The notes below the pieces were generated by a model. That model did not search any database. It saw only the letters and a list, made by a program, of their open reading frames with translations, and had not been told where the DNA came from. From Candidatus Kapaibacterium sp. (GTDB taxonomy: Bacteria > Patescibacteriota > Patescibacteriia > UBA9934): a stretch of 64,000 bases of DNA. The position numbers were made by a program, and so were the translations under genes. The stretch is from contig JBILHA010000002.1 of assembly GCA_044350705.1 (NCBI GenBank), positions 30,542 to 94,541 on the forward strand, read 5' to 3'. Positions 1 to 64,000 of the stretch are shown in pieces (positions within the stretch are counted from its first letter, which is position 1; each line of letters starts with the position of its first letter).

Positions 1-872
1 TCAAAGAATCCCGCCACCTCTTTCAAGGTGTCCGCAGAAACTCCAGGCGCTGTTTTAAAACCCCACATCTGCAACACATCAATCATTGCGGATTGCGTGC
101 GGAGATCCACGCCGTCCTCAATGCGCCACGCAAAAAATGAAAGCGGGCGAGATGCCGCAATGGACGGATCAAGCTGACGAATACTTCCCGCGGCAATATT
201 TCGCGGATTTGCGAACTTTTCCTCCCCTCGCTCTTCACGCTCCTTATTCATTTTTTCAAATGCTTTTTTTGGAACGTACACTTCCCCACGAATTTCTACA
301 CGGCCATTTGCCGATGCACTTAAAGACGCCATGCGCTCAGGCATCCCGAATTTCTTTGCCCATGCCGCGATTTCTTTTTCATCTGGTGTGCGGAGCGTCA
401 GGGGCACCGCATCAATAGTGCGAATGTTCTGCGTCACGTCTTCACCGATAAGTCCATCACCCCGCGTTGCTGCAGTGCTGAGTTCCCCATTCTCGTACAC
501 CAAAGAGACCGCCAGACCATCAATCTTGAGCATGGCATACCAGGAAGGCAAATGCCCTTCGTTCAATTTTTGGATGCGCGCAGCCCACGACTCCACCTCT
601 TCAAAGGAGAAAGCATCTTCCATGGAAAGCATGGGACGCTGATGGGTAATTTTTTTAAATTTAGGCAGTGCAGTGCCGGCAACGCGCTGGGTGGGAGAAT
701 GTGACGTGATGAGTTCAGGAAACTGCTGCTCAAGTGCATACAGCTCGTGCTTCAGTGAATCAAGCGCTGACTCGGGAATCTCAAGTGCATCGAGAACATG
801 ATATTGATAGCGATACTTATCAATACTTTCACGCAGTTTTTCAATGCGTTCTGCCGCCTGTTCTTTGGTCAT
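1..872 (-). CDS. ligA: NAD-dependent DNA ligase LigA, N-terminal part (gene continues beyond window start)
   Basis: Reverse-strand translation from ATG (cat 870-872) gives MTKEQAAERIEKLRESIDKYRYQYHVLDALEIPESALDSLKHELYALEQQFPELITSHSPTQRV...KIDGLAVSLVYENGELSTAATRGDG: classic LigA N-terminus with the KxDG adenylation motif; no stop before position 1. Confidence 0.85.
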   Translation of the reverse strand, partial: MTKEQAAERIEKLRESIDKYRYQYHVLDALEIPESALDSLKHELYALEQQFPELITSHSPTQRVAGTALPKFKKITHQRPMLSMEDAFSFEEVESWAARIQKLNEGHLPSWYAMLKIDGLAVSLVYENGELSTAATRGDGLIGEDVTQNIRTIDAVPLTLRTPDEKEIAAWAKKFGMPERMASLSASANGRVEIRGEVYVPKKAFEKMNKEREERGEEKFANPRNIAAGSIRQLDPSIAASRPLSFFAWRIEDGVDLRTQSAMIDVLQMWGFKTAPGVSADTLKEVAGFF

Positions 873-924
873 AGAATGCACCTATTTTAGCAGCCTTCAA
901 GAGAAGAAACAATTTTTTTCCTAT

Positions 925-957
925 ACAAAAACTGCAGTTTTTATCTGCAGTTTTTAT
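925..957. terminator. Palindromic aaaaactgcagttttt hairpin plus repeated ctgcagttttta; likely terminator of pilD transcript / upstream region of ligA
   Basis: Perfect palindrome 927-942 followed by a second ctgcagtttttat copy; T-runs on both strands; lies between end of 964..1767(-) and start of ligA(-). Confidence 0.4.
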
Positions 958-963
958 CCTGAT

Positions 964-1767
964 TTAGGTAAGTGGCACGAGATCAAAATACCAGGCGAGC
1001 ATTTTTTCACCCCAGAGCATCATGACCACAATAGCTACCACCATAAAGGTTCCAAACGGAACGTGATCGGTCATTTTTGCGCGACGGAAAAAGAGCAGGT
1101 GAATCCCTACGATCGCTCCTAAAATGTAGGAGAGTACCAACGAAGCGACACCGATCCACGGGCCAAGCAGTGCACCCATAAGGAAACCTACCCGCACATC
1201 TCCTCCGCCTACCCACTTTCCTGCCGATGCGAGGGTTTGGAATGCAAAGAATGATGCGATCAAGAGCGCGCCCAAAAGGATCTGCAACGGCGGCAATCCA
1301 AGCATCATATTGAAAAGGAGCGCAACACCGATTGCAGGGAGAGAAAGCTTATCAGGGATTACTGAAGCGAGCGCGTCAAATAGAAAAATATACACCAAAG
1401 ATACACTTACAAGCGCATCGCGTAAGAAGAGCAGGAAGTATTCCGTCGAAGAAACATACTCAGGAATCCAAATGCTAAAAATGATGCGCACAGCGAATAC
1501 CATAAAGAGGAGCGCAAGCGCCCCCTCCGTTGCTGCGTAGTGCCAAGGCACCACCGCGCGACATTTGCGGCACTGTCCCTTCAGACGCATATGCCCTACC
1601 ACAGGAAACATGTCCGCGACTCCTACGGGATGCGCGCATACCGCGCATGCACGACGAGAAAGCACCGCCTGGCCAGAAGGCGATCGAGCTACAAGAGCGT
1701 TCATGAGTGCGCCCGTGAGCAGTCCTGCTCCTCCCGCAAGGAGGATGAGTGCTATTTCAGCCAACAT
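964..1767 (-). CDS. pilD: Type IV prepilin leader peptidase (A24 family, PilD-like)
   Basis: 267 aa polytopic membrane protein; N-terminal tetra-Cys CxxC...CxxC (CAVCAHP...CRKCRAV) zinc motif and GGGDVRVGFLMG matching the GGGDVKL region of PilD/GspO. Confidence 0.8.
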   Translation of the reverse strand: MLAEIALILLAGGAGLLTGALMNALVARSPSGQAVLSRRACAVCAHPVGVADMFPVVGHMRLKGQCRKCRAVVPWHYAATEGALALLFMVFAVRIIFSIWIPEYVSSTEYFLLFLRDALVSVSLVYIFLFDALASVIPDKLSLPAIGVALLFNMMLGLPPLQILLGALLIASFFAFQTLASAGKWVGGGDVRVGFLMGALLGPWIGVASLVLSYILGAIVGIHLLFFRRAKMTDHVPFGTFMVVAIVVMMLWGEKMLAWYFDLVPLT

Positions 1768-1776
1768 AGAAAAATA

Positions 1777-2292
1777 TTATGGGGTCGTGGCTCCTTCCTC
1801 TTCGGCTGTATATACCTGACACACTCCTGCAGAGAATCCATTTTCCGTGAGACAGTTTGCTCCTTTTTGCAGTCCCAGTTCCGCATTGGCGGATTCTAAT
1901 TCGAATTGGATGCGGAACGTTTCTTTATCAGAAGCGTAACAGTAGGCATTTTCTTTCCCTCCACAAGAAGAGAGATCCTTGAGTCCTTGTGCTGGCGTTT
2001 CAGGAACAAATTCAAGATAAGGCTCTGCGTCCGCTCCGCAAGGAGAAGAGAATCCCTCTGCGGCTAGGCACGCGGTCGCAACTTGTCCAAGCGGAATCGC
2101 CATGGCGGCCTCTGGATAGACTCCTTGCTCCATATAGAACAAATCGAGTCCGATCTGCATTTCTCGCATGTGCGCAATGCGTGTGACATCCCGCAATTGC
2201 GATCGGGCGTTAAGTACAAGAAATCCTGAAATTACTCCCAAAATTCCAATGACCGTTCCTATCGCGAGTACCTCTGTTCTATGCATAGACAT
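1777..2292 (-). CDS. Pilin/pseudopilin-like protein (N-terminal hydrophobic helix, GspG-like alpha-beta region)
   Basis: 171 aa; N-terminal TM helix with a Glu (..RTEVLAIGTVIGILGV..) then ARSQLRDVTRIAHMREMQIGLDLFYMEQGVYP resembling the pseudopilin ..tALelYrlDnGrYP block; lies immediately upstream of pilD. Confidence 0.5.
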   Translation of the reverse strand: MSMHRTEVLAIGTVIGILGVISGFLVLNARSQLRDVTRIAHMREMQIGLDLFYMEQGVYPEAAMAIPLGQVATACLAAEGFSSPCGADAEPYLEFVPETPAQGLKDLSSCGGKENAYCYASDKETFRIQFELESANAELGLQKGANCLTENGFSAGVCQVYTAEEEGATTP

Positions 2293-2295
2293 GAT

Positions 2296-2670
2296 TTATG
2301 GCAATTCTTTTCCTGCTCGTCGTACAATATCTCCCGGCGTTTGGTGTCCGCGGAGCGCTATGGTTGCGGCACCGGCTTCTAATAATCTTTCCGCCTCACC
2401 GTGACTCAGTTCATGTGCCTCTACAATAACACGGGCTTGCCGCAGGGTCGGAAGCGTCTTCCATCTTCGCAGAAGAAATTCCACCTCTTCTCGAGTCTGC
2501 ATTTCAACAACGACCACATGGGGAAGAAATTGTACCGCTCTGCGCTCTGCATCTTCTGCACGCATTGACTCTTCCACCTCCCATCCCTCTTTTTCAAATC
2601 TGCGCGCAAGTACCCCCCGGTACAACGCGTCTGATGCAAGCACGATAACACGAGGTTCGCGCGAGTTCAT
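2296..2670 (-). CDS. Receiver (CheY-like) domain protein, possibly atypical
   Basis: ATG at 2670 overlaps the PilM stop (ATGA). The alternating beta/alpha pattern (RVIVLASD..., HVVVVEMQ..., VIVEAHE...) fits a REC fold, but the phospho-acceptor position appears to be Glu, not Asp. Confidence 0.4.
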   Translation of the reverse strand: MNSREPRVIVLASDALYRGVLARRFEKEGWEVEESMRAEDAERRAVQFLPHVVVVEMQTREEVEFLLRRWKTLPTLRQARVIVEAHELSHGEAERLLEAGAATIALRGHQTPGDIVRRAGKELP

Positions 2671-3779
2671 AACACGCCTTTTTCCATTATCCGCAATGCC
2701 AATCCCGCCGCAACGCACAAACGAGGCCCCACTTCTTCAAGAATGGGCTTTGCTTCGGGAGGCGCTGCAATACGGGCCCAAGGGTTCCCAATATACACAT
2801 TCACATTCAATGCTGAAGTGAAGTATGGATCAATACCCGGCAAATGCGCGGATCCTCCGGTGATGAGAATTTTTTCTACTGTTCTATGATCATGAAATGA
2901 CTGATCTGCGTATACCTGTAAGGCGTACTTCATTTCGTGAACAATGGGTTGCAATGCGTCCTGCAGCGGCTTTGGGAGCACTGCAGCACCATATCCTAAA
3001 TCACGCTTTGCAAGTTCGGCTTCTACCTCTGAAATACTCATGCTCTTCGCGAGCGCCTTTGTGATCTCCTCGCCCCCGCCTTTAATTCCTCTTGTAAGAA
3101 AAGGGATTCCCCCATCTGCAATAACAACATTCGTACGCTTTCCTCCCATATCGACGATCATGATTTGCGCATCCTCTTCGGATACCAAAGACCGCACCAA
3201 GGACATCACTTCGGTTTCTAAAGAGATGAGCTCAATACCAGCCTTTGCGAAGAGATCAAGATATTTCTGGATTAAGGTTTTGGGTGCTCCGGTAAGGAAA
3301 ATGCGAATAAATCGTTCCTTTTCTCCTTTGATTACTTCGGATTTTCCTGCATTTTTGAGCGCCTCTTTATCGAGCACTACAGAATCAAGCACCATTTCTT
3401 CCACAGGGAGAGGGAAAACCTTCTTTGCCTGCGCTTCGATAGCGGGACGCAGATCTTCTGTGGGTGAAGACGGAAGTGGAATACTAATAATCGTGTGAAA
3501 GACTTCTGAAGCCGGGAGAGCGGCAACCGCTTTTTTCGCCCTTACTCCCGCCTCTTTACATACCCGTTTTATCAGATCGGCAACCCGGGAAGGATCTGCA
3601 AGGGAAGACAAATCTCCCTGGAGCGCAGGAACCTCCGCATATCCATACGTCGTCAAACGAGGCTTCTCTTTTTCTACGGTGAGCTCCACTACTTTCACCC
3701 CGGTTGTTCCAATATCAATACCGAGTAACCCAGTAAAGACCGGTTCTGTCGTTTTCTTCGATCCCCCAAAAAGTGCCAT
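2667..3779 (-). CDS. pilM: Type IV pilus assembly ATPase-like protein PilM (actin/FtsA fold)
   Basis: 370 aa; LLGIDIGTTGVKVVELTVEKEKPRLTTYGYAEVP matches the PilM N-terminal signature (GiDiGsssiKlvEL...y..ep.p); actin-fold glycine motifs (MIVDMGGKRTNVVIAD, ILITGGSAHLPG); pilus gene neighbourhood. Confidence 0.6.
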   Translation of the reverse strand: MALFGGSKKTTEPVFTGLLGIDIGTTGVKVVELTVEKEKPRLTTYGYAEVPALQGDLSSLADPSRVADLIKRVCKEAGVRAKKAVAALPASEVFHTIISIPLPSSPTEDLRPAIEAQAKKVFPLPVEEMVLDSVVLDKEALKNAGKSEVIKGEKERFIRIFLTGAPKTLIQKYLDLFAKAGIELISLETEVMSLVRSLVSEEDAQIMIVDMGGKRTNVVIADGGIPFLTRGIKGGGEEITKALAKSMSISEVEAELAKRDLGYGAAVLPKPLQDALQPIVHEMKYALQVYADQSFHDHRTVEKILITGGSAHLPGIDPYFTSALNVNVYIGNPWARIAAPPEAKPILEEVGPRLCVAAGLALRIMEKGVL

Positions 3780-3808
3780 ATGGGGAAAGTATAGCAGAAA
3801 AGCCCTCC

Positions 3809-4528
3809 CTACTTTTTCTCTCCTCTTCTATATGCAGTAGCCAAACAATCCGCGTATTCGTTCCAACGATTTCCTGCATGTGCCTTAATCCATGCCAACT
3901 TAATTTCTGGGCGCTTCTGCAATGTTTCGTGCACTTCCTGCACTAATTCAAGATTTTTGATCGCTTCTTTCTTTTTCCCCCGCGTCCACCCCTGTGCTTC
4001 CCAGTTTTTCGCCCAGAGCGTAAACGTTTTTACGCAGAGCTCGCTGTCTGAATAGACGGTCGTTGGGACTCCATGGGGAACAAGCCGAAATGCCGCAAGT
4101 AAGCCCATGAGCTCCATGCGGTTATTCGTGGTATGCGGCTCGTGTCCTGATTCTTCTGCAAGAATCTGATTCTCTACTACATAAACCGCTCCCCATCCTC
4201 CAGGTCCCGGGTTTGGCTCTGCAGCGCCATCAGTAAATACTCCTGTAAGAGGACCTCCCGTGTACTTCTCGAGCACTTCCTCTCGGGTGAGATTTTCTTC
4301 TTGGGCGGAAGATGATTTCTTGCACTTCATGCAGGTACTCGGTTTCCAATTAGGATATTTTGCAAGCGTCGCGGCAGGAAGAGAAAAGGTCTTCTCGCAT
4401 ACCTTGCAAAGAAATGAGGGGATGGACATACGTCCCACACTGTACACCAAGATTTCTTCCCCCTTAAAATACCCCTCTTTCTCGGAAGAAATTCTTTTCC
4501 AAGTCACGAGAGCATAAGCACGAATCAT
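3809..4528 (-). CDS. rnhA: Ribonuclease HI with an N-terminal Cys4 zinc-ribbon extension
   Basis: C-terminal 150 aa carry RNase HI motifs (VFTDGAAEPNPGPGGWGAVY, TTNNRMELMGLLAAF, TVYSDSELCV, WIKAHAGNRWNEYADCLA); N-terminal ~70 aa contain CKVC...CMKC. Confidence 0.85.
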   Translation of the reverse strand: MIRAYALVTWKRISSEKEGYFKGEEILVYSVGRMSIPSFLCKVCEKTFSLPAATLAKYPNWKPSTCMKCKKSSSAQEENLTREEVLEKYTGGPLTGVFTDGAAEPNPGPGGWGAVYVVENQILAEESGHEPHTTNNRMELMGLLAAFRLVPHGVPTTVYSDSELCVKTFTLWAKNWEAQGWTRGKKKEAIKNLELVQEVHETLQKRPEIKLAWIKAHAGNRWNEYADCLATAYRRGEKK

Positions 4529-4542
4529 CCGCTCTCATGTTC

Positions 4543-6354
4543 TTATTTCGCTCTTCGAATATCGAGCATACGATACTGAAGCGACCGTTTTCCATTCCAG
4601 GTGTTCACTTCGACTTCGTATGCAATATCTACCCGATCTCCCATGCGCAAGTGAGGAGCAAGGTGACCGAAACCAAACCCCACGAATGTCACTTGTCTTC
4701 CCCCCTCTTCTCGCACTTTACAGCGTAAATGCGCGTTCGTAGACCCCATCCGTATCGTTTCTTCGAGCACGAGATTTCTTGCGGCAAAAATGGGCGAACG
4801 ATTTCCTTCTCCAAAAGGCGCGCAACGGGAAAGATCTCCATACATCTCCCATGAAACCTCCGATGGCGCATATACCGCGTCAATCGCTAAGGTGTCACGA
4901 GGCCCCTCGCTTCCATAATAGGAACGAGCGAATGCATTCCCCCGTTCACGAAATGCTTGCACCATGTCTGGTCCTTTGAGCGTGAGTCCGCATGCCTGAG
5001 GGTGTCCTCCGCGTTTTACATACATTTCATCACCGCACGCATTCATGAGATCTACCAAATGCAATCCTCCCATACTCCTCCCTGAGCCCACTACATGGTC
5101 CCCTACATTCGTCAGTGCAAATGCAGGCTTCCCAAAATCATTCTGCAGTCTTCCGGCAATAAGTCCTACAATACCCGGAGCCCAATGTGGCGCATATGCG
5201 ACGAGAAGCTGGTCATCCATGCACTGTGCACGCACTTGCTCCTCTGCTTCTTTATACATCTGCTGGAATACCGCCTGGCGTTCACGGTTCATACGCTCCA
5301 GTACCGCCGCCTTCTCTCCTGCTTCTTCGGGATTTTTCGCGGCGAGCGCTTCAAACGCAGCTGCAGCGGATGCCATGCGTCCTGCGGCATTGAGCCGAGG
5401 CCCAATACGAAATCCGATTGCCGTTGTATCAATCTCTGAAAATTCCGTTCCGCTCATTTCAATAAGGGCCCGCAATCCTGGGCGTCTCGTTTTTTGCAAT
5501 ACCCGTAGTCCATAGTATTCCAAGACACGGTTTTCACCCGTGAGCGGCATCACGTCGGTCACGGTTGCAATGGCTACTAAATCTAAAAACCACTTTTCAT
5601 ATCCCTGCGGGAACGTTGCACCACGCTTCTGCGCTTCAATAATGAGCGCGGAAGCAAACTTAAAGGCTACTCCCGTCCCACAAAGCGTTTTATTGGGATA
5701 GGTTTCGTTTGGCGCCAAGGGATGCAGCACGATTGCCTGATCAGGATAATACTGCCCGAGCTGATGGTGATCGCAGACAATCACCTGCATTCCTCGCTCA
5801 TGCGCTCGACCAAGCTCAAGACCATTCGCGATCCCGCAATCTACGGTAATGAGAAGGTCCGTTCCTTCGTCTCCCAAGCGATCAACGGTATGCATCGCAA
5901 CGCCATATCCATCCTTTTCTCTCTCCGGAAGAAACGCGACAATATTCGGTGACCATCCAAGCTTTGCCGCAATCTCGTGCAGCGCACCATGCAGGAGTGT
6001 CGTACCGCTTACTCCATCTGCATCATAGTCTCCATGAATGACGATCCGCTTTCCTGATTGCAAAGCATGAAGCGCAACATCAACCGCCTCTTGCATACGG
6101 GTAAACGCAAACGGACTATACGTTCCTTCTTCCCAGGAAGGATTCATGAATTTTTCTTTTTCCTGGGGAGCTATTCCTCGGTTTACCAAAAGCTGCGCAA
6201 GAAGGTCATCTTGCGTACGCTCAGCGATTTTCCACACTTTTTGTGAGAAGTCTTTTTCTAAAATAGGGCCTAACCTTAGCAGATTTTTACATTCCGCCAA
6301 GGGAGATATCCCGAGGAAGAAAACCCTGTATTTACAAGCAAGAAACCAATTCAT
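4543..6354 (-). CDS. recJ: Single-stranded-DNA-specific exonuclease RecJ
   Basis: 603 aa; DHH motif RIVIHGDYDADGVSGTTLL, DHHQ, GGGH-like GHPQACG, C-terminal OB-fold region; typical RecJ length. Confidence 0.9.
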   Translation of the reverse strand: MNWFLACKYRVFFLGISPLAECKNLLRLGPILEKDFSQKVWKIAERTQDDLLAQLLVNRGIAPQEKEKFMNPSWEEGTYSPFAFTRMQEAVDVALHALQSGKRIVIHGDYDADGVSGTTLLHGALHEIAAKLGWSPNIVAFLPEREKDGYGVAMHTVDRLGDEGTDLLITVDCGIANGLELGRAHERGMQVIVCDHHQLGQYYPDQAIVLHPLAPNETYPNKTLCGTGVAFKFASALIIEAQKRGATFPQGYEKWFLDLVAIATVTDVMPLTGENRVLEYYGLRVLQKTRRPGLRALIEMSGTEFSEIDTTAIGFRIGPRLNAAGRMASAAAAFEALAAKNPEEAGEKAAVLERMNRERQAVFQQMYKEAEEQVRAQCMDDQLLVAYAPHWAPGIVGLIAGRLQNDFGKPAFALTNVGDHVVGSGRSMGGLHLVDLMNACGDEMYVKRGGHPQACGLTLKGPDMVQAFRERGNAFARSYYGSEGPRDTLAIDAVYAPSEVSWEMYGDLSRCAPFGEGNRSPIFAARNLVLEETIRMGSTNAHLRCKVREEGGRQVTFVGFGFGHLAPHLRMGDRVDIAYEVEVNTWNGKRSLQYRMLDIRRAK

Positions 6355-6964
6355 CTCCCTCTATACTCCACTTCCTTTTTTCTCCATCTGTCGTCGTAAT
6401 CACGAGCTGATTTGCATCAATCGAAAACTCTCCCGCTCTTTTGCCCTGAATTCCATAGAGCACTATGGCACCATTTCGGGCATCAAGTATTGCGTGACCT
6501 ACACAAGCATCGCGTCGACTTCCACATCCCCACGTAGAAACGATATACGAACCCGCAAAATTCACTCCTCGTGAAACATCTTTCGTGATCGCGCTGCGAT
6601 ATTTTGACGCATCAGGCCAGGTAGAAAAGTCTACCCGCGCTACTCTTCCTTCATATTTTTCCATTTTTCGTTCTGTGCACGTTTCAGATTGTGCCATCTC
6701 CTTTTTTGTTTCTTCCCAACCTTCAAACGCAATAAAGTTTCCATCGACAAATTGTAAAAGCCCGTCACCCGGCGTCATGCACAGGGGAAAAGCTGAGCCA
6801 TGCACCCATGCCCCGCCTCGCGCCGCACACAGTGCCGAAATATCAAAATCTGCACCTGTCTTCGTCTGCGGATAAAGAAAAGAAGCCCCTGTCCCCAATG
6901 CTCCGCTGAGCAAACTCCCAATAAACATTCCCAGGAGTTTCATAGAGAAGAGAAAAAGAATCAT
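6332..6964 (-). CDS. Hypothetical secreted protein (signal peptide, several Cys)
   Basis: 210 aa ORF starting ATG 6964, overlapping the murG stop by 1 nt; N-terminal hydrophobic signal MKLLGMFIGSLLSGALG; no recognisable family. Confidence 0.4.
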   Translation of the reverse strand: MILFLFSMKLLGMFIGSLLSGALGTGASFLYPQTKTGADFDISALCAARGGAWVHGSAFPLCMTPGDGLLQFVDGNFIAFEGWEETKKEMAQSETCTERKMEKYEGRVARVDFSTWPDASKYRSAITKDVSRGVNFAGSYIVSTWGCGSRRDACVGHAILDARNGAIVLYGIQGKRAGEFSIDANQLVITTTDGEKRKWSIEGDELVSCL

Positions 6965-8070
6965 TATAAGATCTCTTCTTGTTGTACTTTCTTTTGTGCG
7001 AGTATCTCAAGCGCTTCATGCACAATGCGCTCATCCGCATTGACCGGAAAGATTCTTCGAAGACGTTCCGCACGTTCACTCCGATACTCTTGAGACTGCA
7101 ACATCTTGGTGATTGCTTGCAATAATACTTGCGGCGTCATATGCGAGAGGACGTCCGCAGCCTCCTGCGCTTCCAATGCTCGCGCATTTTCTTCCTGCTG
7201 CGATCCAGGGAGAGGAATGATAATGGAAGCCTTACCAAGTGCAGCCAACTCTGAAATAGTTCCCATGCCCGCACGAGCAACCACAACATCTGCGACCGCA
7301 TAGGCATCCGCGAGACCCTCATGGAGGAACTCAAGGGCAATGTAGGACTTTCCTTGCTCTTGCAATGTTTGCAACGCAGGAAGCATCTTTCCCCTTCCCG
7401 TAAGGTGGATCACATTTGCTATCCGAAGCACTTCATCAGCAATAATGAGCATTGCTTCATTCAGGGAAGCTGCTCCCGTGCCTCCCCCAAGGACTAACAG
7501 GGTCGGATACTCAGGACGAAGCCCGTATCGGTCTCGTGCACTTACTCGGTCACCCAATGCCAAGGTGCTTCTCACCATCGTCCCGACTACCGTGGTCTTC
7601 TTTGCGGGATAGGCTTCCGCGCTCTGAGGCCACGTCGTACTCATGCGCTTGGCGAACGGCGCCATGACGCGATTCGCCACACCTGGACGCACGTCGAGTT
7701 CATGCACCCACACGGGAATGCGCATCAGCCACGCTACCAGTGCCACAGGGACAGAAACATATGCCCCTGCAGAAAATACCATGTCGGGCCGTATCGCTTT
7801 GAGCATCTTCGCGGCCTTATACATGCTCCAAAGCATGTGCAACGGAATGAACGGATACGTCCACTTGCGATAGCGATTCATGCGAGGCGCAGTGAGTTCA
7901 TAAAAAGGAATTTTCGCTCCTTCAACGAGTAGTCGTTCCGGGCCCTTCGGAGTTCCTATCCAAGAACAACGCACTTCCGGATCTCTCCTGCGCCACTGTG
8001 CCGCAACCGAAAGAAGGGGGGTGACTGGCCCCAATGTCCCTCCGCCGGTAAAGAGAATGTGATGCGCCAT
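6964..8070 (-). CDS. murG: UDP-GlcNAc:undecaprenyl-PP-MurNAc-pentapeptide GlcNAc transferase MurG
   Basis: 368 aa; N-terminal ILFTGGGTLGPVTPLL (GGGTGGH-type), C-terminal GT-B with AGMGTISELAALGKASIIIP and a trailing EE pair; dcw context. Confidence 0.9.
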   Translation of the reverse strand: MAHHILFTGGGTLGPVTPLLSVAAQWRRRDPEVRCSWIGTPKGPERLLVEGAKIPFYELTAPRMNRYRKWTYPFIPLHMLWSMYKAAKMLKAIRPDMVFSAGAYVSVPVALVAWLMRIPVWVHELDVRPGVANRVMAPFAKRMSTTWPQSAEAYPAKKTTVVGTMVRSTLALGDRVSARDRYGLRPEYPTLLVLGGGTGAASLNEAMLIIADEVLRIANVIHLTGRGKMLPALQTLQEQGKSYIALEFLHEGLADAYAVADVVVARAGMGTISELAALGKASIIIPLPGSQQEENARALEAQEAADVLSHMTPQVLLQAITKMLQSQEYRSERAERLRRIFPVNADERIVHEALEILAQKKVQQEEIL

Positions 8071-8082
8071 AGAGATTTTTTT

Positions 8083-9714
8083 TTATTTCCTTCCTCTTTC
8101 CATCGCTGCTTTTACAAAAGCTCTAAATAAAGGATGAGGTGACAGTGGTCGCGATTGAAACTCTGGGTGGAATTGTACCCCAACGAAAAAAGGATGATCC
8201 TTTACTTCAACAATCTCCACCAATGTTCCATCAGGAGAGACCCCGGATATTTCTAAGCCCGCGCTCTCCAGATCTTCTTTATATGCATTGTTGAATTCGT
8301 AACGATGACGGTGACGTTCAGAAATTGCTCTTTGGGTATACGCCTTTTCTGCCGTACTCCCCTCTTTCAGATGGCAGGGATACGACCCTAAACGCAATGT
8401 TCCTCCCACGCCTGGTCCTTTCAGCTTCTCTTCCTGTCCCTGCATGAGATGAATGACGGGGTATGTACTCTTTGGATTAATCTCTTCGGTATTTGCATCG
8501 CTCCATCCAAGCTCGGTGCGCGCGAATTCAATTACCGCGCATTGCATGCCATAGCAAATTCCGAAATAAGGAATTCGGTGTTTTCTCACAAAGCGGATTG
8601 CGGCAATTTTGCCCTCTATTCCTCGAGAGCCAAATCCCCCCGGAATAAGAATGCCGTCAAATGAACGCAGTTCTTCAAGCGCGTCAGGATTCTTTTCGTA
8701 AGTTTCTGCATTCAACCATTCAATAACCGGTTTCGCATGCTGCGCCCAACTCGCATGTTTAATCGCCTCCAAAACAGAAAGATATGCATCTGAGAGCAAA
8801 AAATCTCCGGTTGAAAAATATTTCCCGATGACCCCGATGCGTACTTCTTTCTGCGAAGTTCCAATGGTCTCCACGAATTGTTCCCAGGGGGCCAGATCTG
8901 GCTTCTTTTTTCGCTTTCCGAACGCGGTGAGGACACTATCTGCAAATCCCTGCGCTTCAAACGCAAGGGGCACCTCATAAATAGAGCGTACGTTTGCTGC
9001 AGTAATAATATGTTCTTTCGCTACACCGCAAAAACGGCTGAGCTTTTCTTTCCGAGGAGCATCCAAGGCGAGCTCCGAACGACAGATGAGAAAATCGGGG
9101 GCGAGTCCTGTTCGGTTCATTTCACGCACGGCGTGTTGCGTGGGCTTTGTTTTCATTTCTCCAATCGAGGGAGGCACCGGGAGATAACTCACGAGTACCG
9201 TCTTCACTCGTTTTGGATCGTGCAGCTGCATCATGCGTACTGCTTCAAGGAAGAGAATATTTTCATACTCCCCTACCGTTCCTCCGATTTCTATGAGCGT
9301 AAAATCAGCTTTTGCTTCTTTTGCCGCCGTTTTAATACGCGCAATGACTTCTTCGGGTACGCGCGGAACCACTTCAACACATTTCCCCTCATACTCTCCT
9401 CTGCGCTCACGTTCAATAACTGAGAGATAAATACGTCCAGTCGTCATGTAGTTTTTCTTGGTAATGTCGATATCCAAGAAACGCTCGTAATTCCCGATAT
9501 CCTGATCGGTCTCATCTCCGTCTCTCGTCACAAATACTTCCCCGTGCTCAACGGGATTCATCGTGCCCGCATCCACATTCACATACGGATCAATCTTCAT
9601 GGCGGTCACCTTATAGCCCCTCGCACGCAACAGGAGACCAAGTGCTGCGGTGGATGTTCCTTTGCCTACTCCACTCATTACGCCCCCCACCACGAAAATG
9701 TAGTTATGATCCAT
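8083..9714 (-). CDS. pyrG: CTP synthase PyrG
   Basis: Start taken at ATG 9714 (MDHNYIFVVGGVMSGVGKGTSTAALG...); glutamine amidotransferase motifs (GICYGMQ, HRHRYE) in the C-terminal half; near-universal conservation. Confidence 0.95.
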   Translation of the reverse strand: MDHNYIFVVGGVMSGVGKGTSTAALGLLLRARGYKVTAMKIDPYVNVDAGTMNPVEHGEVFVTRDGDETDQDIGNYERFLDIDITKKNYMTTGRIYLSVIERERRGEYEGKCVEVVPRVPEEVIARIKTAAKEAKADFTLIEIGGTVGEYENILFLEAVRMMQLHDPKRVKTVLVSYLPVPPSIGEMKTKPTQHAVREMNRTGLAPDFLICRSELALDAPRKEKLSRFCGVAKEHIITAANVRSIYEVPLAFEAQGFADSVLTAFGKRKKKPDLAPWEQFVETIGTSQKEVRIGVIGKYFSTGDFLLSDAYLSVLEAIKHASWAQHAKPVIEWLNAETYEKNPDALEELRSFDGILIPGGFGSRGIEGKIAAIRFVRKHRIPYFGICYGMQCAVIEFARTELGWSDANTEEINPKSTYPVIHLMQGQEEKLKGPGVGGTLRLGSYPCHLKEGSTAEKAYTQRAISERHRHRYEFNNAYKEDLESAGLEISGVSPDGTLVEIVEVKDHPFFVGVQFHPEFQSRPLSPHPLFRAFVKAAMERGRK

Positions 9715-9733
9715 ACGCAAAAAATTTTTGGCA

Positions 9734-10861
9734 TTATACGACAAGTTCCTTCTGGGATTTTGAAACATTCAACACCACCCCCACGGCGGTCATCGCAATG
9801 GCGAGGGCCGTTCCTCCATAGCTCACAAACGGGAGAGGCACCCCCGTAATTGGAAGAAGAGCGACCATTGCTCCGATATTTACAAAGGCTTGAATCCCTA
9901 ACCATGCCATGACTCCTACGACGAGATAGGTTCCAAAGGTGTCCGGCGCACGTTCCGCAATAACGAGCCCACGAAACAGCATGGCGACATACAAAATCAC
10001 GAATGCCGAAGTAAGCACAAAACCTAGCTCTTCTGCGATGACCGCAAAAATACTATCTCCTGCCACTTCAGGAAGATATTGAAACTTTTGCAGACTGTGC
10101 CCATACCCTCTTCCTAAAAATCCTCCTGATCCGACCGCAAGGAGCGCCTGATTGATCTGATAGCCTGATCCTTGCTTATCAAGCTCCGGATGAAGAAAGG
10201 CGGTAAGACGCTCCGCGCGGTACGGGGATATGGTAAATAGTAACCAAAGCAATGCCGCTCCCGCTATTCCAAAAAATGCAAAATACTTGAGCGGAGCACC
10301 TGCAACAAAATAGACTGCCAGTGCCATCATGACGATAATTCCCATGGTTCCTGTATCTGGCTGCAAAAGGAGGAGCACCATAATAGCCCCCAATACTACA
10401 AGAAATGGAAGCAATCCCTTTGTAGCATCTTTTACGTTCTTTCCCATGGATCCTTCAAGCCAGGCGGCAAGATAGATAAGGAACGTGAATTTTACGAGTT
10501 CGGACGGTTGAAAGGAAAACAGACCGAGAGAGATCCAACTTCTCGAGCCCTTAATTTCGATCCCTAATCCGGGAACAAAAACGATGAGAAGGAGCAGGAG
10601 CGAGATTCCGAGCATGGGGAGTGCAAACTTTCTGTAGGACTGATGAGGCACAAGATATGCAACCGTGAAGCCTACCAATCCGGGAAGTACCCCGAAAAGC
10701 AACTGACGCGCGAGGAAGTAATACCCATTTCCATGGAAGCGATCAAAACCGAGCGGCCAAGAAGCTGATGCAAGCATGAGCAGGCCGAACACAAGCACTC
10801 CCGCAAAGAGTAGTGCAAAGATTTTATCTCCCGCAACATGCATTCCTCCAGAGCCACGCAT
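9734..10861 (-). CDS. ftsW: SEDS-family peptidoglycan glycosyltransferase FtsW
   Basis: 375 aa, ~10 TM; conserved LPEVAGDSIFAVIAEELGF and LPITGVPLPFVSYGGTA blocks of FtsW/RodA; located between mraY and murG. Confidence 0.85.
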   Translation of the reverse strand: MRGSGGMHVAGDKIFALLFAGVLVFGLLMLASASWPLGFDRFHGNGYYFLARQLLFGVLPGLVGFTVAYLVPHQSYRKFALPMLGISLLLLLIVFVPGLGIEIKGSRSWISLGLFSFQPSELVKFTFLIYLAAWLEGSMGKNVKDATKGLLPFLVVLGAIMVLLLLQPDTGTMGIIVMMALAVYFVAGAPLKYFAFFGIAGAALLWLLFTISPYRAERLTAFLHPELDKQGSGYQINQALLAVGSGGFLGRGYGHSLQKFQYLPEVAGDSIFAVIAEELGFVLTSAFVILYVAMLFRGLVIAERAPDTFGTYLVVGVMAWLGIQAFVNIGAMVALLPITGVPLPFVSYGGTALAIAMTAVGVVLNVSKSQKELVV

Positions 10862-10866
10862 ATTTT

Positions 10867-11925
10867 TTATTGCGTGAGAAAGCCGTAATCAATAAATGCG
10901 AGCGCAAGACCAATACCCGCCCCCATCCAACTCAATACCCAAAAGCGCATGACCACTTTCGGTTCAGGCCATCCTTTGGCTTCAAAGTGGTGATGAATAG
11001 GCGCAATGAGAAATACCTTTTTCTTAAAGATTTTTTTTGATCCAATTTGGATAAACGTGGTGAGCGCCTCCGCGACAAAGACAATACCGATGATCGGCAA
11101 GAGAAATGCAGCGTTTGTGAGCATGGCCACTACTCCAAGCGTTACTCCCAAGCTCATCGCGCCTGTATCTCCCATGATAAAACGGGCGGGGTAGATATTG
11201 AACCAGAGGAAAGCAAGAATCGTTCCCACGATCACTGCACAAAATGCAGCCAAGTCCACTCTCCCCTGCATGAGTGCAATGACCGCGTATGCCGCAAACG
11301 CGGTTGCAAGGGTACCCCCCGCAAGTCCATCCAATCCGTCCGTTTGGTTTACCGAGAATGAAGTCGCCACAATAACCGCAACAAAAAACGGAACATACAA
11401 CCACCCCATGAATATGTCTCCGTAGAGCGGAAGATGGAGCGTATCCCAGCCAAGCTTTACATAGAACCACCAAGCCCCCACCAAGGCAATCAGGGTGTAC
11501 AGCACGAGACGATGAGAGATGCGGATTCCTCCTCCGTGAGGACCTATTTTGTAAATATTGAAAATATCGTCAGCTACCCCTACTCCACCTGCAATAATCA
11601 ACGCCGCCAGAGGGAGCCAAGTCTGAGATCGTGAGAAAAAGTTGAGTTGCGCAAGCGTACTTCCTGGCTCAAGCCACGCAATTCCTGCAAAGAGCAGCGC
11701 GATGAAGCCTGTTGTCACCCACATGAGGAGACCGCCCATAGTTGGTACGCCGGCCTTCTTTTTATGAAGCTCGGCAAACATGGGCGCCGTGACCGCACTT
11801 CGGATACTCTTTCCTAAGCGGTATTTGTATAAAAAATGCGTCAACGCAGGAGTCCATGCGATGGCGAGAATAAATCCAAGTGTTGAAAGGATAAGTAATT
11901 TTGAGAGTGCGAAAGCATCAACCAT
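10867..11925 (-). CDS. mraY: Phospho-N-acetylmuramoyl-pentapeptide transferase MraY
   Basis: Start at ATG 11925 (MVDAFALSKLLIL; the track ORF begins at an upstream TTG); conserved MraY blocks ADDIFNIYK, NQTDGLDGLAGG, PIHHHFEAKGW. Confidence 0.9.
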   Translation of the reverse strand: MVDAFALSKLLILSTLGFILAIAWTPALTHFLYKYRLGKSIRSAVTAPMFAELHKKKAGVPTMGGLLMWVTTGFIALLFAGIAWLEPGSTLAQLNFFSRSQTWLPLAALIIAGGVGVADDIFNIYKIGPHGGGIRISHRLVLYTLIALVGAWWFYVKLGWDTLHLPLYGDIFMGWLYVPFFVAVIVATSFSVNQTDGLDGLAGGTLATAFAAYAVIALMQGRVDLAAFCAVIVGTILAFLWFNIYPARFIMGDTGAMSLGVTLGVVAMLTNAAFLLPIIGIVFVAEALTTFIQIGSKKIFKKKVFLIAPIHHHFEAKGWPEPKVVMRFWVLSWMGAGIGLALAFIDYGFLTQ

Positions 11926-12328
11926 ATGCAATATTAATAAGCACGATACGCACCAGCGCAATCAGCGAGAGAACGCCTACGAAGAGCGTGGCCGTCCAGG
12001 CGGCAAGCGCGAGCATGGTTCTTTTTTTCAGGAGCGTTGCAGCTACCAGACCATTCACCAATGCAATCACGAGCGCAGCCGTAGAGACTTCAAACAACAT
12101 CCACCACGGACCAAATGCATCAATACCTACATAGATGTTGTAGTGCAGGGGAACGCTGTCTCTTCCGTACACCAGAGGGAGGATTCGCCAGCTTAAGAGC
12201 GCCAAACCAAGGAGCCAACAGATCCCAAAAACTACCGTAGACGCCTTACGCACGACGGGAAGCAGTTCTTCTTCAATGACCGGTTGTTGTTTATTTGCTG
12301 CCACAAGGTTTTCCTTATTGTACCGCAC
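11918..12328 (-). CDS. Hypothetical small polytopic membrane protein
   Basis: 136 aa ORF (GTG start) with four hydrophobic segments; overlaps the mraY start by 8 nt; no family recognised. May be shorter or non-coding. Confidence 0.3.
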   Translation of the reverse strand: MRYNKENLVAANKQQPVIEEELLPVVRKASTVVFGICWLLGLALLSWRILPLVYGRDSVPLHYNIYVGIDAFGPWWMLFEVSTAALVIALVNGLVAATLLKKRTMLALAAWTATLFVGVLSLIALVRIVLINIAYG

Positions 12329-12542
12329 GCACTGATCGTACTTGAGGAATCGCGCGTACCAAAGCTGTTTCTACACCTTCTTTTAACGTAATCTCTGCTA
12401 ATCCACAGCCTACGCATGTTCCCAAAAGACGCACTACCACCTCTCCCGTCTGTTCGTTGCAAGATACGAGCTCGATACCTCCCGCATGGAGTTTTAGCGC
12501 TGTTTCTACGGTTTTTAATACCTCTCGCACCTGTTCTTCCAT
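12315..12542 (-). CDS. NifU-like (Nfu-type) Fe-S cluster domain protein
   Basis: Start at ATG 12542 (MEEQVREVLKTVETALKLHAGGIELVSCNEQTGEVVVRLLGTCVGCGLAEITLKEGVETALVRAIPQV) matches the NifU C-terminal domain pattern with CxxC. Confidence 0.7.
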   Translation of the reverse strand: MEEQVREVLKTVETALKLHAGGIELVSCNEQTGEVVVRLLGTCVGCGLAEITLKEGVETALVRAIPQVRSVRAVQ

Positions 12543-12639
12543 ATGGGGATAGGGTACCTTGTTCCCCTTGACGTTCACAAGGGTTTTTGGTACTCTTTTC
12601 CACGTTTCCAGCGAATGCTGGCCGAATTCTTTACTTTCT

Positions 12640-12912
12640 ATGGCACATAAATTAGCCCAAGGCTCCACACGAAACGGCCGCGATTCGCAGGCCAAGCGCC
12701 TCGGCGTCAAGCGCGCTGATGGTCAAGCAGTTACCACAGGACAGATTATCGTCCGTCAACGTGGTACCAAAGTCCACCCCGGTAAAAACGTTGGCGTGGG
12801 CGCAGACTACACTCTCTTCGCAATGAAGGATGGCGTCGTCAAGTTCGCAAAGCGCAAGTCTCCCAACTTCGTTGGCGCGCTCAAACTCCGCACCTACGTT
12901 TCCGTGGTGTAA
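12640..12912 (+). CDS. rpmA: 50S ribosomal protein L27
   Basis: [69 protein letters not shown]: canonical L27. The track ORF is extended upstream from 12559; true ATG at 12640. Confidence 0.9.
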
Positions 12913-12951
12913 AAAAATCGACTCTCATACGAGAGTCGATTTTTTTATTTC
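12913..12951. terminator. Bidirectional rho-independent terminator between convergent rpmA and rplI
   Basis: A7 tcgactctc atac gagagtcga T7: 9-bp perfect stem flanked by A and T runs. Confidence 0.7.
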
Positions 12952-12959
12952 CTCTTTCG

Positions 12960-13388
12960 CTACCCTTCAGGCAATGCTTCTGCAATTACGGTCATCGTTG
13001 CTTCAAAACCTGTGGGGAATTCTAAGAGCACCTCGTGTGTTCCCGGCTCAGTGATGGGCGCCATCTTAATGACATCAAACCCCACCTTATATCCCATTTC
13101 TTTGAGTGAAGCCCGCACATCTTTGTAAGAAATGGGTTGCGCAAATTTTCCCTTTTTCATCTTTCCTGCAATAACCACTTCGAGGCCATCAAGTTCTCCT
13201 GCAAGCTGCTCATCTTCTCGCTCCTCTTTCGAGGTCTTTTTTACCTCTTCTTCTTTGGGAGGACCACCTGCGTTTTCAAATGCCAAATGTTGCGGAAACA
13301 AAAAGTTTACCGCGTATCCTTCCGGAACCTCCACCGTCGCCCCCGCGGGGCCGATGGAGCTGACATCTTCTGTAAGGGTAACCCACAT
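12960..13388 (-). CDS. rplI: 50S ribosomal protein L9
   Basis: MWVTLTEDVSSIGPAGATVEVPEGYAVNFLFPQHLA matches the L9 N-domain (MxViLxxDV..G..GdvV.V..GYARNFL.P); C-domain present. Confidence 0.85.
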   Translation of the reverse strand: MWVTLTEDVSSIGPAGATVEVPEGYAVNFLFPQHLAFENAGGPPKEEEVKKTSKEEREDEQLAGELDGLEVVIAGKMKKGKFAQPISYKDVRASLKEMGYKVGFDVIKMAPITEPGTHEVLLEFPTGFEATMTVIAEALPEG

Positions 13389-13903
13389 AAGCGCAATGCT
13401 TTCTTTATTATACCAACCATATCACGATAGCTTGACCGGGACAGGAGCTCGCTTGCAGAAACCCATGCTACTCCCCGAATCGTTTCACCCTGTTCTTGTG
13501 GTTTTGGAGGGCGAATTGTCGCATCTGGAGGTGCCTCGAAGAGAAAATAGTAGATGTATTTGTGGATAAGCATCCCTTTATGCACGAACCGATCGCGGAA
13601 CCAGATATCAATATGATCGAGCTTTGCGACGTACCTGAGATTACCTAACCCCATTTCTTCACGAATTTCCCTAATCGCTGTTTGACGATAGCGCTCTCCT
13701 GGCCGCACATGCCCCTTGGGAAAGGCCCATTTTCCGTACGAATCAATAACCATCGCAAACTGCAGGCCATCTTTCGTGCGACGAAAAACGAGGCCTCCGG
13801 CGGAGACTTCGTTTTTATGACGCTCTCGTTCACCCTCATTTCGTCGTGAGGAAACGGATCGCCGCGTCGAGTTGGGGGTCGAGGTTTGCATGGTAGTCGT
13901 CAA
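13307..13903 (-). CDS. NUDIX hydrolase
   Basis: Nudix box GHVRPGERYRQTAIREIREEMGL (GX5EX7REUXEEXGU). The ORF overlaps rplI by 82 nt at its 3' end and ctpA by ~68 nt at its 5' end, so start/stop are uncertain. Confidence 0.65.
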   Translation of the reverse strand: MTTTMQTSTPNSTRRSVSSRRNEGERERHKNEVSAGGLVFRRTKDGLQFAMVIDSYGKWAFPKGHVRPGERYRQTAIREIREEMGLGNLRYVAKLDHIDIWFRDRFVHKGMLIHKYIYYFLFEAPPDATIRPPKPQEQGETIRGVAWVSASELLSRSSYRDMVGIIKKALRLCGLPLQKMSAPSAPRGRRWRFRKDTR

Positions 13904-15095
13904 GCGTTCGAGTTACTTCCTGATCTGGCGCGATACCTTCCTTATCAATCGAACGACCCTTTGGGGTGAGCCAACGAGCAACTGTAATTTTTACCGCGCC
14001 TCCATCAGGCAGCTCTTGGTACTCCTGCACACTTCCCTTTCCAAAGGTTTGTTCACCGATAACGGTGGCATATCCATAATCTTGCAATGCTCCCGCAAAA
14101 ATTTCCGATGCGGAGGCACTACCTCCGTTCACGAGCACAACGGTAGGCACATCTGCAAAACGACCATCGCCGTCTCCGGCAAATTCTGTACGCTCACCGC
14201 GAATTTCTTCCTGCATGACCGTATTGCTTCCCGTCCAGTACCCCGCAAGTGCAATTGCGGCCTCAAGGTATCCTCCAGGATTATTTCGCATGTCAACAAT
14301 AATACCCTTAACGTTTGCTGCTTCAAGCGTATCCGCTGCCTCTCCAAAACTTGCAATCGTATCATCGCCAAACATACTTACCTCAACTACTCCGATGCCG
14401 TCCGGACGAATCGTCGTTTTTACGCTTTCAATACGAATTTCATCACGCGTTATCGTTACCGTACGCGCCTCGGTTTCTCCAGCACCAAGCAAGGTAAGCG
14501 TCACATCCGTTCCCTTTTCTCCACGGATTATCCCTACCGCTTGTGAAACCGTCATGCCGAGCGTATCGGTTCCATCGATGGCAAGAATAGCGTCCCCCGC
14601 TCGTACTCCCGCACGTTCTGCAGGGGTATCAGAGATGGGAGCGACAACGACAAGTCCTCCGGTATCATTCAGCCCAAGTTCGGCGCCAATGCCAAAGAAA
14701 GAACCGGAAAGTTCTTGAGAAAATTCTTCGGCCATTTTGGGAGTAAAGTACGCAGAATATGGATCGTTCAATCCATACATGAGGCCCTGAAGGGCACCTT
14801 CAAAAAGATCCTGGTCGGAAACCGGCTGGTCAACATACCGTTCACGTACCAAGCTCCACACTTGCCAAAAAAGTTCAAAGTCAACATCTGCCGCAATGTC
14901 CGCCGGTACGGTCACCGTGGTGCCAAAAATTCCTTCCGCCTGAACATTTCCTAAGAAGTCAGGACCCTTTCCGTACAGATATCCCCCAAAAAAGAGTGCG
15001 CCCGCAGCGCCTAAACCGAGAAAGACTTTCACCGGCATCCACAGCGCCCGCCACGACGTGTCGGGGGTTGTAGCCATATGAGGAAAGTGTACCAT
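13836..15095 (-). CDS. ctpA: Carboxyl-terminal processing protease (S41 family, PDZ domain)
   Basis: 419 aa; N-terminal TM/signal, PDZ (GDAILAIDGTDTLGMTVSQAVGIIRG), S41 motifs GIIVDMRNNPGGYL and LVNGGSASASEIFAGALQDYGYATVIGEQTFGKGSVQ. Confidence 0.9.
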   Translation of the reverse strand: MVHFPHMATTPDTSWRALWMPVKVFLGLGAAGALFFGGYLYGKGPDFLGNVQAEGIFGTTVTVPADIAADVDFELFWQVWSLVRERYVDQPVSDQDLFEGALQGLMYGLNDPYSAYFTPKMAEEFSQELSGSFFGIGAELGLNDTGGLVVVAPISDTPAERAGVRAGDAILAIDGTDTLGMTVSQAVGIIRGEKGTDVTLTLLGAGETEARTVTITRDEIRIESVKTTIRPDGIGVVEVSMFGDDTIASFGEAADTLEAANVKGIIVDMRNNPGGYLEAAIALAGYWTGSNTVMQEEIRGERTEFAGDGDGRFADVPTVVLVNGGSASASEIFAGALQDYGYATVIGEQTFGKGSVQEYQELPDGGAVKITVARWLTPKGRSIDKEGIAPDQEVTRTLDDYHANLDPQLDAAIRFLTTK

Positions 15096-15226
15096 ACGGA
15101 GCAGCGAAAGAAAAGCGGGTATTATATAGTGACTTAGGGAGATTTATATCACCGGCATGCAACGACCAAACCTCAAAACTCTCCCAAAATTTCCTGCGCC
15201 CCTCTCTCATCCATCCTCCACTATCT

Positions 15227-16195
15227 ATGCTTTCTTACGCAGCACGCAAAGCCCTTTTCTTCCTCTTTGTCGGCATCTTTCTCGTGTCTGCTCCGCTCGT
15301 TGTTCTCTATACGGCCGGATACCGATTCAACCGAAATAATAATACTGTCCTCCAGACCGGAACACTCGCCATCGCGAGCGTTCCTCGAGGCGCAAGCACC
15401 TTCATTAACGGCGAAGATATTCGCGACGCTACTCCCGCCGTTCTTCAACGTCTTTCTACGGGTACTCGGACCGTCCGTCTCGTGAAAGAGGGCTATCACC
15501 CCTGGGAACGTACCGTCTCAGTTCAAAGTGGCGCAACAACCTATGTTACGGCGCCGCTTTTCCTGCAGGAGGATGCTCTCCCTCTTCAGCCCAATACTGC
15601 CGCATGGAACCGCGCACAAACCGCTCGTCTCATTGAAGAAGTTATCCTCCCCGAGAACATCCGCCTTACTCCTACCTCTGCAGGCGTAGAAGTGTATCTT
15701 GATTCGCTCACGAACTCTACGTTCCTCACGCTGCTTCCTACAGATAGCTATACTCCCTTCATTGTCGGTGACCAAGATCTCTTTGTGAAAAATAGCAAAG
15801 GAGAGGTCTTTGTTCTTTCTCTGACCCGAGCGCAAGCCGTCCAATCTTTAGGGAAAAATGTGATCGCATACGCGTGGGAGGAAAAAGAACGGCTTTTTGC
15901 CTGGACCGATGGACTTGAAGTTCGCACCTTCTCTCCTAGCAACAACAGCCAGGAACTCATTACTCGCCAAGGCGACCCCATCTCTGCACTCACCTTTGCG
16001 CATAATGGCGAAAGTCTGATTCTTGCGTCAGCTCAGGGACTCCTTGGTATTGATTTGACCTCCTACACCGACGGCCGTCTTCATACCACCCTCTTTTCTT
16101 TCTCTGAGCCTATGGAAGCATGGTTCTCGGAGGATGGAAGCACTGCTTATCTCGCGACCACATCCTCCTTCTCTTCTCTTCCTCTTACTCCATAG
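15227..16195 (+). CDS. PEGA-domain membrane-anchored protein
   Basis: N-terminal TM; ASVPRGASTFINGEDIRDATPAVLQRLSTGTRTVRLVKEGYHPWERTVSVQSGATTYVTAPL fits the PEGA domain pattern; remainder uncharacterised. Confidence 0.55.
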   Translation: MLSYAARKALFFLFVGIFLVSAPLVVLYTAGYRFNRNNNTVLQTGTLAIASVPRGASTFINGEDIRDATPAVLQRLSTGTRTVRLVKEGYHPWERTVSVQSGATTYVTAPLFLQEDALPLQPNTAAWNRAQTARLIEEVILPENIRLTPTSAGVEVYLDSLTNSTFLTLLPTDSYTPFIVGDQDLFVKNSKGEVFVLSLTRAQAVQSLGKNVIAYAWEEKERLFAWTDGLEVRTFSPSNNSQELITRQGDPISALTFAHNGESLILASAQGLLGIDLTSYTDGRLHTTLFSFSEPMEAWFSEDGSTAYLATTSSFSSLPLTP

Positions 16196-16203
16196 TTTCA
16201 CTT

Positions 16204-17298
16204 ATGCATGCTCCTCGGATAGCGGTTATTTACCTTTCGTTTCACTGCGATCCGTATCTTCCCGATCTCATTCCCTCTCTCGAGAAGGTGACGTACCCCA
16301 AAGATCGCTGGGCGCTCGTTATTCCTGACAATCCACACCCTACTCATGGTCTTTCCATGTCCATTCTTGAAAAGGAAGTTCTTGCGCGTTCAGAAAAAAG
16401 TCTCCCTCGAGTTATTCTTCTTCCCCAAGAAAAGAATCTTGGGTTTTCTGGAGGAAATAATGCAGGTATCCGATGGGCGCAAGAACATGGCTATGACTAT
16501 GTGTATCTTCTCAACAACGACGCTCTTCCTGAGCAAGGATTTCTCGAACCCCTCGTTGATGCGATTGAGAAGGATCAAAGCATTGGCTGCGCTCAGTCGC
16601 TTATTACGCTTTATCCGCGTACTGATTTACTGAATACCAACGGGAATGCGTATCACTTCTTAGGATTCGGCTATTCAAACGGATATCTTACTTCGCGCGA
16701 TCAGCAGATGGATCCTGTCTTCCCCATCAATTATGCGAGCGGCGCGGGAGTACTTCTTCGTGTCGATCTTTTGCAGAAATATGGTCTTTGGGATGAAGAT
16801 TTCTGGATGTACCATGAAGATCTCGAATATTCTCTTCGACTGAAGATGCACGGATACTCGGTCGTCTGCGTGAGAGATTCGGTTATTGGGCATAAGTACG
16901 AATTCTCTCGCAGTATTACGAAGTTTCAATTCATGGAGCGCAATCGTTATGCGACATTACTCATGTTTTACAAGACTCCTACCCTTCTTCTCCTCCTCCC
17001 TGCTCTCTTGGGAGTTGAACTTGCCATGCTCTTTTTTGCCTGGAAGGGAGGATGGTTTGAGCAGAAGATGCTCGCGTATAAAGCGTGGCTTCACAAAGAT
17101 TTTTGGCATATCTGGCTCGCAAAAAGAAAGCGCATTCAGGCTACTCGCAAAATCTCTGACCGCACCCTCCTCAAAGAATCGACCGTTGGGGAAATTCTTT
17201 TTCAAGAAGCGTCCGCGAGTTCACCGATTGTGAGATACGTTGCGAATCCTGTTCTTGGCCTCTATCGCCGCATCCTCATCTTCTTGGTGCAGTGGTAA
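16204..17298 (+). CDS. Glycosyltransferase family 2
   Basis: Start ATG 16204 (MHAPRIAVIYLSFH); GT-A features: DxD-like NNDA, FSGGNNAGI, then a C-terminal TM region; 8 nt after the PEGA gene stop. Confidence 0.8.
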   Translation: MHAPRIAVIYLSFHCDPYLPDLIPSLEKVTYPKDRWALVIPDNPHPTHGLSMSILEKEVLARSEKSLPRVILLPQEKNLGFSGGNNAGIRWAQEHGYDYVYLLNNDALPEQGFLEPLVDAIEKDQSIGCAQSLITLYPRTDLLNTNGNAYHFLGFGYSNGYLTSRDQQMDPVFPINYASGAGVLLRVDLLQKYGLWDEDFWMYHEDLEYSLRLKMHGYSVVCVRDSVIGHKYEFSRSITKFQFMERNRYATLLMFYKTPTLLLLLPALLGVELAMLFFAWKGGWFEQKMLAYKAWLHKDFWHIWLAKRKRIQATRKISDRTLLKESTVGEILFQEASASSPIVRYVANPVLGLYRRILIFLVQW

Positions 17299-17304
17299 AC
17301 AAAA

Positions 17305-17329
17305 AAGACTCTTGAGCGAGTCTTTTTTG
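17305..17329. terminator. Bidirectional rho-independent terminator between GT2 (+) and rmlA (-)
   Basis: aaaaaagactc ttgagc gagtctttttt: 7-bp stem flanked by an A-run and a T-run. Confidence 0.7.
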
Positions 17330-17330
17330 T

Positions 17331-18194
17331 TTAGGCTTCCAACAGAGAGCGCAGATAGTTTCCGTATCCACTCTTCATGTACGGCTCCGCAAGCTTTTCG
17401 AGCTGCGCGTCGGTGATAAACCCTTCACGCCACGCAACTTCTTCAATACATCCCACTTTTAATCCGGTGCGCTGCTGAATGACTTCAACAAAGTTTGCCG
17501 CATCGTGCATCGCCTCAAATGTTCCCGTATCAAGCCATGCCGTGCCTCGGCCAAGAAGCGATACCTTCAGCTTTTCTTTTTTGCGATATTCGTCAAGAAC
17601 GCTCACGATTTCTATTTCTCCGCGATGACTCGGTTGAACCTGTTTTGCAATTGCTACCACCTCATTGTCGGTAAAGTACAAGCCTGCATTTGCGTAACTA
17701 CTCTTCGGCTTTTCTGGCTTCTCTTCAATGGAGAGAACGTTCATGTTCGCATCAAATTCGTATACTCCATAGCGCTGAGGGTCTTTTACCCGAGCTGCAA
17801 ATGCTACCGCGCCATCAACCTTGCGGTATTGTTTGAGCGTCTGTCCCATATCTGCTCCATGAAACAAGTTATCCCCCAAAATCATTCCCACCGAATCGTT
17901 TCCGATAAATTGTTCTCCAACGATATACGCATCAGCAAGACCCCGAGGCTCTTCTTGAACCGCATAGGAAAACGTACATCCAAGTCGCGATCCATCGCCA
18001 AGCAATTCTTCAAAGCGAGAAAGATCTTTTGGTGTAGAAATAATGAGTATTTCTCGAATGCCTGCAAGCATGAGGGTTGAGAGCGGATAGTAAATCATCG
18101 GCTTGTCGTAAACGGGAACAAGCTGCTTGATGACTCCTTGTGTAATAGGATACAGGCGGGTTCCTGAACCCCCTGCGAGAACAATTCCTTTCAT
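17331..18194 (-). CDS. rmlA: Glucose-1-phosphate thymidylyltransferase RmlA
   Basis: MKGIVLAGGSGTRLYPIT...; LGDNLF; C-terminal RmlA oligomerisation region; 287 aa. Confidence 0.95.
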   Translation of the reverse strand: MKGIVLAGGSGTRLYPITQGVIKQLVPVYDKPMIYYPLSTLMLAGIREILIISTPKDLSRFEELLGDGSRLGCTFSYAVQEEPRGLADAYIVGEQFIGNDSVGMILGDNLFHGADMGQTLKQYRKVDGAVAFAARVKDPQRYGVYEFDANMNVLSIEEKPEKPKSSYANAGLYFTDNEVVAIAKQVQPSHRGEIEIVSVLDEYRKKEKLKVSLLGRGTAWLDTGTFEAMHDAANFVEVIQQRTGLKVGCIEEVAWREGFITDAQLEKLAEPYMKSGYGNYLRSLLEA

Positions 18195-18199
18195 ATTCT

Positions 18200-19045
18200 T
18201 TATCCCTGGGAATTTTTCTCAGCAAACTTTTTCACCGTATCAAGAACCGCCTCTTGTACCGGTCGCATCGTGATTCCAAATTCTGACAAACGCTCTGACG
18301 CAAGGAAATTATTTGAACGCCCCTTTGTTGCAAGACCTTGCGCAACTAATTCTTCGTTTGAAATCCATTCACACGCGTGTGAAGGATCAACCATTTCTTT
18401 ATAAAGCCCGAGGATCTCTCGGTGTTTAATCGTTCCTGGATTTGTAACATGGAAGAATCCGGTCGCTTTCTTTTCCATGAGCTTGTAGAAGACATCGACC
18501 ATATCGTCTATCACGGTTATTGAATTCTCTACATCAATGACCTTCGGATATTTTGCGAGCTTCTCTAAAAGATTTCCCGGATTTGACGCGTGATCAATAG
18601 GCATGCGGATGCGTGCGATCCCTACATGAGGGAGCGTTGATAAGGCAAGATCTGCCGCCCATTTGGTGCGGCTATACGTTGCACTTGGATTTCCAAAATC
18701 ATTTTCTCGCCATGCTTGATCTGGATGCTGGGATGGGCCATAAAAAATGCACCCTGATCCCATATGAAGCATATAAACTCCTCTTTCTTGGCACGCGAAA
18801 GCAACCCAAAGCGGAACCATCACATTTCCTTCAATCGTTTCTCGCTGATGAGATTCACACCAGTCCACATTTGGTGTTCCCTTTACTCCAATGGTGCATA
18901 GTACCGCATCGGGCTTCACGCGATCGATCTCCTGCAGCGCAGATTCAACCGAAGTAATGCGCACCTCAGAAAGTACCGCTTCATCTCCCCATGCCGTCGC
19001 ACATCGATTTCCTAAATACCCTTTTCCAAAGATGAGAATTTTCAT
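18200..19045 (-). CDS. NAD(P)-dependent sugar-nucleotide reductase, dTDP-4-dehydrorhamnose reductase (RmlD)-like
   Basis: Start ATG 19045 (MKILIFGKGYLGNRCA, Rossmann GxGxxG); catalytic YxxxK as YSRTK; ~282 aa, typical RmlD size; lies between rmlA and rmlB. Confidence 0.55.
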   Translation of the reverse strand: MKILIFGKGYLGNRCATAWGDEAVLSEVRITSVESALQEIDRVKPDAVLCTIGVKGTPNVDWCESHQRETIEGNVMVPLWVAFACQERGVYMLHMGSGCIFYGPSQHPDQAWRENDFGNPSATYSRTKWAADLALSTLPHVGIARIRMPIDHASNPGNLLEKLAKYPKVIDVENSITVIDDMVDVFYKLMEKKATGFFHVTNPGTIKHREILGLYKEMVDPSHACEWISNEELVAQGLATKGRSNNFLASERLSEFGITMRPVQEAVLDTVKKFAEKNSQG

Positions 19046-19052
19046 ACAAGTA

Positions 19053-20063
19053 TTACACCTTTCCTTGATAATGTTCTTCGTAATACGACTGATACGCTCC
19101 GGAAGTACAACGCTCAACCCATTCCTTATGCTCTTCAAACCACTTCATCGTCCTTTCTAGCCCCTCCTCAAGAGAAACGAGGGGCTCCCATCCGAGCTTT
19201 TCTTTCGCGAATGCGTAATCGATCGCATAGCGACGATCATGGCCGGGACGATCAGTGACGTAGGCGATGAAAGACTCATCACGTCCCGTAAGTGCAAGAA
19301 GTTTTTTGGTAAGCTCGAGATTTGTTATCTCGGCATCTTTTCCTCCGAATAAATACGTCTCTCCCTTTTCTCCCATGCGAAGTGCCATGTCCACTCCCCT
19401 GCAATGATCTTCGACATAAATCCAGTCTCGTACCTGACTTCCATCGCCATACACAGGAACCTTTTTTCCTGCTTTTAAGTTACGAATAAAGAGTGGAATT
19501 AGCTTTTCTGGAAAGTGAAATGGACCGTAGTTGTTTGAGCAATTGGAAATTGTCGCAAAAAGATCGTGCGTATTTACATATGCGCGTACCAAATGATCAG
19601 AAGCGGCCTTTGTAGCACTGTATGGATTCTTCGGATCGTATGGCGTGCTCTTTGAAAATGGCGGGTCGTTTGGTGTGAGTGCACCAAATACTTCGTCGGT
19701 TGAGACGTGGTGGAATCTTTTTTTATGGCGTACCGCCGCATCGAGGAGCGTTTGCGTGCCGAGTACATTCGTTCGCACGAACGGACGATTGTCTTTAATG
19801 GAGCGATCAACGTGCGTTTCTGCGGCAAAGTGCACAATAGCATCGCATTCGGCAACGAGCGCATCCATGCGTGCCTCGTCACAAATATCTGCTTTTTCAA
19901 AGCGCACGCGCGAACTCTTTACCGCATCTTCCAAGTTCTCTAAATTTCCCGCGTACGTGAGTACATCAACTGCGATAATTTCATCTTCGGGATGGGCGCC
20001 TAGTACATAATGCACGTAATTCGCGCCAATAAATCCCGCCGCACCGGTTACAAGAATTTTCAT
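19053..20063 (-). CDS. rmlB: dTDP-glucose 4,6-dehydratase RmlB
   Basis: MKILVTGAAGFIGANYVHYVL...; extended SDR with YSATKAASD (YxxxK); HVSTDEVFG; 336 aa. Confidence 0.95.
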   Translation of the reverse strand: MKILVTGAAGFIGANYVHYVLGAHPEDEIIAVDVLTYAGNLENLEDAVKSSRVRFEKADICDEARMDALVAECDAIVHFAAETHVDRSIKDNRPFVRTNVLGTQTLLDAAVRHKKRFHHVSTDEVFGALTPNDPPFSKSTPYDPKNPYSATKAASDHLVRAYVNTHDLFATISNCSNNYGPFHFPEKLIPLFIRNLKAGKKVPVYGDGSQVRDWIYVEDHCRGVDMALRMGEKGETYLFGGKDAEITNLELTKKLLALTGRDESFIAYVTDRPGHDRRYAIDYAFAKEKLGWEPLVSLEEGLERTMKWFEEHKEWVERCTSGAYQSYYEEHYQGKV

Positions 20064-20467
20064 ACTTTATTTTCTCGTCGAATTTTTTCTGCAGTTACAT
20101 GTATTTCTTCTTTGGAGAGCTGTAGTTTTACATACGAACGTGGCGCGCCCTGTTTTCTTGGCATGATATGGACGTGCGTATGCATCACTTCTTGCCCTGC
20201 CACTTCACCATGATTCATGGCAAGGTTATACCCGTCGGCGCCAACGGCACGAAGGATTGTGGGAGCAATGCCGTGCACCGCGCGCATAATCGCTTCCGCG
20301 TCTTCGCTCGAGCCTTCGGAAAGATTTTTTGCGTGCGTTTTGGGTATGACGAGCGTGTGCCCCTCGCTCACGGGGGCGATATCAAGAAATGCGAGTACCT
20401 GCTCATTTTCGAAAATGATTTCTGCAGGAATTTCTTTTGCGATGATTTTACAGAAGAGACAGGGCAT
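20060..20467 (-). CDS. HIT-family (histidine triad) nucleotide hydrolase/transferase
   Basis: MPCLFCKIIAKEIPAEIIFENEQVLAFLDIAPVSEGHTLVIPKTH... and histidine-triad HTHVHIMPR; stop overlaps the rmlB start (ATGA). Confidence 0.85.
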   Translation of the reverse strand: MPCLFCKIIAKEIPAEIIFENEQVLAFLDIAPVSEGHTLVIPKTHAKNLSEGSSEDAEAIMRAVHGIAPTILRAVGADGYNLAMNHGEVAGQEVMHTHVHIMPRKQGAPRSYVKLQLSKEEIHVTAEKIRRENKV

Positions 20468-20507
20468 ACTATAGATAAAAAAGTTAACATTTTGTCTTTC
20501 AGCGCCT

Positions 20508-21086
20508 TTATAAGAGAGAAGCTTCGAACAACATCCAAGCCGCCAAACTCATTCCATCACTTATATCTCCACTCTTTATCATCTTTCTTACATCTTCTGG
20601 TGTTAAATCTACAAAGATAAATTCTTCGGTCTCATCTGCCTCTGAAATACTTTCTTCACAGTTGGTTGCAAGGAAAACGAAACACTTTTCTGACCCTATT
20701 CCATTTAGAGGATAAAAATTCCCTAGAAATTTCAAACTTCCTGCAAGATGAGCTTCTTCGGAAAGCTCGCGTCTGGCTCCCACTTCAGGCTCATCAAATA
20801 AATCCCCGTGTTTTACACTTCCACCAGGAAACTCAATACTCTCCTCTTTGAGGGTATATCGAAACTGCTTTACGAATCTGATTTTCCCATTTGGAAGTAC
20901 GGGTATTATTTTTAATGAAGATGGGGAATCTACCACATGGTACACCCCCTCCTTCCCTGAAGGTAAAGTGAATCTTTCCCTATAAACTGAATACCAGGGA
21001 TTCTCATGAATGATTTCTTTACTATTGGGTATTGTCTTCCAAGACTTGAGCCGCATACTATCTTTTAGAGTAAACCTGCCAGCCAT
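20508..21086 (-). CDS. NUDIX hydrolase (ADP-ribose pyrophosphatase-like)
   Basis: Nudix box GGSVKHGDLFDEPEVGARRELSEEAHL; ATG at 21086 (the track ORF starts at an upstream TTG); sits in a locally AT-rich stretch. Confidence 0.7.
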   Translation of the reverse strand: MAGRFTLKDSMRLKSWKTIPNSKEIIHENPWYSVYRERFTLPSGKEGVYHVVDSPSSLKIIPVLPNGKIRFVKQFRYTLKEESIEFPGGSVKHGDLFDEPEVGARRELSEEAHLAGSLKFLGNFYPLNGIGSEKCFVFLATNCEESISEADETEEFIFVDLTPEDVRKMIKSGDISDGMSLAAWMLFEASLL

Positions 21087-21235
21087 ATCCTGCAAGGATG
21101 ATGAGCGCTGGAAACAGGATCAAAATCGGGAAAGGAAAAATAAAGGATACGAATCCCGGATGTCTCCATTCAAAAAACGCAAAAACAAAAAGCGCGAAAA
21201 ACCATGCAATAAAATGACGTGAGAAAGTGATCATA

Positions 21236-21829
21236 TTATGGTCGTCGTTCCCACAGTCCTTTGATAAACCATTTCACTTCCCCAAGGACCGAGGTATTTC
21301 GCACAAAGATAACATTGAGCGCATGAATTGTTGGCTTATTTGCTACCTCCTCCACTCCTGGAAGCGACAAGATGAGCTTATAGGCTCCGTTTTCTTTTTG
21401 CACATTTTCTACCGCAAAAGTCACTGAACCTTTCTGCCATGCTCCGTGATTCTCTTCAGGAGTAAGCGGAAGAAGTACAAAAGATTGCGTCGTAAAATCT
21501 TGCATCAACCCCAGCTCAAATTTCTGCTGATCTTTTAGGTTATATAACACATCCACTTCCATTTCATGCCATAAGCCTGCGGGAGGAGTAATCGACATGT
21601 AGAGGGGCTCATCCCTCATCGTGATACATCCCCCTTGTTCATCTGTACATTCCAGCGTGCGTACATCAGGAAGGGGGCGCCCAATGAGTATCGATGATTC
21701 ATCTGCGCGCCAGGAAATTTCTCGTGTACCCATGGGGGCAAGATAGATCCATGTCAGCAAACCGAAGAGTGCCGCCGGTAGTGCCGCCGGCAGCATCCAG
21801 GACTTGATCTCACTTGCGAGTAATTTCAT
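21236..21829 (-). CDS. Hypothetical membrane-anchored protein
   Basis: 197 aa; single N-terminal TM (LPAALPAALFGLLTWIYLAP); no recognisable family. Confidence 0.4.
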   Translation of the reverse strand: MKLLASEIKSWMLPAALPAALFGLLTWIYLAPMGTREISWRADESSILIGRPLPDVRTLECTDEQGGCITMRDEPLYMSITPPAGLWHEMEVDVLYNLKDQQKFELGLMQDFTTQSFVLLPLTPEENHGAWQKGSVTFAVENVQKENGAYKLILSLPGVEEVANKPTIHALNVIFVRNTSVLGEVKWFIKGLWERRP

Positions 21830-23459
21830 AGAGCGTCTCTTCGTTGATCGTGAGCATCGGCGTAAACACTATCCCCTTTCCCGCTAATATCTGCTCATGC
21901 AAATAGCGGAGATCTTCCTCGGGAAGAGTAATGCTGAAGTAGTAAAGCGGCGCAGCTTCCAGAAGCGAAGGAATTGCCGCGTAGGTTTGCTCGCTTCGCA
22001 AAGGTACCACTACCGCGCGATGGGGCCACAGATATTTATCTGCTCGATCAACGATAATAATCGCGTTATCAGGGGTAGCCTCAAGAACTTTTTCGCGTTT
22101 TTCTTGAAACGTTAGGAGGGCTTCTCGGGTGTGGAGCACCCCATCATCACCTGCAAATACTACCTGCGTAGAACAGGCACCCATGAGCAGCAAAAGCGTC
22201 ATCGGGAGCATTCCCGCAAGCTTTTGGGTTCGTTCGTTCTGCGCCCAGGTATATACACGATCTCGGATATAGAGAAGCGCATATGCCGTCGTAGGAGCTA
22301 GAAGAACAAACAGCGGAAGCCAGTAACGAACGTGCGAATTTCCTATGGAGATCACGGAAGGATCTGGATTATCAAAAAAGGTCCAGCTTCCGTACAAGAT
22401 CACCAGGTAAAGAAGCGCTGTAGCTGCAATAGCTAGTGCAAGTATTTTTCTCTTTTCTCGTATCCATTTTTTTCGATGAACCGTAAGGCAGAGCGCCATT
22501 CCCCATACTCCGATCACCGTCATCCATGGATAGAGCTCCACACCATACTGCCATGCATTGCGCAACGTTGCATATTCGTGAAAGCCAAAAGGAAAAAGAA
22601 ATGCACTTATCTTTGTGTACCACGGAATCTCTTGCGCAGAAACTGAAGCGCTTCCCACCTCCCACACCGCCTGATCTACGGTATAGCCCGTCGTCAGTGG
22701 ATGTCCGTACACGGCGCTATTCAACAGCAAGGCCACTCCCCCTATCGCTACCGCACCGGCAATCCAGACTCCTATTTCTTTTGGATAGCTGAAAATATGT
22801 TTAAAGAAGAGTATTCCGGCAAGAAAAATTCCCACAATCCACAGAATCTCTGAAGGGCGAATCATGATGCCCAACGCAAAGAGTGCACCTGATAAGAAGA
22901 AAATGCCCAAACGTCGTGGAGCTTTCTTTTCTTGACGAGCATAGAGAGCCGCCCATACCGCACATAAAACCAATGCTACAAAAGGAACATTTGGCATGAG
23001 TGAACGGATACCGTAGTACCACCATGCAGGATGTATTGCGAGCACCGCTACCGTCATCGCCGACCACTCTTTCGATGCTCCTCCTAAACGCATGATGCGG
23101 TACAAGGCAAAGAGTCCTCCAAGCGCAAAAAGCGGTCCTGTACTTGCCGCAAGAAAAGGACTCACCAAAAAGAGGAGGCCTGTAAGGTACGGCATGCCAA
23201 GAAATCCTGCAGGAACGATTGAGCTCCCTATCGTTACCGTACTTCGGGGATGAAGAAGACCTCGTAACACTTCATTCCTCCCCTCTCTTACCTGAGCTCT
23301 TCCGGTCTCGGCGATACGCTCAGCAAATGTCCACGTCGCATGTTCGTCAGGAGAAACGAAAAGTCCATCAGTCGTGGCAAAGGGTACCGCCAGCGTACCG
23401 AGTGAAATCGCGTAGGCAAGTGCGAGCACGCCAAGCACGCATTTCTTCCACATGGCCAT
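21810..23459 (-). CDS. Polytopic membrane protein, putative GT-C glycosyltransferase (PMT/ArnT-like)
   Basis: 549 aa, more than 10 TM; first extracytoplasmic loop carries a DE pair (VSPDEHATW) as in GT39/GT83 enzymes; arrangement typical of undecaprenyl-phosphate-sugar-dependent transferases. Confidence 0.5.
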   Translation of the reverse strand: MAMWKKCVLGVLALAYAISLGTLAVPFATTDGLFVSPDEHATWTFAERIAETGRAQVREGRNEVLRGLLHPRSTVTIGSSIVPAGFLGMPYLTGLLFLVSPFLAASTGPLFALGGLFALYRIMRLGGASKEWSAMTVAVLAIHPAWWYYGIRSLMPNVPFVALVLCAVWAALYARQEKKAPRRLGIFFLSGALFALGIMIRPSEILWIVGIFLAGILFFKHIFSYPKEIGVWIAGAVAIGGVALLLNSAVYGHPLTTGYTVDQAVWEVGSASVSAQEIPWYTKISAFLFPFGFHEYATLRNAWQYGVELYPWMTVIGVWGMALCLTVHRKKWIREKRKILALAIAATALLYLVILYGSWTFFDNPDPSVISIGNSHVRYWLPLFVLLAPTTAYALLYIRDRVYTWAQNERTQKLAGMLPMTLLLLMGACSTQVVFAGDDGVLHTREALLTFQEKREKVLEATPDNAIIIVDRADKYLWPHRAVVVPLRSEQTYAAIPSLLEAAPLYYFSITLPEEDLRYLHEQILAGKGIVFTPMLTINEETLYEITRK

Positions 23460-23463
23460 ATAG

Positions 23464-24048
23464 CTAAAGGGAATAGGTGATCACTGCAATCACGGCAAAT
23501 ACCGTTGCGAGACCAAATGTATACTCACCCGCAGCGATAAAGACGGGAAGCTGCAGGGTAATTCCTAAGAGGAGAAATCCAATGGAGACGCACTGCAAAA
23601 CCATCTTCGTTTTTCCCCATGCATTTGCCGACATGATCACTCCTCCACTTTGATTTTTTGAAAACGCCCAACGGAGCCCAGGGATCATATCCAAAAATAG
23701 TGCGAGAAATACGAGCCACGCATGGTAATACTGCAATGAAATAAGCAACATCACCGAACCTACGAGCAGTTTATCTGCAATGGGATCGAAGAAGATGCCC
23801 CAGGTAGTAATCCGATCGCGTACCCGCGCAAGCGAGCCATCGATCACGTCGGTAAAAGCGGTGAAGACAAAGAGAGGCACTGCCCAGACGTACGCCTCAG
23901 CAACGAGCAGCCATAGCACGATCGGGGTCAGCAAAAAGCGGAGCACCGTCATGTGATTCGGCTGAATAAGCTCTGGAATGAACGGTAAAATCACCGCTTT
24001 CATGAGATGATCATGGGGGTATAAACGTGGAGCTTGTTTTTCAGGCAT
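23464..24048 (-). CDS. CDP-alcohol phosphatidyltransferase family protein
   Basis: Motif D(x)2DG(x)2AR(x)8G(x)3D(x)3D present as DVIDGSLARVRDRITTWGIFFDPIADK; 194 aa, multi-TM. Confidence 0.8.
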   Translation of the reverse strand: MPEKQAPRLYPHDHLMKAVILPFIPELIQPNHMTVLRFLLTPIVLWLLVAEAYVWAVPLFVFTAFTDVIDGSLARVRDRITTWGIFFDPIADKLLVGSVMLLISLQYYHAWLVFLALFLDMIPGLRWAFSKNQSGGVIMSANAWGKTKMVLQCVSIGFLLLGITLQLPVFIAAGEYTFGLATVFAVIAVITYSL

Positions 24049-24061
24049 ACTCTATGAAAAG

Positions 24062-25939
24062 ATGGTAACAAAATCTATGCGTCGTGTCTTTTTGGGCCTT
24101 ACCCTACTCTCCTTTGTATCGCTCTTTGGCTCTGGTGTCTATTATCTCTCTTTCGTCACCCCAGGCAGCCTTGCACTCATAACGATTTTCGCTACTCTTG
24201 CCACGCTTTTGGTGGCACGCCTTGTGCCGATTGAGCAACTTGAGCAAGCGCCGATATTTGCTCGGGGCACTCCCGCCGTTTCGGGAGCACTTCTTCTTGG
24301 AGGTCTCCTCTCCCTGGGCGTATTTCTTTGGCGTGTCTTTGAAAGTCCCATCACCTCCGCTACCCGGTCGCTTTGGCTTCTTTTTCCCCCCGGTCACATT
24401 CTCTTCCTTGCCGCAGCCTGTATCGCAACGCTTCTCTTGTATCATACCTCCCCTCGATTAAGCGCATTTCTCGGAGGACTCACGGCAAGCACTACCGCCT
24501 CTCTCGCAGCCCTTCTCTTTCCCCTCGGCTTTGGCTTTGACCCCTTCCTTCACCGTGCAACTCTTGAACACATCGCCCTGCACGGAACCATTACTCCAAA
24601 GCCATTCTATTATATCGGCGCTTATATTCTTGAACTTTGGGGTCATCTTCTTTTTGCACTTCCTCTTTTCTTTTTAGATGTTCTTCTTGCGCCTCTTGGC
24701 ATCGGCCTGGTCACCTGGATAGCACTTCGCAGCAAAAGCTTTCATCCTGCAGCGCTCGCCCTCCTTCCTTTTGCAGCCTTTATCAGTACTACTCCTCAGG
24801 CCGTGAGCTTTCTTTGGGTAGCTCTTCTTGTCCTTGCACTCTGCAATAAACTTCCTCGCGTATATCTCTGGATTTTTGCGCTCGCCGCATTCGCTGCTCA
24901 TCCTCTTGCAGGCGTTCCCGCCCTCATGCTCGTTACCCTCTTTTCTGCTCAACAAACTTTCAGGAAATCCCCCCTTCCCCTTACCGTTCTTACGCTCCTC
25001 GGCATCTTCGGGATTCCGCTCATGTTCTTTGCCCAGCAACTCATCACTGGCACTGATGTCGGCTTCTCCTGGTTCACACTTACTGATTTTTCACGCATCC
25101 CTTCGCTTGGCTTCTTCGATCTTCGCGGTAAAGCACTTCTTGATAGCATCATGCTTTTTGGAGGAAATCTCTTCTTTATCACCCTTCTTCTTGCGATGAT
25201 TGGATTCTTTACGCAACGGAATACTCAGCGAGCGTACCGGGTTCCTCTCGTTCTTTCCGCAATCATTGCCATGGGAAACTTCTTTATCTTGAGCCTCGGA
25301 TTCAACTTCCCTTTTCTCATTTCTTACGAGCGCACCGATTTTGCCCTTCGTCTCATTACTCTTGCTTGGATCTTCCTTCTCCCGCTTGCATCGGAGGGCA
25401 TTCGTTTCATCATCGAACAGATTGCTCACAAGAAAAAAGAGACGACTGCAAATCGTCTTGTACAAGCGTACGGAATTGTTTTCGTAACGCTTCTTTTCTC
25501 TGCAAATGTATACGTTTCCTTTCCTCGACATGATGGCTATTCCCGATCTGCGGCTTTCAATGTCACTCCCGCTGATCAAGAAATCGTGCATCGGATTGCA
25601 GATGATGCAAAAGACGAGGAGTATATCGTACTAAGCAACCAAACGCTGGCTTCCATGGCGGTGCAGGAGTTTGGCTTCTTTCAGTATTATCACGGCAGCA
25701 TTTTCGCCTATCCTATTCCTACCAGCAGTCCCACCTACGCGCTTTTCTTGGAAATGATTGAAGGAGCACCAAATCTTGCAACCGTTGAGGAAGTAAAGCG
25801 TCTTACTGGAGCATCTCGGGTGTATTTTGTTGTTCATGATTACTGGTGGGAAGCGGATGACCGCATCGCTCAAGCAAAAAAAATAACTCATAATTGGTTT
25901 ACGTCCAACGACGGAACCATTACGGTGTTTGCATTTTAG
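24062..25939 (+). CDS. Hypothetical polytopic membrane protein with C-terminal soluble domain (possible GT-C-type transferase or polysaccharide polymerase)
   Basis: 625 aa, ~13 hydrophobic segments then a ~150-aa hydrophilic C-terminal domain; no family signature recognised. Confidence 0.45.
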   Translation: MVTKSMRRVFLGLTLLSFVSLFGSGVYYLSFVTPGSLALITIFATLATLLVARLVPIEQLEQAPIFARGTPAVSGALLLGGLLSLGVFLWRVFESPITSATRSLWLLFPPGHILFLAAACIATLLLYHTSPRLSAFLGGLTASTTASLAALLFPLGFGFDPFLHRATLEHIALHGTITPKPFYYIGAYILELWGHLLFALPLFFLDVLLAPLGIGLVTWIALRSKSFHPAALALLPFAAFISTTPQAVSFLWVALLVLALCNKLPRVYLWIFALAAFAAHPLAGVPALMLVTLFSAQQTFRKSPLPLTVLTLLGIFGIPLMFFAQQLITGTDVGFSWFTLTDFSRIPSLGFFDLRGKALLDSIMLFGGNLFFITLLLAMIGFFTQRNTQRAYRVPLVLSAIIAMGNFFILSLGFNFPFLISYERTDFALRLITLAWIFLLPLASEGIRFIIEQIAHKKKETTANRLVQAYGIVFVTLLFSANVYVSFPRHDGYSRSAAFNVTPADQEIVHRIADDAKDEEYIVLSNQTLASMAVQEFGFFQYYHGSIFAYPIPTSSPTYALFLEMIEGAPNLATVEEVKRLTGASRVYFVVHDYWWEADDRIAQAKKITHNWFTSNDGTITVFAF

Positions 25940-25964
25940 CTTTCATCGGGGAACCGCTTCACGC

Positions 25965-25996
25965 AAAAAGAGCCCTTTGGGCTCTTTTTTGTTTTT
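25965..25996. terminator. Bidirectional rho-independent terminator between convergent genes
   Basis: aaaaagagccc ttt gggctctttttt gtttttt: 9-bp GC-rich stem flanked by A and T runs. Confidence 0.7.
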
Positions 25997-26010
25997 TAGC
26001 TATTATTCGC

Positions 26011-27243
26011 TCAATTTTCTATTTGCTCTTTGGGAGGATTGCGGTGCATGATCGCATTCTGCAATGTTTCAACAAGTTTATGCGCATACGTTTCAAGCGC
26101 ATATCCTTCAACGCTTCCACGGATTTCCTCTCGCTTCTCGGCAAATTCTTCCTTTCTTCGATCCATTTCCTGCATGACTCGCTTCAGATCCTCCTCATTT
26201 CCCGGCGTAAATAGCATGCCTGTTTCGCCCTCGGTGATTAACTCTCCCACTCCTCCAATGCGCGATGCAATGACCGGCACTCCCGCCATGAGTGACTCAT
26301 AGATGACCGTGGGAGAATTCTCATAACAGAGTGAGGGCACAATAAGTGCGTCCACTACCCCAAAGACATTCGTCAACTCTTCAGGCGGCGTATACCCCAG
26401 AAAAACAATGCGCTTGTCTTTTCCCGCGGCAGCTTCGACTTCGGGTTTCATGGGCCCTGCGCCGGCAATATAAAGACGTATATCGTCCTTTACTCGCGTC
26501 AGCGCATCGAGCAGGAAGCGTAATCCCTTGTGGTACCCCAGCTGGCCTACAAAAAGCAGCTTTAACGGCCCACCCGCGCGGCCTTTACGCTTATTTTGTG
26601 CATAATTTGGCGCAGGATTTTGCATTACTACGCGTTCACTCTTCGGAAAGAAATCATGTGCATCGTATACATCCTTGAGGTACTTTGACGGGAATACTAC
26701 CAAATCAGGATTTCCGAATTTTTGCTTGCACACAAAACGATAGGCAGCATATGCGACGCGCTCAAGGAGATTCTGGCGTTCTTGTCCAAACATCATGAGA
26801 CCGGAGGGGACGATGAGCTGCAAATCATGCACCACATGCACGTGAGGAACTTGCAAATCTGCAATGACGCTCGGGATGTTTAACCCAATGCCCTTCAGGT
26901 TGTGCGTCATGACGACATCGGGCTGCTCATCTCGCAAGATACTCCGTACGTGCTCCGCTCCATGCCAAGAAGCGGCATCTTGTATATGCCAGAGCAAACG
27001 GGTGATCCAGCGATGCTTGAAGTCATCCAAGGTAAAGTACAGGTTACGCGGATAGAATCGGTAGATTCGCTCCGTACTTGATCGATCGAGCACTTTTCTT
27101 GTTCCGAGGTGCTTTGGGTGTCCGGTAATCACAAACACGTCATGGCCAAGCGCCATGAGCTGGCCCACAGTGCGAACGATGACATTCTCCGCTCCCCCTC
27201 GCGCGAAGGGAGGATAGAGGTTGGTGATTATCCCGATCTTCAT
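26011..27243 (-). CDS. Glycosyltransferase family 4
   Basis: Start ATG 27243 (MKIGIITNLYPPFARGGAENVI); GT4 C-terminal E-x7-E-like region (VIYESLMAGVPVIASRIGG); begins 2 nt after the upstream gene stop. Confidence 0.85.
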   Translation of the reverse strand: MKIGIITNLYPPFARGGAENVIVRTVGQLMALGHDVFVITGHPKHLGTRKVLDRSSTERIYRFYPRNLYFTLDDFKHRWITRLLWHIQDAASWHGAEHVRSILRDEQPDVVMTHNLKGIGLNIPSVIADLQVPHVHVVHDLQLIVPSGLMMFGQERQNLLERVAYAAYRFVCKQKFGNPDLVVFPSKYLKDVYDAHDFFPKSERVVMQNPAPNYAQNKRKGRAGGPLKLLFVGQLGYHKGLRFLLDALTRVKDDIRLYIAGAGPMKPEVEAAAGKDKRIVFLGYTPPEELTNVFGVVDALIVPSLCYENSPTVIYESLMAGVPVIASRIGGVGELITEGETGMLFTPGNEEDLKRVMQEMDRRKEEFAEKREEIRGSVEGYALETYAHKLVETLQNAIMHRNPPKEQIEN

Positions 27244-27245
27244 AC

Positions 27246-28388
27246 TTATTCGCCCAGGGTACCTTGCTCTGTGTAGGCTCGCAAGAGCGCGGCTTGTTCT
27301 TCCTGGAGGGTCGCTTCTTTGCTTATCTTTTCGTGTGCTGCCTTTCCCCATTTTCGTCGTACGTCTGCATGTTTTGCCATATACTCCATTGCGGACGTCA
27401 AACTTGCAATATTTCCCGGCTCAACATGGAGTCCCGTTTGTTCGTGTGCAACAAGCGCGCGTACGCCGGGGAGCGCACTGACAATCGACGGAATTCCTGA
27501 CGCACCTGCTTCGCGGGTTACTAGACCATAGGCCTCCGCGCCGCTTACCGAAGGCAACACGTGTACATCAGCCGCTTGGTACATTTCGGGCAACTCTTCC
27601 GCGAGGACCCCTCCCCAAAATGTCACTCGCTCTTTCATGCCGAGCTCTTTCGCGAGCTGTTCATAGGTGTCGCGCAAATCGCCATCGCCTACCAGCCAAA
27701 GCTTTGTTGCTCCCGTCTGCTCCATTTTTGCATATGCATGCAGTAAAAGGGGTACACCCTTAAATGCATGCGCCCTATCCATTCCTCCTACAAAGAGAAA
27801 AACGCATGTCTCCTCAGAAGTGCCACGTGCTATTCTTCGCTCGGTGTTTCTCCGAGGCATAAACCGGCGATCATCGACCCCAAAGGGTACTACACGTATT
27901 TTTTCTTGCGGAAGATTGAGGAGCTCTCCGTATTCTTGCGTACTCACGCAAATGACATCAGCGAGGTATTTTACGAGCGGCTCTTCAACCCAACGGTGTA
28001 CAGCAAAAAGCGCTCTTCTTACCCACGCCCTTGGCTCTGCCTGTGCTCTCATGTGCCAAGAAATCACCAAGTGCTTTTTTGCGTATTTCGTCATGAGCGC
28101 CACGGGAAGCGCGGTTCCAAAAAAGGGATAGTGGATATGCACCACTTCCGCGCCGGAAATCTTTTCTCGCAGAGGCTTCCAGGGGAGCACTGCAGCATTT
28201 CCCCAGGCGTACCAGGGATCAAGAAGCGTTACCCACTCTTCTTGCGTAGCCTCCTTTCTTTTGTATCTTGGCGTCATGACCCGCACTTTATGTCCTGCTT
28301 CTCGTATAAGACTCACCTCTTGTGCCGCAACTGAACCCATCCCTCCTTTGTAGGGCGGATAGACGGGGCTCAACACGAGAATATGCAT
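27246..28388 (-). CDS. Glycosyltransferase family 4
   Basis: MHILVLSPVYPPYKGGMGSVAAQ...; GT4 C-terminal block (PSVSGAEAYGLVTREAGASGIPSIVSALPG). Confidence 0.85.
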   Translation of the reverse strand: MHILVLSPVYPPYKGGMGSVAAQEVSLIREAGHKVRVMTPRYKRKEATQEEWVTLLDPWYAWGNAAVLPWKPLREKISGAEVVHIHYPFFGTALPVALMTKYAKKHLVISWHMRAQAEPRAWVRRALFAVHRWVEEPLVKYLADVICVSTQEYGELLNLPQEKIRVVPFGVDDRRFMPRRNTERRIARGTSEETCVFLFVGGMDRAHAFKGVPLLLHAYAKMEQTGATKLWLVGDGDLRDTYEQLAKELGMKERVTFWGGVLAEELPEMYQAADVHVLPSVSGAEAYGLVTREAGASGIPSIVSALPGVRALVAHEQTGLHVEPGNIASLTSAMEYMAKHADVRRKWGKAAHEKISKEATLQEEQAALLRAYTEQGTLGE

Positions 28389-28397
28389 ACTCTTTTC

Positions 28398-28754
28398 TTA
28401 CTCTCCTCTTTCTCCTTCCTTCTTCACGGGAACTTTCGGATGCTGAAGAGCGATCTGTCGAACTAATTCCGTTATTTCTTCTTGCATCTTTTGCGTGCGC
28501 ACAAATAAACGGTATACCGCGTAGAGCAATACGAGTACCGCTGCGTACACAAACAAGTCTGCTCCTCGCTCTACTCCCACCGCTTGAGCTACTCTGTCTG
28601 TTGCGCGTGGAATAATCGCGGCGATAGCAATCACCGTCCAAAGTGCCGAGAACGCCAAAAGCCAGTATCGAGAAACGATCTCTTTTTTATACTGTCCGTA
28701 GGTACGAACAATGATGAGGAGCGCAAAAAGAACAATGCTTATTTGAAATACCAT
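28398..28754 (-). CDS. DUF2304-like small membrane protein (usually partners polyprenol-phosphate GT2)
   Basis: 118 aa, MVFQISIVLFALLIIVRTYGQYKKEIVSRYW..., two TM; size and N-terminus resemble DUF2304 proteins found next to DPM-synthase-like GT2 genes; the next gene is such a GT2. Confidence 0.5.
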   Translation of the reverse strand: MVFQISIVLFALLIIVRTYGQYKKEIVSRYWLLAFSALWTVIAIAAIIPRATDRVAQAVGVERGADLFVYAAVLVLLYAVYRLFVRTQKMQEEITELVRQIALQHPKVPVKKEGERGE

Positions 28755-28756
28755 AT

Positions 28757-29443
28757 TTATCCTAACAGGCGCTTTTTAATAACATCCTTCATGATCGTGA
28801 GTGAGGCGCCAGGTCTTGCTGACTGTCCCTTTTTCAATACTTCATCGTTATATTGAATCGTCACAGGCCGCTCGACCACACGAAGACGCCGGGTAGGAAT
28901 GAGGTCAAGAATTTCAGATGCGTGCGCCGCTCTATCAAGCGAAATGCGGAGTTTTTTCGCTGCATCTTTGGTGAGCGCGCGAAAACCGTTATGTGTATCC
29001 GTGAGCCGAATTCCGGAAACGAGAAGCGTAAAGAGCCTCCCTCCTGCGAGAGTGAGTTTTCGCGTAAATGGCATATTCTGAGCGTCCTTTCCCAGGAATC
29101 GCGAACCAAGCACAATGTCCGCTTCATCTTTCAAAAGCGGATCGATCATGGAGGGAATATCGGCACCCTCCATCTGTCCGTCCCCATCGAAATGGACGAT
29201 AATATCCGCCCCGAGATTGCGAATCGCAAAGTCCGTTGCCGTTTGGAGCGCTGCTCCTTGTCCTCGGTTAATGACATGTCGGAGCACATACGCTCCTGCT
29301 GCATATGCCGCCTGTCCTGTGCGATCCGTGCTGCAGTCATCGGCGACCACTATGGCACTACAATAACGCAGCGCATCTTGCACGGCTTGTGCAATACGCT
29401 TTTCTTCATTGTACGCGGGGATAACAGCGACGGTGAGCGGCAT
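28757..29443 (-). CDS. GT2 polyprenol-phosphate glycosyltransferase (dolichyl-phosphate-mannose-synthase-like)
   Basis: MPLTVAVIPAYNEEKRIAQAV...VADDCSTDRTG...IVHFDGDGQ: classic DPM1-like GT-A with DxD (DGD). Confidence 0.85.
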   Translation of the reverse strand: MPLTVAVIPAYNEEKRIAQAVQDALRYCSAIVVADDCSTDRTGQAAYAAGAYVLRHVINRGQGAALQTATDFAIRNLGADIIVHFDGDGQMEGADIPSMIDPLLKDEADIVLGSRFLGKDAQNMPFTRKLTLAGGRLFTLLVSGIRLTDTHNGFRALTKDAAKKLRISLDRAAHASEILDLIPTRRLRVVERPVTIQYNDEVLKKGQSARPGASLTIMKDVIKKRLLG

Positions 29444-29468
29444 ATCTTTTACCTATCATCTCACCGGT

Positions 29469-30470
29469 TTATGACGCTCGCGTCAAGAGCACCTTATTTG
29501 CTCGAATATAATCGATCGTTTTTCGCAACCCGTCATCCATGCGCACCAACGGGATCCATCCGAGCTTTTCCCTCGCCTTTTGCAACGCAGGAAGCGCTAA
29601 AGGAATCATGTGCGGAGGCTGCGGCTCGTACTGAATAGGCACCGTCACTCCAGCAAGCTCCATGATTTTTTTTGCCACATCAGCAATAATGACGTCAGCA
29701 TCATTGCCAATGTTTACGGGTCCGATTCCCCTTTCCGCCTTCATCAAACGCATCACTCCATCAACAACGTCGGTGACATAGGTGAGCGAGGTGGCGCTCT
29801 TTTCGTCACCCGCTATGACAATGGGCTCTTCATCGAGAACATTCAGCACAAAATCCGGAATTTGATGTCCGTGGAAAAGCGGCATGCGCGGGCCGTATGT
29901 TCTAAAAATACGTGCAATTTTTGCATCGAGCCCATGCGTGTCTGCATATGTTACGGTCATCGTTTCTGCAAAACGCTTTCCTTCGTTAAAGCATCCCCGG
30001 GGATTGAGATGATCAAATACCCCCAGTACATCTTCTTTTACCATGCCATGATCCGCATGACTGCCATAAATAGTCGCTGAAGATGCGAGGAGGAACTTTG
30101 CCTTATATTTTACCGCTACATCAAGCACGTGTTTTATTCCCACGGCGTTACTGAGTACCGCGTGCATGCGATACTTTTCAAAGTTTTTTACCGAGGTAGG
30201 CATTGCAAAGTGATAAATCTCTTGGATGCCTACGAACTTTACTTTAAACGGATCGAGCTCGCTAAATGCTTCAATCTGGAATGGCTCGTTGATATTGAGA
30301 CGGAGAAATTGAAAATCAGGGTTTCTGAGCAGCGCATCAATATTCAATAAGCTCCCTGTCGAGATATCATCTACACAAATCACCCTATTTCCTTCCCGTA
30401 AGAGCGCCTCACAGAGAAAAGAGCCGATAAATCCAGCACCTCCGGTAACAAGTACATTTTTCTTTTCCAT
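29469..30470 (-). CDS. NAD-dependent epimerase/dehydratase (UDP-glucuronate decarboxylase/UXS-like)
   Basis: VLVTGGAGFIGSFLCEALL...VICVDDISTGS resembles the UXS N-terminus; extended SDR fold; 333 aa. Confidence 0.7.
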   Translation of the reverse strand: MEKKNVLVTGGAGFIGSFLCEALLREGNRVICVDDISTGSLLNIDALLRNPDFQFLRLNINEPFQIEAFSELDPFKVKFVGIQEIYHFAMPTSVKNFEKYRMHAVLSNAVGIKHVLDVAVKYKAKFLLASSATIYGSHADHGMVKEDVLGVFDHLNPRGCFNEGKRFAETMTVTYADTHGLDAKIARIFRTYGPRMPLFHGHQIPDFVLNVLDEEPIVIAGDEKSATSLTYVTDVVDGVMRLMKAERGIGPVNIGNDADVIIADVAKKIMELAGVTVPIQYEPQPPHMIPLALPALQKAREKLGWIPLVRMDDGLRKTIDYIRANKVLLTRAS

Positions 30471-30489
30471 ACGCTGTTCATTTTATCAC

Positions 30490-32541
30490 CTACCATGCCC
30501 CCATCCAGGTGCCTTGCGCAGGAACGATGTCTTTTATCTCTCCCATGAGCGTTCCATCCGGCGCCCACACCTGCACACTCCCCGCATGCCCATGCGGCGC
30601 AGTCACGATATCCCAATATCCATCTACATCAATATCTGCAACGGACACATTTGTTCCTCCCCCATCCGTTACGTCCGTAATGAAGAACTCTCTCCAGAGC
30701 GCACCAATGTAGTTAAAAATGCGCACATGGCCCGCGCCTCCCGTGAGGGGACCAATCACGATTTCATCACGCTCATCGCCATCGAAGTCTCCTGCGCTCA
30801 AGGTGAGTCCTGCATCCATATTCGGCGCATATGCCAAGAAGTCTACAAGACGAGATCCGTCCGCATTGTAAACAGCTACCCGCGGCTCTTTATTTTGCGC
30901 AGCAATAATGAGCTCTTTTTCCCAGTCATGATCAACATCTGCAACGGCAACCGTGAAACGCGTCCCTTCCGCAAATCCCTCCACCGTGAAACGCGAGAGT
31001 TCTTCCCCGTATTGATCAAAAATAACCACGTCATTACTTACCCCTGCCCCGACCGCAGTCACAATTTCTTCAATCCCGTCTCCCGTTACATCTCCAATCG
31101 CTGCCGAAACGCCTTGGCGAGCGTTCTCATCGTATGCGAAGAATTCTCGCATGAGCGCACCGGAAACGGAAAATATACGCACTTGCGGCCCCCCGCCCAC
31201 TCCGGGCGTTGCCACAATTTCTACCGCATTGTCGTCGTTGAGATCATCTACCGCAACCTGTACCCCGCCGGTGAATGCTTCACCAAATGCAAGGAACGAT
31301 GCATATGCAACCCCATCTGCGCGCCACACCTGTACTTCCGACTTTCCCCCTGCTCGTGCACCGAGCACCATGTATGAATCGCGGGCGCCTGCAAAATCAT
31401 TTACTTCATCATCAATACGTTCCTCGTCTTCTTCACGCTCTTCATCTCCTTCCTCCTGCATACCCACGAGCGTGGCCGCCACTTCTAAAGCGCGTGCGAT
31501 GTTAATACGCCCTGCTCCGATCGCCCCCACTCCTGACAGCGTATGCGCAGGATCAACGCTCAACTTCAGCGCAGAACGCACATTGTCTACCGATATTTCA
31601 GGGTAATAACTCACAATAAGCGCCGCTGCCCCTGCAACGATAGGGCTTGCCATGGACGTTCCAGACCACGGCCCGATATATAACTCCCCTGCTTCCGCGC
31701 GGCTTCCCCTCTCTGCATATCCTAGCCCGTAGATTCCCTCTCCAGGAGCGGAGATGTCTGCGCAGCTTGATCCGAAATTGGTAAATCCCGTCTCTTGGTC
31801 GTCCGCATCAGTCGCCGCAACACCAATGACCCAATCGGAAACCGATCCTTGCAAACAGGCAGGATAGACCGGTACTTCATTGAGATCACGTGCGTCATTT
31901 CCCAGCGCGGCAACAATCACTACCCCTTGTTGATAGGCATGTTGCACCGCGTTTCTAAGTGAGGCATGCGCTTCATTTCCGGCAAAGCTCAAATTAATAA
32001 CATCTGCGCCATTCCGCACCGCATACGCAATCGCCGCGGATGCATCAGATTCATTTCCACTTCCATGCTCATCGAGAATACGGAGCGGCATGATTTTTGC
32101 ATTCCACGCAATTCCCGCGTATCCCTCGTGATTATTTCCTACCGCCCCCACAATGCCTGCGACCACTGTTCCGTGCGACTGCGCCTCAGGATCACTCGAG
32201 TGCTCGAGCTCAGGTGCGGGAGTTGCATCATTATCAATGAAGTCCCACCCTTGCGTATCATCAATATATCCATTTCCATCATCGTCCTTTCCATTTCCTG
32301 CAATTTCCCCTGCGTTGCTCCAGAGGTTTCCTGCAAGATCGGGGTGATCCAAGGCAATGCCCGTATCGAGCACTGCTACAACGACCTCTTCGCTGCCGGT
32401 CGTGATCTCCCATGCCTCTGGTGCTGAAATGTGTGGAAGATACCAGAGATCCGCATACTTGGTGTCATTGGGCGTACGAGCGAGCGCCAGAGCAGGCGTT
32501 ACCATTCCCAGGAGGGCGATCAGTGCAAGGGGCTTATGCAT
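30490..32541 (-). CDS. Secreted subtilisin-like serine protease (S8) with C-terminal FG-GAP/VCBS-type repeats
   Basis: Signal peptide MHKPLALIALLGMVTPALALA; catalytic D (VAVLDTGI), H (HGTVVAGIV), S (GTSMASPIVAGAAAL); an acidic linker; C-terminal repeats with GD.DGDG..E (FG-GAP-like). Confidence 0.85.
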   Translation of the reverse strand: MHKPLALIALLGMVTPALALARTPNDTKYADLWYLPHISAPEAWEITTGSEEVVVAVLDTGIALDHPDLAGNLWSNAGEIAGNGKDDDGNGYIDDTQGWDFIDNDATPAPELEHSSDPEAQSHGTVVAGIVGAVGNNHEGYAGIAWNAKIMPLRILDEHGSGNESDASAAIAYAVRNGADVINLSFAGNEAHASLRNAVQHAYQQGVVIVAALGNDARDLNEVPVYPACLQGSVSDWVIGVAATDADDQETGFTNFGSSCADISAPGEGIYGLGYAERGSRAEAGELYIGPWSGTSMASPIVAGAAALIVSYYPEISVDNVRSALKLSVDPAHTLSGVGAIGAGRINIARALEVAATLVGMQEEGDEEREEDEERIDDEVNDFAGARDSYMVLGARAGGKSEVQVWRADGVAYASFLAFGEAFTGGVQVAVDDLNDDNAVEIVATPGVGGGPQVRIFSVSGALMREFFAYDENARQGVSAAIGDVTGDGIEEIVTAVGAGVSNDVVIFDQYGEELSRFTVEGFAEGTRFTVAVADVDHDWEKELIIAAQNKEPRVAVYNADGSRLVDFLAYAPNMDAGLTLSAGDFDGDERDEIVIGPLTGGAGHVRIFNYIGALWREFFITDVTDGGGTNVSVADIDVDGYWDIVTAPHGHAGSVQVWAPDGTLMGEIKDIVPAQGTWMGAW

Positions 32542-32568
32542 ATGGGCGTATTATGCCACATAACATAA

Positions 32569-32636
32569 AACATCCCGTCATTGCGTAGATACGGCTTCGT
32601 GGGCCGTATCTACGCATAGGAGCACAACGGGATGTT
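32569..32636 (-). terminator. Nested two-tier hairpin terminator after the TPR gene
   Basis: Outer inverted repeat aacatcccgt/acgggatgtt encloses a perfect 14-bp stem tgcgtagatacggc / gccgtatctacgca; followed on the minus strand by a T-rich tract. Confidence 0.6.
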
Positions 32637-32637
32637 C

Positions 32638-33396
32638 TTATTCGGTAGGATTTTTCAGTTCTCGTCCTTCAGCATTATCTCGTGCGCCAGATGCTGTCCG
32701 ACACGCGCTCAGCACTTCTCTTTTTTCATCTTCCACTTGCTGACGAATTTCACCGGTCTCCGCAATCGTTTCTGCAACCTCGAAATGATCTTTTGCCTTT
32801 GTGCAGTCTCCCGCTTCCCCGTACCAACGCCCTAAGCCAAGCATGTTAAACATTTTTCGCCCAACGGTCTCAACCGAATCTTCATAGAGCTCCTTGATCT
32901 TTTCTTTTTCTTCAGGGAACTGCTCCTTCAGAATATTTATTGCATCACGGTAGGTTTGTTCCATTGGCGTCAGTTCTACGGCGCGCAGATATGCATTTTT
33001 TGCGTCCTCCCAATCTTGCATAAGACGGAGCGTATATCCGTACGAGCTCCAGAATCCGCTATTGAGCGAATTTTCTTCGATCGCTTTTTCCAACGATTCT
33101 CGCGCAAGAATGAGATCACCAAGCAACAGTGCATCATTTGCAATCGATGCGTAGAGATTTTCATCCACATCTTCCCCTGCATCTTCCGTTGCTTGTATGG
33201 ATGCTTGTGCCGTTGCAATACGCTGCTCTGCGAGCGCGCGCACGCCTTCATCGGATTGCACCTCAATGCGAGTTACCAATCCCTTATAGGGATCTCGGTT
33301 TACCCAGGCATATGCCCCCAACGCAAGCGCTCCAATCAGCGCGATTGCGACCACTCCCCCGATCCATTGCTCACGAGAAATATTCCTGAAATTCAT
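32638..33396 (-). CDS. TPR-repeat protein with N-terminal signal anchor
   Basis: Start ATG 33396 (MNFRNISREQWIGGVVAIALIGALALGAYAWV); body shows TPR-like helical repeats (WEDAKNAYLRAVEL, YGEAGDCTKAKDHFEVAE). The track ORF extends further upstream without support. Confidence 0.55.
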   Translation of the reverse strand: MNFRNISREQWIGGVVAIALIGALALGAYAWVNRDPYKGLVTRIEVQSDEGVRALAEQRIATAQASIQATEDAGEDVDENLYASIANDALLLGDLILARESLEKAIEENSLNSGFWSSYGYTLRLMQDWEDAKNAYLRAVELTPMEQTYRDAINILKEQFPEEKEKIKELYEDSVETVGRKMFNMLGLGRWYGEAGDCTKAKDHFEVAETIAETGEIRQQVEDEKREVLSACRTASGARDNAEGRELKNPTE

Positions 33397-33461
33397 ATAA
33401 AAAAACTGTAGCAGAGAGTGCTTCGGATGAAAAGAGCATGGTTCTTTTTGAGAAAACCAAA

Positions 33462-33486
33462 CCCCCGGCACAAGGCCGGGGGTTTT
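33462..33486 (-). terminator. Rho-independent terminator after the giant surface-protein gene
   Basis: cccccggc acaag gccggggg followed by tttt; sits ~40 nt past the stop at 33522. Confidence 0.6.
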
Positions 33487-33521
33487 GGCGTTCGCATCAT
33501 TCTTCTTACGAAGATCGATGG

Positions 33522-36500
33522 TTAGAACTGTACAGACGAAGCACCACTGAAGTCGGTGATGTCGACGAGGTAAGCACCCCACCAGTCATCAGTCGTTCCA
33601 GTAGCTCCCGCTACGCCGTCATCCTTCCAGAGGAAAGAGGTTGGGAGGCGGAAGATGTCATCGGACGTACCGATGCCGGTGTTCGCCATAACGTTGGTAC
33701 CAAGGTATCCACGAACAACCGTAAGGTCATTGGTGCTAATGTTGGTTACAAGCATGCGTTCATCGGAAGCGGAAACGCCGTCGTCAGCAACGTCGAAGAT
33801 GATGATATCTCCAACGCTGAATGCAGCTCCGGAATCTACGGTGATTACCGTATCGGTTACTGCAATCGAGGTTTCAGCAGAAGCATCAGCAACTGCGTCG
33901 TAGTTCGTTGAAGCAGGATCGCTTACAATTTCGAACAATACGCTGTCGTCGGTAGATGCACCTGCTGCACTCATGTAGAGCGAGTAGGTCTTTGTGGTTC
34001 CTGCAGCAACTACTTCATCGGTTGGGAATGCTACACCAACAAATGCGATATCAGCTGCGGTACCGTCACATGCTACTACTTCGCTGGAAGCTACCTTGTG
34101 CAAGCTCCAGTTTGCAGAAGCCGTATCAAGAGCGGTCGAAAGGTTCGAGCGATCGAAAATATCGAAATCTGCACCAGTCTTTACATAGGTTCCTGGAGAC
34201 GCGGTATCACACGTGTTCCAATCAGCACCTCCTACATCGGAAGCGCTCATGCGGAACATGATGCGATCGATGACTACATCTTCACCTGCGGTTGCGGAAA
34301 CGTTGAAGCGAAGAACTTCAGGGCGTCCACCTGCAACACCCGTAGAAGGAGAAGAGGAAGAGCGAGCTACAGATGGGTAGGTTTCCTTCACGACGAAGGT
34401 AGGTACGCCATCGGTAGATTCAAGATCGTCACCAAGGTCAGCAACGGAAGCACCGTTTACTTCAGAACCCGAGCCAGAGCCCGTAGCCTTGAAGTAGGTG
34501 TTTCCTGCTCCGGAGGTGTAAAGACCCATACGTACCTTTTCGTTTGAGGTAGCAGAACCACCAGAAACGCGGTCAGTCGTAGGAACGTTTACGTATACCT
34601 CAACGTCGGTAGGTTCATCTACTGCTACTGGGATCGAAAGACCCGAGAAGCGAGCGATGTTTCCAGAGAGCGCTGCGGTAGGAGCAGTTCCGGTCATACC
34701 ATCCCATGCAAGAGAAACAACGGAAATGTTGTTTGCGTATGCAGCGGAGTTGGAAGAGCCCGTATCATCTTCAGCTTGTTCTTCAGAGAAGGACAAGGTG
34801 TTGAGGACGAAATCTTCGTTGGTAGCCGTAAAGCGGTAGGTTGCTACATGGCTGTTGGACGTGCCCGTGCGGAGGAAATCCGCATCTGGCATGTCTGCTG
34901 CAGCGGATGCTGCGAGAGAACCACTTGCTGCGATGGTCACAACGCGATCCACCGTTGTTGCGCTGCCGTTTACTGCGTCACCCGTTGCCGTTACATCGTC
35001 ACCATCTTCGTCTTCGGCGATCACATCAGAAGATGCATCAACGATATCGAATGCGAAATGACGGTTGGAGGTTTCGGATGGGTTTGCAAGGTTACACTTT
35101 ACCGTAAGGGTTGCAACTTCGGAAGCGTCGAGCATCCAGTCCATACTATCAAACGTGATCGTCTGACCGTTGGAAGAAGGAGACTCTGGGCCACCTACGA
35201 TTTCAGAACCGTGGTAAAGCGAGCAAGATTCAATGAAGTCATTGACGTCTGCGTTCGTTTCACCTCCGATCGTGAAGGTTGCATCACCATCGTCATCTCC
35301 GTATGCGGAGAGCACGATTTCACTTACCGTGATATCAGATGCGTCACCTGCCGTGAAGGTGAATCCTACAGCAGCATGGCTGTCGGTTCCCTGAACGGTC
35401 GTGGTATCAACTGGCGTAGAAGCCAAGCTGATTGCAAGAGAAGCTGCACGTGCGGTTTGGTTGAAACCTACAACGCCAGATGCTGGAACGATGTCGGTTA
35501 CCGTGTCACCGTTTGCATCCTCAATGTCGAGACCGGAAACGGTTACCTCGGCTAAGAAGATGGTTCCGGAACCAACCAAATCATCTACGTCTGCAACAAC
35601 TGCGAGATTGAGGGTTTCACCCGCTTCAATCGTGAAGTCATCGGTGAACGTAAGCGTTTCGTCAGCGTCATCGGTTCCCGTAAGTTCGAGAGATGCGCCA
35701 ACGGTGCGGCCACTGTCGGTATCTACCACCTTGATATCAGTCAAGGAAGGTACGGATCCCGTCGTGAAAAGACCATCAGTGTCATCATCTCCGCCGTTCT
35801 CTACTGCATCACGAGCGTCGCCATCAGCGTCGTCGTCAGAGTAAAGCTTTACCGCCATCGACTTCACATCTACCGTCTGTGCAGACGTGATGGAGAATTC
35901 GAGAAGCGTCTGGTCCTGTGCGTCGATCTGAATGTCGCCTACTGCAGGGCCGTTGAATGCAAGCGTTACATCGCCGCCTTGAACGACACTGTAGGAACAC
36001 TGCACGGACGACGTACATGCACTGTCATCGTATTCCTCTATGTTTGTTGCCATGCCGAATCCGTAGTCTCCACCGATCGCGAGAATGTCTACCGCGTTTT
36101 CAGCGTACACACGGATAACGTCGGACGACTTTCCACCAATATCAGCGGAAAGGGTGAAGACGTTATTATCACCTTCTTCAATGAAGAAAGGCTCGTCTGC
36201 AAGGCTACATACAACCTGGTCACGAGAGGTGTTTTCACACTCTGCGAGCCAGTCGGAACCATCCCAGAGGTTGAAATCGGAGTGATCTCCTGCATCCTCA
36301 ACTTCGAGGGTGATGAGCTCTACGTCAGCATCTTCAGTACCTGCGGACAATCGGAACTTCGCAATTTCTGCGTCTTGTTCACCGATTGCAGGGTCCTGGA
36401 TGCTTCCTGCAGCCTCAATCGTCAACGTTCCAGAGCTTGCTCCACCTACGGTGAATTCATCGCCTTCGATTGGGAAGCGACCAGAAACGTCACCCGATGC

Positions 36501-37610
36501 GGTTACCATATCTGCAGATTCGAGCTCGAATCCGAAGGTGGAAGCTGCATCTGCGAGGGTAGCAACCGTTGCCTTTACCGTAAGGGTTACGGAATCGCGA
36601 GCACCAAGCTCAACATCAAGAGAGTTGAAAGTTACTTCGCGGGTAGAAGAGTTGATCGAGCGAGCATCGGTCAAGCGAGTATCACCTTCGTAAAGGTACA
36701 CTGCGGAGAGCGTGCTTGCTGCGCCTGCTCCGGTAAGGGAGAGGGTAACGCCGTCAAGAACTGCTTCTTCGGAACCTGCTTCAACGTCGAAAGCGAATAC
36801 TTCAACGCCGTTTGCGCCCTTCGTAACCGTAGAACCAGCTGGCATCGAAGATGCCGCAGAGATTTCAACGTCTCCCATTGCGGAAGAGTCGTCATCGCTG
36901 GTTTCCGTCTGAGCAGCGTCTACAAGGGAGGTCATCTCGGAAGAGATTTCATCACCCATGGTCAAATCGCTGTCATCGATGTTTGCACCGTCCAAAACGA
37001 ACTTCGACATGAAGTTGTTTGCGGACATACCTGCGGAGGTAACCTCGCGCATTTCACCATCCCAAGAAAGGTAGGTGGTTCCTCCCATTTCATAGAGCGC
37101 ACCTTCGTATGCAGCTGCTTCCATGAGAGAAGTTCCCTCAGTGTAATCAGCGAAGAATACGTCTGGTACGTCTACGATACGCTTGTTCCAATCGGAACCA
37201 GCGAGATCTTCTGCGATGTCTGCGGTTTCAATCCAGTGAATCATGCCGTTGCGAGCAACTGCATATACATCAGCGATGGACTGCACCTTGATCCACCAAG
37301 AACCTGGGCGCATTACTACGTTACCACCGAGGGTGATATCGGAGAGTGCACTGTCAGAAATGGTAGATACGTCATTGAAGTTTGAGTACCAAGTGAAGTA
37401 CGTTGCTTCGTTAGGGAAAACGTAGCGCATACCGTCGTAACCGTAGTAGTAGACGGTAGAGAGCGACGTTCCCTTAATGAGATCGCCAGCAGAAGCTGCG
37501 CTCACCGATGCAGGGGAAACGAGAAGGCCTGCACCTACAGAGAAAGCGATGGTCGCTGCAGCTACTGCTGCAGAGAAAGCACGCTTACCTGTTTCAAGAA
37601 CATGTTGCAT
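33522..37610 (-). CDS. Giant acidic secreted protein (1362 aa), putative surface-layer/adhesin-like protein
   Basis: Start ATG 37610 (MQHVLETGKRAFSAAVAAATIAFSVGAGLLVSPASVSAASA, signal peptide); extremely D/E/T/S/G/A/V-rich; repeated beta-sandwich-like modules; ends ..SSVQF; good terminator downstream. Confidence 0.8.
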   Translation of the reverse strand: MQHVLETGKRAFSAAVAAATIAFSVGAGLLVSPASVSAASAGDLIKGTSLSTVYYYGYDGMRYVFPNEATYFTWYSNFNDVSTISDSALSDITLGGNVVMRPGSWWIKVQSIADVYAVARNGMIHWIETADIAEDLAGSDWNKRIVDVPDVFFADYTEGTSLMEAAAYEGALYEMGGTTYLSWDGEMREVTSAGMSANNFMSKFVLDGANIDDSDLTMGDEISSEMTSLVDAAQTETSDDDSSAMGDVEISAASSMPAGSTVTKGANGVEVFAFDVEAGSEEAVLDGVTLSLTGAGAASTLSAVYLYEGDTRLTDARSINSSTREVTFNSLDVELGARDSVTLTVKATVATLADAASTFGFELESADMVTASGDVSGRFPIEGDEFTVGGASSGTLTIEAAGSIQDPAIGEQDAEIAKFRLSAGTEDADVELITLEVEDAGDHSDFNLWDGSDWLAECENTSRDQVVCSLADEPFFIEEGDNNVFTLSADIGGKSSDVIRVYAENAVDILAIGGDYGFGMATNIEEYDDSACTSSVQCSYSVVQGGDVTLAFNGPAVGDIQIDAQDQTLLEFSITSAQTVDVKSMAVKLYSDDDADGDARDAVENGGDDDTDGLFTTGSVPSLTDIKVVDTDSGRTVGASLELTGTDDADETLTFTDDFTIEAGETLNLAVVADVDDLVGSGTIFLAEVTVSGLDIEDANGDTVTDIVPASGVVGFNQTARAASLAISLASTPVDTTTVQGTDSHAAVGFTFTAGDASDITVSEIVLSAYGDDDGDATFTIGGETNADVNDFIESCSLYHGSEIVGGPESPSSNGQTITFDSMDWMLDASEVATLTVKCNLANPSETSNRHFAFDIVDASSDVIAEDEDGDDVTATGDAVNGSATTVDRVVTIAASGSLAASAAADMPDADFLRTGTSNSHVATYRFTATNEDFVLNTLSFSEEQAEDDTGSSNSAAYANNISVVSLAWDGMTGTAPTAALSGNIARFSGLSIPVAVDEPTDVEVYVNVPTTDRVSGGSATSNEKVRMGLYTSGAGNTYFKATGSGSGSEVNGASVADLGDDLESTDGVPTFVVKETYPSVARSSSSPSTGVAGGRPEVLRFNVSATAGEDVVIDRIMFRMSASDVGGADWNTCDTASPGTYVKTGADFDIFDRSNLSTALDTASANWSLHKVASSEVVACDGTAADIAFVGVAFPTDEVVAAGTTKTYSLYMSAAGASTDDSVLFEIVSDPASTNYDAVADASAETSIAVTDTVITVDSGAAFSVGDIIIFDVADDGVSASDERMLVTNISTNDLTVVRGYLGTNVMANTGIGTSDDIFRLPTSFLWKDDGVAGATGTTDDWWGAYLVDITDFSGASSVQF

Positions 37611-37782
37611 AAGCAAAATAAATGTGACTCTTTTTACCCCAAGAGCCGGGGGTGATGTGAAGAAGGACAAATCCGGCCCTGCGGCCTCGACCTTGCTTGG
37701 TTTTGTCAGGGATGCGAACGCCATCCCTTCGGAATCCACCACGCTTGCGCATGATGCCTTCTGAAGGAAGGGCGAGGTCCGC

Positions 37783-38931
37783 CTAGGGCGTCTCCTCTCC
37801 CGTTTCCTGCGTATCGTCGTCTGTTTTTTCTTTCGCTTCGTTTTCCATGAATGCCTGCGTAATGGATTCTTCGATGAACGTCAGCTCTTTCTCCATGCCC
37901 GCGAGCGCAGCATCCATTTCTTTTAAGGTATCAAGTGCGGATCGCACTCCTCCGGCTGCGAATCCATCCATAATGGAAGGGAGTTTCGCATCCATTTCTT
38001 CCATGGCTTTTTTCATATTCGCAAATGTTGATTTTTCAGGGAGTGTAACACCCGCCTGTGCAAGGATCTCTTTTTGCTCCACCGCGATGCCTTCGATGGT
38101 CGTGATGCGGTGCAGCACCAGTGCACGACGGGTTTCTATTTCTCCAAAAAGATTTCGGAATACTTTTCCTACTTCAACGGTCGAACGGTCGCTTGGGGCG
38201 GTTTCGTGCGCAATAATCGTTACATCGGTTGCAACATCTGCAATTGATTGCGTGGTTTGCGTGACCTGTTCTGCCACCTGGCGTGTATTTACTCCCGCTT
38301 CTTCTGTGTGCTGATCTTCGCTTACTCCTTCCTGTCCACTGCTTGCGGTGGTAATTTCTTCCGCATTTCGCGTGAGCAGGGCAACCTGGTCAAGTACTGA
38401 AGCTGCCGTGGAGAGTGCCTGGGTTTGATCTTGCTCTTGGAGCATTTGCAGATCCGTCGTCGCAGAGGCGATTTCTCGCTGGTACGCCGTAACCGTTTCA
38501 GGGATGTACTGTGCTCTGTTTGGCTCTTCTTGCACGGCGCGTTGGAGTGCCGCAACCTCCTCAAGGCGACGACCTGCGAATTCGGTATGCAGAACCGCTC
38601 GACGATCAAGGGAAGCCATGCGGATTTGCGCACGTTCCGCAATGATCTTTACGTTATAAAGCGTATCTCCTGGCAAACTGTACTGGGCTGCAGATGTGGT
38701 CACCCACCCTCCCGCTACAAATACCAAAGATGCCGCAGTCACTGCAACCGGCTTATAGATCAGGGATTGCAAAAATCCCACGGTGTAAGCCGTAGATGAA
38801 GGAGCGGATTCAAATACCGCCTCGGGAATTGCACTGAGCAACCGCGCCCGAGCCTGTGCATGTACCTCAGCATCAACCGCACCTGCCTGAGGCAGGTTTT
38901 TTGCTTTTCGCAATGCGGGAGGCAAAAACAT
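37783..38931 (-). CDS. Putative anti-sigma factor (single-pass membrane protein with coiled-coil extracytoplasmic domain)
   Basis: Start ATG 38931 lies 7 nt after the ECF sigma stop; one TM (YKPVAVTAASLVFVAGGWVTT); C-terminal 300 aa Q/E/A-rich helical; position and topology fit ECF anti-sigma factors. No sequence family recognised. Confidence 0.45.
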   Translation of the reverse strand: MFLPPALRKAKNLPQAGAVDAEVHAQARARLLSAIPEAVFESAPSSTAYTVGFLQSLIYKPVAVTAASLVFVAGGWVTTSAAQYSLPGDTLYNVKIIAERAQIRMASLDRRAVLHTEFAGRRLEEVAALQRAVQEEPNRAQYIPETVTAYQREIASATTDLQMLQEQDQTQALSTAASVLDQVALLTRNAEEITTASSGQEGVSEDQHTEEAGVNTRQVAEQVTQTTQSIADVATDVTIIAHETAPSDRSTVEVGKVFRNLFGEIETRRALVLHRITTIEGIAVEQKEILAQAGVTLPEKSTFANMKKAMEEMDAKLPSIMDGFAAGGVRSALDTLKEMDAALAGMEKELTFIEESITQAFMENEAKEKTDDDTQETGEETP

Positions 38932-38938
38932 CACAGCG

Positions 38939-39472
38939 TTATGAAGGTAATATTTTTTTAAGCGCAGCCTTTGCACGATGCAAGAGGACGCGAATGTTAT
39001 TTGGCGTTTTGGTAAGTGCAGCAGCAATCTCTTCTATTTCCATCTCGCTGAGATAGCGCATGACGAGCACTTCTTTGTACTCCTCTTTCATGCCTTGCAG
39101 CACTTCGATCACCTGAGCACCTTCGATCCGAAGATCGGTCGCTTGTTCGATATCTGTACCCGCTTGGAGCGAAGCTTCGAGCGCTTCCGTCAATGCTTCA
39201 GGCGTCTTTTTGCGGTAAAAGTCCGCAACAAGATTTCTCGCAATGCGAAAGAGCAAGGCGCCTACATCTTCTACCATGCTCGATGTCATATACTCCCATG
39301 CACGCAAGAACGTTTCGTGAAGTAAATCTTCCGCATCCTCTTTACGAGGAAGTTTAAAGAAGAGAAACCTGCGAATACGGTTTGCGTACAGGTCGTAGAG
39401 CTCTCCATATGCTTGCCCGTCACGAGCAGTGAATACTCGCTTCGCAAGATATTTCGTGCGATATCCTGACAT
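38939..39472 (-). CDS. RNA polymerase sigma-70 factor, ECF subfamily
   Basis: Start ATG 39472 (MSGYRTKY...); region 2 (YGELYDLYANRIRRFLF...DAEDLLHETFLRAWE) and region 4 HTH (YKEVLVMRYLSEMEIEEIAAALTKTPNNIRVLLHRAKAALKK). Confidence 0.85.
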   Translation of the reverse strand: MSGYRTKYLAKRVFTARDGQAYGELYDLYANRIRRFLFFKLPRKEDAEDLLHETFLRAWEYMTSSMVEDVGALLFRIARNLVADFYRKKTPEALTEALEASLQAGTDIEQATDLRIEGAQVIEVLQGMKEEYKEVLVMRYLSEMEIEEIAAALTKTPNNIRVLLHRAKAALKKILPS

Positions 39473-39593
39473 GTAAGTAGACGTACGAGGGGGAGAATTA
39501 TTACAGTTCGGATTTTCTCCTCGCAAAAATCCTATACAATGTACCCCATACGAAGCCCCCAGATTACGGAAATTAGCCAAAAAAAGCAAGCAT

Positions 39594-39857
39594 ATGCCTC
39601 CTTTTGCCCCTATTCGCCTCTCTGTTTCCGAGGCTGCAAAGTTTCTCGGCGTCAGCACACGGACCATTCGGCGCGCCATTGCTGCCGAAGCGGTTACCTA
39701 TATAGTCGTAAAAGACCGCTATAAAATTACACTCGATTCCCTCCTGCAATGGGCAGAAGAGACCTCTACCGTACAAAAAAAGCTGAATACGGTAGGTTTT
39801 GGCATGTTTGTGGAAAAATGGCGTATTCCCTCGCGGAAAAAAATAAAAAAAACCTGA
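39594..39857 (+). CDS. Small helix-turn-helix DNA-binding protein (excisionase/MerR-like HTH)
   Basis: 87 aa; LSVSEAAKFLGVSTRTIRRAI is a canonical HTH; divergent from the ECF sigma gene. Confidence 0.55.
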   Translation: MPPFAPIRLSVSEAAKFLGVSTRTIRRAIAAEAVTYIVVKDRYKITLDSLLQWAEETSTVQKKLNTVGFGMFVEKWRIPSRKKIKKT

Positions 39858-39864
39858 CATTATT

Positions 39865-39915
39865 CGTAGAGACGACCCGGCGGGTCGTCTCTACGACATC
39901 AGGTTTTTTTATTTT
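39865..39915. terminator. Strong hairpin terminator shared by HTH gene (+) and GT4 gene (-)
   Basis: cgtagagacgaccc ggcg gggtcgtctctacg (~14-bp stem) followed by tttttttatttt. Confidence 0.65.
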
Positions 39916-41078
39916 ATGGCAATTTTCATCATTCCCCATGGTGCAGTTTTTTGTTCTGCGTACACTTCGGTGGTTTTTTTTGCGATATCGTCCCAGTGAT
40001 ACTCCGTTTCCACCACTTCTCGGGACAAGCGCCCGAGCGCGGTTGCTTGGAGCGGATCACGTACGAGATCAAGGATCGCGTACGCGAGCGCATTCGTATC
40101 TCCCACCGGTACAGGAATTCCACTTTCTGCAAGGAGCTCCATGTTTTCAGGAATATCAGAACCTACGACTGCTTTTCCATATCCCATTGCTTCAAGAACG
40201 GCGATTGGTAATCCTTCACTTTGTGAAGGGTGCGCAACAAAGGACGCTCCCATAAAGAGTGCTTCAAGCGACTCTCCGGTTTGATATCCGGTCATAACGA
40301 TGGAAGGATTCATTGCGGCATGTGCGCGCAATTGCGCAACATAGTCATCTGTAAAAGCCGAGTCACCGACAATCGCAAGCTTCATGTCCTTCATGAGCAC
40401 CGGATCAAGATCGCGTGCTTTTTCCCATGCAGCCATGAGCGTGTGGGCGCCCTTGTGCGGCACCAACCGAGACACCATGAGCACATAGCGGTACGGCTGA
40501 AGACCAAAAGGGTCAAGGAGAACCGGGTCGAGCGAAGCACGGCGAGGCGTAATGCCGTTTGGAATATAGGTCGCTGTTCCGCGCCATGCGCTTTTTGCAT
40601 AGGTAGAAAGCGTTTTACTTACGGCGATCGTTTCATGCGGGAAAAGCAGTGCTGCTTTTTCTCCAAGCAACAACATCACGCGAGCAAATGCTCCCCACTT
40701 CGCATGCTTTCGATCCACGCAGTGGAACGTTACGACGGTCTTTGCGCGTGGCGCAAAAAGACGAGGGAGAAATGCGAAGAGCGCAGGACCTACTCCGTGA
40801 AAATGATAAATATCCGGACGCTCAAATACGAGCGCGTGCAGGGTGGAAAGCAACGTATGCGTTGCCGCATCCGCATGCTTGGTCACCCATGAAGGAACGC
40901 GAATCAATCGGATTCCGTTATAGCGATCTCCCGCATGCTTTCCTACATACCACGGGCGAACATAGGTCACGACATCGTGGCCCATGCGCACCAAACGTGT
41001 TGCGAGTTCCGCAACGTGCGTTTCGATGCCTCCAAAGCGACTTGGAATGCCTTTTGTACCCAACATGGCAATTTTCAT
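39909..41078 (-). CDS. Glycosyltransferase family 4
   Basis: Start ATG 41078 (MKIAMLGTKGIPSRFGGIETHV); GT4 C-terminal region (HPSQSEGLPIAVLEAMGYGKAVVGSDIPE). Confidence 0.85.
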   Translation of the reverse strand: MKIAMLGTKGIPSRFGGIETHVAELATRLVRMGHDVVTYVRPWYVGKHAGDRYNGIRLIRVPSWVTKHADAATHTLLSTLHALVFERPDIYHFHGVGPALFAFLPRLFAPRAKTVVTFHCVDRKHAKWGAFARVMLLLGEKAALLFPHETIAVSKTLSTYAKSAWRGTATYIPNGITPRRASLDPVLLDPFGLQPYRYVLMVSRLVPHKGAHTLMAAWEKARDLDPVLMKDMKLAIVGDSAFTDDYVAQLRAHAAMNPSIVMTGYQTGESLEALFMGASFVAHPSQSEGLPIAVLEAMGYGKAVVGSDIPENMELLAESGIPVPVGDTNALAYAILDLVRDPLQATALGRLSREVVETEYHWDDIAKKTTEVYAEQKTAPWGMMKIAIK

Positions 41079-41152
41079 AACCAGCCATTGTAGCAAAAAA
41101 ACGGCTTTTGGTCAATGAAAAAAGAAGTGGTTTTTTTGTAAAAAAATGGCTA

Positions 41153-41178
41153 AATTGTGGCTTATTTTAGCCACAATT
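41153..41178 (-). terminator. Hairpin (aattgtggct/agccacaatt) plus T7 tract between two GT4 genes
   Basis: 10-bp inverted repeat with a 6-nt loop; on the minus strand a T7 run follows 6 nt downstream. Confidence 0.45.
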
Positions 41179-41201
41179 ATAGTTATCCACAGCACGATTC
41201 T

Positions 41202-42449
41202 TTACAAAGTATCTTTCTGATGAATTGCCTCTTGATAGACGGCAAAAAGCGCCTTCATGTGCTTGCGCGGGTCTCCCACTTCCCTTCCTCGTGCCCTTGC
41301 CTGCTCCTGCATCTCTTGTATGCGGGCAGGTTTTTTCTCCCCCTCAGGTAAGAGCAGACGAATATCTCTTTCCCAGGCATCAAGCGCATCTGGGTGCTCT
41401 ACAAATCCTGAAACCCCGTGCTCAACAATCTCAGACAGTCCCCCTTGATTACTCACGATTGCCGGCGTCCCCACGGTTAACGCCTCCAATGCCACGAGCC
41501 CAAACGGCTCTGACCATCGGGAAGGTACGATCACCGCTGACACTTCTTCCATGAGGCTCCAGAGCATCTTTGGGCTGAGCATCGATTGCAGCAGGATGTT
41601 CTTTCTTTTCATTGCGACATTTCTTACATATGCCTCCTCGCTTCCATGCCCTGCGCAGATAAACTCCACATCGGGCATACGCGCCGCAAGCTCGAGAAAG
41701 ACATCTATGCCCTTATACGTTTCAAATCGGCTTGCAAACAGCACCGCCTTTCTGCGCGTCACCCTTTTCGTTTTTCTTTCATGATACGCAAACGCTCCGG
41801 ACGGAAGCGGAATAACCTCAATGCGCGAAGCAGCATATCCCCCTTCTTGCAAGGCGCGTTTGACCGTCTCTGAGGCCGTGAGTATATGACTTACGTTTTG
41901 TGTCCACATCCCCATACTCTTCTGCAGGCGCACGATCGCGTCGCTCACTGCCGTTGCCACAAAAGATTGCTTGATGCAGCGCGTCCGCGCTACTTCGATC
42001 CACGAGGCACGAGGAGAGATCGGCTCCCTGCCGTCAAAGAGTCCGTAATTTGCAGAAATGTATCCATAGTCGTGTGCGGTGAGTACCACCGGTACGCCGC
42101 ACCGCTTTGCTGCACTTAATACTGCAGGGGAAAGATGCGTATATACATTATGTGCATGGATAACGTCAGGCTGAAACGCCGCAATCATGGCCATGGTTTT
42201 TTTGTACGCTTCCCTACTCCACAACGCTCGCCCAAGCTGGCGAAACGCATGCACCCCCCTTCCCACCTGTTCTGTTTCGAGCGCACTGATAAAAAAGTGC
42301 TCCCAGGGGGAAGGGAGATTTTTTGGATGATGCATGGCAAGTACGGCCGTTGCATGCCCTTCCGCGTCCGAAAGACGCATGATGTCGTGCATGTAGCGTC
42401 CTACCCCATCTCGTTCGTGGTTGTACTTATGAATATGCAAAATGCGCAT
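41202..42449 (-). CDS. Glycosyltransferase family 4
   Basis: Start MRILHIHKYNHERDGVGRY; GT4 features (PSRWSEPFGLVALEALTVGTPAIVSNQGG). Confidence 0.85.
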   Translation of the reverse strand: MRILHIHKYNHERDGVGRYMHDIMRLSDAEGHATAVLAMHHPKNLPSPWEHFFISALETEQVGRGVHAFRQLGRALWSREAYKKTMAMIAAFQPDVIHAHNVYTHLSPAVLSAAKRCGVPVVLTAHDYGYISANYGLFDGREPISPRASWIEVARTRCIKQSFVATAVSDAIVRLQKSMGMWTQNVSHILTASETVKRALQEGGYAASRIEVIPLPSGAFAYHERKTKRVTRRKAVLFASRFETYKGIDVFLELAARMPDVEFICAGHGSEEAYVRNVAMKRKNILLQSMLSPKMLWSLMEEVSAVIVPSRWSEPFGLVALEALTVGTPAIVSNQGGLSEIVEHGVSGFVEHPDALDAWERDIRLLLPEGEKKPARIQEMQEQARARGREVGDPRKHMKALFAVYQEAIHQKDTL

Positions 42450-42450
42450 A

Positions 42451-43980
42451 TTATTCTTCATCGTTCTTTACGCGAGCGACCACCCATCCACCTAATACCC
42501 ATACATAGGGCGCCATGGTACGCACTTCAAAGTACGTTGCCAGGAAAGCATTTACGGAAAACGCCACAAGTACTGCCGCAGTAGCTCCCGCAAGCGCACG
42601 GACATCTTTATCTTCATGTTCTTGCGCCGTCCGTACGCACAGCGCGAAAAGTCCCACATAAAACCATAAAAAGGTTGCGAGTCCGAGGGTACCCATCTCT
42701 CCCCACAAGCTCATCCAATTGTTGTCGATGTATCCTCCTGTTCCATACACGCCAAACGGCAAGCTCAATCGATCGTATACGAGCGTGTTCCCTAATGCTG
42801 CCGCAGCTCCTCCTCCATATTGTCCTGGCCCTACGCCAAAAACCGGCGCTGAAGGAACAACGGTTCTCAGGGTTTCTGCAATCCAATATAAACGACCAAG
42901 ACCGACATATTCCCCTCTCCAGCGTTCGTATGAAAAAGCTTCAAAGAAACGTTCGGCTACGGTTTGCTCAGGCGTGTCGATCAGGGTATGCACCAAGAAA
43001 TTGCTCCCTACGACGTACGTCACGATAATCAGCGGGGCAAGCATGGCACCTGCAAGCACACGCTTATCTTTTTTAAGGAAGATCGCCAGGAAGAGAAAAC
43101 CGAGGAGAAATCCAAACCATGCAGAGCGGGAATAGGTGAGCACCAGGACCGGGATGCCGAGCGCGAGCACTGCTGCGCCGATTATTTTTGTTCGGCTTCC
43201 GAGACGCTTGTCATACAAGAACGCAATAATCAAGAGAAAGACAAACGCAAGAAAAATACCCAGCTGATCATAGCGCCCCATGGTGCCAAAGACCCGCTGC
43301 CCAGGGTCCCAAAATTGCGTCGTTCCTTCGGTGAGCTGAATACTGCCGAGCGTCTTTCGTTCGGAAGGAAGTAAGAAGGTATCCAGCGATCCATCGGTGA
43401 CCGCCTGAAGGCCTCCTAACGTAATCTGAACCCCCGCTACCACCGTCAGGGTAACCAGCAGCATTTTCATCCATTGTTTTGACGGCGCGAGCTGCACGAC
43501 GACAAAAAAGAGCAGCATGAATCGTAACAGCTGTCGTGCGCCAAGTATTGCCACCGTGGGATCTACGACGTTTACCACTATCGACGCGAGCATGGCGATC
43601 AAAAAGAAAACGAATGGAACATCGAGCGCAGAGCGCTTCCATCTTTTCTCCTGCCAAAACATCCGGAGCATCACCGAAGCGACGAGGAGATACACCACTA
43701 ACTCGGAACCATACCGTGCGAGCAGATAGACATCGTCAGGAATCCACTTGAGGAGGAATGGTTCAAAGGGAAGATATACGAGCAGGGCCAATAAGAGCAT
43801 CTGTGGCTTCCACCATGCAAGGGCAAGAATGCCTACGCTCATCACTAACGCTACGGTGATTGCCGGAGAGGTAAAGAGTGACAGAAAAAGTGCTCCACCT
43901 ACAATGATAAACAAGACCAGGAGCGCAATACGCGCGCGTGTTTCTGCTAAGAGCACATGCACATGAAGATGTTGCCGCAT
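42451..43980 (-). CDS. O-antigen ligase/polymerase family membrane protein (Wzy/WaaL-like)
   Basis: Start ATG 43980 (MRQHLHVHVLL...); ~12 TM; O-antigen-ligase-domain signature loop TYSRSAWFGFLLGFLFL after a periplasmic loop. The track ORF is extended upstream without support. Confidence 0.7.
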   Translation of the reverse strand: MRQHLHVHVLLAETRARIALLVLFIIVGGALFLSLFTSPAITVALVMSVGILALAWWKPQMLLLALLVYLPFEPFLLKWIPDDVYLLARYGSELVVYLLVASVMLRMFWQEKRWKRSALDVPFVFFLIAMLASIVVNVVDPTVAILGARQLLRFMLLFFVVVQLAPSKQWMKMLLVTLTVVAGVQITLGGLQAVTDGSLDTFLLPSERKTLGSIQLTEGTTQFWDPGQRVFGTMGRYDQLGIFLAFVFLLIIAFLYDKRLGSRTKIIGAAVLALGIPVLVLTYSRSAWFGFLLGFLFLAIFLKKDKRVLAGAMLAPLIIVTYVVGSNFLVHTLIDTPEQTVAERFFEAFSYERWRGEYVGLGRLYWIAETLRTVVPSAPVFGVGPGQYGGGAAAALGNTLVYDRLSLPFGVYGTGGYIDNNWMSLWGEMGTLGLATFLWFYVGLFALCVRTAQEHEDKDVRALAGATAAVLVAFSVNAFLATYFEVRTMAPYVWVLGGWVVARVKNDEE

Positions 43981-44101
43981 GAGAGAAGTATAGCAAGACG
44001 CAAAACGCGGCCCCAGGCACGCGCTTCTCACCTTCACCACCGAAGCGGAGAAAGGAGAAACGCGGCCCAGAGCCGCTGATCGAGCAGGGGCGGAATCCCT
44101 G

Positions 44102-45664
44102 CTAGTAGGCGTACGCCCAGACGTCATTGGCGTCTGCGCACGCGACGTATCCGGTGCAGGACGCGGGATTTTCCACGATCCGGCTTCCGGCAGCCACGCC
44201 GACGCCGTCGGTGAGGCTGCCACAGCCATACTGCACGGTCGCGAAAGATGAGGAACGATTCTCAACGGCGATATAGCCGCCGCCGCCCACCGAGATCGTT
44301 GATGTGCAGAGCGGGAGCTCGATCCAGGGATCCGGCGTACCGGTGTCGCCCGTGTCGCCCGCCTCGCAGTCCGCCTCGTCGGCGGTGCCGTCGCAGTCGT
44401 TGTCGACCGTATCGGCGCACACCTCGAGCTCGCCGGGGTTCACCGCCGCGACACCGTCATCGCAGTCGGTGTTGTCCTCGACGTAGCCCTCGATCCCGAT
44501 GCCTTCACACATGGGGGTACCGGGGTCCGACTCGTCGCCGTAGCCGTCGCCGTCGTTGTCCACGTAGACGTTCACGAAGTCGGCTGCGTCGGTGTCGGTG
44601 ACACCGTTGCAGTCGTTGTCGGTTCCGTCGCCGCAGACCTCGGTTGCGCCGGGGTTGACGAGCGCGTCGGTGTCGTTGCACTCCTCGCACGCGCCGTACC
44701 CGTCGCCGTCGTTGTCGTCGGCGCCGACCAACCCGTCGCAATTCATGTCGTCCGTGGCGCTGCAGTCCTCCATGGCGCCGGGGTTGACGAGCGCGTCGGT
44801 GTCGTCGCAGTCACCGTCGTGCGCGACGTAGCCGGTGGGCGTGCTGCAGGCCGAGACGGTCGTGGCGGGATCGCCGTAACCGTCGCCGTCGGTGTCGGCG
44901 TACCAGGTCTGCTTGTCGACGGCATCGCCGTCGGTGTCGCCGTTGCAGTCGTTGTCGATCCCGTCGCAGACCTCGGTGGCGTCGGGGTTGATGAGCATGT
45001 CGGAGTCGTTGCACTCCTCGCAGCCCGCAAAGCCGTCGCCGTCGCCGTCCTCGTTGCTCGTGAAGCCGTCGCAGTTCATGTCCTGCTCGTCTTCACAGGT
45101 TTCGGGGGCGCCGGGGTAGATGGTCGCGTCGGCATCGTTGCAGTCGGTGTAGTCGGGCACATAGCCGACCGGCTGTTCGCAGGCGGCGGTGGCCCAGGTG
45201 GGCTCCCCGTAGCCGTCGCCGTCGGTGTCGGCGTACCAGGTCTGCTTGTCGACGGCATCGCCGTCGGTGTCGCCGTTGCAGTCGTTGTCGATCCCGTCGC
45301 AGACCTCGGTGTTGCCGGGGTAGGCGCTCGAATCGGCATCATCGCAGTCCTCGCACTCGGCCACGCCGTCCTCGTCGTCGTCCACGCCGGTGATGAAACC
45401 GTCGCAGTCGATGTCGACGAGGTCGGTGCACTCCTCGATGGCATCCGGGTTGATCTCCGAGTTCCCGTCGTCGCAGTCGTCACAGGCCGAGAAGCCGTCA
45501 CCGTCGGCGTCGATCTCCTCGCACGGATTTCCGGTCTCGCCGGAGTCGTCCGTGACGATGCCGGTGTCATCCGGCATCGGCTCAAGCTCGCCCTTGATGT
45601 GCAGCGGGGGGAAACACGCCGCGAACAACACGAGGGCCATCAGGCCCATCTCGTTCGTCTTCAT
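44102..45664 (-). CDS. Secreted Cys-rich repeat protein with 'putative metal-binding motif' (MopE-like, Myxococcota-type) repeats
   Basis: Start ATG 45664 (MKTNEMGLMALVLFAACF, signal) preceded by GGAGG; ~9 repeats of C..C.DC(D/N)D.D..(I/V)NPGA.E.CDG.DNDC(N/D)G; strikingly GC-rich, GC3-dominated codons; contains ~120-bp near-identical internal direct repeats. Confidence 0.8.
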   Translation of the reverse strand: MKTNEMGLMALVLFAACFPPLHIKGELEPMPDDTGIVTDDSGETGNPCEEIDADGDGFSACDDCDDGNSEINPDAIEECTDLVDIDCDGFITGVDDDEDGVAECEDCDDADSSAYPGNTEVCDGIDNDCNGDTDGDAVDKQTWYADTDGDGYGEPTWATAACEQPVGYVPDYTDCNDADATIYPGAPETCEDEQDMNCDGFTSNEDGDGDGFAGCEECNDSDMLINPDATEVCDGIDNDCNGDTDGDAVDKQTWYADTDGDGYGDPATTVSACSTPTGYVAHDGDCDDTDALVNPGAMEDCSATDDMNCDGLVGADDNDGDGYGACEECNDTDALVNPGATEVCGDGTDNDCNGVTDTDAADFVNVYVDNDGDGYGDESDPGTPMCEGIGIEGYVEDNTDCDDGVAAVNPGELEVCADTVDNDCDGTADEADCEAGDTGDTGTPDPWIELPLCTSTISVGGGGYIAVENRSSSFATVQYGCGSLTDGVGVAAGSRIVENPASCTGYVACADANDVWAYAY

Positions 45665-45895
45665 TTCTTTTGCCTCCTGGGATTGAACCCGTAGCAAGGT
45701 TAGCAAAAAAATGCGAAAAAGTAAAGGAAAAAGGTGCCTGCAGAGCACTTCTTTTCCTCCAAAAAGTTTTTAAAACGAACAACCGCCCCTACAGTCCCGA
45801 AGGACCGCAGAGGCGGAAGATTCACCGGCGCGAGGCGCCGGCTACAGTAGACACGTGACCCCGTCTACTAGGGGGGGTGGCGCTGACGAGGCGCC

Positions 45896-47038
45896 CTACT
45901 CGACCTGGCAGACCGGCTCGTCGGCGGTGGAGCGCTTGTTGCACTCCCCCGCCGGTGGGGTGTCGTCCGTGGTGGAGTAGTTGAGGGTGGCCGTGTCCCC
46001 TCCGATGACGATCGAGCTGTAGTGCTCGGACCCGCCGGTGGCGATGTAGGAGCCATCGCTGCACTGCCCGAAGACCCACAGGAGGTCGCCGGACTGAGCG
46101 TTGATGCTCCCGGACAGGGTGTTGCTCCCGCCGGTGGCAATGTAGTCGGGGCTGGAGAGCCCCGGCCAGTTGCCGACCCAGTCGCTCTGGTTGAAGATCC
46201 AGAGCTCCCAGGTCTCGCCGGAGTCGGAGCACCACGAGCTGTCCTTCGTCACCTCGACGGTGAGGCTGCCCGAGCCGCTGTCGCTGCCCGAGTGCGTGCC
46301 GGTGTCCGTGTCGGAGGAGGTGTCCTCGTCCACGTCGGAGGTGCCGTCGTTGTCCGAGTCGGGGTTCTCGTCCGGGTCCAGGCCGAAGCCCTGGCAGCCG
46401 GGGGCGAAGACCCCCTCCTCATCCTTCATCAGGTAGAGGCCCAACCGGTTCCCGTCGAGGGGGTTGGGGCAGACCGCGGAGTCGTGGCCGCTCAGAGCGG
46501 TCAATTCCCCCCACTCGTCCAGCCCCCCGTCGGTGCTCAGATCGCACTCGCCGGGGGAGAAGGTCCGGGTGTTGCCGAAGAAGATGTCCACGGCGTCGGG
46601 GAAGAAGAACCGCACCTTCTCGGACCGGACGCCGGACGGCCAGTCGGACTGGTCGTCGTAGCGCTCGATCGGCAGGTTCTCGGAGCACCAGTCGTACTCA
46701 CCCTCGCTTCCCCCGAGGCCGTAGCCCACGAGGAAGGTGTTGGTGAGGCTGGCCACGAGCCCCTGGTCGAGGTAGACGAAGTCGCCGTAGGGCACCACCT
46801 TGTCGGCGGTGTCGATGATGCCGTCGTTGTCGAGGTCGGAGGTCGAGGAGCTGGGACCGGTGGTGCCCGAGTCGTCGCCGGAGTCGTCACCCCCGGCGCC
46901 GGTGTCGTCGCTGGGGTTGCTGGTGTCGTCGCCGTTGTTGTTGGCGTCGACGTTGCCATCGCTCTTCTTCTTGAACTCTCCGCCGCAAGCGACGAGGGAG
47001 GACAGGCCGAGGAGGGCGAGGAGGGAGAAGGCGTTCAT
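45896..47038 (-). CDS. Hypothetical secreted lipoprotein (lipobox LVAC), high-GC
   Basis: MNAFSLLALLGLSSLVACGG: signal peptidase II lipobox; D/S/G/T-rich acidic low-complexity N-terminal region then a Cys-containing domain; SD GGAG 8 nt upstream. Confidence 0.6.
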   Translation of the reverse strand: MNAFSLLALLGLSSLVACGGEFKKKSDGNVDANNNGDDTSNPSDDTGAGGDDSGDDSGTTGPSSSTSDLDNDGIIDTADKVVPYGDFVYLDQGLVASLTNTFLVGYGLGGSEGEYDWCSENLPIERYDDQSDWPSGVRSEKVRFFFPDAVDIFFGNTRTFSPGECDLSTDGGLDEWGELTALSGHDSAVCPNPLDGNRLGLYLMKDEEGVFAPGCQGFGLDPDENPDSDNDGTSDVDEDTSSDTDTGTHSGSDSGSGSLTVEVTKDSSWCSDSGETWELWIFNQSDWVGNWPGLSSPDYIATGGSNTLSGSINAQSGDLLWVFGQCSDGSYIATGGSEHYSSIVIGGDTATLNYSTTDDTPPAGECNKRSTADEPVCQVE

Positions 47039-47464
47039 GGCGTCTCCGGTACCTAGGGGAAACCCATTTGGGGTCCTAGGATTTTCTTTCTTTCGTTTCA
47101 GTTGTCAGAGGACTACCGGGACCATCCCGGCCGCTTGGGACCTGATTGATGTCTCAGGCCCCGAGGGCCCTGTTTGGGTCCGGCGGTGTTCGCGTCTCTT
47201 GTGGAGGAACAAGAGCCACGAACATCGCAGGAACAAATCTATTACTTGTTTTAAGATTCACTGTGATGCGTACGTAACCAGGAACCGGATTACTGATTTT
47301 CGTAACGGAGTATCGTACCATTTTTTTCCGTTTTTGTCAATGAAAGAAGGTGCGGATATCGAAGAATTTCACGGATGTTCGGATCTTCTTTTTCCCGGAT
47401 AAAGTGGGAGCAATCTTGCGATTCCTCACACTATGTTCTTGGAAACTTTTACAAACGTCTGGTA

Positions 47465-47501
47465 GGGAGAGTGGCGAAGCCCGAAGGCTTGCCACTCTCC
47501 C
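47465..47501 (-). terminator. Long GC-rich hairpin downstream of the beta-barrel-like gene
   Basis: gggagagtggcgaagcc cgaa ggcttgccactctccc: ~17-bp stem with one bulge; weak U-tract, so terminator function is tentative. Confidence 0.4.
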
Positions 47502-47547
47502 CCCACGATCGGAGAAACCCGAGAGTTCCTCCGATTTGTACCCGCTC

Positions 47548-48486
47548 CTAGAACGCGTAGATCGAGATCTCCGCGCCAGCCCGGAAGCCCAGCCCCGTCG
47601 TCACGTCGTTGCCGTTGGAGATGCGGTAAGGCATCGCCCCGGCCTCGAGGTTGACGGAAAGATGCTTCGCCGGCACGAGCCGCAGCTCAGCCCCCAGAGA
47701 CGCACCGTCCCCCTTGTAGGTGACGATGTAGTCGGGGAGGAGATCCACTTCCCAGTGGCTCAGCGTGACCGCCGGCCCCAGGTGCATGTTGTTCCCTATG
47801 CTGTAGATCGCCGAGAGGCCGATTTCGGCCACCCCGGTCCCCTTGCTTCCAGCGGCGATACCGCCGGAGCCGCTGTACCCCCACTTGCCTTTGGTCTCCA
47901 GGTCGGTGAGGCCGAGCTGGAGACCGAAGGTGGTGATGGCCGTGGGGCCGGCAGCTTCGGGGTTGGAGTAGGCCAACACCGTCATGGGCACCCCGAGGGT
48001 GAACTTCATGCCCGTGGCGGAATCGCGCTCCACCGACAGCTCGTCGCTGCTGGGCAGCTGCTGTGGTTCCGGCTTGGGGGCCGGGGCGGGCGGCGGGGGG
48101 GCGCCCCGCCGGCACTGGGCCGGGTCGCCCCGGAGGGCGGCCGCGATATCGATCTTCGGGGCGAACTCGCTGCAACCGTACTCGCCTTCGAGGTAGCGCG
48201 AGTAGGCCACGGTATCGGCCCCCCACTCGTCTCGACACACTTCGTCGCTCGCCTCCTGGCACACGAGCCAGCGGAACTGGCGCGAGTGCCGGCTCGGCGT
48301 CGACGAAGTGCGCTGCTGGCCGGCGGGGAGGTCGGCGACCTCCAGCTCCAGCTGAATGAGGCGCTCCTCGAGGCACTGCGCCCGCTGAGTGGAGTCGGTG
48401 AGACCGGTGCACGAGGCGGGGGGGTCCGCCGCGAGGGCGGCGGGGGTGAGACCGAGGACGGCGAAAAGGGTGAGGAACGACAGCAT
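47548..48486 (-). CDS. Hypothetical secreted protein, outer-membrane beta-barrel-like (C-terminal ...ISIYAF), high-GC
   Basis: Start ATG 48486 (MLSFLTLFAVLGLTPAALAA, signal peptide); Pro-rich linker; C-terminal ~170 aa of alternating hydrophobic residues ending in aromatic-x-Phe, as in OMP beta-barrels. Confidence 0.5.
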   Translation of the reverse strand: MLSFLTLFAVLGLTPAALAADPPASCTGLTDSTQRAQCLEERLIQLELEVADLPAGQQRTSSTPSRHSRQFRWLVCQEASDEVCRDEWGADTVAYSRYLEGEYGCSEFAPKIDIAAALRGDPAQCRRGAPPPPAPAPKPEPQQLPSSDELSVERDSATGMKFTLGVPMTVLAYSNPEAAGPTAITTFGLQLGLTDLETKGKWGYSGSGGIAAGSKGTGVAEIGLSAIYSIGNNMHLGPAVTLSHWEVDLLPDYIVTYKGDGASLGAELRLVPAKHLSVNLEAGAMPYRISNGNDVTTGLGFRAGAEISIYAF

Positions 48487-48720
48487 CAGAGCTTCCTTTC
48501 CCGGCCTACGCCGGGGAATGAGATTCACTTCTTGTTGGGTTTTTGAAGGATGCGGGCCGAGCCCGCATTGGGCTCGGAATCCCGCTTTTGAGGCGGTTTT
48601 CCTAGGGCGAGATATCAGCGCATGCAGTGGAGGAGAATGCACGTGCGACCTCCCGCCCTAGGAAAACCTCTCTCAGCGGGACAAACCATCGTACCAAAAA
48701 AATGCAAAAAAGTCAATGTT

Positions 48721-48797
48721 GGGAGCGTGGGAGTTGGGAAAGGGAGTATGCGTGGGAACTTGGGGAGTAAGGGGAGTATGGGGAGTGGGGGGAGTGA
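48721..48797 (+). repeat. G-rich degenerate tandem repeat tract (GGGAGT(A/G)NG units)
   Basis: gggagcgtgggagttgggaaagggagtatgcgtgggaacttggggagtaaggggagtatggggagtggggggagtg; lies upstream of the beta-barrel-like gene at the edge of the high-GC patch. Confidence 0.7.
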
Positions 48798-48954
48798 AAA
48801 AAACAAAAAACACCCCGTGACTTTTCTAGACAAGCGGGGTGATTTCTTTTATTCTTTGGCAAAACTCCTCTTTCTTGGCCAGGGCGAGCGGATGTGACGT
48901 CTCCTCCTCGTTGCATCTCGTAACGCTCTGGCTGCGAAAGAGGATTTTTTGTTT

Positions 48955-48990
48955 GGGGAGTGAGGGGAGTGAGGGGAGTGAGGGGAGTAG
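48955..48990 (+). repeat. Perfect tandem repeat (GGGGAGTGA)x3 plus GGGGAGTAG; left arm of inverted repeat around the four-helix-bundle gene
   Basis: ggggagtga ggggagtga ggggagtga ggggagtag read directly; an inverted, degenerate counterpart lies at 49449-49510. Confidence 0.85.
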
Positions 48991-49046
48991 AAATACATCA
49001 TGATAAGCTCAATGAGCAGACGTGCCCGGAAAACTCCTTGAGTTAT

Positions 49047-49457
49047 ATGAATTGCGCGCAATATGAAAAAACTATCAAAGATTTAGAGAGAGAAAATGAA
49101 AGGCCTTATGAAAAACTGAGAGTATGGAAAGAAGCTGATCTTTTTACAAAGGATGTGTTTTCTTTTTCTTCCAAGTGGCCAAAACAACATCTTTATACTT
49201 TAGGAACACAAATTCAACGATCAGCGCTTTCAGTGACATTAAATATCGTAGAAGGCAATGCAAGATTTTCCCGTAAGGATTATCGTCACTTTCTTATCCA
49301 GTCTCGAGGATCACTCGCTGAGACAGGCTATCTCGTGAAGCTTGCATATCATCTCCATCTTCTCCCACAAGATCACTACATCATTCTTCTTAAACGCTAT
49401 CGCTTCCTTTCTTATCTTCTTCAGCAGCTTATCAATAGCCTTATGACTACTCCCTAA
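49047..49457 (+). CDS. Four-helix-bundle protein (23S rRNA intervening-sequence protein family, TIGR02436-like)
   Basis: LRVWKEADLFTKDVFSFSSKWPKQHLYTLGTQIQRSALSVTLNIVEGNARFSRKDYRHFLIQSRGSLAETGYLVKLAYHLHLL matches the family consensus (..vwq.a..l.........p..e.y.l.sQl.RAa.SI..NIAEG.gr.s.kdf..fl.iA.GSl.E). ATG taken at 49047; the track ORF start at 48960 only translates the GGGGAGTGA repeat (RGVRGVRGV). Confidence 0.75.
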   Translation: MNCAQYEKTIKDLERENERPYEKLRVWKEADLFTKDVFSFSSKWPKQHLYTLGTQIQRSALSVTLNIVEGNARFSRKDYRHFLIQSRGSLAETGYLVKLAYHLHLLPQDHYIILLKRYRFLSYLLQQLINSLMTTP

Positions 49458-49510
49458 CTGCTCACTACTCCCTTTACTCCCCCAACTCCCCTCACTCCCC
49501 TTCCCTACTC
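49449..49510 (-). repeat. C-rich tract = inverted degenerate copies of the GGGGAGT(G/A)A repeat (right arm)
   Basis: Reverse complement reads ggagtagggaaggggagtgaggggagttgggggagtaaagggagtagtgagcag; overlaps the 3' ends of the four-helix-bundle gene and of the convergent Wzz-like gene. Confidence 0.7.
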
Positions 49511-50140
49511 CACGTGCACAATACGGTGTTGTCGGCGAACACGATCTGCTTGAATGAGCACGTACCCTGCCCCGCCAATAAGACCGAGGAAAATTCCTGA
49601 AAAGGCGTTTACTAAAATATTCGGGCGAACGGGATAGCGCGAATTTACCGGATCATCAATGACCTGCACCGAGATGTCTCCATTTGCATAGCGCCACCCG
49701 TCTGAAACATAGACATACGCTACTGCCGATGCGAGCGCTTCTGCCTGCTCTGGATCGGTGTGGTACGCATAAATTGTCATGATCCCGCTTCCTCGGGTCA
49801 CCGAAGCGGTCACGGTTTTCTTCCATTTCTTTTGGAACTTCAAGATGTCGTCAGGAAAATAACTTCGATCTACGTTATAGCCTCCATTAAACACTGCCGT
49901 ATATAAAGAAGAGGTGCTCAGCAAGCTTGCAAGCTGATCTGCCGCGGATTCGGCGCTTCTACTTGCGGTGTACGGATCTACTCCGTCTACTTTTGGGGTG
50001 ATGAGAATTTTTGTCGTTGAGCTGTATTCGAGTGGCTGCACCAATGAGATCACCACGGCAAGCGCAAGGCTGAGTGCTGAAAAAAGTAGCACTGTTGGCC
50101 ATGCGCGCAAGATGGTGGTGAGTTGTGGGGCAGATGCCAT
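49505..50140 (-). CDS. Putative polysaccharide chain-length determinant (Wzz-like, two TM flanking a periplasmic domain)
   Basis: 211 aa; N-terminal TM then LEYSSTTKILITP (Wzz N-terminal domain-like) and a C-terminal TM (NILVNAFSGIFLGLIGGAGYVLI); sits in the polysaccharide locus. Confidence 0.45.
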   Translation of the reverse strand: MASAPQLTTILRAWPTVLLFSALSLALAVVISLVQPLEYSSTTKILITPKVDGVDPYTASRSAESAADQLASLLSTSSLYTAVFNGGYNVDRSYFPDDILKFQKKWKKTVTASVTRGSGIMTIYAYHTDPEQAEALASAVAYVYVSDGWRYANGDISVQVIDDPVNSRYPVRPNILVNAFSGIFLGLIGGAGYVLIQADRVRRQHRIVHVE

Positions 50141-50149
50141 AGACGTGAA

Positions 50150-51265
50150 TTAGTATACCAGCTCTTCCCACGTTCCCAGGGTTACGCGTATATCCTTCAC
50201 CTCTTCGTTTCGAGACACGCGCAACGTTACTTGTTGTCCCGGCGCATATGTTGCCAAAATATCCGCAATGGTCATTGTGGAGGTGATGCGAATTTCATCA
50301 ATGGCAATAATAATATCCCCATCAGTGAGCCCGGCACGATCTGCGGGGCCATCCGTGAGTACTCCGCTTCGCTCTCCCGTCGGCGCAAAGATGAGCGCAC
50401 CCTCTTGATATTCCTGGGTGACCTCGGGAGACAGCGATGAAGGAAGCGAGAGATCGACTACCGTCGCGCCCAATGCCGCATGCTCAACGGTCGATCCGCG
50501 CAAGACTTGTCGAACAAACGGACGAAGCGCCTGTGCGGGGAGTATCATCCCCTCTTCATTCACAAATCCAAACAACCGCGCTTGGTTCGTGAGCACCGGA
50601 ATCCCCGGAAGCAGCGGACGTGCGGGAGACCAGACTGCACGAGGCTCTTCTGCGGGCACGATGACCGACTCCCCTTCTACTCCCCTTCTCAAAACAGAAA
50701 CCGTATTCACTTCTGCGAGCGCTCCTATCCCAAACACTGTTCCCCCGGGAAGCACTTCATCACTTTGTGCAAGCGCAAGAGGCGTCCATCCTTGGGCGTT
50801 TTGTACGCGCACCGCAACTGCATCGGTTTGCGTATCTTCAACCACGCGATCGAGCAGAAATACTTCCCCATCGTATACCACCGAGAAGCCAGCGTATCCT
50901 TCGTCAGTCGCATATCTTGCAAGCTGTGTGCGGGTCGTTAGTATCCATCCATCCGCACTTACCACGATGCCTTCTCCATGAATGTAGTCTTCTCCCCAGA
51001 GCACCGCCCCGCCGTTCGTTTGCGATGTTTTTTCATCTACAAAATAAACGCCCGCATTTACCATCGTGTCTTGAATGACCCCAAGGGATTCTTCAAGCGA
51101 CGTTGGAGATGAGCGTTGTGAAGATGCGAATGCCGCAAAACGACGATCATCAAGCAGCGTCGCTGCATAGCGTTCAAGAGAGGTGCTTACCAGTACCGCG
51201 GAGGCCGTCCCTGCAAGTGCTGCAGCTATGAGTGCGAGAGTAAGAAGAGGAAGGTGCTTTTTCAT
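50150..51265 (-). CDS. HtrA/DegP-like protein with PDZ domain, catalytic triad apparently degenerate
   Basis: Signal peptide; trypsin-fold-like region where the expected TNAHVV and GNSGGPL motifs read TTRTQL and LLPGIPVL; clear C-terminal PDZ (GVLTDGPADRAGLTDGDIIIAIDEIRITS...). Confidence 0.55.
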   Translation of the reverse strand: MKKHLPLLTLALIAAALAGTASAVLVSTSLERYAATLLDDRRFAAFASSQRSSPTSLEESLGVIQDTMVNAGVYFVDEKTSQTNGGAVLWGEDYIHGEGIVVSADGWILTTRTQLARYATDEGYAGFSVVYDGEVFLLDRVVEDTQTDAVAVRVQNAQGWTPLALAQSDEVLPGGTVFGIGALAEVNTVSVLRRGVEGESVIVPAEEPRAVWSPARPLLPGIPVLTNQARLFGFVNEEGMILPAQALRPFVRQVLRGSTVEHAALGATVVDLSLPSSLSPEVTQEYQEGALIFAPTGERSGVLTDGPADRAGLTDGDIIIAIDEIRITSTMTIADILATYAPGQQVTLRVSRNEEVKDIRVTLGTWEELVY

Positions 51266-51268
51266 ACC

Positions 51269-52033
51269 TTAGCGCCAAGGCGTCGTAAGAAACAACAGGA
51301 GAATAAGAAATGCCGCAAAGGCACTGTGTCGCATGAGGAGTGGTCCTGTTACTTTTTGGAAAGCATGCGCGCGCATGACAATAAGATACCATGCAGCACA
51401 AATTGCAAAGACCGCAGCGTTTGTCGTGTAACCCGTTGGAAGCCACGAGCACGCGAGGTATATCTCGGCTAACAAGAGCGCCCCCATCCCCGCATACATT
51501 CTTCCCGCTTCCCAGCTCATCTTACTCACCCAGAACACTGCTACAAACACGGCAAAAATAATCAGTGCAATAAGGATTGCCATCGCCCATACGGGTGCTT
51601 CCAAAAACAGCTGTGCAAGGTACGTTGCACTCGTGATAAAGAACAGTCCTCCCACCGCAAGCATGAGCGAAAGGTATTCCAGGGAATAGGCTTGATAGGT
51701 ACTCGGCAAATGGTAGAACGAAAATAAACTTTCCGCGAAAAGCGTGAGACCGAGCGTTACCACTGCTCCAAGCACCCACTTCGTTCCGTCATTTTCAAGG
51801 AGCAAAAAGAACGCGAGCGAAGACGCGAGCAGAAACAGCGGCATGCCGAGGAACACCCAAAAACCCGTTCTTCGCACATCCCACACTAAGAGTCTCGCAA
51901 AGAGTGCGAGGATCATGCCAAAACAGATGAGCGCAGGGATGCCCAAAGAAAACGGCGCCAAGATGAGCATGATAAATCCTGCCGCACCAAGAAACGCGAT
52001 TGCAAAGGGAGTAAGACGATGAAGAAGAATCAC
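51269..52033 (-). CDS. Hypothetical polytopic membrane protein
   Basis: 254 aa, ~8 hydrophobic helices; GTG start in the track; no family recognised. Confidence 0.4.
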   Translation of the reverse strand: MILLHRLTPFAIAFLGAAGFIMLILAPFSLGIPALICFGMILALFARLLVWDVRRTGFWVFLGMPLFLLASSLAFFLLLENDGTKWVLGAVVTLGLTLFAESLFSFYHLPSTYQAYSLEYLSLMLAVGGLFFITSATYLAQLFLEAPVWAMAILIALIIFAVFVAVFWVSKMSWEAGRMYAGMGALLLAEIYLACSWLPTGYTTNAAVFAICAAWYLIVMRAHAFQKVTGPLLMRHSAFAAFLILLLFLTTPWR

Positions 52034-52407
52034 AGGCTAAGCCAAGAATATTGAGCCTCCAATGCTTGCAAACGGCGTTCACCATCCTCTTGGTCACCTG
52101 CCGCAAGCTTTCCAAATGCTCCTACGAGTCCAATGTGGACGTCCTTCATGCTTCCAGGAATACGCGTAATGTACAAGAGGGTGTCGTGCGCCGCGCCCGC
52201 ATCTTTTTCTTGCGCATATGTGGCAAGGATCGCTCGAACCGCACGTTGATATTCCTCATCTGTTTGCGCAGGTTGCGCAACATCAACCATTTCAGCAGGA
52301 ATACGCGTCGGATTTTTTTCGCGATGTGCGTAGACGACCGCGACGCTGAGCAAGAGTGCAAGCGTCACTCCACCCGCGATGACCGGAAACCAATGTCTGA
52401 CAATCAT
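52030..52407 (-). CDS. Hypothetical membrane-anchored protein
   Basis: ATG at 52407 (MIVRHWFPVIAGGVTLALLLSVAVVYA...), single TM then a soluble domain; 4-nt overlap with the downstream gene. Confidence 0.4.
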   Translation of the reverse strand: MIVRHWFPVIAGGVTLALLLSVAVVYAHREKNPTRIPAEMVDVAQPAQTDEEYQRAVRAILATYAQEKDAGAAHDTLLYITRIPGSMKDVHIGLVGAFGKLAAGDQEDGERRLQALEAQYSWLSL

Positions 52408-52431
52408 AGAGAAGGAATACAAGGGATTACG

Positions 52432-53460
52432 TTATTTGAATATTTTTATCTCTTCTGCAAACACCATGCCTGCGTTTGCAAGCGGGATGGCAAGAATTGC
52501 TCCTGGAATACCTCCGAGTGTCCAGCCTACCAGAATCGCAACCAGGCTCAATAATGGGTTCATGCCCGTTGCATGCTGCATGATCTTGGGTACCAATACC
52601 TGCCCTTCCACAGCTTGGATGAGCACATATGCTCCTGCGACCACCACTGCATGGAGCGGCGAGAGTACCAGGGCGAGCATTACTGCTGGCACTGCAGAGA
52701 GTAACGGACCAATGAATGGGATGACTTCAAGCGCCCCTGCAAGGAGGGCGAGGATGAGAGCGTACGGCACTCCAATCAATGAAAGCGCGATATAGGTCAG
52801 GAGAAAAATCGCTCCCATGAGCATGAGCTGTCCACGCAGCCATGCGCCCAGTCTATCGCGGAATTTTGCGGCAAGCTGATTGACGAACGGATGGTACTCT
52901 GCGGGCGTCATGCGAGACACGGAAAGCACGAGCGCCTGCTTCTCCGCAACAAAATAGTATGCCAAGATCAGCAGCACGACGATCGCGGTGATTACTCCGA
53001 TCGCTGAAGATCCTAACGCAAAGACTTCTGGCAGTGCGGCGGAAACTCCCGCGCCCTGGAAGGTTGCTCCCAACGACGTAATTCCCGCGAGCCAATCGTC
53101 CGGGAAAGATCCTCCCCATGCTCCTCCGGTTGCTTCAGCGAGATAGGGTGCAAATAAGGGGAGAACATTGACGAATTCATCGAGCGCCGGAGGAAGTACG
53201 ACGTAGAACAGTCCCCCAATGAACAGGAGGGCGATAGCGTATACCACCAATGCCGCAATGGTACGCGGCATGCGACGTCGCTCCAGCCTATCCGCAAACG
53301 GCTCCATGAGCACCGCCAGAAATAATGCGCCGATCACGAGAAGAATCACTTCTCGAATAGCAAACGCAAGCCATACGGCGGCACACACCAACAGCACACG
53401 GAATATCGTACCGGTCGAAATGGAAATATTCGTTACCCCCCTCTTGGAAGTATCGCGCAT
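52432..53460 (-). CDS. AI-2E family transporter (UPF0118/PerM)
   Basis: Start ATG 53460; 8 TM; conserved C-terminal block LALVLSPLHAVVVAGAYVLIQAVEGQVLVPKIMQHATGMNPLLSLVAILVGWTLGGIPGAILAIPL typical of AI-2E/YdiK-YhhT proteins. Confidence 0.8.
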   Translation of the reverse strand: MRDTSKRGVTNISISTGTIFRVLLVCAAVWLAFAIREVILLVIGALFLAVLMEPFADRLERRRMPRTIAALVVYAIALLFIGGLFYVVLPPALDEFVNVLPLFAPYLAEATGGAWGGSFPDDWLAGITSLGATFQGAGVSAALPEVFALGSSAIGVITAIVVLLILAYYFVAEKQALVLSVSRMTPAEYHPFVNQLAAKFRDRLGAWLRGQLMLMGAIFLLTYIALSLIGVPYALILALLAGALEVIPFIGPLLSAVPAVMLALVLSPLHAVVVAGAYVLIQAVEGQVLVPKIMQHATGMNPLLSLVAILVGWTLGGIPGAILAIPLANAGMVFAEEIKIFK

Positions 53461-53475
53461 ATAAGGGTAGTATAC

Positions 53476-53934
53476 ATGGCATCTGTATTTTGTATGCCCC
53501 TTGCCGTGAATCCCAAAGCGCGCCACTCCTTTGACCTCATTGAGCAATTTGAGGGCGGCTTGGTGTTAACCGGCGCTGAGGTGAAAGCAACCATGCAGGG
53601 CAATGCAAATATTAAAGGAGCATTCGTTACTTTGCGCAATGGTGAGCTCTGGCTTCGGAATGCCTACATCGGCCACTACACGCCTTCCGGCCCCCAGCCC
53701 GAAGGAGCTGAACGACGAGATAGAAAGATTCTCGTACATAAAAACGAAATCCGTACGCTCATCATGCGTCATGAAGCAGAACGCCTGACCATGATTCCTT
53801 TGGATATCCACCTCTCTGGGCGGCGCATCAAACTCTCTTTTGCTCTCGCACGCGGAAAACGCAAGCATGAAAAACGCGCGTCAATAAAAAAACGAGAGGT
53901 GGATCGAGAGATCCGCAGAGCGCTGAAGAACTAA
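53476..53934 (+). CDS. smpB: SsrA-binding protein SmpB
   Basis: NPKARHSFDLIEQFEGGLVLTGAEVKA...GELWLRNAYIGHYTP...DRKILVHKNEI...LSFALARGKRKHEKRASIKKREVDREIRR: canonical SmpB. Start could alternatively be ATG 53494. Confidence 0.9.
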   Translation: MASVFCMPLAVNPKARHSFDLIEQFEGGLVLTGAEVKATMQGNANIKGAFVTLRNGELWLRNAYIGHYTPSGPQPEGAERRDRKILVHKNEIRTLIMRHEAERLTMIPLDIHLSGRRIKLSFALARGKRKHEKRASIKKREVDREIRRALKN

Positions 53935-53936
53935 AA

Positions 53937-53964
53937 AACTTCCTACATCTGTAGGAAGTTTTTT
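53937..53964. terminator. Bidirectional hairpin terminator shared by smpB (+) and tmRNA (-)
   Basis: aaaaaacttcctaca tc tgtaggaagtttttt: 9-11-bp stem with A/T runs on both sides; abuts the tmRNA CCA end. Confidence 0.75.
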
Positions 53965-54378
53965 GGTGGACCTGACGGGAATTGAACCCGTATCCGAGGA
54001 ACGTTCGCCAAAACTCTTTCTTCCAAGCTCATTCGCGTTTAGAGGGTTTACGTCTTTTTCGGTCAAGAAACGCGACGAACAACGAAACCGACGATGACAC
54101 GGCAAGGGTCCCTTATGCAGTGCGTCATCCCTGCAAAGGCAAGCGAGAAGGGTTATGACATGACTACTTTACGCACTCGCAGCGTAAAGGTCATGGGTGG
54201 CGGCGTTATTACGCGGCGACCGGAACAAAGGAAGGCGTGCGGAGCGCAGAAGCGACGACAGCCTTCACTTTTGAAAATACGTTTGCATGTACTTTCTGAA
54301 GCGTGTGATAACGCGGGACGCTTCGCCCGCGGCTTGAGAGGGATTGGGAATGATCTTCGTCGAAAGCCTAACAGGCCC
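53964..54378 (-). ncRNA. ssrA: tmRNA (SsrA transfer-messenger RNA), ~415 nt
   Basis: 3' end on the minus strand reads GGGUUCAAUUCCCGUCAGGUCCACCA (T-arm, acceptor, CCA). The 5' end GGGCCUGUUAGGCUUUCGACGAAG pairs with it over 7 bp including a G3-U70 wobble. Conserved UUCGACG box. In-frame tag ORF from resume codon GCA: GCA AAC GUA ... GCC GCG UAA UAA gives ANVFSKVKAVVASALRTPSFVPVAA with a double stop. Convergent with smpB. Confidence 0.85.
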
Positions 54379-54473
54379 ATGAGATTTGCTGCCCAAGTTT
54401 GTCCCTGGCGGTGTCGTGGATCCTGTCTGACGGCGTCAACGTCCGGATGAAGGACGTCTCCTTGTCAGCCATC

Positions 54474-54606
54474 CACTCCTAGCCAGGAACAAACTTAGCA
54501 GCAAATCTGGTCTTGATTCTCTTCTCAATTCTTTTTCAATCTCACCGTACCGATGTGGTACGCCTCGGCCAAGCCTCGAAATCTCCTTGCAACTGAACGA
54601 ACTTAG
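54474..54606 (+). repeat. ~132-bp direct repeat, copy 1
   Basis: ctcctagccaggaacaaacttagcagcaaatctggtcttgattctcttctcaattctttttcaatctcaccgtaccgatgtggtacgcctcggccaagcctcgaaatctccttgcaactgaacgaact; near-identical to 54743-54876. Confidence 0.85.
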
Positions 54607-54742
54607 TATCAAATCCGTTCGTCACGTCACAACGGGCGGTCGACGGCGTACCGTTTAGGTACGTCTTGACGACCGTCTTTGCTCTTCCTTGAAGCTGACT
54701 AAACTTATTAGTAGCAACTTACTCATTCGCCTATCTTCCTCT

Positions 54743-54876
54743 CACTCCTCGCCAGGAACAAACTTAGCAGCAAATCTGGTCTTGATTCTCTTCTCGATTC
54801 TTTTTTTTAATCTCACCGTATCGATGTGGTACACCTCGGCCAAGCCTCGAAATCTCCTTGCAACTGAACGAACTGA
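54743..54876 (+). repeat. ~132-bp direct repeat, copy 2
   Basis: ctcctcgccaggaacaaacttagcagcaaatctggtcttgattctcttctcgattcttttttttaatctcaccgtatcgatgtggtacacctcggccaagcctcgaaatctccttgcaactgaacgaact; differs from copy 1 at a handful of positions. Confidence 0.85.
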
Positions 54877-54979
54877 GGAGCAGATCTCTTTCTTGCTTTT
54901 TCATCTTATGATCTTCAAAGATTCTATCAGATCTCTTCTTTAAGATAAAGAAAGACGCCTTCTTTCTTCAGAAAATATC

Positions 54980-55009
54980 TTGCAAAAAGCGCTTCTCATC
55001 TGGTACGAT
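54980..55009 (+). promoter_or_regulatory. Candidate sigma-70 promoter for the infC-rpmI-rplT operon
   Basis: TTGCAA (54980-85), 18-nt spacer, TACGAT (55004-09), with TGG immediately upstream of the -10 element; ~35-55 nt upstream of infC. Confidence 0.35.
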
Positions 55010-55041
55010 AGAATCAATAAACCTCAAGGAAGCTTTTTATT

Positions 55042-55623
55042 TTGCTTCTTTTTAACCCCACGACAATGCGCATCCACAAACATCGCCGGTTCCAAACGCC
55101 TAAATTTGCTCCTCAAGTCTATAAAGCAAATCAGGCAATTACCGCAGAAGAAGTTCGCGTTATTGATGAAGAAGGCAATGCTTTGGGCGTTATGCCGACC
55201 AGCAAAGCCGTCGCTCTTGCCGCGGAACGCGAGCTTGATCTTATCGAAGTTTCTCCAAAAGCTGAGCCTCCTGTTTGTAAGATCGGGGACTACGGTCAGT
55301 TCAAGTACCAAAAGGAAAAAGAAGCTCGTAAGCAGCGTGCCCAGTCCAAAGAGGTCGAAATTAAAGGTATTCGTCTTGGATTGCGTATCGGCGAAGGCGA
55401 CCTGAACATTCGCGTACAGCAGGGCGTTAAATTCTTTGAACAGGGAGATAAAATCAAAGTAGAAATGATTCTCCGAGGCCGTGAACGTGCGTATCAGGTC
55501 CAGGCCCAGGCCGTTTTTGATACCTATGTCGAGAAACTCAAGGTGCACTATCCGGTAAAAATCGAGTCTCCCGTGAAGGCACAGGGGGGAAAATTGCACA
55601 TGATCCTTGCACGTCAGACCTAA
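55042..55623 (+). CDS. infC: Translation initiation factor IF-3
   Basis: IRVIDEEGNALGVMPTSKAVALAAERELDLIEVSPKAEPPVCKIGDYGQFKYQKEK...: canonical IF3. The track start is TTG at 55042, with AAGGAAG 10 nt upstream; IF3 genes typically use non-ATG starts. ATG at 55066 is the alternative. Confidence 0.9.
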   Translation: MLLFNPTTMRIHKHRRFQTPKFAPQVYKANQAITAEEVRVIDEEGNALGVMPTSKAVALAAERELDLIEVSPKAEPPVCKIGDYGQFKYQKEKEARKQRAQSKEVEIKGIRLGLRIGEGDLNIRVQQGVKFFEQGDKIKVEMILRGRERAYQVQAQAVFDTYVEKLKVHYPVKIESPVKAQGGKLHMILARQT

Positions 55624-55696
55624 TGATATACACAAAAAAGTTGACGTAATTGAGAAAATTCCGTACAGTAATGCGGAATTTTCTTTTTCCCCTCGT

Positions 55697-55894
55697 ATGG
55701 CTATTAAGACCAACAAATCCATGGCAAAGCGCATCAAGATCACCAGCTCTGGAAAGATCATGAAGCGCAAGGCTGGCCAGGATCACTTCAATTCCCGTGA
55801 ATCCGGCAACACCACGCGCAATAAGCGCACCGATGTCAAAATGAGCAAAACGGTTATCCGCGCGCTCAAGACGCTCATGCCCTACAGCTTCTAA
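55697..55894 (+). CDS. rpmI: 50S ribosomal protein L35
   Basis: MAIKTNKSMAKRIKITSSGKIMKRKAGQDHFNSRESGNTTRNKRTDVKMSKTVIRALKTLMPYSF: L35 pattern (KxKTxxxxxKRxKxTxxGKxxRxxAxxxHxL.K..K.KR.LR). The track ORF is extended upstream without support. Confidence 0.9.
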   Translation: MAIKTNKSMAKRIKITSSGKIMKRKAGQDHFNSRESGNTTRNKRTDVKMSKTVIRALKTLMPYSF

Positions 55895-55920
55895 TCATTT
55901 CTTTTCTCTCTTTATTTCCT

Positions 55921-56265
55921 ATGCCACGCGTAAAACGCGGTACGCAGCACGTCAAGCGCCGCAAAAATCTCCTCGCTAAGGTAAAAGGCTTCTCTTGGGG
56001 CCGTAAGAGCAAGATCCGCCTTGCTCGCCCTGCGATGCTCAAAGCCGGAATGTACGCATTCCGCGACCGCCGCGCAAAGAAGCGCACCTTCCGCAACCTT
56101 TGGACCATTAAGATCAATGCCGCAGTTCGTGAACTCGGCCTTTCCTACTCGGTCTTCATGGCAAACCTCAAGAAGGCAAATATCGCCCTTGATCGTAAGG
56201 TTTTGGCCCAGATTGCTGAAAAGAGCCCTACAACGTTTGCAAAAATCGTTGACGCGGCAAAATAG
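55921..56265 (+). CDS. rplT: 50S ribosomal protein L20
   Basis: MPRVKRGTQHVKRRKNLLAKVKGFSWGRKSKIRLARPAMLKAGMYAFRDRRAKKRTFRNLWTIKINAAVRELGLSYSVFMANLKKANIALDRKVLA: canonical L20. Confidence 0.95.
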   Translation: MPRVKRGTQHVKRRKNLLAKVKGFSWGRKSKIRLARPAMLKAGMYAFRDRRAKKRTFRNLWTIKINAAVRELGLSYSVFMANLKKANIALDRKVLAQIAEKSPTTFAKIVDAAK

Positions 56266-56285
56266 CCCATTTCTTTTTTCCAAAA

Positions 56286-56316
56286 CCCCGTATGTTCTGC
56301 ATACGGGGTTTTGTTT
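56286..56316 (+). terminator. Rho-independent terminator of the infC-rpmI-rplT operon
   Basis: ccccgtatg ttctg catacgggg ttttgtttt: 9-bp stem followed by a T-run. Confidence 0.8.
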
Positions 56317-56436
56317 TGACTTTTTTGCTTTTTTCTGCTAAAATACCGGGTCCGTTTGAGAGCTCGTTGAGTTCTCTTTCGGCCATCAAGTTCGATCCTT
56401 TCACCCACCGCCGGAGATCCCGGCAAAGGAGCCCTC

Positions 56437-57435
56437 GTGGCCGCGAACCCCATCAAGCCACTCGTTGTGGCCCTCCTCGCTCGCATCCCGGGCGCACTCC
56501 AGATCGCCGCGGACCTGGCGTCCCTCAAGGACGAGCAGATCCTGACCGACGAGACGGCCGCGACCTGGAAGAGCCTGCAGAATGAGGCCGAGGCTATCCA
56601 GATGGAAGCCGAAAGCCTCGAGCAGGACGGCTTCCGGAAGCCGACCCTCGACCCCCTCCCCTCTCCGCCGGAAGACGGCAAAGAGGTTCCGGACAAGGTC
56701 GTCTTCTTCAAGACGGGCGTCGGTACGGTGAAGAGCAACCTGGACAAGCTCCAAGAAGCCCTCACCACCTTCGAGGCCTCCCTCGTCGACCCGGCTCCCC
56801 CGCCGCCCCCGCCGCCGCCCCCCGCGGACCCGGGGCCCAAGCAGCCCCCGCCGCCCCCGGGCGGACGGCGCCCGCGGCCGCCGCACCCCACCGCCGCCGC
56901 CCAGCCCCCGAAGAAGGGGTGGCAAGGCTGGGTGGCCGGCGGTATCGCGTTTCTCCTGTTCCTCACCTTCATCCTCTGGGCCCTGTGGCCCGAGGAGGAG
57001 AAGGTGGTGGCGGTGACCCCGCCGCCGGTCGAGGAGCCCGCCGCCCCGGCGAAGGCGAAGGTGGAGGCCCCCAAGCCGAAGCCCGCTCCGGTGGCGGTTC
57101 CGTCGCCGGCCCCGACCCCCTACGGCGAGATGCCCCGCGCGTGCGCGGATGCACTCGACAACGTGGGCGACATGGACGGCGACGGTATCGCCGAGACCTA
57201 CACCATGGTGCCCATCGGCAACGGTGCGGCCCTGTACGTGTCGGGTGTGGAGGTTAAGGACGGCGCGTGCACCATCTCCAACGGCGAGTTCGCCGCGCTC
57301 CACACGGAGTTCGGTGAGAGGCTGAAGGGGATCGCGCTGAAGGGCCGGTTCACCCCCGTGGTGACCCTGAGCGGCGGCCGCAAGGTCCGCTGCAACAAGG
57401 GCCCCGGGGGATTCGAGAACTGCTTCGAGGGGTAG
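56437..57435 (+). CDS. Hypothetical Pro-rich single-pass membrane protein (high-GC)
   Basis: GTG start 7 nt after AAGGAG; poly-Pro tracts (PPPPPPPPPAD, PPPPPGG), one TM (GWVAGGIAFLLFLTFILWALW), C-terminal Cys-containing domain; GC3-dominated codons unlike neighbouring rplT. Confidence 0.5.
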   Translation: MAANPIKPLVVALLARIPGALQIAADLASLKDEQILTDETAATWKSLQNEAEAIQMEAESLEQDGFRKPTLDPLPSPPEDGKEVPDKVVFFKTGVGTVKSNLDKLQEALTTFEASLVDPAPPPPPPPPPADPGPKQPPPPPGGRRPRPPHPTAAAQPPKKGWQGWVAGGIAFLLFLTFILWALWPEEEKVVAVTPPPVEEPAAPAKAKVEAPKPKPAPVAVPSPAPTPYGEMPRACADALDNVGDMDGDGIAETYTMVPIGNGAALYVSGVEVKDGACTISNGEFAALHTEFGERLKGIALKGRFTPVVTLSGGRKVRCNKGPGGFENCFEG

Positions 57436-57660
57436 AAGCAGAGCAGGGGGCAACGTCCCGCCGACAAGTACTAGAAGAGCAATCTTCAGGAACCTGTCGG
57501 CGGGCCACATCTACGCTCGTCGACAAGTACCGAAGAGATTCGCTCTTCTGGGAACGTCGGCGGGCGTTTTGCGTTTCTTTTATTCTTTCACACCCCCTCC
57601 CCTTTCTCTTCTTGCAGAGTTTTTTTCTCCCTGTTATAGTATTCACGCTCCAAATGGCGA

Positions 57661-57737
57661 GGGGCGGTAGTTCAATTGGTTAGAGCACTGCCCTGTCACG
57701 GCAGAAGTTGCGGGTTCGAGTCCCGTCCGCCCCGCCA
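57661..57737 (+). tRNA. tRNA-Asp (anticodon GTC), CCA encoded
   Basis: GGGGCGG ta GTTC aattggtta GAGC a CTGCC ctGTCac GGCAG aagtt GCGGG ttcgagt CCCGT CCGCCCC g CCA: full cloverleaf, anticodon loop cuGUCac. Confidence 0.9.
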
Positions 57738-57743
57738 GAAAAC

Positions 57744-57775
57744 CACTTCTCTTTCGAGAGAGGTGTTTTTCTTTT
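57744..57775 (+). terminator. Terminator after tRNA-Asp (UUCG tetraloop hairpin plus T-run)
   Basis: cacttctct ttcg agagaggtg tttttctttttag: 9-bp stem with one G-U pair. Confidence 0.65.
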
Positions 57776-58118
57776 TAGCTAAGCCATATTTACGAGTTCC
57801 AACCGCCTGTTTTTATATATAACGGTCAGCGAGGATTTCGTGAGGCATTTGGCAATGAAACCGCGGTTTTTTCGTTGAATGTTGGGGGCTCAAGCACTTC
57901 TCAGTATTCTCTTCTTGATTTTTTCCTAAAAAATGCTATACTACTTTGTTGCTTGAAGATGCGGGTGACATCGAAAAAGCGACAAGCGTGTCCCCGTTCG
58001 TATGCTCCGTTAGTTTGGCGTCTGGTATTTCTACAATATCGGTTGACGCCAGGCAAACGGAGCGTATGAAAGGCGCTTCCGCGACATCCTGTCGCGCCTC
58101 CAACTCCACGGAGCTCTC

Positions 58119-58376
58119 ATGACTCTGCTCACCCTCTTCGTCCTCGGCGGTCTCACCTCCGCCTTCGCCAACCCGGCAGAGGAGAACCAGAACCGCACGG
58201 ATCACGTCGAAGCGGCCCAGGTGGCCCTCTGGGCCGCTCAGGCTGCTGCCTCCTCCGGCGAGGAGGCAGCAGCCGATCCGGCCGCGGCCTCCCGTGAGGC
58301 CCAAAAAGCTGCGGAGGCCGCCCAGGCGGCCCTGTGGGCCGCCCAGGCGGCCCTGTGGGCTACGTGCAGCTACTGA
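58119..58376 (+). CDS. Small secreted Ala-rich protein with AAQAALWA repeats (high-GC)
   Basis: 85 aa; signal peptide MTLLTLFVLGGLTSAFA; AQVALWAAQAAA...AAQAALWAAQAALWA repeats; GGAG-containing leader; two hairpin terminators downstream. Confidence 0.45.
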   Translation: MTLLTLFVLGGLTSAFANPAEENQNRTDHVEAAQVALWAAQAAASSGEEAAADPAAASREAQKAAEAAQAALWAAQAALWATCSY

Positions 58377-58393
58377 CGCTGCTGACCACGCGA

Positions 58394-58417
58394 CCCGCCT
58401 CACATCTGTGAGGCGGG
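58394..58417 (+). terminator. Hairpin terminator 1 after the small secreted-protein gene
   Basis: cccgcctcaca tc tgtgaggcggg (11-bp stem) followed by tattgattt. Confidence 0.55.
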
Positions 58418-58494
58418 TATTGATTTACGCAAAAATGTAGGCAAGAGGGAGCTTCCGGAAACAAACTCCACTCGCTCCATAACGTCCCGCCATG

Positions 58495-58525
58495 AAAAAA
58501 CCTTAGCTTCGGCTAAGGTTTTTTC
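58495..58525 (+). terminator. Hairpin terminator 2 (ccttagc ttcg gctaagg plus T6)
   Basis: aaaaaaccttagcttcggctaaggttttttc; ~65 nt upstream of the desaturase start. Confidence 0.6.
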
Positions 58526-58593
58526 TTTTCTCACTTTTCCCATTCTTCTCTTGTGCAAAGAAGTTTTTTTATGAACAATGAAATTATTCTCTT

Positions 58594-60084
58594 ATGACTC
58601 CATCGTCTTCACGGACTGTCTTTGCATGGGCCGCGGGCTTTACCTGGCTCCCTTTTCTGTTTTTCATCGGCATGCATCTCACGCCCCTGCTTCTTTTTTT
58701 CACAGGATTTTCTTTCCAGGATTTTATCGCCCTGCTCATGTTTTATGCCCTGCAAATTTTCGGCATCTCTGCAGGGTACCACCGCTATTTTTCTCATCGC
58801 AGTTTTCGTGCAGGACGAGGGATGCAATTTTTCCTTGCCTGGCTTGGAAGCATGCCCTTTCAGCATCTCTTTTCCTGGGCAGGACTTCACCGTCATCACC
58901 ATCGGGTTTCCGACACTGAAATCGATCTGCACTCCCCCATCCGAGGCTTCCTGTGGAGTCATATCCTTTGGATTTTTGCGAAACGCGATCTCCACGGTAT
59001 TGCGCAAACCGTTCCTGATTTACAAAAATTCCCCGAGCTTCGGTTTTTAGATCGTTTCTTTTATCTTCCGGCATGCGTCAGCATCCTCATCAGTTACGCA
59101 TATGGTGGCTGGAGTATGGTTGTTGGAGGATTTCTCTTGTCAGTTCTTTTTGTGTGGCATGCCATGTTTTCCATCAACTCACTCACGCACATTATTGGAT
59201 CTCGCCGCTATGCGACAAACGACATGAGCCGAAACTCGTTTCTTCTTGCGCTGGTAACATTCGGCGAGGGATGGCACAACAATCATCATCACTTTTCCTC
59301 ATCAACCCGCCAAGGATTTTTTTGGTGGGAACTTGACCTGAGCTACCTTATCCTTCGCGTGTTTGCACTTCTTGGCCTTGTGCACGATTTACGCGATCCG
59401 CTTCCCGCACATAAGCAGTTTCGTCTTTTGCGTGAAGGCGATGAAGATATTGGACTCGTCACTGCGCTTGCTCGCATGCGGACGCTGGCCCCTCAGCATC
59501 CGCTCTGGATTCGCGTTCTCACCCATGTCCTTACGATTGGGGCTACCATTGCGTCACTCACCCTCCTTGTTCTTGTGGGGGCAATCCAGGCTCAAGCTGC
59601 TTTCATTGTTGGCGCTTCCATTTTTGGCGCAGCAACACTTGCGTTCTTTATTCTCCATATCTGGCAATTCGGCACCAGTCTTGCGAATCTCGCGCTCTTT
59701 GTCGCAGGCGCATTTACTCCGCTGCTCATTCTTCTTGGTATGCAAAACGGCTGGGGTTGGGCGCTTCTTTCGCTCATGTGGTCCATCACGGGTGCTACCG
59801 CGCTCTTCCCCTTCATGCGTCGTCATCAGCGCCTCGTGAAGCGCATTAGCCTCTCTCTTCTGCTGAGTATTGCCGCATTGGCATTGTTCATCGGCCGAGA
59901 TATCTTTTTTGCCAATAACTCTGCAGCGCTCTTCCTCTGGACTTCTATCGCGTGCATTACCTTTGCGTATACGACGCTTCCCATTTGGAATGTTTTCCGA
60001 CTACGCGTCGCGTTTCACCTCTTCTTACTTGCGGGCAGTGTTTCGTATTCACTTTTCCTTCATCAGCTCGCATTCGTGGTATAA
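58594..60084 (+). CDS. Acyl-CoA (delta-9-type) fatty-acid desaturase fused to a C-terminal ~200-aa polytopic membrane extension
   Basis: His boxes HRYFSH, HRHHH and GEGWHNNHHHF in the order and spacing of stearoyl-CoA desaturase/DesC; residues ~300-496 are an additional set of ~6 hydrophobic helices not part of the desaturase fold. Confidence 0.85.
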   Translation: MTPSSSRTVFAWAAGFTWLPFLFFIGMHLTPLLLFFTGFSFQDFIALLMFYALQIFGISAGYHRYFSHRSFRAGRGMQFFLAWLGSMPFQHLFSWAGLHRHHHRVSDTEIDLHSPIRGFLWSHILWIFAKRDLHGIAQTVPDLQKFPELRFLDRFFYLPACVSILISYAYGGWSMVVGGFLLSVLFVWHAMFSINSLTHIIGSRRYATNDMSRNSFLLALVTFGEGWHNNHHHFSSSTRQGFFWWELDLSYLILRVFALLGLVHDLRDPLPAHKQFRLLREGDEDIGLVTALARMRTLAPQHPLWIRVLTHVLTIGATIASLTLLVLVGAIQAQAAFIVGASIFGAATLAFFILHIWQFGTSLANLALFVAGAFTPLLILLGMQNGWGWALLSLMWSITGATALFPFMRRHQRLVKRISLSLLLSIAALALFIGRDIFFANNSAALFLWTSIACITFAYTTLPIWNVFRLRVAFHLFLLAGSVSYSLFLHQLAFVV

Positions 60085-60120
60085 CTTTGTGCGTTACGGG
60101 CGTATTTCTCTCAACCGCCT

Positions 60121-60978
60121 ATGCCTCGCTTTCAGAAACTCCGTGTACTCATCCAGCATCTGCTCAAGCGCTACCGCTCTTCTCATGCGGAAGCATGGGC
60201 AGCAAGTATCAGTTTTTACACCATGCTCGCGCTTCCGGCCCTTTTTACCGTACTTTTCAGTGGGGTGCGCTCGTTTATTTCTCAAGAAGAACTCCAGCTT
60301 CTCTTTGCATCTTTTCTCCCTCAAGCAATTTTTGCAGGATCTCTCCAGGACTTTATTGCGGCGTCGTACGAAAAACCTCTCGCACTCCCCCTCCTCTTCT
60401 CTCTGCTAATCGCCCTCTTCTCTGCAGGAAAAATCTTCTCCCATCTCACGATTGCGCTTGGAGAGATCTGGCATTTCTCGCCTCTTGTCCTTCCCAAAAA
60501 GACGAAGACTACGCTCATTGCCCGCGTTGCTACCTTCGCTCAACGGCGTCTCAGCGATATTCTTCCTCTTTTCATCCTCGTGTGCTCCCTCGTTGTTCTC
60601 ATCCTCGCGCATACCGTCTTTCATATTCTTCTTCCTCTTCTTACCCCTCTTTTCCCCGAGGTTTCTCTTTTTCTTCCCCTCCTTTCCTCGCTCCTCTTTC
60701 TTAGTATTTCAGGTGGCGTATGCGCCCTGTTCTTTCGCATCTTCTCCAAAAAGAAGTTCGATGCTCGGCAGTGCGGTCTGGGAGGATTCATGACTGCGTT
60801 TCTTCTTTTTCTCGGGCAGCTGGCGCTTGGGCTTTATTTCCGCCTCGTTGACGTCGGCGATGGATTTGGCGCACTTGGATCGGCTGTAGCGCTCCTCCTC
60901 TGGCTGTACTACTCTGCAAGCATCTTTCTCTTTGGTGCAACGCTTGTATGCAACATCGCTCCTCATACACCCCGTTAG
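60121..60978 (+). CDS. YihY/BrkB family membrane protein (formerly 'ribonuclease BN')
   Basis: AWAASISFYTMLALPALFTVLFS... matches the YihY N-terminal signature (W..sISFY.mLAl.P); 6 TM; 285 aa. Confidence 0.7.
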   Translation: MPRFQKLRVLIQHLLKRYRSSHAEAWAASISFYTMLALPALFTVLFSGVRSFISQEELQLLFASFLPQAIFAGSLQDFIAASYEKPLALPLLFSLLIALFSAGKIFSHLTIALGEIWHFSPLVLPKKTKTTLIARVATFAQRRLSDILPLFILVCSLVVLILAHTVFHILLPLLTPLFPEVSLFLPLLSSLLFLSISGGVCALFFRIFSKKKFDARQCGLGGFMTAFLLFLGQLALGLYFRLVDVGDGFGALGSAVALLLWLYYSASIFLFGATLVCNIAPHTPR

Positions 60979-60984
60979 ATACAT

Positions 60985-61007
60985 AAAACACGGCATTGCC
61001 GTGTTTT
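60985..61007. terminator. Bidirectional terminator between YihY gene (+) and pyk (-)
   Basis: aaaacacggc att gccgtgtttt: 10-bp stem including A/T runs; overlaps the pyk stop codon. Confidence 0.7.
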
Positions 61008-62418
61008 ATGTCACCACGATGATTTGCAACTGCACTCCCGTCTTTTCATTTCCCGTAACCAGCGCAACCCGTTCTCCACGTTTCAGATTCCATTGTTTTT
61101 TTGCAATATTCTTTACCCGCATCGGGAGTGATGCAGGACTGAGATCTCCCACAATCGGCTCCGCGCCCCACGCGAGTACCACTTGCCGCGCCGCTTCATG
61201 GTCCGGAACTAAAAGTCCAAAATGGATGCGCGGTCGATAGCGCATGAGTGCGCGCGCTTCGGGAAGATCTGCAGGTACAAGGAGCGCAGCAAGGCCCCGC
61301 GCTTCAGCGAGCAACGCGATGGTATGCGCGAATGCCTCTCCGAGGTGCTTTGTTGCGTGTGCAGTGAGCGGCACGTCGTCATACCGCGAATGCTCAGCGG
61401 CAGCAATTGCTTGTGCCATTGCTTGTACGGCAACTGCGGGATATCGCCCCGTTGCAGACTCCGCCGAGAGCATCACTGCATCTACATGATCAAATACCGC
61501 ATTGGCGATGTCGGAAATTTCTGCGCGCGTTGCACGCGGATTTGCTTTCATGCTCTCAAGCATGTGCGTAGCAACGATGCAAGGTTTTCCTGCGATCCTG
61601 CAGCGCTCAGCAATATCTTTTTGCACAAGAGGCACTTCTGCGGGAGGAATTTCTACGCCCAAATCCCCTCGTCCGAGCATGATTCCATCAGCCTCTTCTA
61701 AAATGGCATCAACATTCTTGAGCGCCGCTGCGCGCTCGACTTTTGCCATGATGAGCGGTGTACGACGACGATGCTTACGCGCAACCTCTTGCGCAAGGGT
61801 GCGCGCAGTTTTTATAACCTCCGGAGAAGTCACGAATGAAACGCATACCCAATCTACCCCAAGCGCTACGCCATATGCTAAATCTTCACGGTCTTTCTGC
61901 GTGAGTGCAGAGGCAGTGACGACCGAATCAGGTACATTCACTCCTTTGTGCGACGTGAGCACTCCTCCCACATCTACCGAACAATGGATATTGCGATCAT
62001 GTACTCGCAGCACGGAGAGCTCGATATTTCCATCATCCAAAAAAATGCGATGATCCTTTTTCACTTCTTTATGCAGCGTGTGATACGTCAAAGGGATGTG
62101 TTGCAGTTTTGCGTCGTACGCAACCGGCTTTGTTGTGAGCGTCACCGTTTGTCCTTCCCGGAGAACAATGCCTTTTTTGGGGAGCTCTCCTACCCGAATT
62201 TTCGGTCCTTGGAGATCTTGTAAAATCGCTACCGTCTTTCCCGCTTTGCGCGCCGCTGCATGCACTGCACGAAAAAGCGCCGCATGTTCATCATGCGTGC
62301 CGTGAGAAAAATTGAGTCGGGCAACATCCATGCCCGCGCGCATCATGCGTGCAAGCAATAGGGGTGATGATGATGCAGGACCGATCGTACACACGATGCG
62401 CGTGCGCGCCTCCTCCAT
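61006..62418 (-). CDS. pyk: Pyruvate kinase
   Basis: MEEARTRIVCTIGPASSSPLLLARMMRAGMDVARLNFSHGTHDEH...LQDLQGPKIRVG...MAKVERAAAL...IMLGRGDLGVEIP...ATHMLESM: canonical PK motifs. Confidence 0.95.
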   Translation of the reverse strand: MEEARTRIVCTIGPASSSPLLLARMMRAGMDVARLNFSHGTHDEHAALFRAVHAAARKAGKTVAILQDLQGPKIRVGELPKKGIVLREGQTVTLTTKPVAYDAKLQHIPLTYHTLHKEVKKDHRIFLDDGNIELSVLRVHDRNIHCSVDVGGVLTSHKGVNVPDSVVTASALTQKDREDLAYGVALGVDWVCVSFVTSPEVIKTARTLAQEVARKHRRRTPLIMAKVERAAALKNVDAILEEADGIMLGRGDLGVEIPPAEVPLVQKDIAERCRIAGKPCIVATHMLESMKANPRATRAEISDIANAVFDHVDAVMLSAESATGRYPAVAVQAMAQAIAAAEHSRYDDVPLTAHATKHLGEAFAHTIALLAEARGLAALLVPADLPEARALMRYRPRIHFGLLVPDHEAARQVVLAWGAEPIVGDLSPASLPMRVKNIAKKQWNLKRGERVALVTGNEKTGVQLQIIVVT

Positions 62419-62723
62419 ATGGATAAAGTATAGCAGAAAGGGAGTGAGGGGCCGGCGAGTAGCCTGCTGAAAATTGAGAGCATGAAAACATACGTGTCAT
62501 TTCGAGGAGTCCGACGCACACCGATCGGACGACGAGAAATCTTTGAGGCATTCCAGATGTTCATACGTCTGAAAGATTTCTCCTCAGCTGGCCATGCAGT
62601 ATTTGGCCCGCTTCGTCGAAATGACACCATCGCCCTCGCTTCCCCTTAATAAACAAATCGCCGCCGGACAGCACGAGGGCTGCCGGCGGCATACGGCGTG
62701 GAAGTTCGTCATGCACGTACGTA

Positions 62724-63470
62724 CTAGACGTAGCGCGGGACGATCTCCCACGCGATGGCGGAGGGAACGGGGGCGAAACCGCGGGCCTTGTCGATCCCGA
62801 TCGCCTGGCGGACGAGGATTCCGTCCGGCGGGATTGGGAGGGCCGCAGAGTTCGCGTTGAAGGGCGCGGGATCCTTGCCCGAGACCTCCACCACGAGACC
62901 GGTGGTGCTCATGCCCTTGCGAGCGCTGAACACCGCCCTGCCCTGCAGGAACCAGACCTCCCCCATGACCCTCGGCATGTGAGGGATGGCAAAGGGAAGG
63001 TGAGCATTGACATGGGCCGCCGCGCCGAAGAGCAGCGTACCGCCATGCACCTGCTGGAAGTGATTCATGGAGAAGTGCGTTGGGGGAGTTCCCCGGCTGG
63101 GGACTTCCGCCACGACCTCCGCCAGGATCTCCTCCTCACTCATCCCCGATCCTGCCGCAAGGGTAGCCGGAGCCAGAGGCAGCGTCTCGCTGATCGCTTC
63201 CCCATCGAAGATGACGGGGATCGAAATTCTCTCCCCCTTGTAGTCGACGATAAGCCGGACAAGGATCCCATCCGGCTCCTTCGACTCCTCGGTGGCAGGA
63301 CGAGGCCGCTCGCGGATGATCGGGGGCCGAGCTCCGCTCGGCGTAATCGTGCGACCGATGCCCGCCGGGGGCGGGGGGGGCGGCGAGGGAGCGAAGGCCT
63401 CCCTCGCCGGGGGCTCTTTGAGCCCCCAGAGCACGTTCCAGGCACGTGCGAGCCTCTCGAAGAAGCCCAT
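62724..63470 (-). CDS. Hypothetical protein (high-GC), Pro-rich N-terminal region
   Basis: ATG at 63470 (MGFFERLARAWNVLWGLKEPP...PSPPPPPPAG...); GC3-rich codons; no family recognised. The track ORF begins further upstream. Confidence 0.45.
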   Translation of the reverse strand: MGFFERLARAWNVLWGLKEPPAREAFAPSPPPPPPAGIGRTITPSGARPPIIRERPRPATEESKEPDGILVRLIVDYKGERISIPVIFDGEAISETLPLAPATLAAGSGMSEEEILAEVVAEVPSRGTPPTHFSMNHFQQVHGGTLLFGAAAHVNAHLPFAIPHMPRVMGEVWFLQGRAVFSARKGMSTTGLVVEVSGKDPAPFNANSAALPIPPDGILVRQAIGIDKARGFAPVPSAIAWEIVPRYV

Positions 63471-63646
63471 ACTCCTCCTCTTGCGCAGGAATTGCGCAGG
63501 TATGGCGCGCGGAGTATAGTCGTTTTTTGGGTTTTTTACAAGCGTACCCCCCTTTTTTTCTCCACACTCCCAAACGCAACAAGCCGCCGGCATCCCGAGA
63601 GGACGCCAGCGGCGAACGGTAGAGCGCTTGTCGAGGTTTTGTCTCG

Positions 63647-64000
63647 CTAGGACAAGACCTTGACAGCTACTCTGAGCATGTTTTCGAAGATTGCGTCGTC
63701 GCCGACGCCGAGACGGAGCTCGTCGCCCTGACCGAGCACCCCCTCCTCTCCAGCGGACCGGTACCGGGTCGTCGTCTTTGCCGAGGTGGTTGGGCGCGAG
63801 GCCACCACCCCTTCGCTCGTCACGCGCAAGTGCACGATGACGAGGGGAAGGGAGGCGTACTGCCCCGGGGTCGTGACCTGAGGCACGAGGTTGCCCCCCT
63901 TGCCTACGGTGATCTCCCCCACCTCTCCCTCCCAGGGTTCACCCGGGAGTGATGTTCCGTCGGGGAGGAGAACCCCGAGACGAGTGTGCCCCCCAAAGAG
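63647..64000 (-). CDS. Hypothetical protein (high-GC), 5' end beyond window
   Basis: Open minus-strand frame continues to the window edge (..PGEPWEGEVGEITVGKGGNLVPQVTTPGQYASLPLVIVHLRVTSEGVV..); the in-window start is only a GTG, so the gene probably begins outside the window. Confidence 0.3.
   Translation of the reverse strand, partial: LFGGHTRLGVLLPDGTSLPGEPWEGEVGEITVGKGGNLVPQVTTPGQYASLPLVIVHLRVTSEGVVASRPTTSAKTTTRYRSAGEEGVLGQGDELRLGVGDDAIFENMLRVAVKVLS

Follow-up and report, generated by a model that had tools for sequence, protein, structure and literature searches.

The window analyzed here, a stretch of DNA 64,000 nucleotides in length, encodes the tmRNA (ssrA) in convergent orientation to smpB and in divergent orientation to infC, whose start codon ATG is located at position 55067 (Table 1). 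The tmRNA was missed by the program ARAGORN and recovered by the Rfam search. The inverted repeat between the smpB stop codon and the tmRNA 3′ end is accompanied by T/A runs on both sides and, as deduced from its sequence, is likely a shared bidirectional terminator for both genes; a search for terminator-like sites returned none in the region 53800–55200. Two near-identical direct repeats, described in the earlier note as lying immediately downstream of the tmRNA gene, were found to reside upstream of the tmRNA 5′ end, within the spacer separating the divergent genes ssrA and infC, since the tmRNA is encoded on the minus strand. The gap of approximately 95 nt between the repeats and the tmRNA 5′ end is occupied by an intact long-hairpin element.

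Table 1. Features of the smpB–ssrA–infC region (positions within the window; bit scores refer to the models R1 and R2).
Feature	Position	Strand	Remarks
smpB	53476..53934	+	ORF; Pfam SmpB on the identical JGI contig; convergent with tmRNA
18-bp inverted repeat, smpB stop to tmRNA 3′ end	53930..53967		94% complementary, 2-nt loop
tmRNA (ssrA)	53964..54378	-	Rfam RF00023, 98.1 bits, full length
Intact long-hairpin element	54382..54508	-	Ends 3 nt before mature tmRNA 5′ end; 3′ arm 54382-54408, apex stem-loop 54430-54450, 5′ arm 54482-54508
Repeat copy 1	54474..54606	+	BLAST, R1 model
Linker	54509..54540	-	Minus strand AUUGAAAAAGAAUUGAGAAGAGAAUCAAGA; same linker at 54780-54811 in copy 2
3′-truncated copy	54525..54616	-	R1 20.7 bits, R2 26 bits, apex part only; canonical apex CGAGGCGUACC..GGUACGGUGAG 54541-54570, GCAAGGAG loop 54583-54590, 5′ arm 54594-54616
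Spacer copy, 3′-truncated, more degenerate	54587..54717	-	R1 20.2 bits; hairpin 54636-54676, degenerate 5′ arm 54690-54716, UUCAAGGAAG loop
Repeat copy 2	54743..54876	+	Orphan 5′ arm 54750-54779, linker, distal-element parts
Most distal 3′-truncated copy	54772..54887	-	R1 24.1 bits, R2 23.7 bits; apex 54812-54841, GCAAGGAG loop 54854-54861, 5′ arm 54865-54887
Candidate ssrA promoter	54921..54949	-	TTTATC-N17-TAGAAT, TG extension; predicted
Candidate infC promoter	54980..55009	+	TTGCAA-N18-TACGAT, TGn-extended -10; predicted

The presence of two direct copies, with a start-to-start distance of 269–271 nt, was confirmed, as was their close similarity (BLAST identity of 94.7% over 132 nt, with five substitutions and one 2-nt indel in a T run). 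Within the 64-kb window, the 133-bp repeats are confined to this locus, and their 41- and 44-nt cores occur exactly twice, none being expected from shuffled sequences. An assembly artefact, a concern raised beforehand and suggested by three short-read contigs terminating within the repeat (L003, L004, and L006; related loci are designated by L numbers), is almost certainly not the explanation, because JGI contigs from two different samples (L001 and L005) carry the two-copy structure with 100% identity, an independent NCBI assembly (GCA_009925725.1, L002) carries a one-and-a-half-copy version, five differences and an indel between the copies are unlike the product of collapsed or duplicated reads, and contigs ending inside a true repeat are to be expected. 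The 133-bp units are conserved in near-identical strains only.

The intact element folds into a long hairpin on the minus strand, with a minimum free energy of −73.3 kcal/mol (z −9.1), as compared to −64.3 kcal/mol on the plus strand. A smaller hairpin previously noticed near 54426–54446 is real, with its position now given as 54430–54450; however, it forms the tip of the longer, 127-nt hairpin and is not a separate feature. For the covariance model R1, which was built from six relatives with the window sequence excluded, the intact element achieved 90.9 bits (E 2e-18; 31 bits on the plus strand), and the model R2 gave 66.8 bits. Over the 64 kb, it represented the single full-length match of R1; partial matches with broken 3′ halves were recorded for the distal copy, the spacer copy, and positions 54525–54585, and nothing further was found. 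Instead of the canonical apex of the hairpin family described below, the intact element features GAGACGUCC-UUCAUCC-GGACGUUGA, i.e., ACGUCC..GGACGU with a second-tier GA motif, and in view of this non-canonical apex, it may itself be recombinant.

The repeats can be broken down into parts of such elements. The 5′ arm of the intact element falls inside repeat copy 1, the overlap comprising the first 35 nt of this copy only. Repeat copy 1 is composed of this 5′ arm with the GCUAGGAG loop of the intact element (54474–54508), the linker, and a portion of an older, truncated element that comprises its apex and some of its 5′ arm. Repeat copy 2 ends with the corresponding portion of the most distal truncated element. 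The canonical apex is present in two truncated copies. The copy at 54525..54616 lacks the complementary 3′ arm, and in L002 the same 5′ arm and apex sit within an intact hairpin; for the distal copy, the 3′ half was marked unpaired in the R1 match. The hairpin proposed for the spacer between the repeats was borne out (z −2.2), and the spacer copy to which it belongs was found by eye to be homologous to positions 3866–3911 of L010. Taken alone, the 133-nt units are poorly folded on both strands (z +0.3 to +1.3) and fail as complete family members (20–24 bits, 3′ half unpaired). The earlier suggestion of paralogous copies of a small structured RNA was therefore correct as far as the derivation from a structured hairpin family is concerned, but the copies are 3′-truncated relics (24 and 21 bits), and two structured small RNAs were rejected for want of excess stability. 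A small ORF following AAGGAG on the minus strand was likewise dismissed, as it encodes 33 aa in copy 2 and, via the 2-nt indel, 15 aa in copy 1, and its start is conserved in neither L010 nor L013. By-eye readings of a 23-nt arm motif as a sigma-54 or ECF promoter were dropped because the motif is the hairpin arm; it occurs nowhere else in the window.

From this anatomy, the 133-bp repeats are probably not a functional unit in their own right, but by-products of rearrangement in a stack of approximately 127-nt hairpin copies. In this stack, one intact copy abuts the tmRNA and three older copies follow upstream, having kept the 5′ arm, the conserved GCAAGGAG loop, and the apex while losing the 3′ arm. 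Each 133-bp repeat begins midway through the 5′ arm of a given copy and terminates shortly after that of the next. The repeats start and end in homologous arm segments of approximately 24 nt, a signature of unequal homologous recombination or slippage between arms, which would also explain why the sister strain has one unit fewer. We infer recombination as the mechanism on these grounds; stacked truncated copies could also arise by successive targeted insertions instead of unequal crossing-over.

Comparison of orthologous loci is in agreement with this history. The loci L002, L010, L019, L016, and L013 each carry a hairpin of 124–128 nt ending 3–7 nt before the tmRNA (z −7.9 to −9.4), and the arms covary between genomes, as represented by GTATC/CGAAC in L002 vs. 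GCAGC/CAAAC in the window. L002 is approximately 130 nt shorter than the window in this region, and the older apex forms an intact hairpin there; such strain differences in copy number are consistent with unequal recombination involving homologous arms. L007 is devoid of the repeats, although its IF3 is 95% identical. The orientation of the tmRNA relative to smpB and infC also varies, being minus in the window, L002, L010, L012, L018, and L019, and plus in L007, L014, and L016. An ORF of 491 aa between smpB and ssrA in L014, considered as a possible recombinase, turned out not to be one. In L022, the 26-nt 3′ end of the tmRNA gene is duplicated across a masked stretch.

Concerning expression, no room for a promoter exists between the intact hairpin and the tmRNA, which suggests that the hairpin is transcribed within the pre-tmRNA leader. 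Transcription would start at the candidate ssrA promoter, 28 nt upstream of the distal element copy, implying a leader of approximately 536 nt, and an RNase P cut at the tmRNA 5′ end would separate the hairpin from the tmRNA. Co-transcription and RNase P release are thus predicted from the sequence arrangement. The consensus promoter scan reported none, the candidate being weak by consensus and below the threshold; its spacing is the same as that of the TTGAGA-N17-TA(G/C)AGT promoter in L010 and L019. The latter motif is common to L010, L012, and L019 on the tmRNA strand and is located 22–28 nt upstream of the element in L010 and L019, and 8 nt from the tmRNA in the element-free L012. The 3′ arm was inspected by eye for a promoter of its own, and this was rejected: the −10-like TAGCAA does not end in T, and a suitably spaced −35 is missing.

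The hairpin element belongs to a large, multi-copy, and dispersed family that is not represented in Rfam. In total, more than 120 metagenome loci matched the apex pattern, as compared to an estimated 30 or so by chance, and R2 yielded 101 matches in 597 kb. At least two full-length copies were present in 8 out of 79 loci (R2), with L128 carrying two in tandem. Members are 113–139 nt long; their apex, CGAGGCGUAC-loop-GUACGGUGAG, is invariant, and their stems covary strongly. In the source alignment of R1 (A3), 93% was paired and double changes were found in 25 out of 48 pairs, and for 67 distinct sequences, 88% of cells were paired with compensatory changes in 41 out of 47 pairs, as compared to approximately 35% paired in slid controls in both cases. 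Model-guided alignment was needed for this result, as plain MAFFT alignment of 24 hairpins followed by RNAalifold recovered the apex alone. The hosts are Patescibacteria (Uhrbacteria-like) and Desulfobacterota-like MAGs (Deltaproteobacteria/Deferrimicrobiaceae-like). Near-identical copies exist in L045 and L076, and the presence of the element differs between L012 and L019 (also L010). No Rfam 15 family matched the element in the window, in 15 family loci at the gathering threshold, or in eight loci at E ≤ 1. A 166-nt member had no BLAST match among plasmids or phages, and a scan of viral contigs yielded one partial match. A literature search by topic and sequence word found no description of the hairpin family, and clustering of neighboring proteins revealed no recurrent partner, the clusters representing orthologous loci or spurious ORFs over the hairpin.

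Family members are usually located directly after the stop codons of real genes or against tRNA or tmRNA genes, 6 out of 88 being tRNA-adjacent vs. 1.3 expected, with the gene calls behind these context statistics being heuristic. Intact copies end 3–9 nt before the mature 5′ end of the tmRNA (six loci) or of tRNA-Ile/tRNA-Asn (L048 and L082), which leaves no room for a promoter and points to leader sequence at these sites. The flanks of family members are neither U- nor A-rich, i.e., the hairpin plus U tract of an intrinsic terminator was not found. In 86 out of 88 hairpins, one strand is the more stable; the mean difference amounts to 14.9 kcal/mol, part of which stems from the conserved G.A loops. 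The favored strand has 470 G.U pairs vs. 287, and 41 A.C mismatches vs. 132. Selection appears to act on a single strand carrying purine-rich internal loops with tandem G.A pairs. Beside protein genes, however, the neighboring mRNA would carry the less stable, pyrimidine-loop strand in about 70% of cases (27 vs. 12), so that either strand may be the functional one, and the molecule may be RNA or single-stranded DNA. Most likely, the role of the family is exerted through RNA, the hairpin serving as a transcript boundary or in processing or stability.

An element acting at the DNA level is unlikely. It would provide cruciform or inverted-repeat substrates for recombination, with the fragments being scars of tmRNA-gene inversions, in keeping with the variable tmRNA orientation among close relatives and with L016, where the tmRNA is flanked by two full elements in inverted orientation. 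However, the L016 copies are only 59% identical, L007, L012, and L014 differ in orientation without any element, and the conserved non-complementary purine loops and fixed G.U positions favor a folded single strand over duplex recognition.

It is very unlikely that the repeats serve as promoter or small-RNA modules arranged in tandem. In this view, each would contain a functional ssrA promoter region, made up of a remnant of the TTGAGA −35 (linker) and TGCTAAGTT (arm), and the duplication would be adaptive in producing extra tmRNA or a minus-strand small RNA. The linker does appear to share ancestry with GGATTGAGAAAAAG, the −35 region of ssrA promoters in the relatives L010, L012, and L019, and the arm start CCAGATTTGCTGCTAAGTT can be aligned to the L012 spacer and −10 (CCAGATTTCGAGTAGAGT). 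The distance of 25 nt from TTGAGA to TAAGTT, however, is too long for a sigma-70-type promoter, the −35 of copy 2 now reads TCGAGA, the consensus scan found none, and the units are conserved no further than in near-identical strains.

Two interpretations put forward in the earlier note fared worse. A tandem regulatory leader, taken here as that of the infC-rpmI-rplT operon with L20 or IF3 autoregulation, seems highly improbable: the repeats do lie between ssrA and infC, and pyrimidine-rich words of their plus strand resemble anti-Shine-Dalgarno sequences (CUCCUUG), but they are upstream of the likely infC promoter, whose TGnTAnnAT −10 is conserved approximately 50 nt before the infC ATG in L007, L010, and L012; furthermore, the structure resides on the opposite strand, the plus strand is no more stably folded than shuffled sequences, L007 does without the repeats, and the Rfam check of the window matched neither an L20 leader of the RF00558 type nor anything else besides the tmRNA even at E ≤ 10. 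tmRNA genes are integration hot-spots, and the duplicated tmRNA 3′ end of L022 would fit this background, yet it is hardly credible that the repeats are attachment sites left behind by a mobile element, whether integrated or excised. They lie on the 5′ side of the gene, and neither the tmRNA body nor its 3′ end resembles them; similarity was significant only for a 29-nt stretch directly 5′ of the tmRNA, in inverted orientation. Moreover, no integrase is found among the called neighbors, and parts of the hairpin element account for the repeats base for base.

Among known systems, the enterobacterial ERIC (IRU) element is the closest analogue of the family. Both are imperfect palindromes of approximately 127 nt forming one long hairpin, with a conserved center in which a 5–6-bp stem is flanked by G.U and tandem G.A pairs, with purine-rich loops on one strand that is more stable by approximately 15 kcal/mol (an E. 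coli ERIC copy folds likewise, at −51.7 vs. −37.1 kcal/mol), and with the 3′-side words GGUGAGCG and AACGCAG in common. Moreover, both are multi-copy and extragenic, and occur near gene 3′ ends in either orientation. ERIC elements are co-transcribed and influence mRNA stability (PMC2229807, PMC3184786), and ERIC-like repeats have been associated with regions of genome plasticity (PMC3184786). The two differ in the apex (CGAGGCGUAC..GUACGGUGAG in the family vs. CCCCAGGAGCUUAC..GUAAGUGACUGGGG in ERIC), in their hosts, ERIC residing in Enterobacteriaceae and Vibrionaceae, and in the terminal TA dinucleotides of ERIC, which are mostly absent from the family flanks. The ERIC copy scored low (12.7 bits with R1; 18.2 bits with R2, E ~0.08), so that any homology is tentative, although with filters off it ranked first for R2 in 50 kb of E. 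coli DNA (100 kb scanned), the next matches achieving 15.4 and 13.8 bits. To our knowledge, no ERIC element abuts the 5′ end of a tRNA or tmRNA.

Similarities to other repeats are more limited. MITEs such as Correia/NEMIS, RUP, and RPE are small (100–200 bp), give long stem-loop transcripts, are often located at gene 3′ ends, and are co-transcribed; like the family, they are multi-copy and dispersed, with presence/absence polymorphism (here L012 vs. L010 and L019). Some MITE transcripts are substrates of RNase III or RNase E. Fusions of rickettsial RPE elements with the genes for tmRNA and RNase P RNA have been found (PMC2229807). However, family copies within one contig have differing arms and the same architecture, whereas MITEs show the opposite, with conserved termini; no transposase recurs among the genes neighboring family loci, and flanking direct repeats or target-site duplications were seen for the L045/L076 pair only. 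REPs and REPINs are also extragenic palindromes near stop codons, in either orientation and with hairpin-forming doublets, but REPs measure 20–40 bp and have a GTAG or CGTC tag and conserved arms, whereas the family is conserved in apex and internal loop, and no RAYT gene was seen with it. In position, intact copies correspond to the 5′ leaders of pre-tRNA and pre-tmRNA removed by RNase P. Known bacterial leaders are short and unstructured, and we know of no conserved 127-nt rod described as a leader. TIGR-Tas arrays consist of dual spacers flanked by box C/D motifs beside a Nop-domain Tas protein (PMC12045711); this identity was rejected, as no associated protein family recurs beside the element.

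A more far-reaching joint reading is tentative and, as a whole, doubtful: the family would be an undescribed class of functional RNA, common to Patescibacteria and Desulfobacterota-like bacteria, and more than a selfish repeat. Its apex (GUAC stem, G/G, G.U, and tandem G.A) and the GCAAGG/CAACGCAG loop would provide a platform for a conserved factor, and the element would mark transcript boundaries, giving hairpin-capped mRNA 3′ ends, for example via the RNase P cut of a downstream tRNA or tmRNA, or, alternatively, structured leaders gating tmRNA and tRNA maturation. Inverted copies around ssrA, as in L016, would drive flipping of the tmRNA gene among close relatives.

Read as decaying copies of a structured element in a rearrangement-prone ssrA-infC spacer, the repeat pair becomes a readable history, and the element anatomy removes the attachment-site and infC-leader readings. 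Beyond the locus, the underlying element represents a large hairpin family whose core is invariant and whose covariation is strong. It occurs in two or more distant lineages of bacteria; Rfam 15 lacks it, as do the collections of plasmids and phages that were searched. In Patescibacteria, the element is repeatedly found 3–9 nt from the 5′ ends of tRNAs and tmRNA. Provided that it is transcribed, the stable RNAs of these reduced genomes would carry structured leaders of 127 nt and the mRNAs rod-like 3′ ends, which is of relevance to RNA processing in organisms not yet culturable. As an ERIC-like system outside the enterobacteria, the family would allow RNA-level selection vs. selfish spread to be examined with thousands of sequences.

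Two direct repeats of about 133 bp (54474-54606 and 54743-54876; start-to-start distance 269-271 nt) are present in the ssrA/infC spacer of the window, as the earlier note had claimed, with 94.7% identity over 132 nt (BLAST); the copies differ by five substitutions and, within a T run, a 2-nt indel. Cores of 41 and 44 nt each occurred exactly twice in the 64-kb window and were absent from shuffled sequences. An assembly artefact, considered in the earlier note, is ruled out: the two-copy structure recurred at 100% identity in contigs from two JGI samples (L001 and L005) and as a variant in an NCBI MAG of a sister strain (L002, GCA_009925725.1); three short contigs ended inside the repeat. Folded alone, neither copy was more stable than shuffled sequence on either strand (z +0.3 to +1.3). 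ORFs reading through the repeats are put out of frame by the 2-nt indel and are thus not conserved between the copies. A 33-aa ORF called by the JGI gene caller inside copy 2 (54742-54843, minus strand; starting MAEVYHIDTVRLKK) is almost certainly spurious, because the corresponding frame in copy 1 is broken after 15 aa by the indel.

The tmRNA was placed by Rfam on the minus strand, so that the repeats are located upstream of its 5' end, in the divergent ssrA(-)/infC(+) spacer, and not immediately downstream of the gene as previously stated. Unlike Rfam, ARAGORN reported no tmRNA over window positions 1-64000, i.e., the Patescibacterial tmRNA of the window escapes this heuristic finder. Judging from its IF3 and SmpB relatives, the organism is a Patescibacterium of the Uhrbacteria type. 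The G+C content of the window averages approximately 50% outside islands of 60-65% at 44001-48000, 56001-58000, and 62001-64000, one of them spanning a 332-aa proline-rich ORF (56437-57435) just downstream of rplT that had no Pfam match.

On the plus strand, both copies open with a 23-29-nt word, CGCCAGG(A/G)ACAAACTT..GCAGCAAATCT, found only once more in the window, inverted and flush against the tmRNA 5' end (54382-54410). This inverted match scored 41 (versus 17.6 ± 2.1 in shuffles); repeats and tmRNA locus shared no other significant similarity, and the interpretation as attachment-site remnants was therefore rejected; a leader of infC was discarded as well, Rfam giving no match for the repeats even at E ≤ 10. 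For comparison, the smpB-ssrA-infC locus was retrieved from relatives. Five loci (L002, L010, L013, L016, and L019) encode a near-perfect extended hairpin of 124-128 nt on the tmRNA-sense strand, with a gap of 3-7 nt between its end and the 5' end of the mature tmRNA (z-scores -7.9 to -9.4); the antisense strand is less stable by 9-16 kcal/mol. The window hairpin (-73.3 kcal/mol, z -9.1; plus strand -64.3) shares its 5' arm with the first 35 nt of copy 1. A small hairpin noted earlier near 54426-54446 does exist, as the apex of this 127-nt structure and not as a separate feature. The arms covary between genomes (GTATC/CGAAC in L002 versus GCAGC/CAAAC in the window), and in six aligned hairpins 93% of cells were paired (slid controls approximately 35%), with double changes in 25 of the 48 pairs.

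A covariance model built from the hairpins of six relatives, with the window sequence excluded (R1), was then run over the whole window with filters off, and all matches were located within 54382-54887 (table). The proposal that the repeats are paralogues of a structured RNA holds insofar as they derive from a structured hairpin; the units themselves are 3'-truncated copies whose stability alone does not exceed that of shuffled sequence. The meaningful object is the 127-nt hairpin and not the repeats, the pair being an ordinary local duplication in a stack of palindromic repeats.

Features of the tmRNA locus and matches of covariance model R1 in the window
Feature	Position	Strand	Remarks
tmRNA (ssrA)	54378..53964	-	Rfam, 98 bits, full length
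smpB	53476-53934		convergent with tmRNA
infC	ATG 55067	+	
R1 match	54382-54508	-	90.9 bits, E 2e-18, full length
R1 match	54382-54508	+	31 bits
R1 match	54772-54887	-	24.1 bits, 3' half unpaired
R1 match	54525-54585	-	20.7 bits, partial (model positions 31-94), apex region only
R1 match	54587-54717	-	20.2 bits, 3' half unpaired
Candidate ssrA promoter	54949..54921	-	TTTATC-N17-TAGAAT, TG extension
Distal truncated element	5' arm 54887-54865; canonical apex 54841-54812	-	28 nt after promoter; GCAAGGAG loop
Linker		-	between distal truncated element and orphan 5' arm
Orphan 5' arm	54779-54750	-	
Degenerate truncated element	arm ~54716-54690; hairpin 54676-54636	-	
Third truncated element	arm 54616-54594; apex 54570-54541	-	
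Second linker		-	same sequence as first; between third truncated and intact element
Intact element	54508-54382	-	followed by CAU, then tmRNA

Each 133-bp repeat starts midway in one 5' arm and stops shortly beyond the following 5' arm with its GC(U/A)AGGAG loop, so that both ends fall in homologous segments of about 24 nt, the pattern expected if the repeats arose by unequal homologous recombination or slippage between arms. This origin is supported by L002, which is 98.9% identical to the window from 54541 onward, contains about 130 nt fewer, and still features the older apex (H1) in the intact hairpin abutting its tmRNA. The 30-nt linker (minus strand, GAAUUGAGAAGAGAAUCAAGA) appears homologous to the -35 region of the relatives' ssrA promoter. 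Such stacking is not unique to the window, since two family elements occur in tandem in L128 (2187-2287 and 2387-2501, 100 nt apart). Most likely, the repeats have no role of their own and represent decaying 3'-truncated copies lengthening the pre-tmRNA leader.

A good sigma-70-type promoter, TTGAGA-N17-TA(G/C)AGT, is predicted on the tmRNA strand of L010, L012, and L019. Its distance from the tmRNA 5' end is 8 nt in L012, which lacks the element; in L010 and L019, it precedes the element by 22-28 nt. Since the gap of 3-7 nt between hairpin and tmRNA leaves no room for a promoter, the element probably resides within the tmRNA transcription unit. RNase P, whose role in tmRNA maturation is established (PMC3985003), would remove the element from the precursor by cutting at the tmRNA 5' end. 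Such a leader would measure about 536 nt in the window, where four 5' arms would compete for one 3' arm.

Searches of metagenome and viral sequence with the apex pattern CTCACCGTAY-N4-11-GTACRCCTCG revealed at least 120 metagenome loci, compared to our own chance estimate of about 30, and one partial viral match. Among the matches listed, nearly all were tips of long hairpins, with length classes of ~113-139, ~166, and 177-250 nt. The family core comprises a loop of 5-9 nt, a GUAC stem of 5-6 bp, a G/G mismatch, a G.U pair, and tandem G.A pairs inside the invariant CGAGGCGUAC...GUACGGUGAG; a second internal loop (GCAAGG.../...CAACGCAG) and a bulged-G motif in the outer stem are conserved, and all helices in between are variable. 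In 67 distinct model-aligned sequences, 88% of cells paired (slid controls approximately 35%), with compensatory changes at 41 of 47 pairs and G.U at fixed positions. The purine-rich-loop strand was more stable in 86 of 88 hairpins (mean difference 14.9 kcal/mol), featuring 470 G.U pairs versus 287 and 41 A.C mismatches versus 132, an asymmetry that stems in part from the conserved G.A loops. A broader family model (R2) yielded 101 matches in 597 kb, with at least two full-length copies at 8 of 79 loci. Copies on the same contig keep the architecture and differ in arm sequence, except for two nearly identical ones at different places on one 60-kb contig (L045 830-955 and L076 6403-6528), both flanked by AT-rich direct repeats TTTAATCTTA; no other copies hinted at a recent duplication or transposition, and the direct repeats are a possible target-site duplication. 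FtsZ proteins from contigs of the GC-rich 166-nt class were closest to those of Deltaproteobacteria, Thermodesulfobacteriota, and Deferrimicrobiaceae MAGs, indicating that the family spans distant lineages. It matched no family in Rfam 15 and nothing in plasmid and phage sequences, no recurrent protein family was found beside the element, and no description was found in the literature.

Gene context was deduced from heuristic gene calls and checked on ten clearly real protein genes, among them what we take by eye to be those for ribosomal protein L5, a DEAD-box helicase, an RluB-like synthase, and a permease. According to these calls, elements adjoin the 3' end of a gene 39 times, often with 0-50 nt to the stop codon, and a gene start 15 times; of the 39 mRNAs concerned, 27 would contain the pyrimidine-loop strand. 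For 6 of 88 elements, a tRNA gene was located within 120 nt (1.3 expected), at the element's 3' side in five, and co-oriented in four (gaps of 4, 4, 31, and 41 nt). In L061, an element (1256-1376, minus strand; R1 54.6 and R2 64.1 bits) follows tRNA-Val by 3 nt, back to back with a second apex-pattern match (1429-1454) whose region (~1380-1502, plus strand) abuts tRNA-Pro, matched neither model, and yielded no single long hairpin on folding. A function as classical terminator was rejected, since no U tract was found after the family hairpins. The placement corresponds to that of REP, ERIC, and MITE-type repeats, which commonly reside at gene 3' ends, are co-transcribed, fold into long stem-loops, and can change mRNA stability (PMC2229807, PMC3184786).

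The ERIC core sequence, used as query, was found at 100% identity in 5426 of 5426 E. coli genomes (median nine places per genome). ERIC is an imperfect palindrome of 127 bp whose centre is conserved, and a copy in the E. coli ybhJ-ybhI spacer forms a 127-nt hairpin (-51.7 kcal/mol; other strand -37.1). In this hairpin, G.U and G.A pairs border an apical stem of 5-6 bp, and the 3' side contains the words GGUGAGCG and AACGCAG. R1 and R2 aligned this copy over its full length and in the right orientation, with only 12.7 and 18.2 bits; it was the best match in 50 kb of E. coli DNA with filters off (E ~0.08), followed by 15.4 and 13.8 bits. Host range and apex sequence differ. Among known elements, ERIC is thus the nearest analogue in form and placement, and not an established homologue.

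The intact hairpin is the candidate functional part. A role of the element in rearrangement at the DNA level is a live rival to a function in RNA, since close relatives, with IF3 identities of 85-95%, differ in how the tmRNA gene is oriented relative to smpB and infC, indicating recurrent small inversions: tmRNA is on the minus strand in the window, L002, L010, L012, L018, and L019 and on the plus strand in L007, L014, and L016. In L016, two full elements in inverted orientation (2229-2356, plus, 100.9 bits; 2780-2903, minus, 78.4 bits) flank the tmRNA 4-5 nt off its ends and are possibly an inversion substrate; however, they are only 59% identical, and orientation also varies among element-free loci. 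In L013, the entire smpB-ssrA block is inverted relative to infC. The canonical order, smpB->ssrA, is found in L020-L025, which are more distantly related Uhrbacteria. Other observations concern the same region. In the distant relative L022, the last 26 nt of the tmRNA (GAGTTCAATTCTCCTCAGGTCCACCA) occur twice (~4380-4575), flanking a masked N run, a classic sign that an island has integrated at the 3' end of the tmRNA, in that relative and not in the window. Between smpB and tmRNA, L014 encodes a 491-aa ORF (906-2381; weak DUF6390, no Pfam family above cut-off), and L019 contains about 420 nt of AT-rich, non-coding-looking sequence (3933-4353). Upstream of its tmRNA, L018 harbors no member of the hairpin family; another long hairpin with repeated GGGCTAGG / CCTAGCC words (2384-2560) precedes the tmRNA 5' end by about 45 nt.

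With moderate confidence, the role of the hairpin is placed at the RNA level, as a structured leader or a transcript-boundary hairpin. Thermodynamic and conservation asymmetry point to one favoured strand, yet most protein-gene neighbours would transcribe the other. The hairpin family is uncatalogued and deserves a dedicated survey.

Follow-up and report, generated by a model that had tools for sequence, protein, structure and literature searches.

The fusion gene and its surroundings

A single uninterrupted open reading frame, with no internal stop or frameshift, encodes a 496-residue protein that joins a fatty-acid desaturase to a second membrane domain (Table 1). It lies within the window, by which I mean the whole 64,000-nucleotide stretch of DNA that was analysed, and the host appears, from a single-marker placement by way of CTP synthase neighbours, to be an Uhrbacteria-like member of the Patescibacteria (CPR). 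The first-pass annotation had described this gene as a desaturase, three histidine boxes and all, extended by about 200 residues of further hydrophobic helices, and had called the fusion unusual. The gene is exactly as it was described. The extension comes to about 230 residues with seven hydrophobic helices, and the single-gene architecture is kept in the relatives P0002-P0009 and P0196.

Table 1. Features of the fusion gene and its immediate neighbours, in coordinates of the window
Feature	Position	Strand	Basis
Two terminator-like hairpins (58393-58418 and 58494-58525)	58393..58525	+	consensus scan
Whole fusion gene	58594..60084	+	ORF list; ATG start; 496 codons plus stop
SCD1-type membrane fatty-acid desaturase domain, aa 1-265	58594..59388	+	Pfam PF00487, phmmer, Foldseek
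His box 1, H63-RYFS-H68	58780..58797	+	invariant in 9/9 fusion proteins; aligned to SCD1 HRLWSH
His box 2, H99-R-H-H102-H103	58888..58902	+	invariant; aligned to SCD1 HRAHH
N195-S-L-T-H199, additional TM4 di-iron ligands	59176..59190	+	invariant; aligned to SCD1 NSAAH
His box 3, H228-N-N-H231-H232	59275..59289	+	invariant; aligned to SCD1 HNYHH
Cytoplasmic linker, aa 266-303, helix at 286-298	59389..59502	+	AF2 secondary structure
Divergent PAQR/HlyIII/TrhA-like 7-TM domain, aa 304-496	59503..60081	+	
TM2/TM3 catalytic-region remnant	59656..59679	+	motif tables and alignment blocks
TM7 HxxxH zinc-motif remnant, R471-V-A-F-H475 (first His replaced by Arg)	60004..60018	+	
YihY/BrkB-family membrane protein, downstream	60121..60978	+	Pfam PF03631, E=1e-25

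The two hairpins upstream, recognized by pattern match only, consist of an 11-bp and a 14-bp stem, each with a T-rich tail behind it, and are putative insulators of the fusion gene from the genes before it. The YihY/BrkB gene starts 37 nt past the fusion stop codon, the gap contains no terminator-like site, and the two genes are probably co-transcribed. A conserved operon was considered and rejected, as the YihY neighbour is not kept at the other loci of the clade. The window also lacks a 125-aa, DUF8292-like membrane protein that recurs as a partner in other subclades, and in the subclade of P0003, P0005, P0006 and P0007 the fusion gene directly follows the ATP-synthase operon.

Could the fusion be an artefact, two genes run together by a frameshift, a missed stop or a chimeric assembly? 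The first-pass annotation had asked for just such a check near codon 300, and the sole ground for suspicion is the prior expectation that desaturases should be about 300-350 residues long. Against it, the identical protein is present on three independent public contigs (up to 532 kb). Nine other proteins, 37-51% identical and from independent assemblies, made of different samples by different pipelines (JGI, NCBI, Logan), have the same architecture from end to end. Base composition is continuous over the junction between the desaturase and the C-terminal domain, and purifying selection acts on both halves. The chance that the fusion is artefactual is negligible, and I take that explanation as rejected. 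Nor did the nearest stand-alone PAQRs, at the three loci examined (P0197, P0126, P0132), reveal a split pair of genes: none of them lies next to a desaturase. Desaturase homologues without the fusion, hundreds among the matches listed, range from 281 to 422 residues, so the extra length of the 496-residue protein is both real and unusual.

The fusion clade is tiny, with three representatives among 1.84 billion. A search of GTDB species representatives for relatives of the C-terminal domain, using patterns built from the single protein and from a five-sequence alignment that were possibly too strict, returned none. Members of the clade are currently annotated as stearoyl-CoA desaturase, fatty acid desaturase or hypothetical protein. 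Since these annotations name the desaturase or nothing, the second domain has been missed.

An intact SCD1-type desaturase

The desaturase half poses few problems. Pfam FA_desaturase (PF00487) matches residues 48-248 with E=6e-13 and 49.6 bits, above the cut-off of 29.7. Mouse SCD1 (4ymk) aligns by phmmer with every motif in register, E=2.6e-30 (4zyo similar), and Foldseek finds the SCD1 fold in 4ymk, 4zyo and 6wf2 with E about 2e-12 and TM scores of 0.72-0.77 on the target. The three histidine boxes are present with the spacing that the first-pass annotation had noted (the third reads H228-N-N-H-H-H233 in full), and the nine His and the Asn di-iron ligands are all invariant in the clade and in register with SCD1. 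Within the fusion clade the domain is 48-63% identical.

Judged by homology, then, the first module is an SCD1-type, O2-dependent desaturase of the delta-9 acyl-CoA/acyl-lipid kind. It is predicted to be a catalytically intact di-iron enzyme that would convert a saturated acyl chain to a cis-unsaturated one, with the new bond probably at delta-9. It scores 75 bits against the NCBIfam equivalog model of the DesA family (NF049918), whose cut-off is 400 bits, and by that measure it is a relative of DesA and not a DesA equivalog.

The extension is a divergent PAQR domain

The first-pass annotation saw no desaturase homology in the extension. The extension belongs to a known separate family, an outcome that the annotation had itself listed as refuting: the genuine fusion of an SCD-type desaturase to a multi-helix membrane domain stands, the orphan status of the latter does not. 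The relationship is easy to miss. Pfam finds no PF03006 match to the window protein at E<=1, the score against the TrhA model NF011669 is 33.5 bits with a cut-off of 80, and a search of PDB sequences with the C-domain profile gave no match. Yet when that profile, built from the fusion proteins, was run against 5.8 billion sequences, it matched only PF03006 proteins, with E down to 1e-21, and hhalign of the C-domain against PAQR gave 99.7%, E=1e-25 over 185 columns, homology over nearly the whole model. The domain has an AdipoR-like fold. AGxxTP, W389 and the GS of TM7, residues that determine the fold, are invariant among the fusion proteins. Clade-invariant positions of the domain include G340, F344, G345, T375, P376, W389 and S484. 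By these comparisons the C-terminal domain is a member of the known PAQR/hemolysin III/TrhA family. The closest solved relative of the PAQR fold is AdipoR2 (5LX9), which the title of the entry describes as crystallised with a C18 fatty acid.

I regard the two-domain architecture and the family assignment of each domain as very nearly certain. No desaturase-PAQR or desaturase-hemolysin III fusion is described in the literature searched. The protein is a new combination of known families.

AF2 models give the C-terminal domain seven TM helices, and its Lys and Arg residues (eight inside, one outside) indicate an N-in/C-out topology. In the linker, which has three Lys or Arg at positions 285-307, the fusion proteins are least alike (16-26% identity). 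The full-chain model has pLDDT 93.5 and pTM 0.84, the latter of which suggests that the modelled domains have a defined arrangement with respect to each other. Because fold and topology are kept, the cytoplasmic mouth of the PAQR domain would lie on the same face as the active site of the desaturase.

A zinc site decayed, a domain retained

PAQR proteins belong to the CREST group, whose catalytic, zinc-binding set (H3-S-D) consists of a Ser and a His in TM2, an Asp in TM3, and the HxxxH of TM7 (PMC13562381). In canonical stand-alone PAQRs all five residues are invariant (40/40). The window protein retains at most two of the five, H355 and H475: the Ser of S-x3-H in TM2 is lost, the Asp of TM3 has become S362, and the cytoplasmic loop between TM2 and TM3, which carries part of the site, is about 13 residues shorter than in canonical PAQRs. 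Elsewhere in the clade the decay took other courses. P0003-P0007 keep one residue of the set, with Ser, Gln (Lys in P0005) and Gln at the Asp, His and His positions, P0008 keeps none, and the basal P0196 keeps four (H, D, H, H). At the two HxxxH positions are found Q/Q in P0003-P0008 (K/Q in P0005), H/Y in P0002 and H/H in P0196. No single residue of the set is conserved throughout the clade, and indeed no His or Cys of any kind is conserved across it in the C-terminal domain.

For all that, the domain has not been let go. Members in which neither the TM3 Asp nor any part of the TM7 HxxxH is left have dN/dS of 0.057-0.087 in the C-domain, values that are approximate, dS being near saturation. 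Such low values, together with the invariant fold residues, tell of a domain that is evidently still functional. Zinc-hydrolase chemistry, on the other hand, has in all likelihood been lost from the window protein, going by the residues that remain. A residual or altered metal site may persist near the old one, at H355, H475 and S362.

There is an independent parallel. The NCBIfam 'TrhA extension/companion domain' NF047868, followed by TrhA, joins a PAQR domain to a different oxygenase, in 38 uninterrupted metagenomic loci, and the same decay is seen there: the oxygenase histidines are at least 95% conserved, while only about half of the members retain a complete PAQR catalytic set. Hydrolysis may matter in some fusions, since four of the five residues survive in P0196 and all five in those NF047868-TrhA proteins.

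What might the PAQR module do?

I propose, with no better than even confidence, that the gene encodes a protein of two modules, an intact desaturase and a non-catalytic PAQR module hard-wired to it for the binding or sensing of lipid. Because the H3-S-D centre is lost and selection is kept, the PAQR module can be read as a pseudo-enzyme under selection. It would serve as a binding site for a lipid or an acyl chain, or as a sensor of bilayer packing, and would present substrate to the attached desaturase, take up its product, or gate it. The lipid-substrate handling that the first-pass annotation had guessed at is plausible on this score, as it would fit the PAQR fold, though any role in lipid handling, sensing or gating is speculative and falls a little short of an even chance. 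The fusion would then hard-wire an axis from PAQR to desaturase for which animals offer genetic evidence and bacterial TrhA a hint. As for the lipid, CPR bacteria reportedly do not synthesize membrane lipids (PMC10939385), and so the desaturase would act on acyl chains that are scavenged, tuning their degree of unsaturation.

Three other functions for the PAQR module deserve attention. It may be doing just what stand-alone TrhA does, some homeostasis of membrane energetics, with the fusion serving only co-expression or co-localisation of two activities that are not directly coupled. [quoted passage not shown] But if the function were that of TrhA, it is hard to see why the fused domains should have lost a set of residues that the stand-alone proteins always keep; the chemistry of the fused domain must differ. 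That an independent fusion, to another oxygenase, shows this decay too makes it seem that the partner changes the constraint, and the modelled whole-chain arrangement argues for domains fixed in place. I consider this unlikely. Perhaps, then, the domain is passive, a structural element that anchors, oligomerizes, stabilizes or localizes the desaturase. That would account for the loss of catalytic residues alongside retention of those that determine the fold, and no ligand-binding motif can be identified in the C-domain. Still, SCD-type desaturases with four TM helices work alone, as the many homologues of ordinary length attest, a generic anchor would not need so tight a dN/dS as 0.06-0.09 over some 190 residues, and anchoring alone hardly explains why PAQR in particular should recur, joined to two different lipid oxygenases. 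A passive role is rather improbable.

It is also conceivable that hydrolysis continues by means of an altered site, for example by a lipid deacylase or ceramidase-like activity that frees or trims the lipid of the desaturase, giving a two-step remodelling enzyme. AdipoRs have reported ceramidase activity (PMC13562381), and there are residues to work with: H355, H475 and S362 in the window protein, H, D, H and H in P0196, and the full set in about half of the NF047868-TrhA fusions. It is asking much of such an enzyme, however, that it share no H3-S-D residue clade-wide, with none of the five left in P0008 and Ser, Gln or Lys, and Gln where P0003-P0007 should have Asp and two His; purifying selection is strong even on domains without the set, and the loop between TM2 and TM3 is shortened. 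I find the idea very doubtful. There remains the possibility that the C-terminal domain provides or docks an electron donor. Membrane desaturases require one, and yeast OLE1 has such a donor, cytochrome b5, fused at its C-terminus. No donor gene is evident beside the fusion gene among the ORFs and Pfam matches of the window. The domain itself speaks against the notion, which the first-pass annotation had put forward: neither Pfam nor NCBIfam finds cytochrome b5, ferredoxin or flavodoxin (or any flavin signature) in the window protein, there is no clade-conserved His or Cys, and the domain is wholly transmembrane and homologous to PAQR. An electron-donor role can be given almost no weight and is essentially refuted.

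To return to the pseudo-enzyme that handles or senses lipid, one may take it a step further, to a view that is quite unlikely to be right. This is that domains of the PAQR fold pair physically and directly with membrane di-iron lipid oxygenases, the 7-TM barrel binding an acyl chain or sensing how the bilayer is packed, and feeding or gating the desaturase without hydrolysis. If so, the connection between PAQR proteins and desaturases (AdipoR2/PAQR-2, TrhA/FabR) would reflect an ancestral protein-protein coupling, and the CPR fusion and the NF047868-TrhA fusions would be Rosetta-stone fossils of it.

The fusion bears on two open questions, the way in which PAQR/AdipoR proteins promote fatty-acid desaturation and the function of TrhA in bacteria. 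A covalent PAQR-desaturase fusion provides a physical link between families so far tied only genetically in the control of membrane fluidity, and two types of PAQR-oxygenase fusion are Rosetta-stone evidence of joint action, on the same lipid and at the same membrane face. The zinc centre is dispensable in the fusions and the domain is still selected, which points to a function of the PAQR fold that is independent of hydrolysis. Such a function can be tested in a small bacterial system consisting of a single polypeptide. Moreover, a genome-reduced, uncultivated, ultra-small CPR bacterium, from a group reportedly without membrane-lipid synthesis, would appear to be investing in an O2-dependent enzyme of lipid remodelling.

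Relationship to known systems

The desaturase half shares with SCD1 (4YMK, 4ZYO, 6WF2) the fold of four TM helices and a cytosolic cap, the three His boxes and the extra Asn and His ligands, at 26% identity; with stand-alone bacterial homologues the identity is about 50%. SCD1 and the delta-9 desaturases of COG1398 differ in having no C-terminal 7-TM PAQR-like domain. Bacterial examples of COG1398 include DesA/DesB of P. aeruginosa and DesA3 of M. tuberculosis. The OLE1-type fusion is like that of the window protein in that a functional partner is attached C-terminally to an SCD-type desaturase, but what is attached in OLE1 is a soluble, haem-bearing electron donor and here a 7-TM PAQR-like domain without redox signature.

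TrhA (E. coli YqfA, B. subtilis YplQ; PF03006, NF011669) has the seven TM helices, the N-in/C-out topology and the AGxYTP, W and GS motifs of the C-terminal domain. The latter differs in lacking the MGW motif of TM5 and the GG motif of TM6, in its shorter TM2-TM3 loop and decayed H3-S-D set, and in being fused rather than free-standing. In E. coli, trhA belongs to the FabR regulon of unsaturated fatty acids, and the effect of TrhA in this organism and in B. subtilis is on membrane potential, with no primary role in fluidity, by a mechanism that the authors say is still to be elucidated (PMC9017321).

Class I PAQRs of animals, AdipoR1, AdipoR2 and C. elegans PAQR-2, are tied to desaturases indirectly, through signalling and transcription: PAQR-2/AdipoR promote desaturase expression (PMC7428288, PMC6495173). 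In current models the tie needs an intact zinc site and ceramidase activity, and a 2026 review of CREST still lists competing models (PMC13562381). In the window protein, by contrast, PAQR domain and desaturase are covalently linked and the zinc site has been lost.

The same plan is seen in the NF047868-TrhA proteins of soil and peat bacteria (e.g. P0230), already catalogued by NCBI, which within about 500 residues have an N-terminal His-box oxygenase of the di-iron type, a linker and a C-terminal PAQR domain. The two are nonetheless distinct. NF047868 does not match the window protein, while P0230 and its relatives score 450-500 bits. The N-terminal domain is FA_hydroxylase/sterol-desaturase-like (PF04116) in the one and PF00487 in the other, and the PAQR domain of the NF047868 fusions, at 158-255 bits, is much nearer to canonical TrhA than is the C-terminal domain of the window protein.

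An intact desaturase with a membrane extension

The fusion gene encodes a protein of two parts (hereafter, the window protein). Residues 48-248 match Pfam FA_desaturase at E=6e-13, above the gathering score, and the crystal-structure sequences of mouse and human SCD1 align to it with E about 3e-30. The metal-binding motifs are all in register with SCD1, including the extra Asn/His pair in TM4 (NSLTH vs NSAAH), and no member of the fusion clade departs from the nine His and one Asn of the di-iron centre. The C-terminal residues, about 230 of them, make up seven hydrophobic helices within the same uninterrupted ORF, while the ordinary desaturase homologues found by protein search have only 281-422 aa, as opposed to 496. 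The first-pass annotation, which had described three His boxes, a hydrophobic extension and an unusual fusion, is on these grounds confirmed exactly.

Coordinates of the fusion gene, of other features in the window and of related loci (L numbers) on other contigs
Feature	Location	Strand	Remarks
Fusion gene	58594-60084	+	ATG start, 496 codons, single uninterrupted ORF in the window ORF listing
His box 1, HRYFSH	residues 63-68		window protein
His box 2, HRHHH	residues 99-103		window protein
His box 3, HNNHHH	residues 228-233		window protein
Two terminator-like hairpins	upstream of fusion gene		window
YihY/BrkB membrane protein	37 nt after fusion gene		then convergent pyruvate kinase; window
tRNA gene	57661-57734	+	about 860 nt upstream of fusion gene
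High-G+C island	56437-57435	+	G+C 0.69-0.75 vs window mean 0.52
High-G+C island	62724-63593	-	G+C about 0.65 vs window mean 0.52
tmRNA gene	53964-54378	-	Rfam RF00023, 98 bits
SmpB-like ORF	53476-53934		adjoins tmRNA gene
infC-rpmI-rplT cluster	55042-56265
Compact array	964-12328 and 17331-20063	mostly -	type IV pilus (prepilin peptidase, PilM-like), murG, CTP synthase, ftsW, mraY; dTDP-rhamnose pathway (rmlA and others)
Four-helix membrane protein	L069:5615-5992
Four-helix membrane protein	L071:3985-4362
Four-helix membrane protein	L073:1551-1928
Four-helix membrane protein	L001:7586-7972	-
msrA / stand-alone PAQR P0126	L075:3-479 / 476-1129		overlap by 4 nt
Unannotated gene	L079:3778-4938		also in L078 and L080
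NF047868-TrhA fusions	L004:4001-5530, L022:4001-5509		examples

Could the fusion be the product of a frameshift or a chimera? The window protein is encoded identically on three public contigs, the largest of 532 kb. Eight more proteins (P0002-P0009; 493-509 aa, 37-51 % overall identity) align with it end to end, and an exhaustive search added another, P0196 (494 aa), all from differing samples and assembly pipelines. Base composition does not break at the junction of the two halves, and purifying selection acts on both. The frameshift or missed stop that the first reading wanted checked is not there: the ORF is intact, its full-length architecture recurs in all nine homologues, and an artefact, excluded by this evidence, retains practically no probability. 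Nor did a split version of the gene turn up at the loci of the three closest stand-alone PAQRs, none of which has a desaturase next to it. Elsewhere in the window there is no further desaturase or PAQR gene.

The extension is a PAQR-like domain

Contrary to the first reading, domain searches place the extension in a known family, PAQR (hemolysin III/TrhA, PF03006), seven-helix membrane proteins that include AdipoR. By itself it matches NF011669 ("PAQR family membrane homeostasis protein TrhA") over positions 5-192 of the model's 199 at E=3e-8, a nearly full-length match that scores 33.5 bits against a cut-off of 80; no match to Pfam HlyIII was reported. A profile of eight fusion C-domains, run against 5.8 billion proteins, gave 69 matches (E down to 1e-21), every one a stand-alone PF03006 protein of about 205-234 aa. 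When profile was compared with profile, the probability of a match to 40 canonical PAQRs was 99.7 % (E=1e-25, 185 columns), and a single canonical PAQR used as a tblastn query matches 59476-59787 at E=1e-9. A JGI pipeline independently labels a C-terminal fragment from the window protein's 90 % cluster "YqfA (hemolysin III family)". At the level of sequence, several lines thus establish that the extension is homologous to the PAQR family. It should be called a PAQR-like or degenerate PAQR-fold domain rather than TrhA, because it fails both the curated family thresholds and the defining catalytic feature.

Eight of the domain's Lys/Arg residues are predicted on the cytoplasmic side and one outside, a distribution that gives the N-in/C-out topology typical of PAQRs. 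A domain that follows an SCD-type desaturase, whose C-terminus is cytoplasmic, needs this same topology.

A decayed catalytic set in a domain under selection

The CREST/PAQR catalytic set consists of three His (one in TM2, two in TM7), a Ser in TM2 and an Asp in TM3, which jointly hold Zn2+ and a water molecule (PMC13562381). All five are invariant in 40 of the 40 stand-alone PAQRs recovered. The window protein keeps at most two: one TM2 His (H355) remains, the Ser is lost, S362 replaces the Asp and R471-VAF-H475 replaces HxxxH. P0002 (H / N / H..Y) keeps two as well. P0003-P0007 keep only the TM2 His, with Ser in place of Asp and Gln..Gln in place of HxxxH (Lys..Gln in P0005), P0009 keeps a single residue and P0008 none. 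P0196 keeps four (H, D, H, H) and is the most canonical-like of the clade, at 58.6 bits to TrhA. The canonical MGW (TM5) and GG (TM6) motifs are lost from the fusion C-domains, AGxxTP, Trp and Gly-Ser, the motifs that mark the fold, are retained, and in the window protein and P0002-P0007 the cytoplasmic TM2-TM3 loop is shortened by about 13 residues.

In P0003, P0005 and P0006 the Asp and the two TM7 His are all missing; comparison of their genes by the Nei-Gojobori method gives a dN/dS of 0.057-0.087 in the PAQR-like domain vs 0.035-0.046 in the desaturase domain; with dS at 1.1-1.9, near saturation, these values are approximate, but pN is still far below pS. Such constraint marks the domain, as judged from the genes, as a maintained pseudo-enzyme rather than a decaying remnant. 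I infer that it no longer hydrolyses lipids.

The stand-alone proteins nearest the fusion C-domain (P0197, P0198, P0200 and P0204, about 200 aa) are themselves partly degenerate PAQRs, with the Asp of TM3 and the first His of TM7 present but the Ser/His of TM2 and the second His of TM7 missing. There is thus a subfamily of zinc-site-deficient PAQRs outside fusions too.

Host, rarity and gene neighbourhoods

The named near-neighbours of the window's CTP synthase (65-78 % identity) are only Candidatus Uhrbacteria and "Patescibacteria group" proteins, which by this single marker places the host as a CPR bacterium near Candidatus Uhrbacteria. CPR organisms reportedly cannot make their own membrane lipids (PMC10939385). 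The fusion is rare. When each of 1.84 billion representative proteins was read with the C-domain profile, only three fell below 1e-30 (a fragment, P0006 and P0196), with ordinary PAQRs some 25 orders of magnitude off, and pattern scans through 185,579 GTDB species representatives brought up no relative of the C-domain.

The YihY association is not conserved in other loci. In the subclade of P0003, P0005, P0006 and P0007, the fusion gene lies within a tight co-directional array: ATP-synthase operon (with or without photolyase), fusion gene, a 125-aa four-helix membrane protein, a 109-aa Cys-rich protein and Fe/Mn superoxide dismutase (SOD). The distant P0008 fusion gene has a homologue of the four-helix protein (52 % identity, E=6e-24) next to it in divergent orientation. 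This protein (125-128 aa, weak DUF8292 match; no homologue in the window) thus directly adjoins the fusion gene in two distant subclades; in the first the Cys-rich protein and Fe/Mn-SOD come after it, and in the second it stands beside a VKOR gene. It could act as a partner subunit or within the electron path.

Genes for oxidative stress or light damage recurrently adjoin PAQR or fusion genes (L075, L069, L071-L073 and the P0007 locus): msrA overlaps a stand-alone PAQR gene, the third gene after the fusion gene in the P0003/5/6/7 loci is Fe/Mn-SOD, and in the P0005 loci the fusion gene directly follows a photolyase. An oxic, illuminated habitat may account for such neighbours and would fit with a CPR bacterium having an O2-dependent desaturase. 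The unannotated gene at L079, directly upstream of the Peregrinibacteria (CPR) TrhA P0132, matches nothing in Pfam or NCBIfam; by eye, its product's HNCNAD ... APEGG recalls the HX4D/EG motifs of glycerolipid acyltransferases, and the two genes may be a further PAQR/lipid-remodelling pair. Within the window, both high-G+C islands encode Pro/Gly-rich low-complexity proteins with one hydrophobic segment each and no family match, amid many spurious overlapping ORFs in other frames.

What the PAQR-like domain might do

One polypeptide, then, joins an intact SCD-type desaturase to a zinc-site-deficient, selectively maintained PAQR-fold domain of seven helices, and the domain's cytoplasmic mouth shares a membrane face with the desaturase active site. 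The whole-chain AF2 model (pLDDT 93.5, pTM 0.84) suggests a fixed interface between the domains, because that pTM exceeds what is expected of freely oriented ones.

I propose, at about even chances, that the PAQR-like domain serves the desaturase by binding an acyl chain or lipid or by sensing bilayer packing. It would then present substrate to the desaturase, accept its product or gate it, and in a CPR cell on scavenged lipids the fusion would be a module that tunes unsaturation without a transcriptional circuit. Three observations support this as context: the matched AdipoR2 crystal entry contains a C18 fatty acid, in E. coli FabR regulates trhA together with fabA and fabB (PMC9017321), and animals rely on PAQR-2 and AdipoR1/2 to keep up the expression of desaturases and the fluidity of membranes (PMC7428288, PMC6495173). 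The first-pass guess of lipid handling is plausible, though its picture of an orphan extension of no known family falls to the PAQR homology.

It is unlikely that the domain has a TrhA-like function independent of the desaturase with which it is merely co-expressed, and a passive, structural role is rather more doubtful. A little less probable again is a hydrolase activity, residual or altered, that would make the protein a two-step remodelling enzyme. An electron-donor module, also guessed at first, has a very slim chance; the extension, being a PAQR-like 7-TM domain, shows that guess to have been wrong.

Full-text literature searches found no description of the desaturase-PAQR combination: the TrhA paper makes no mention of desaturases (PMC9017321), nor a 2026 CREST review of bacteria or fusions (PMC13562381). 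Public annotations call the fusion proteins "stearoyl-CoA desaturase", "fatty acid desaturase" or "hypothetical protein". Both halves are of known families, and the novelty is the domain architecture with its pseudo-enzyme twist. The mechanism is purely inferential; the fusion gives a compact system in which the relationship between PAQRs and desaturases can be tested.

A parallel fusion family

The exhaustive search also returned P0230 (510 aa), in which a different His-box membrane domain precedes a PAQR domain (PF03006, 84.6 bits). A metagenome scan found 65 related loci, mostly in JGI environmental metagenomes, 38 of them full length without internal stop. This second, independent family of about 500 aa, outside the window, has a canonical-like TrhA/PAQR domain and comprises P0230 and L004-L061; L046-L049, L053 and L055-L058 match in the N-domain only. 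An NCBIfam model for the N-domain exists already, NF047868 ("TrhA extension/companion domain"), which it matches at 450-500 bits. Its five His-box clusters are invariant, 12 of 22 members individually match Pfam FA_hydroxylase (PF04116; best E=7e-9), and it is apparently a divergent His-box membrane oxygenase of the FA_hydroxylase type.

The oxygenase His are at least 95 % conserved in this family, whereas only around half of the members have an intact PAQR catalytic set, and each of its residues by itself occurs in about half of 39 sequences (S 23, H 28, D 20, H 19 and H 20). As far as the residues tell, the hydrolase centre turns dispensable in both fusion families. Together, the two fusions would make at least two joinings of PAQR domains to membrane di-iron lipid oxygenases of different families. 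NF047868 with TrhA is the closest catalogued architecture to that of the window protein, from which it differs in its oxygenase family, the window protein's being a desaturase.
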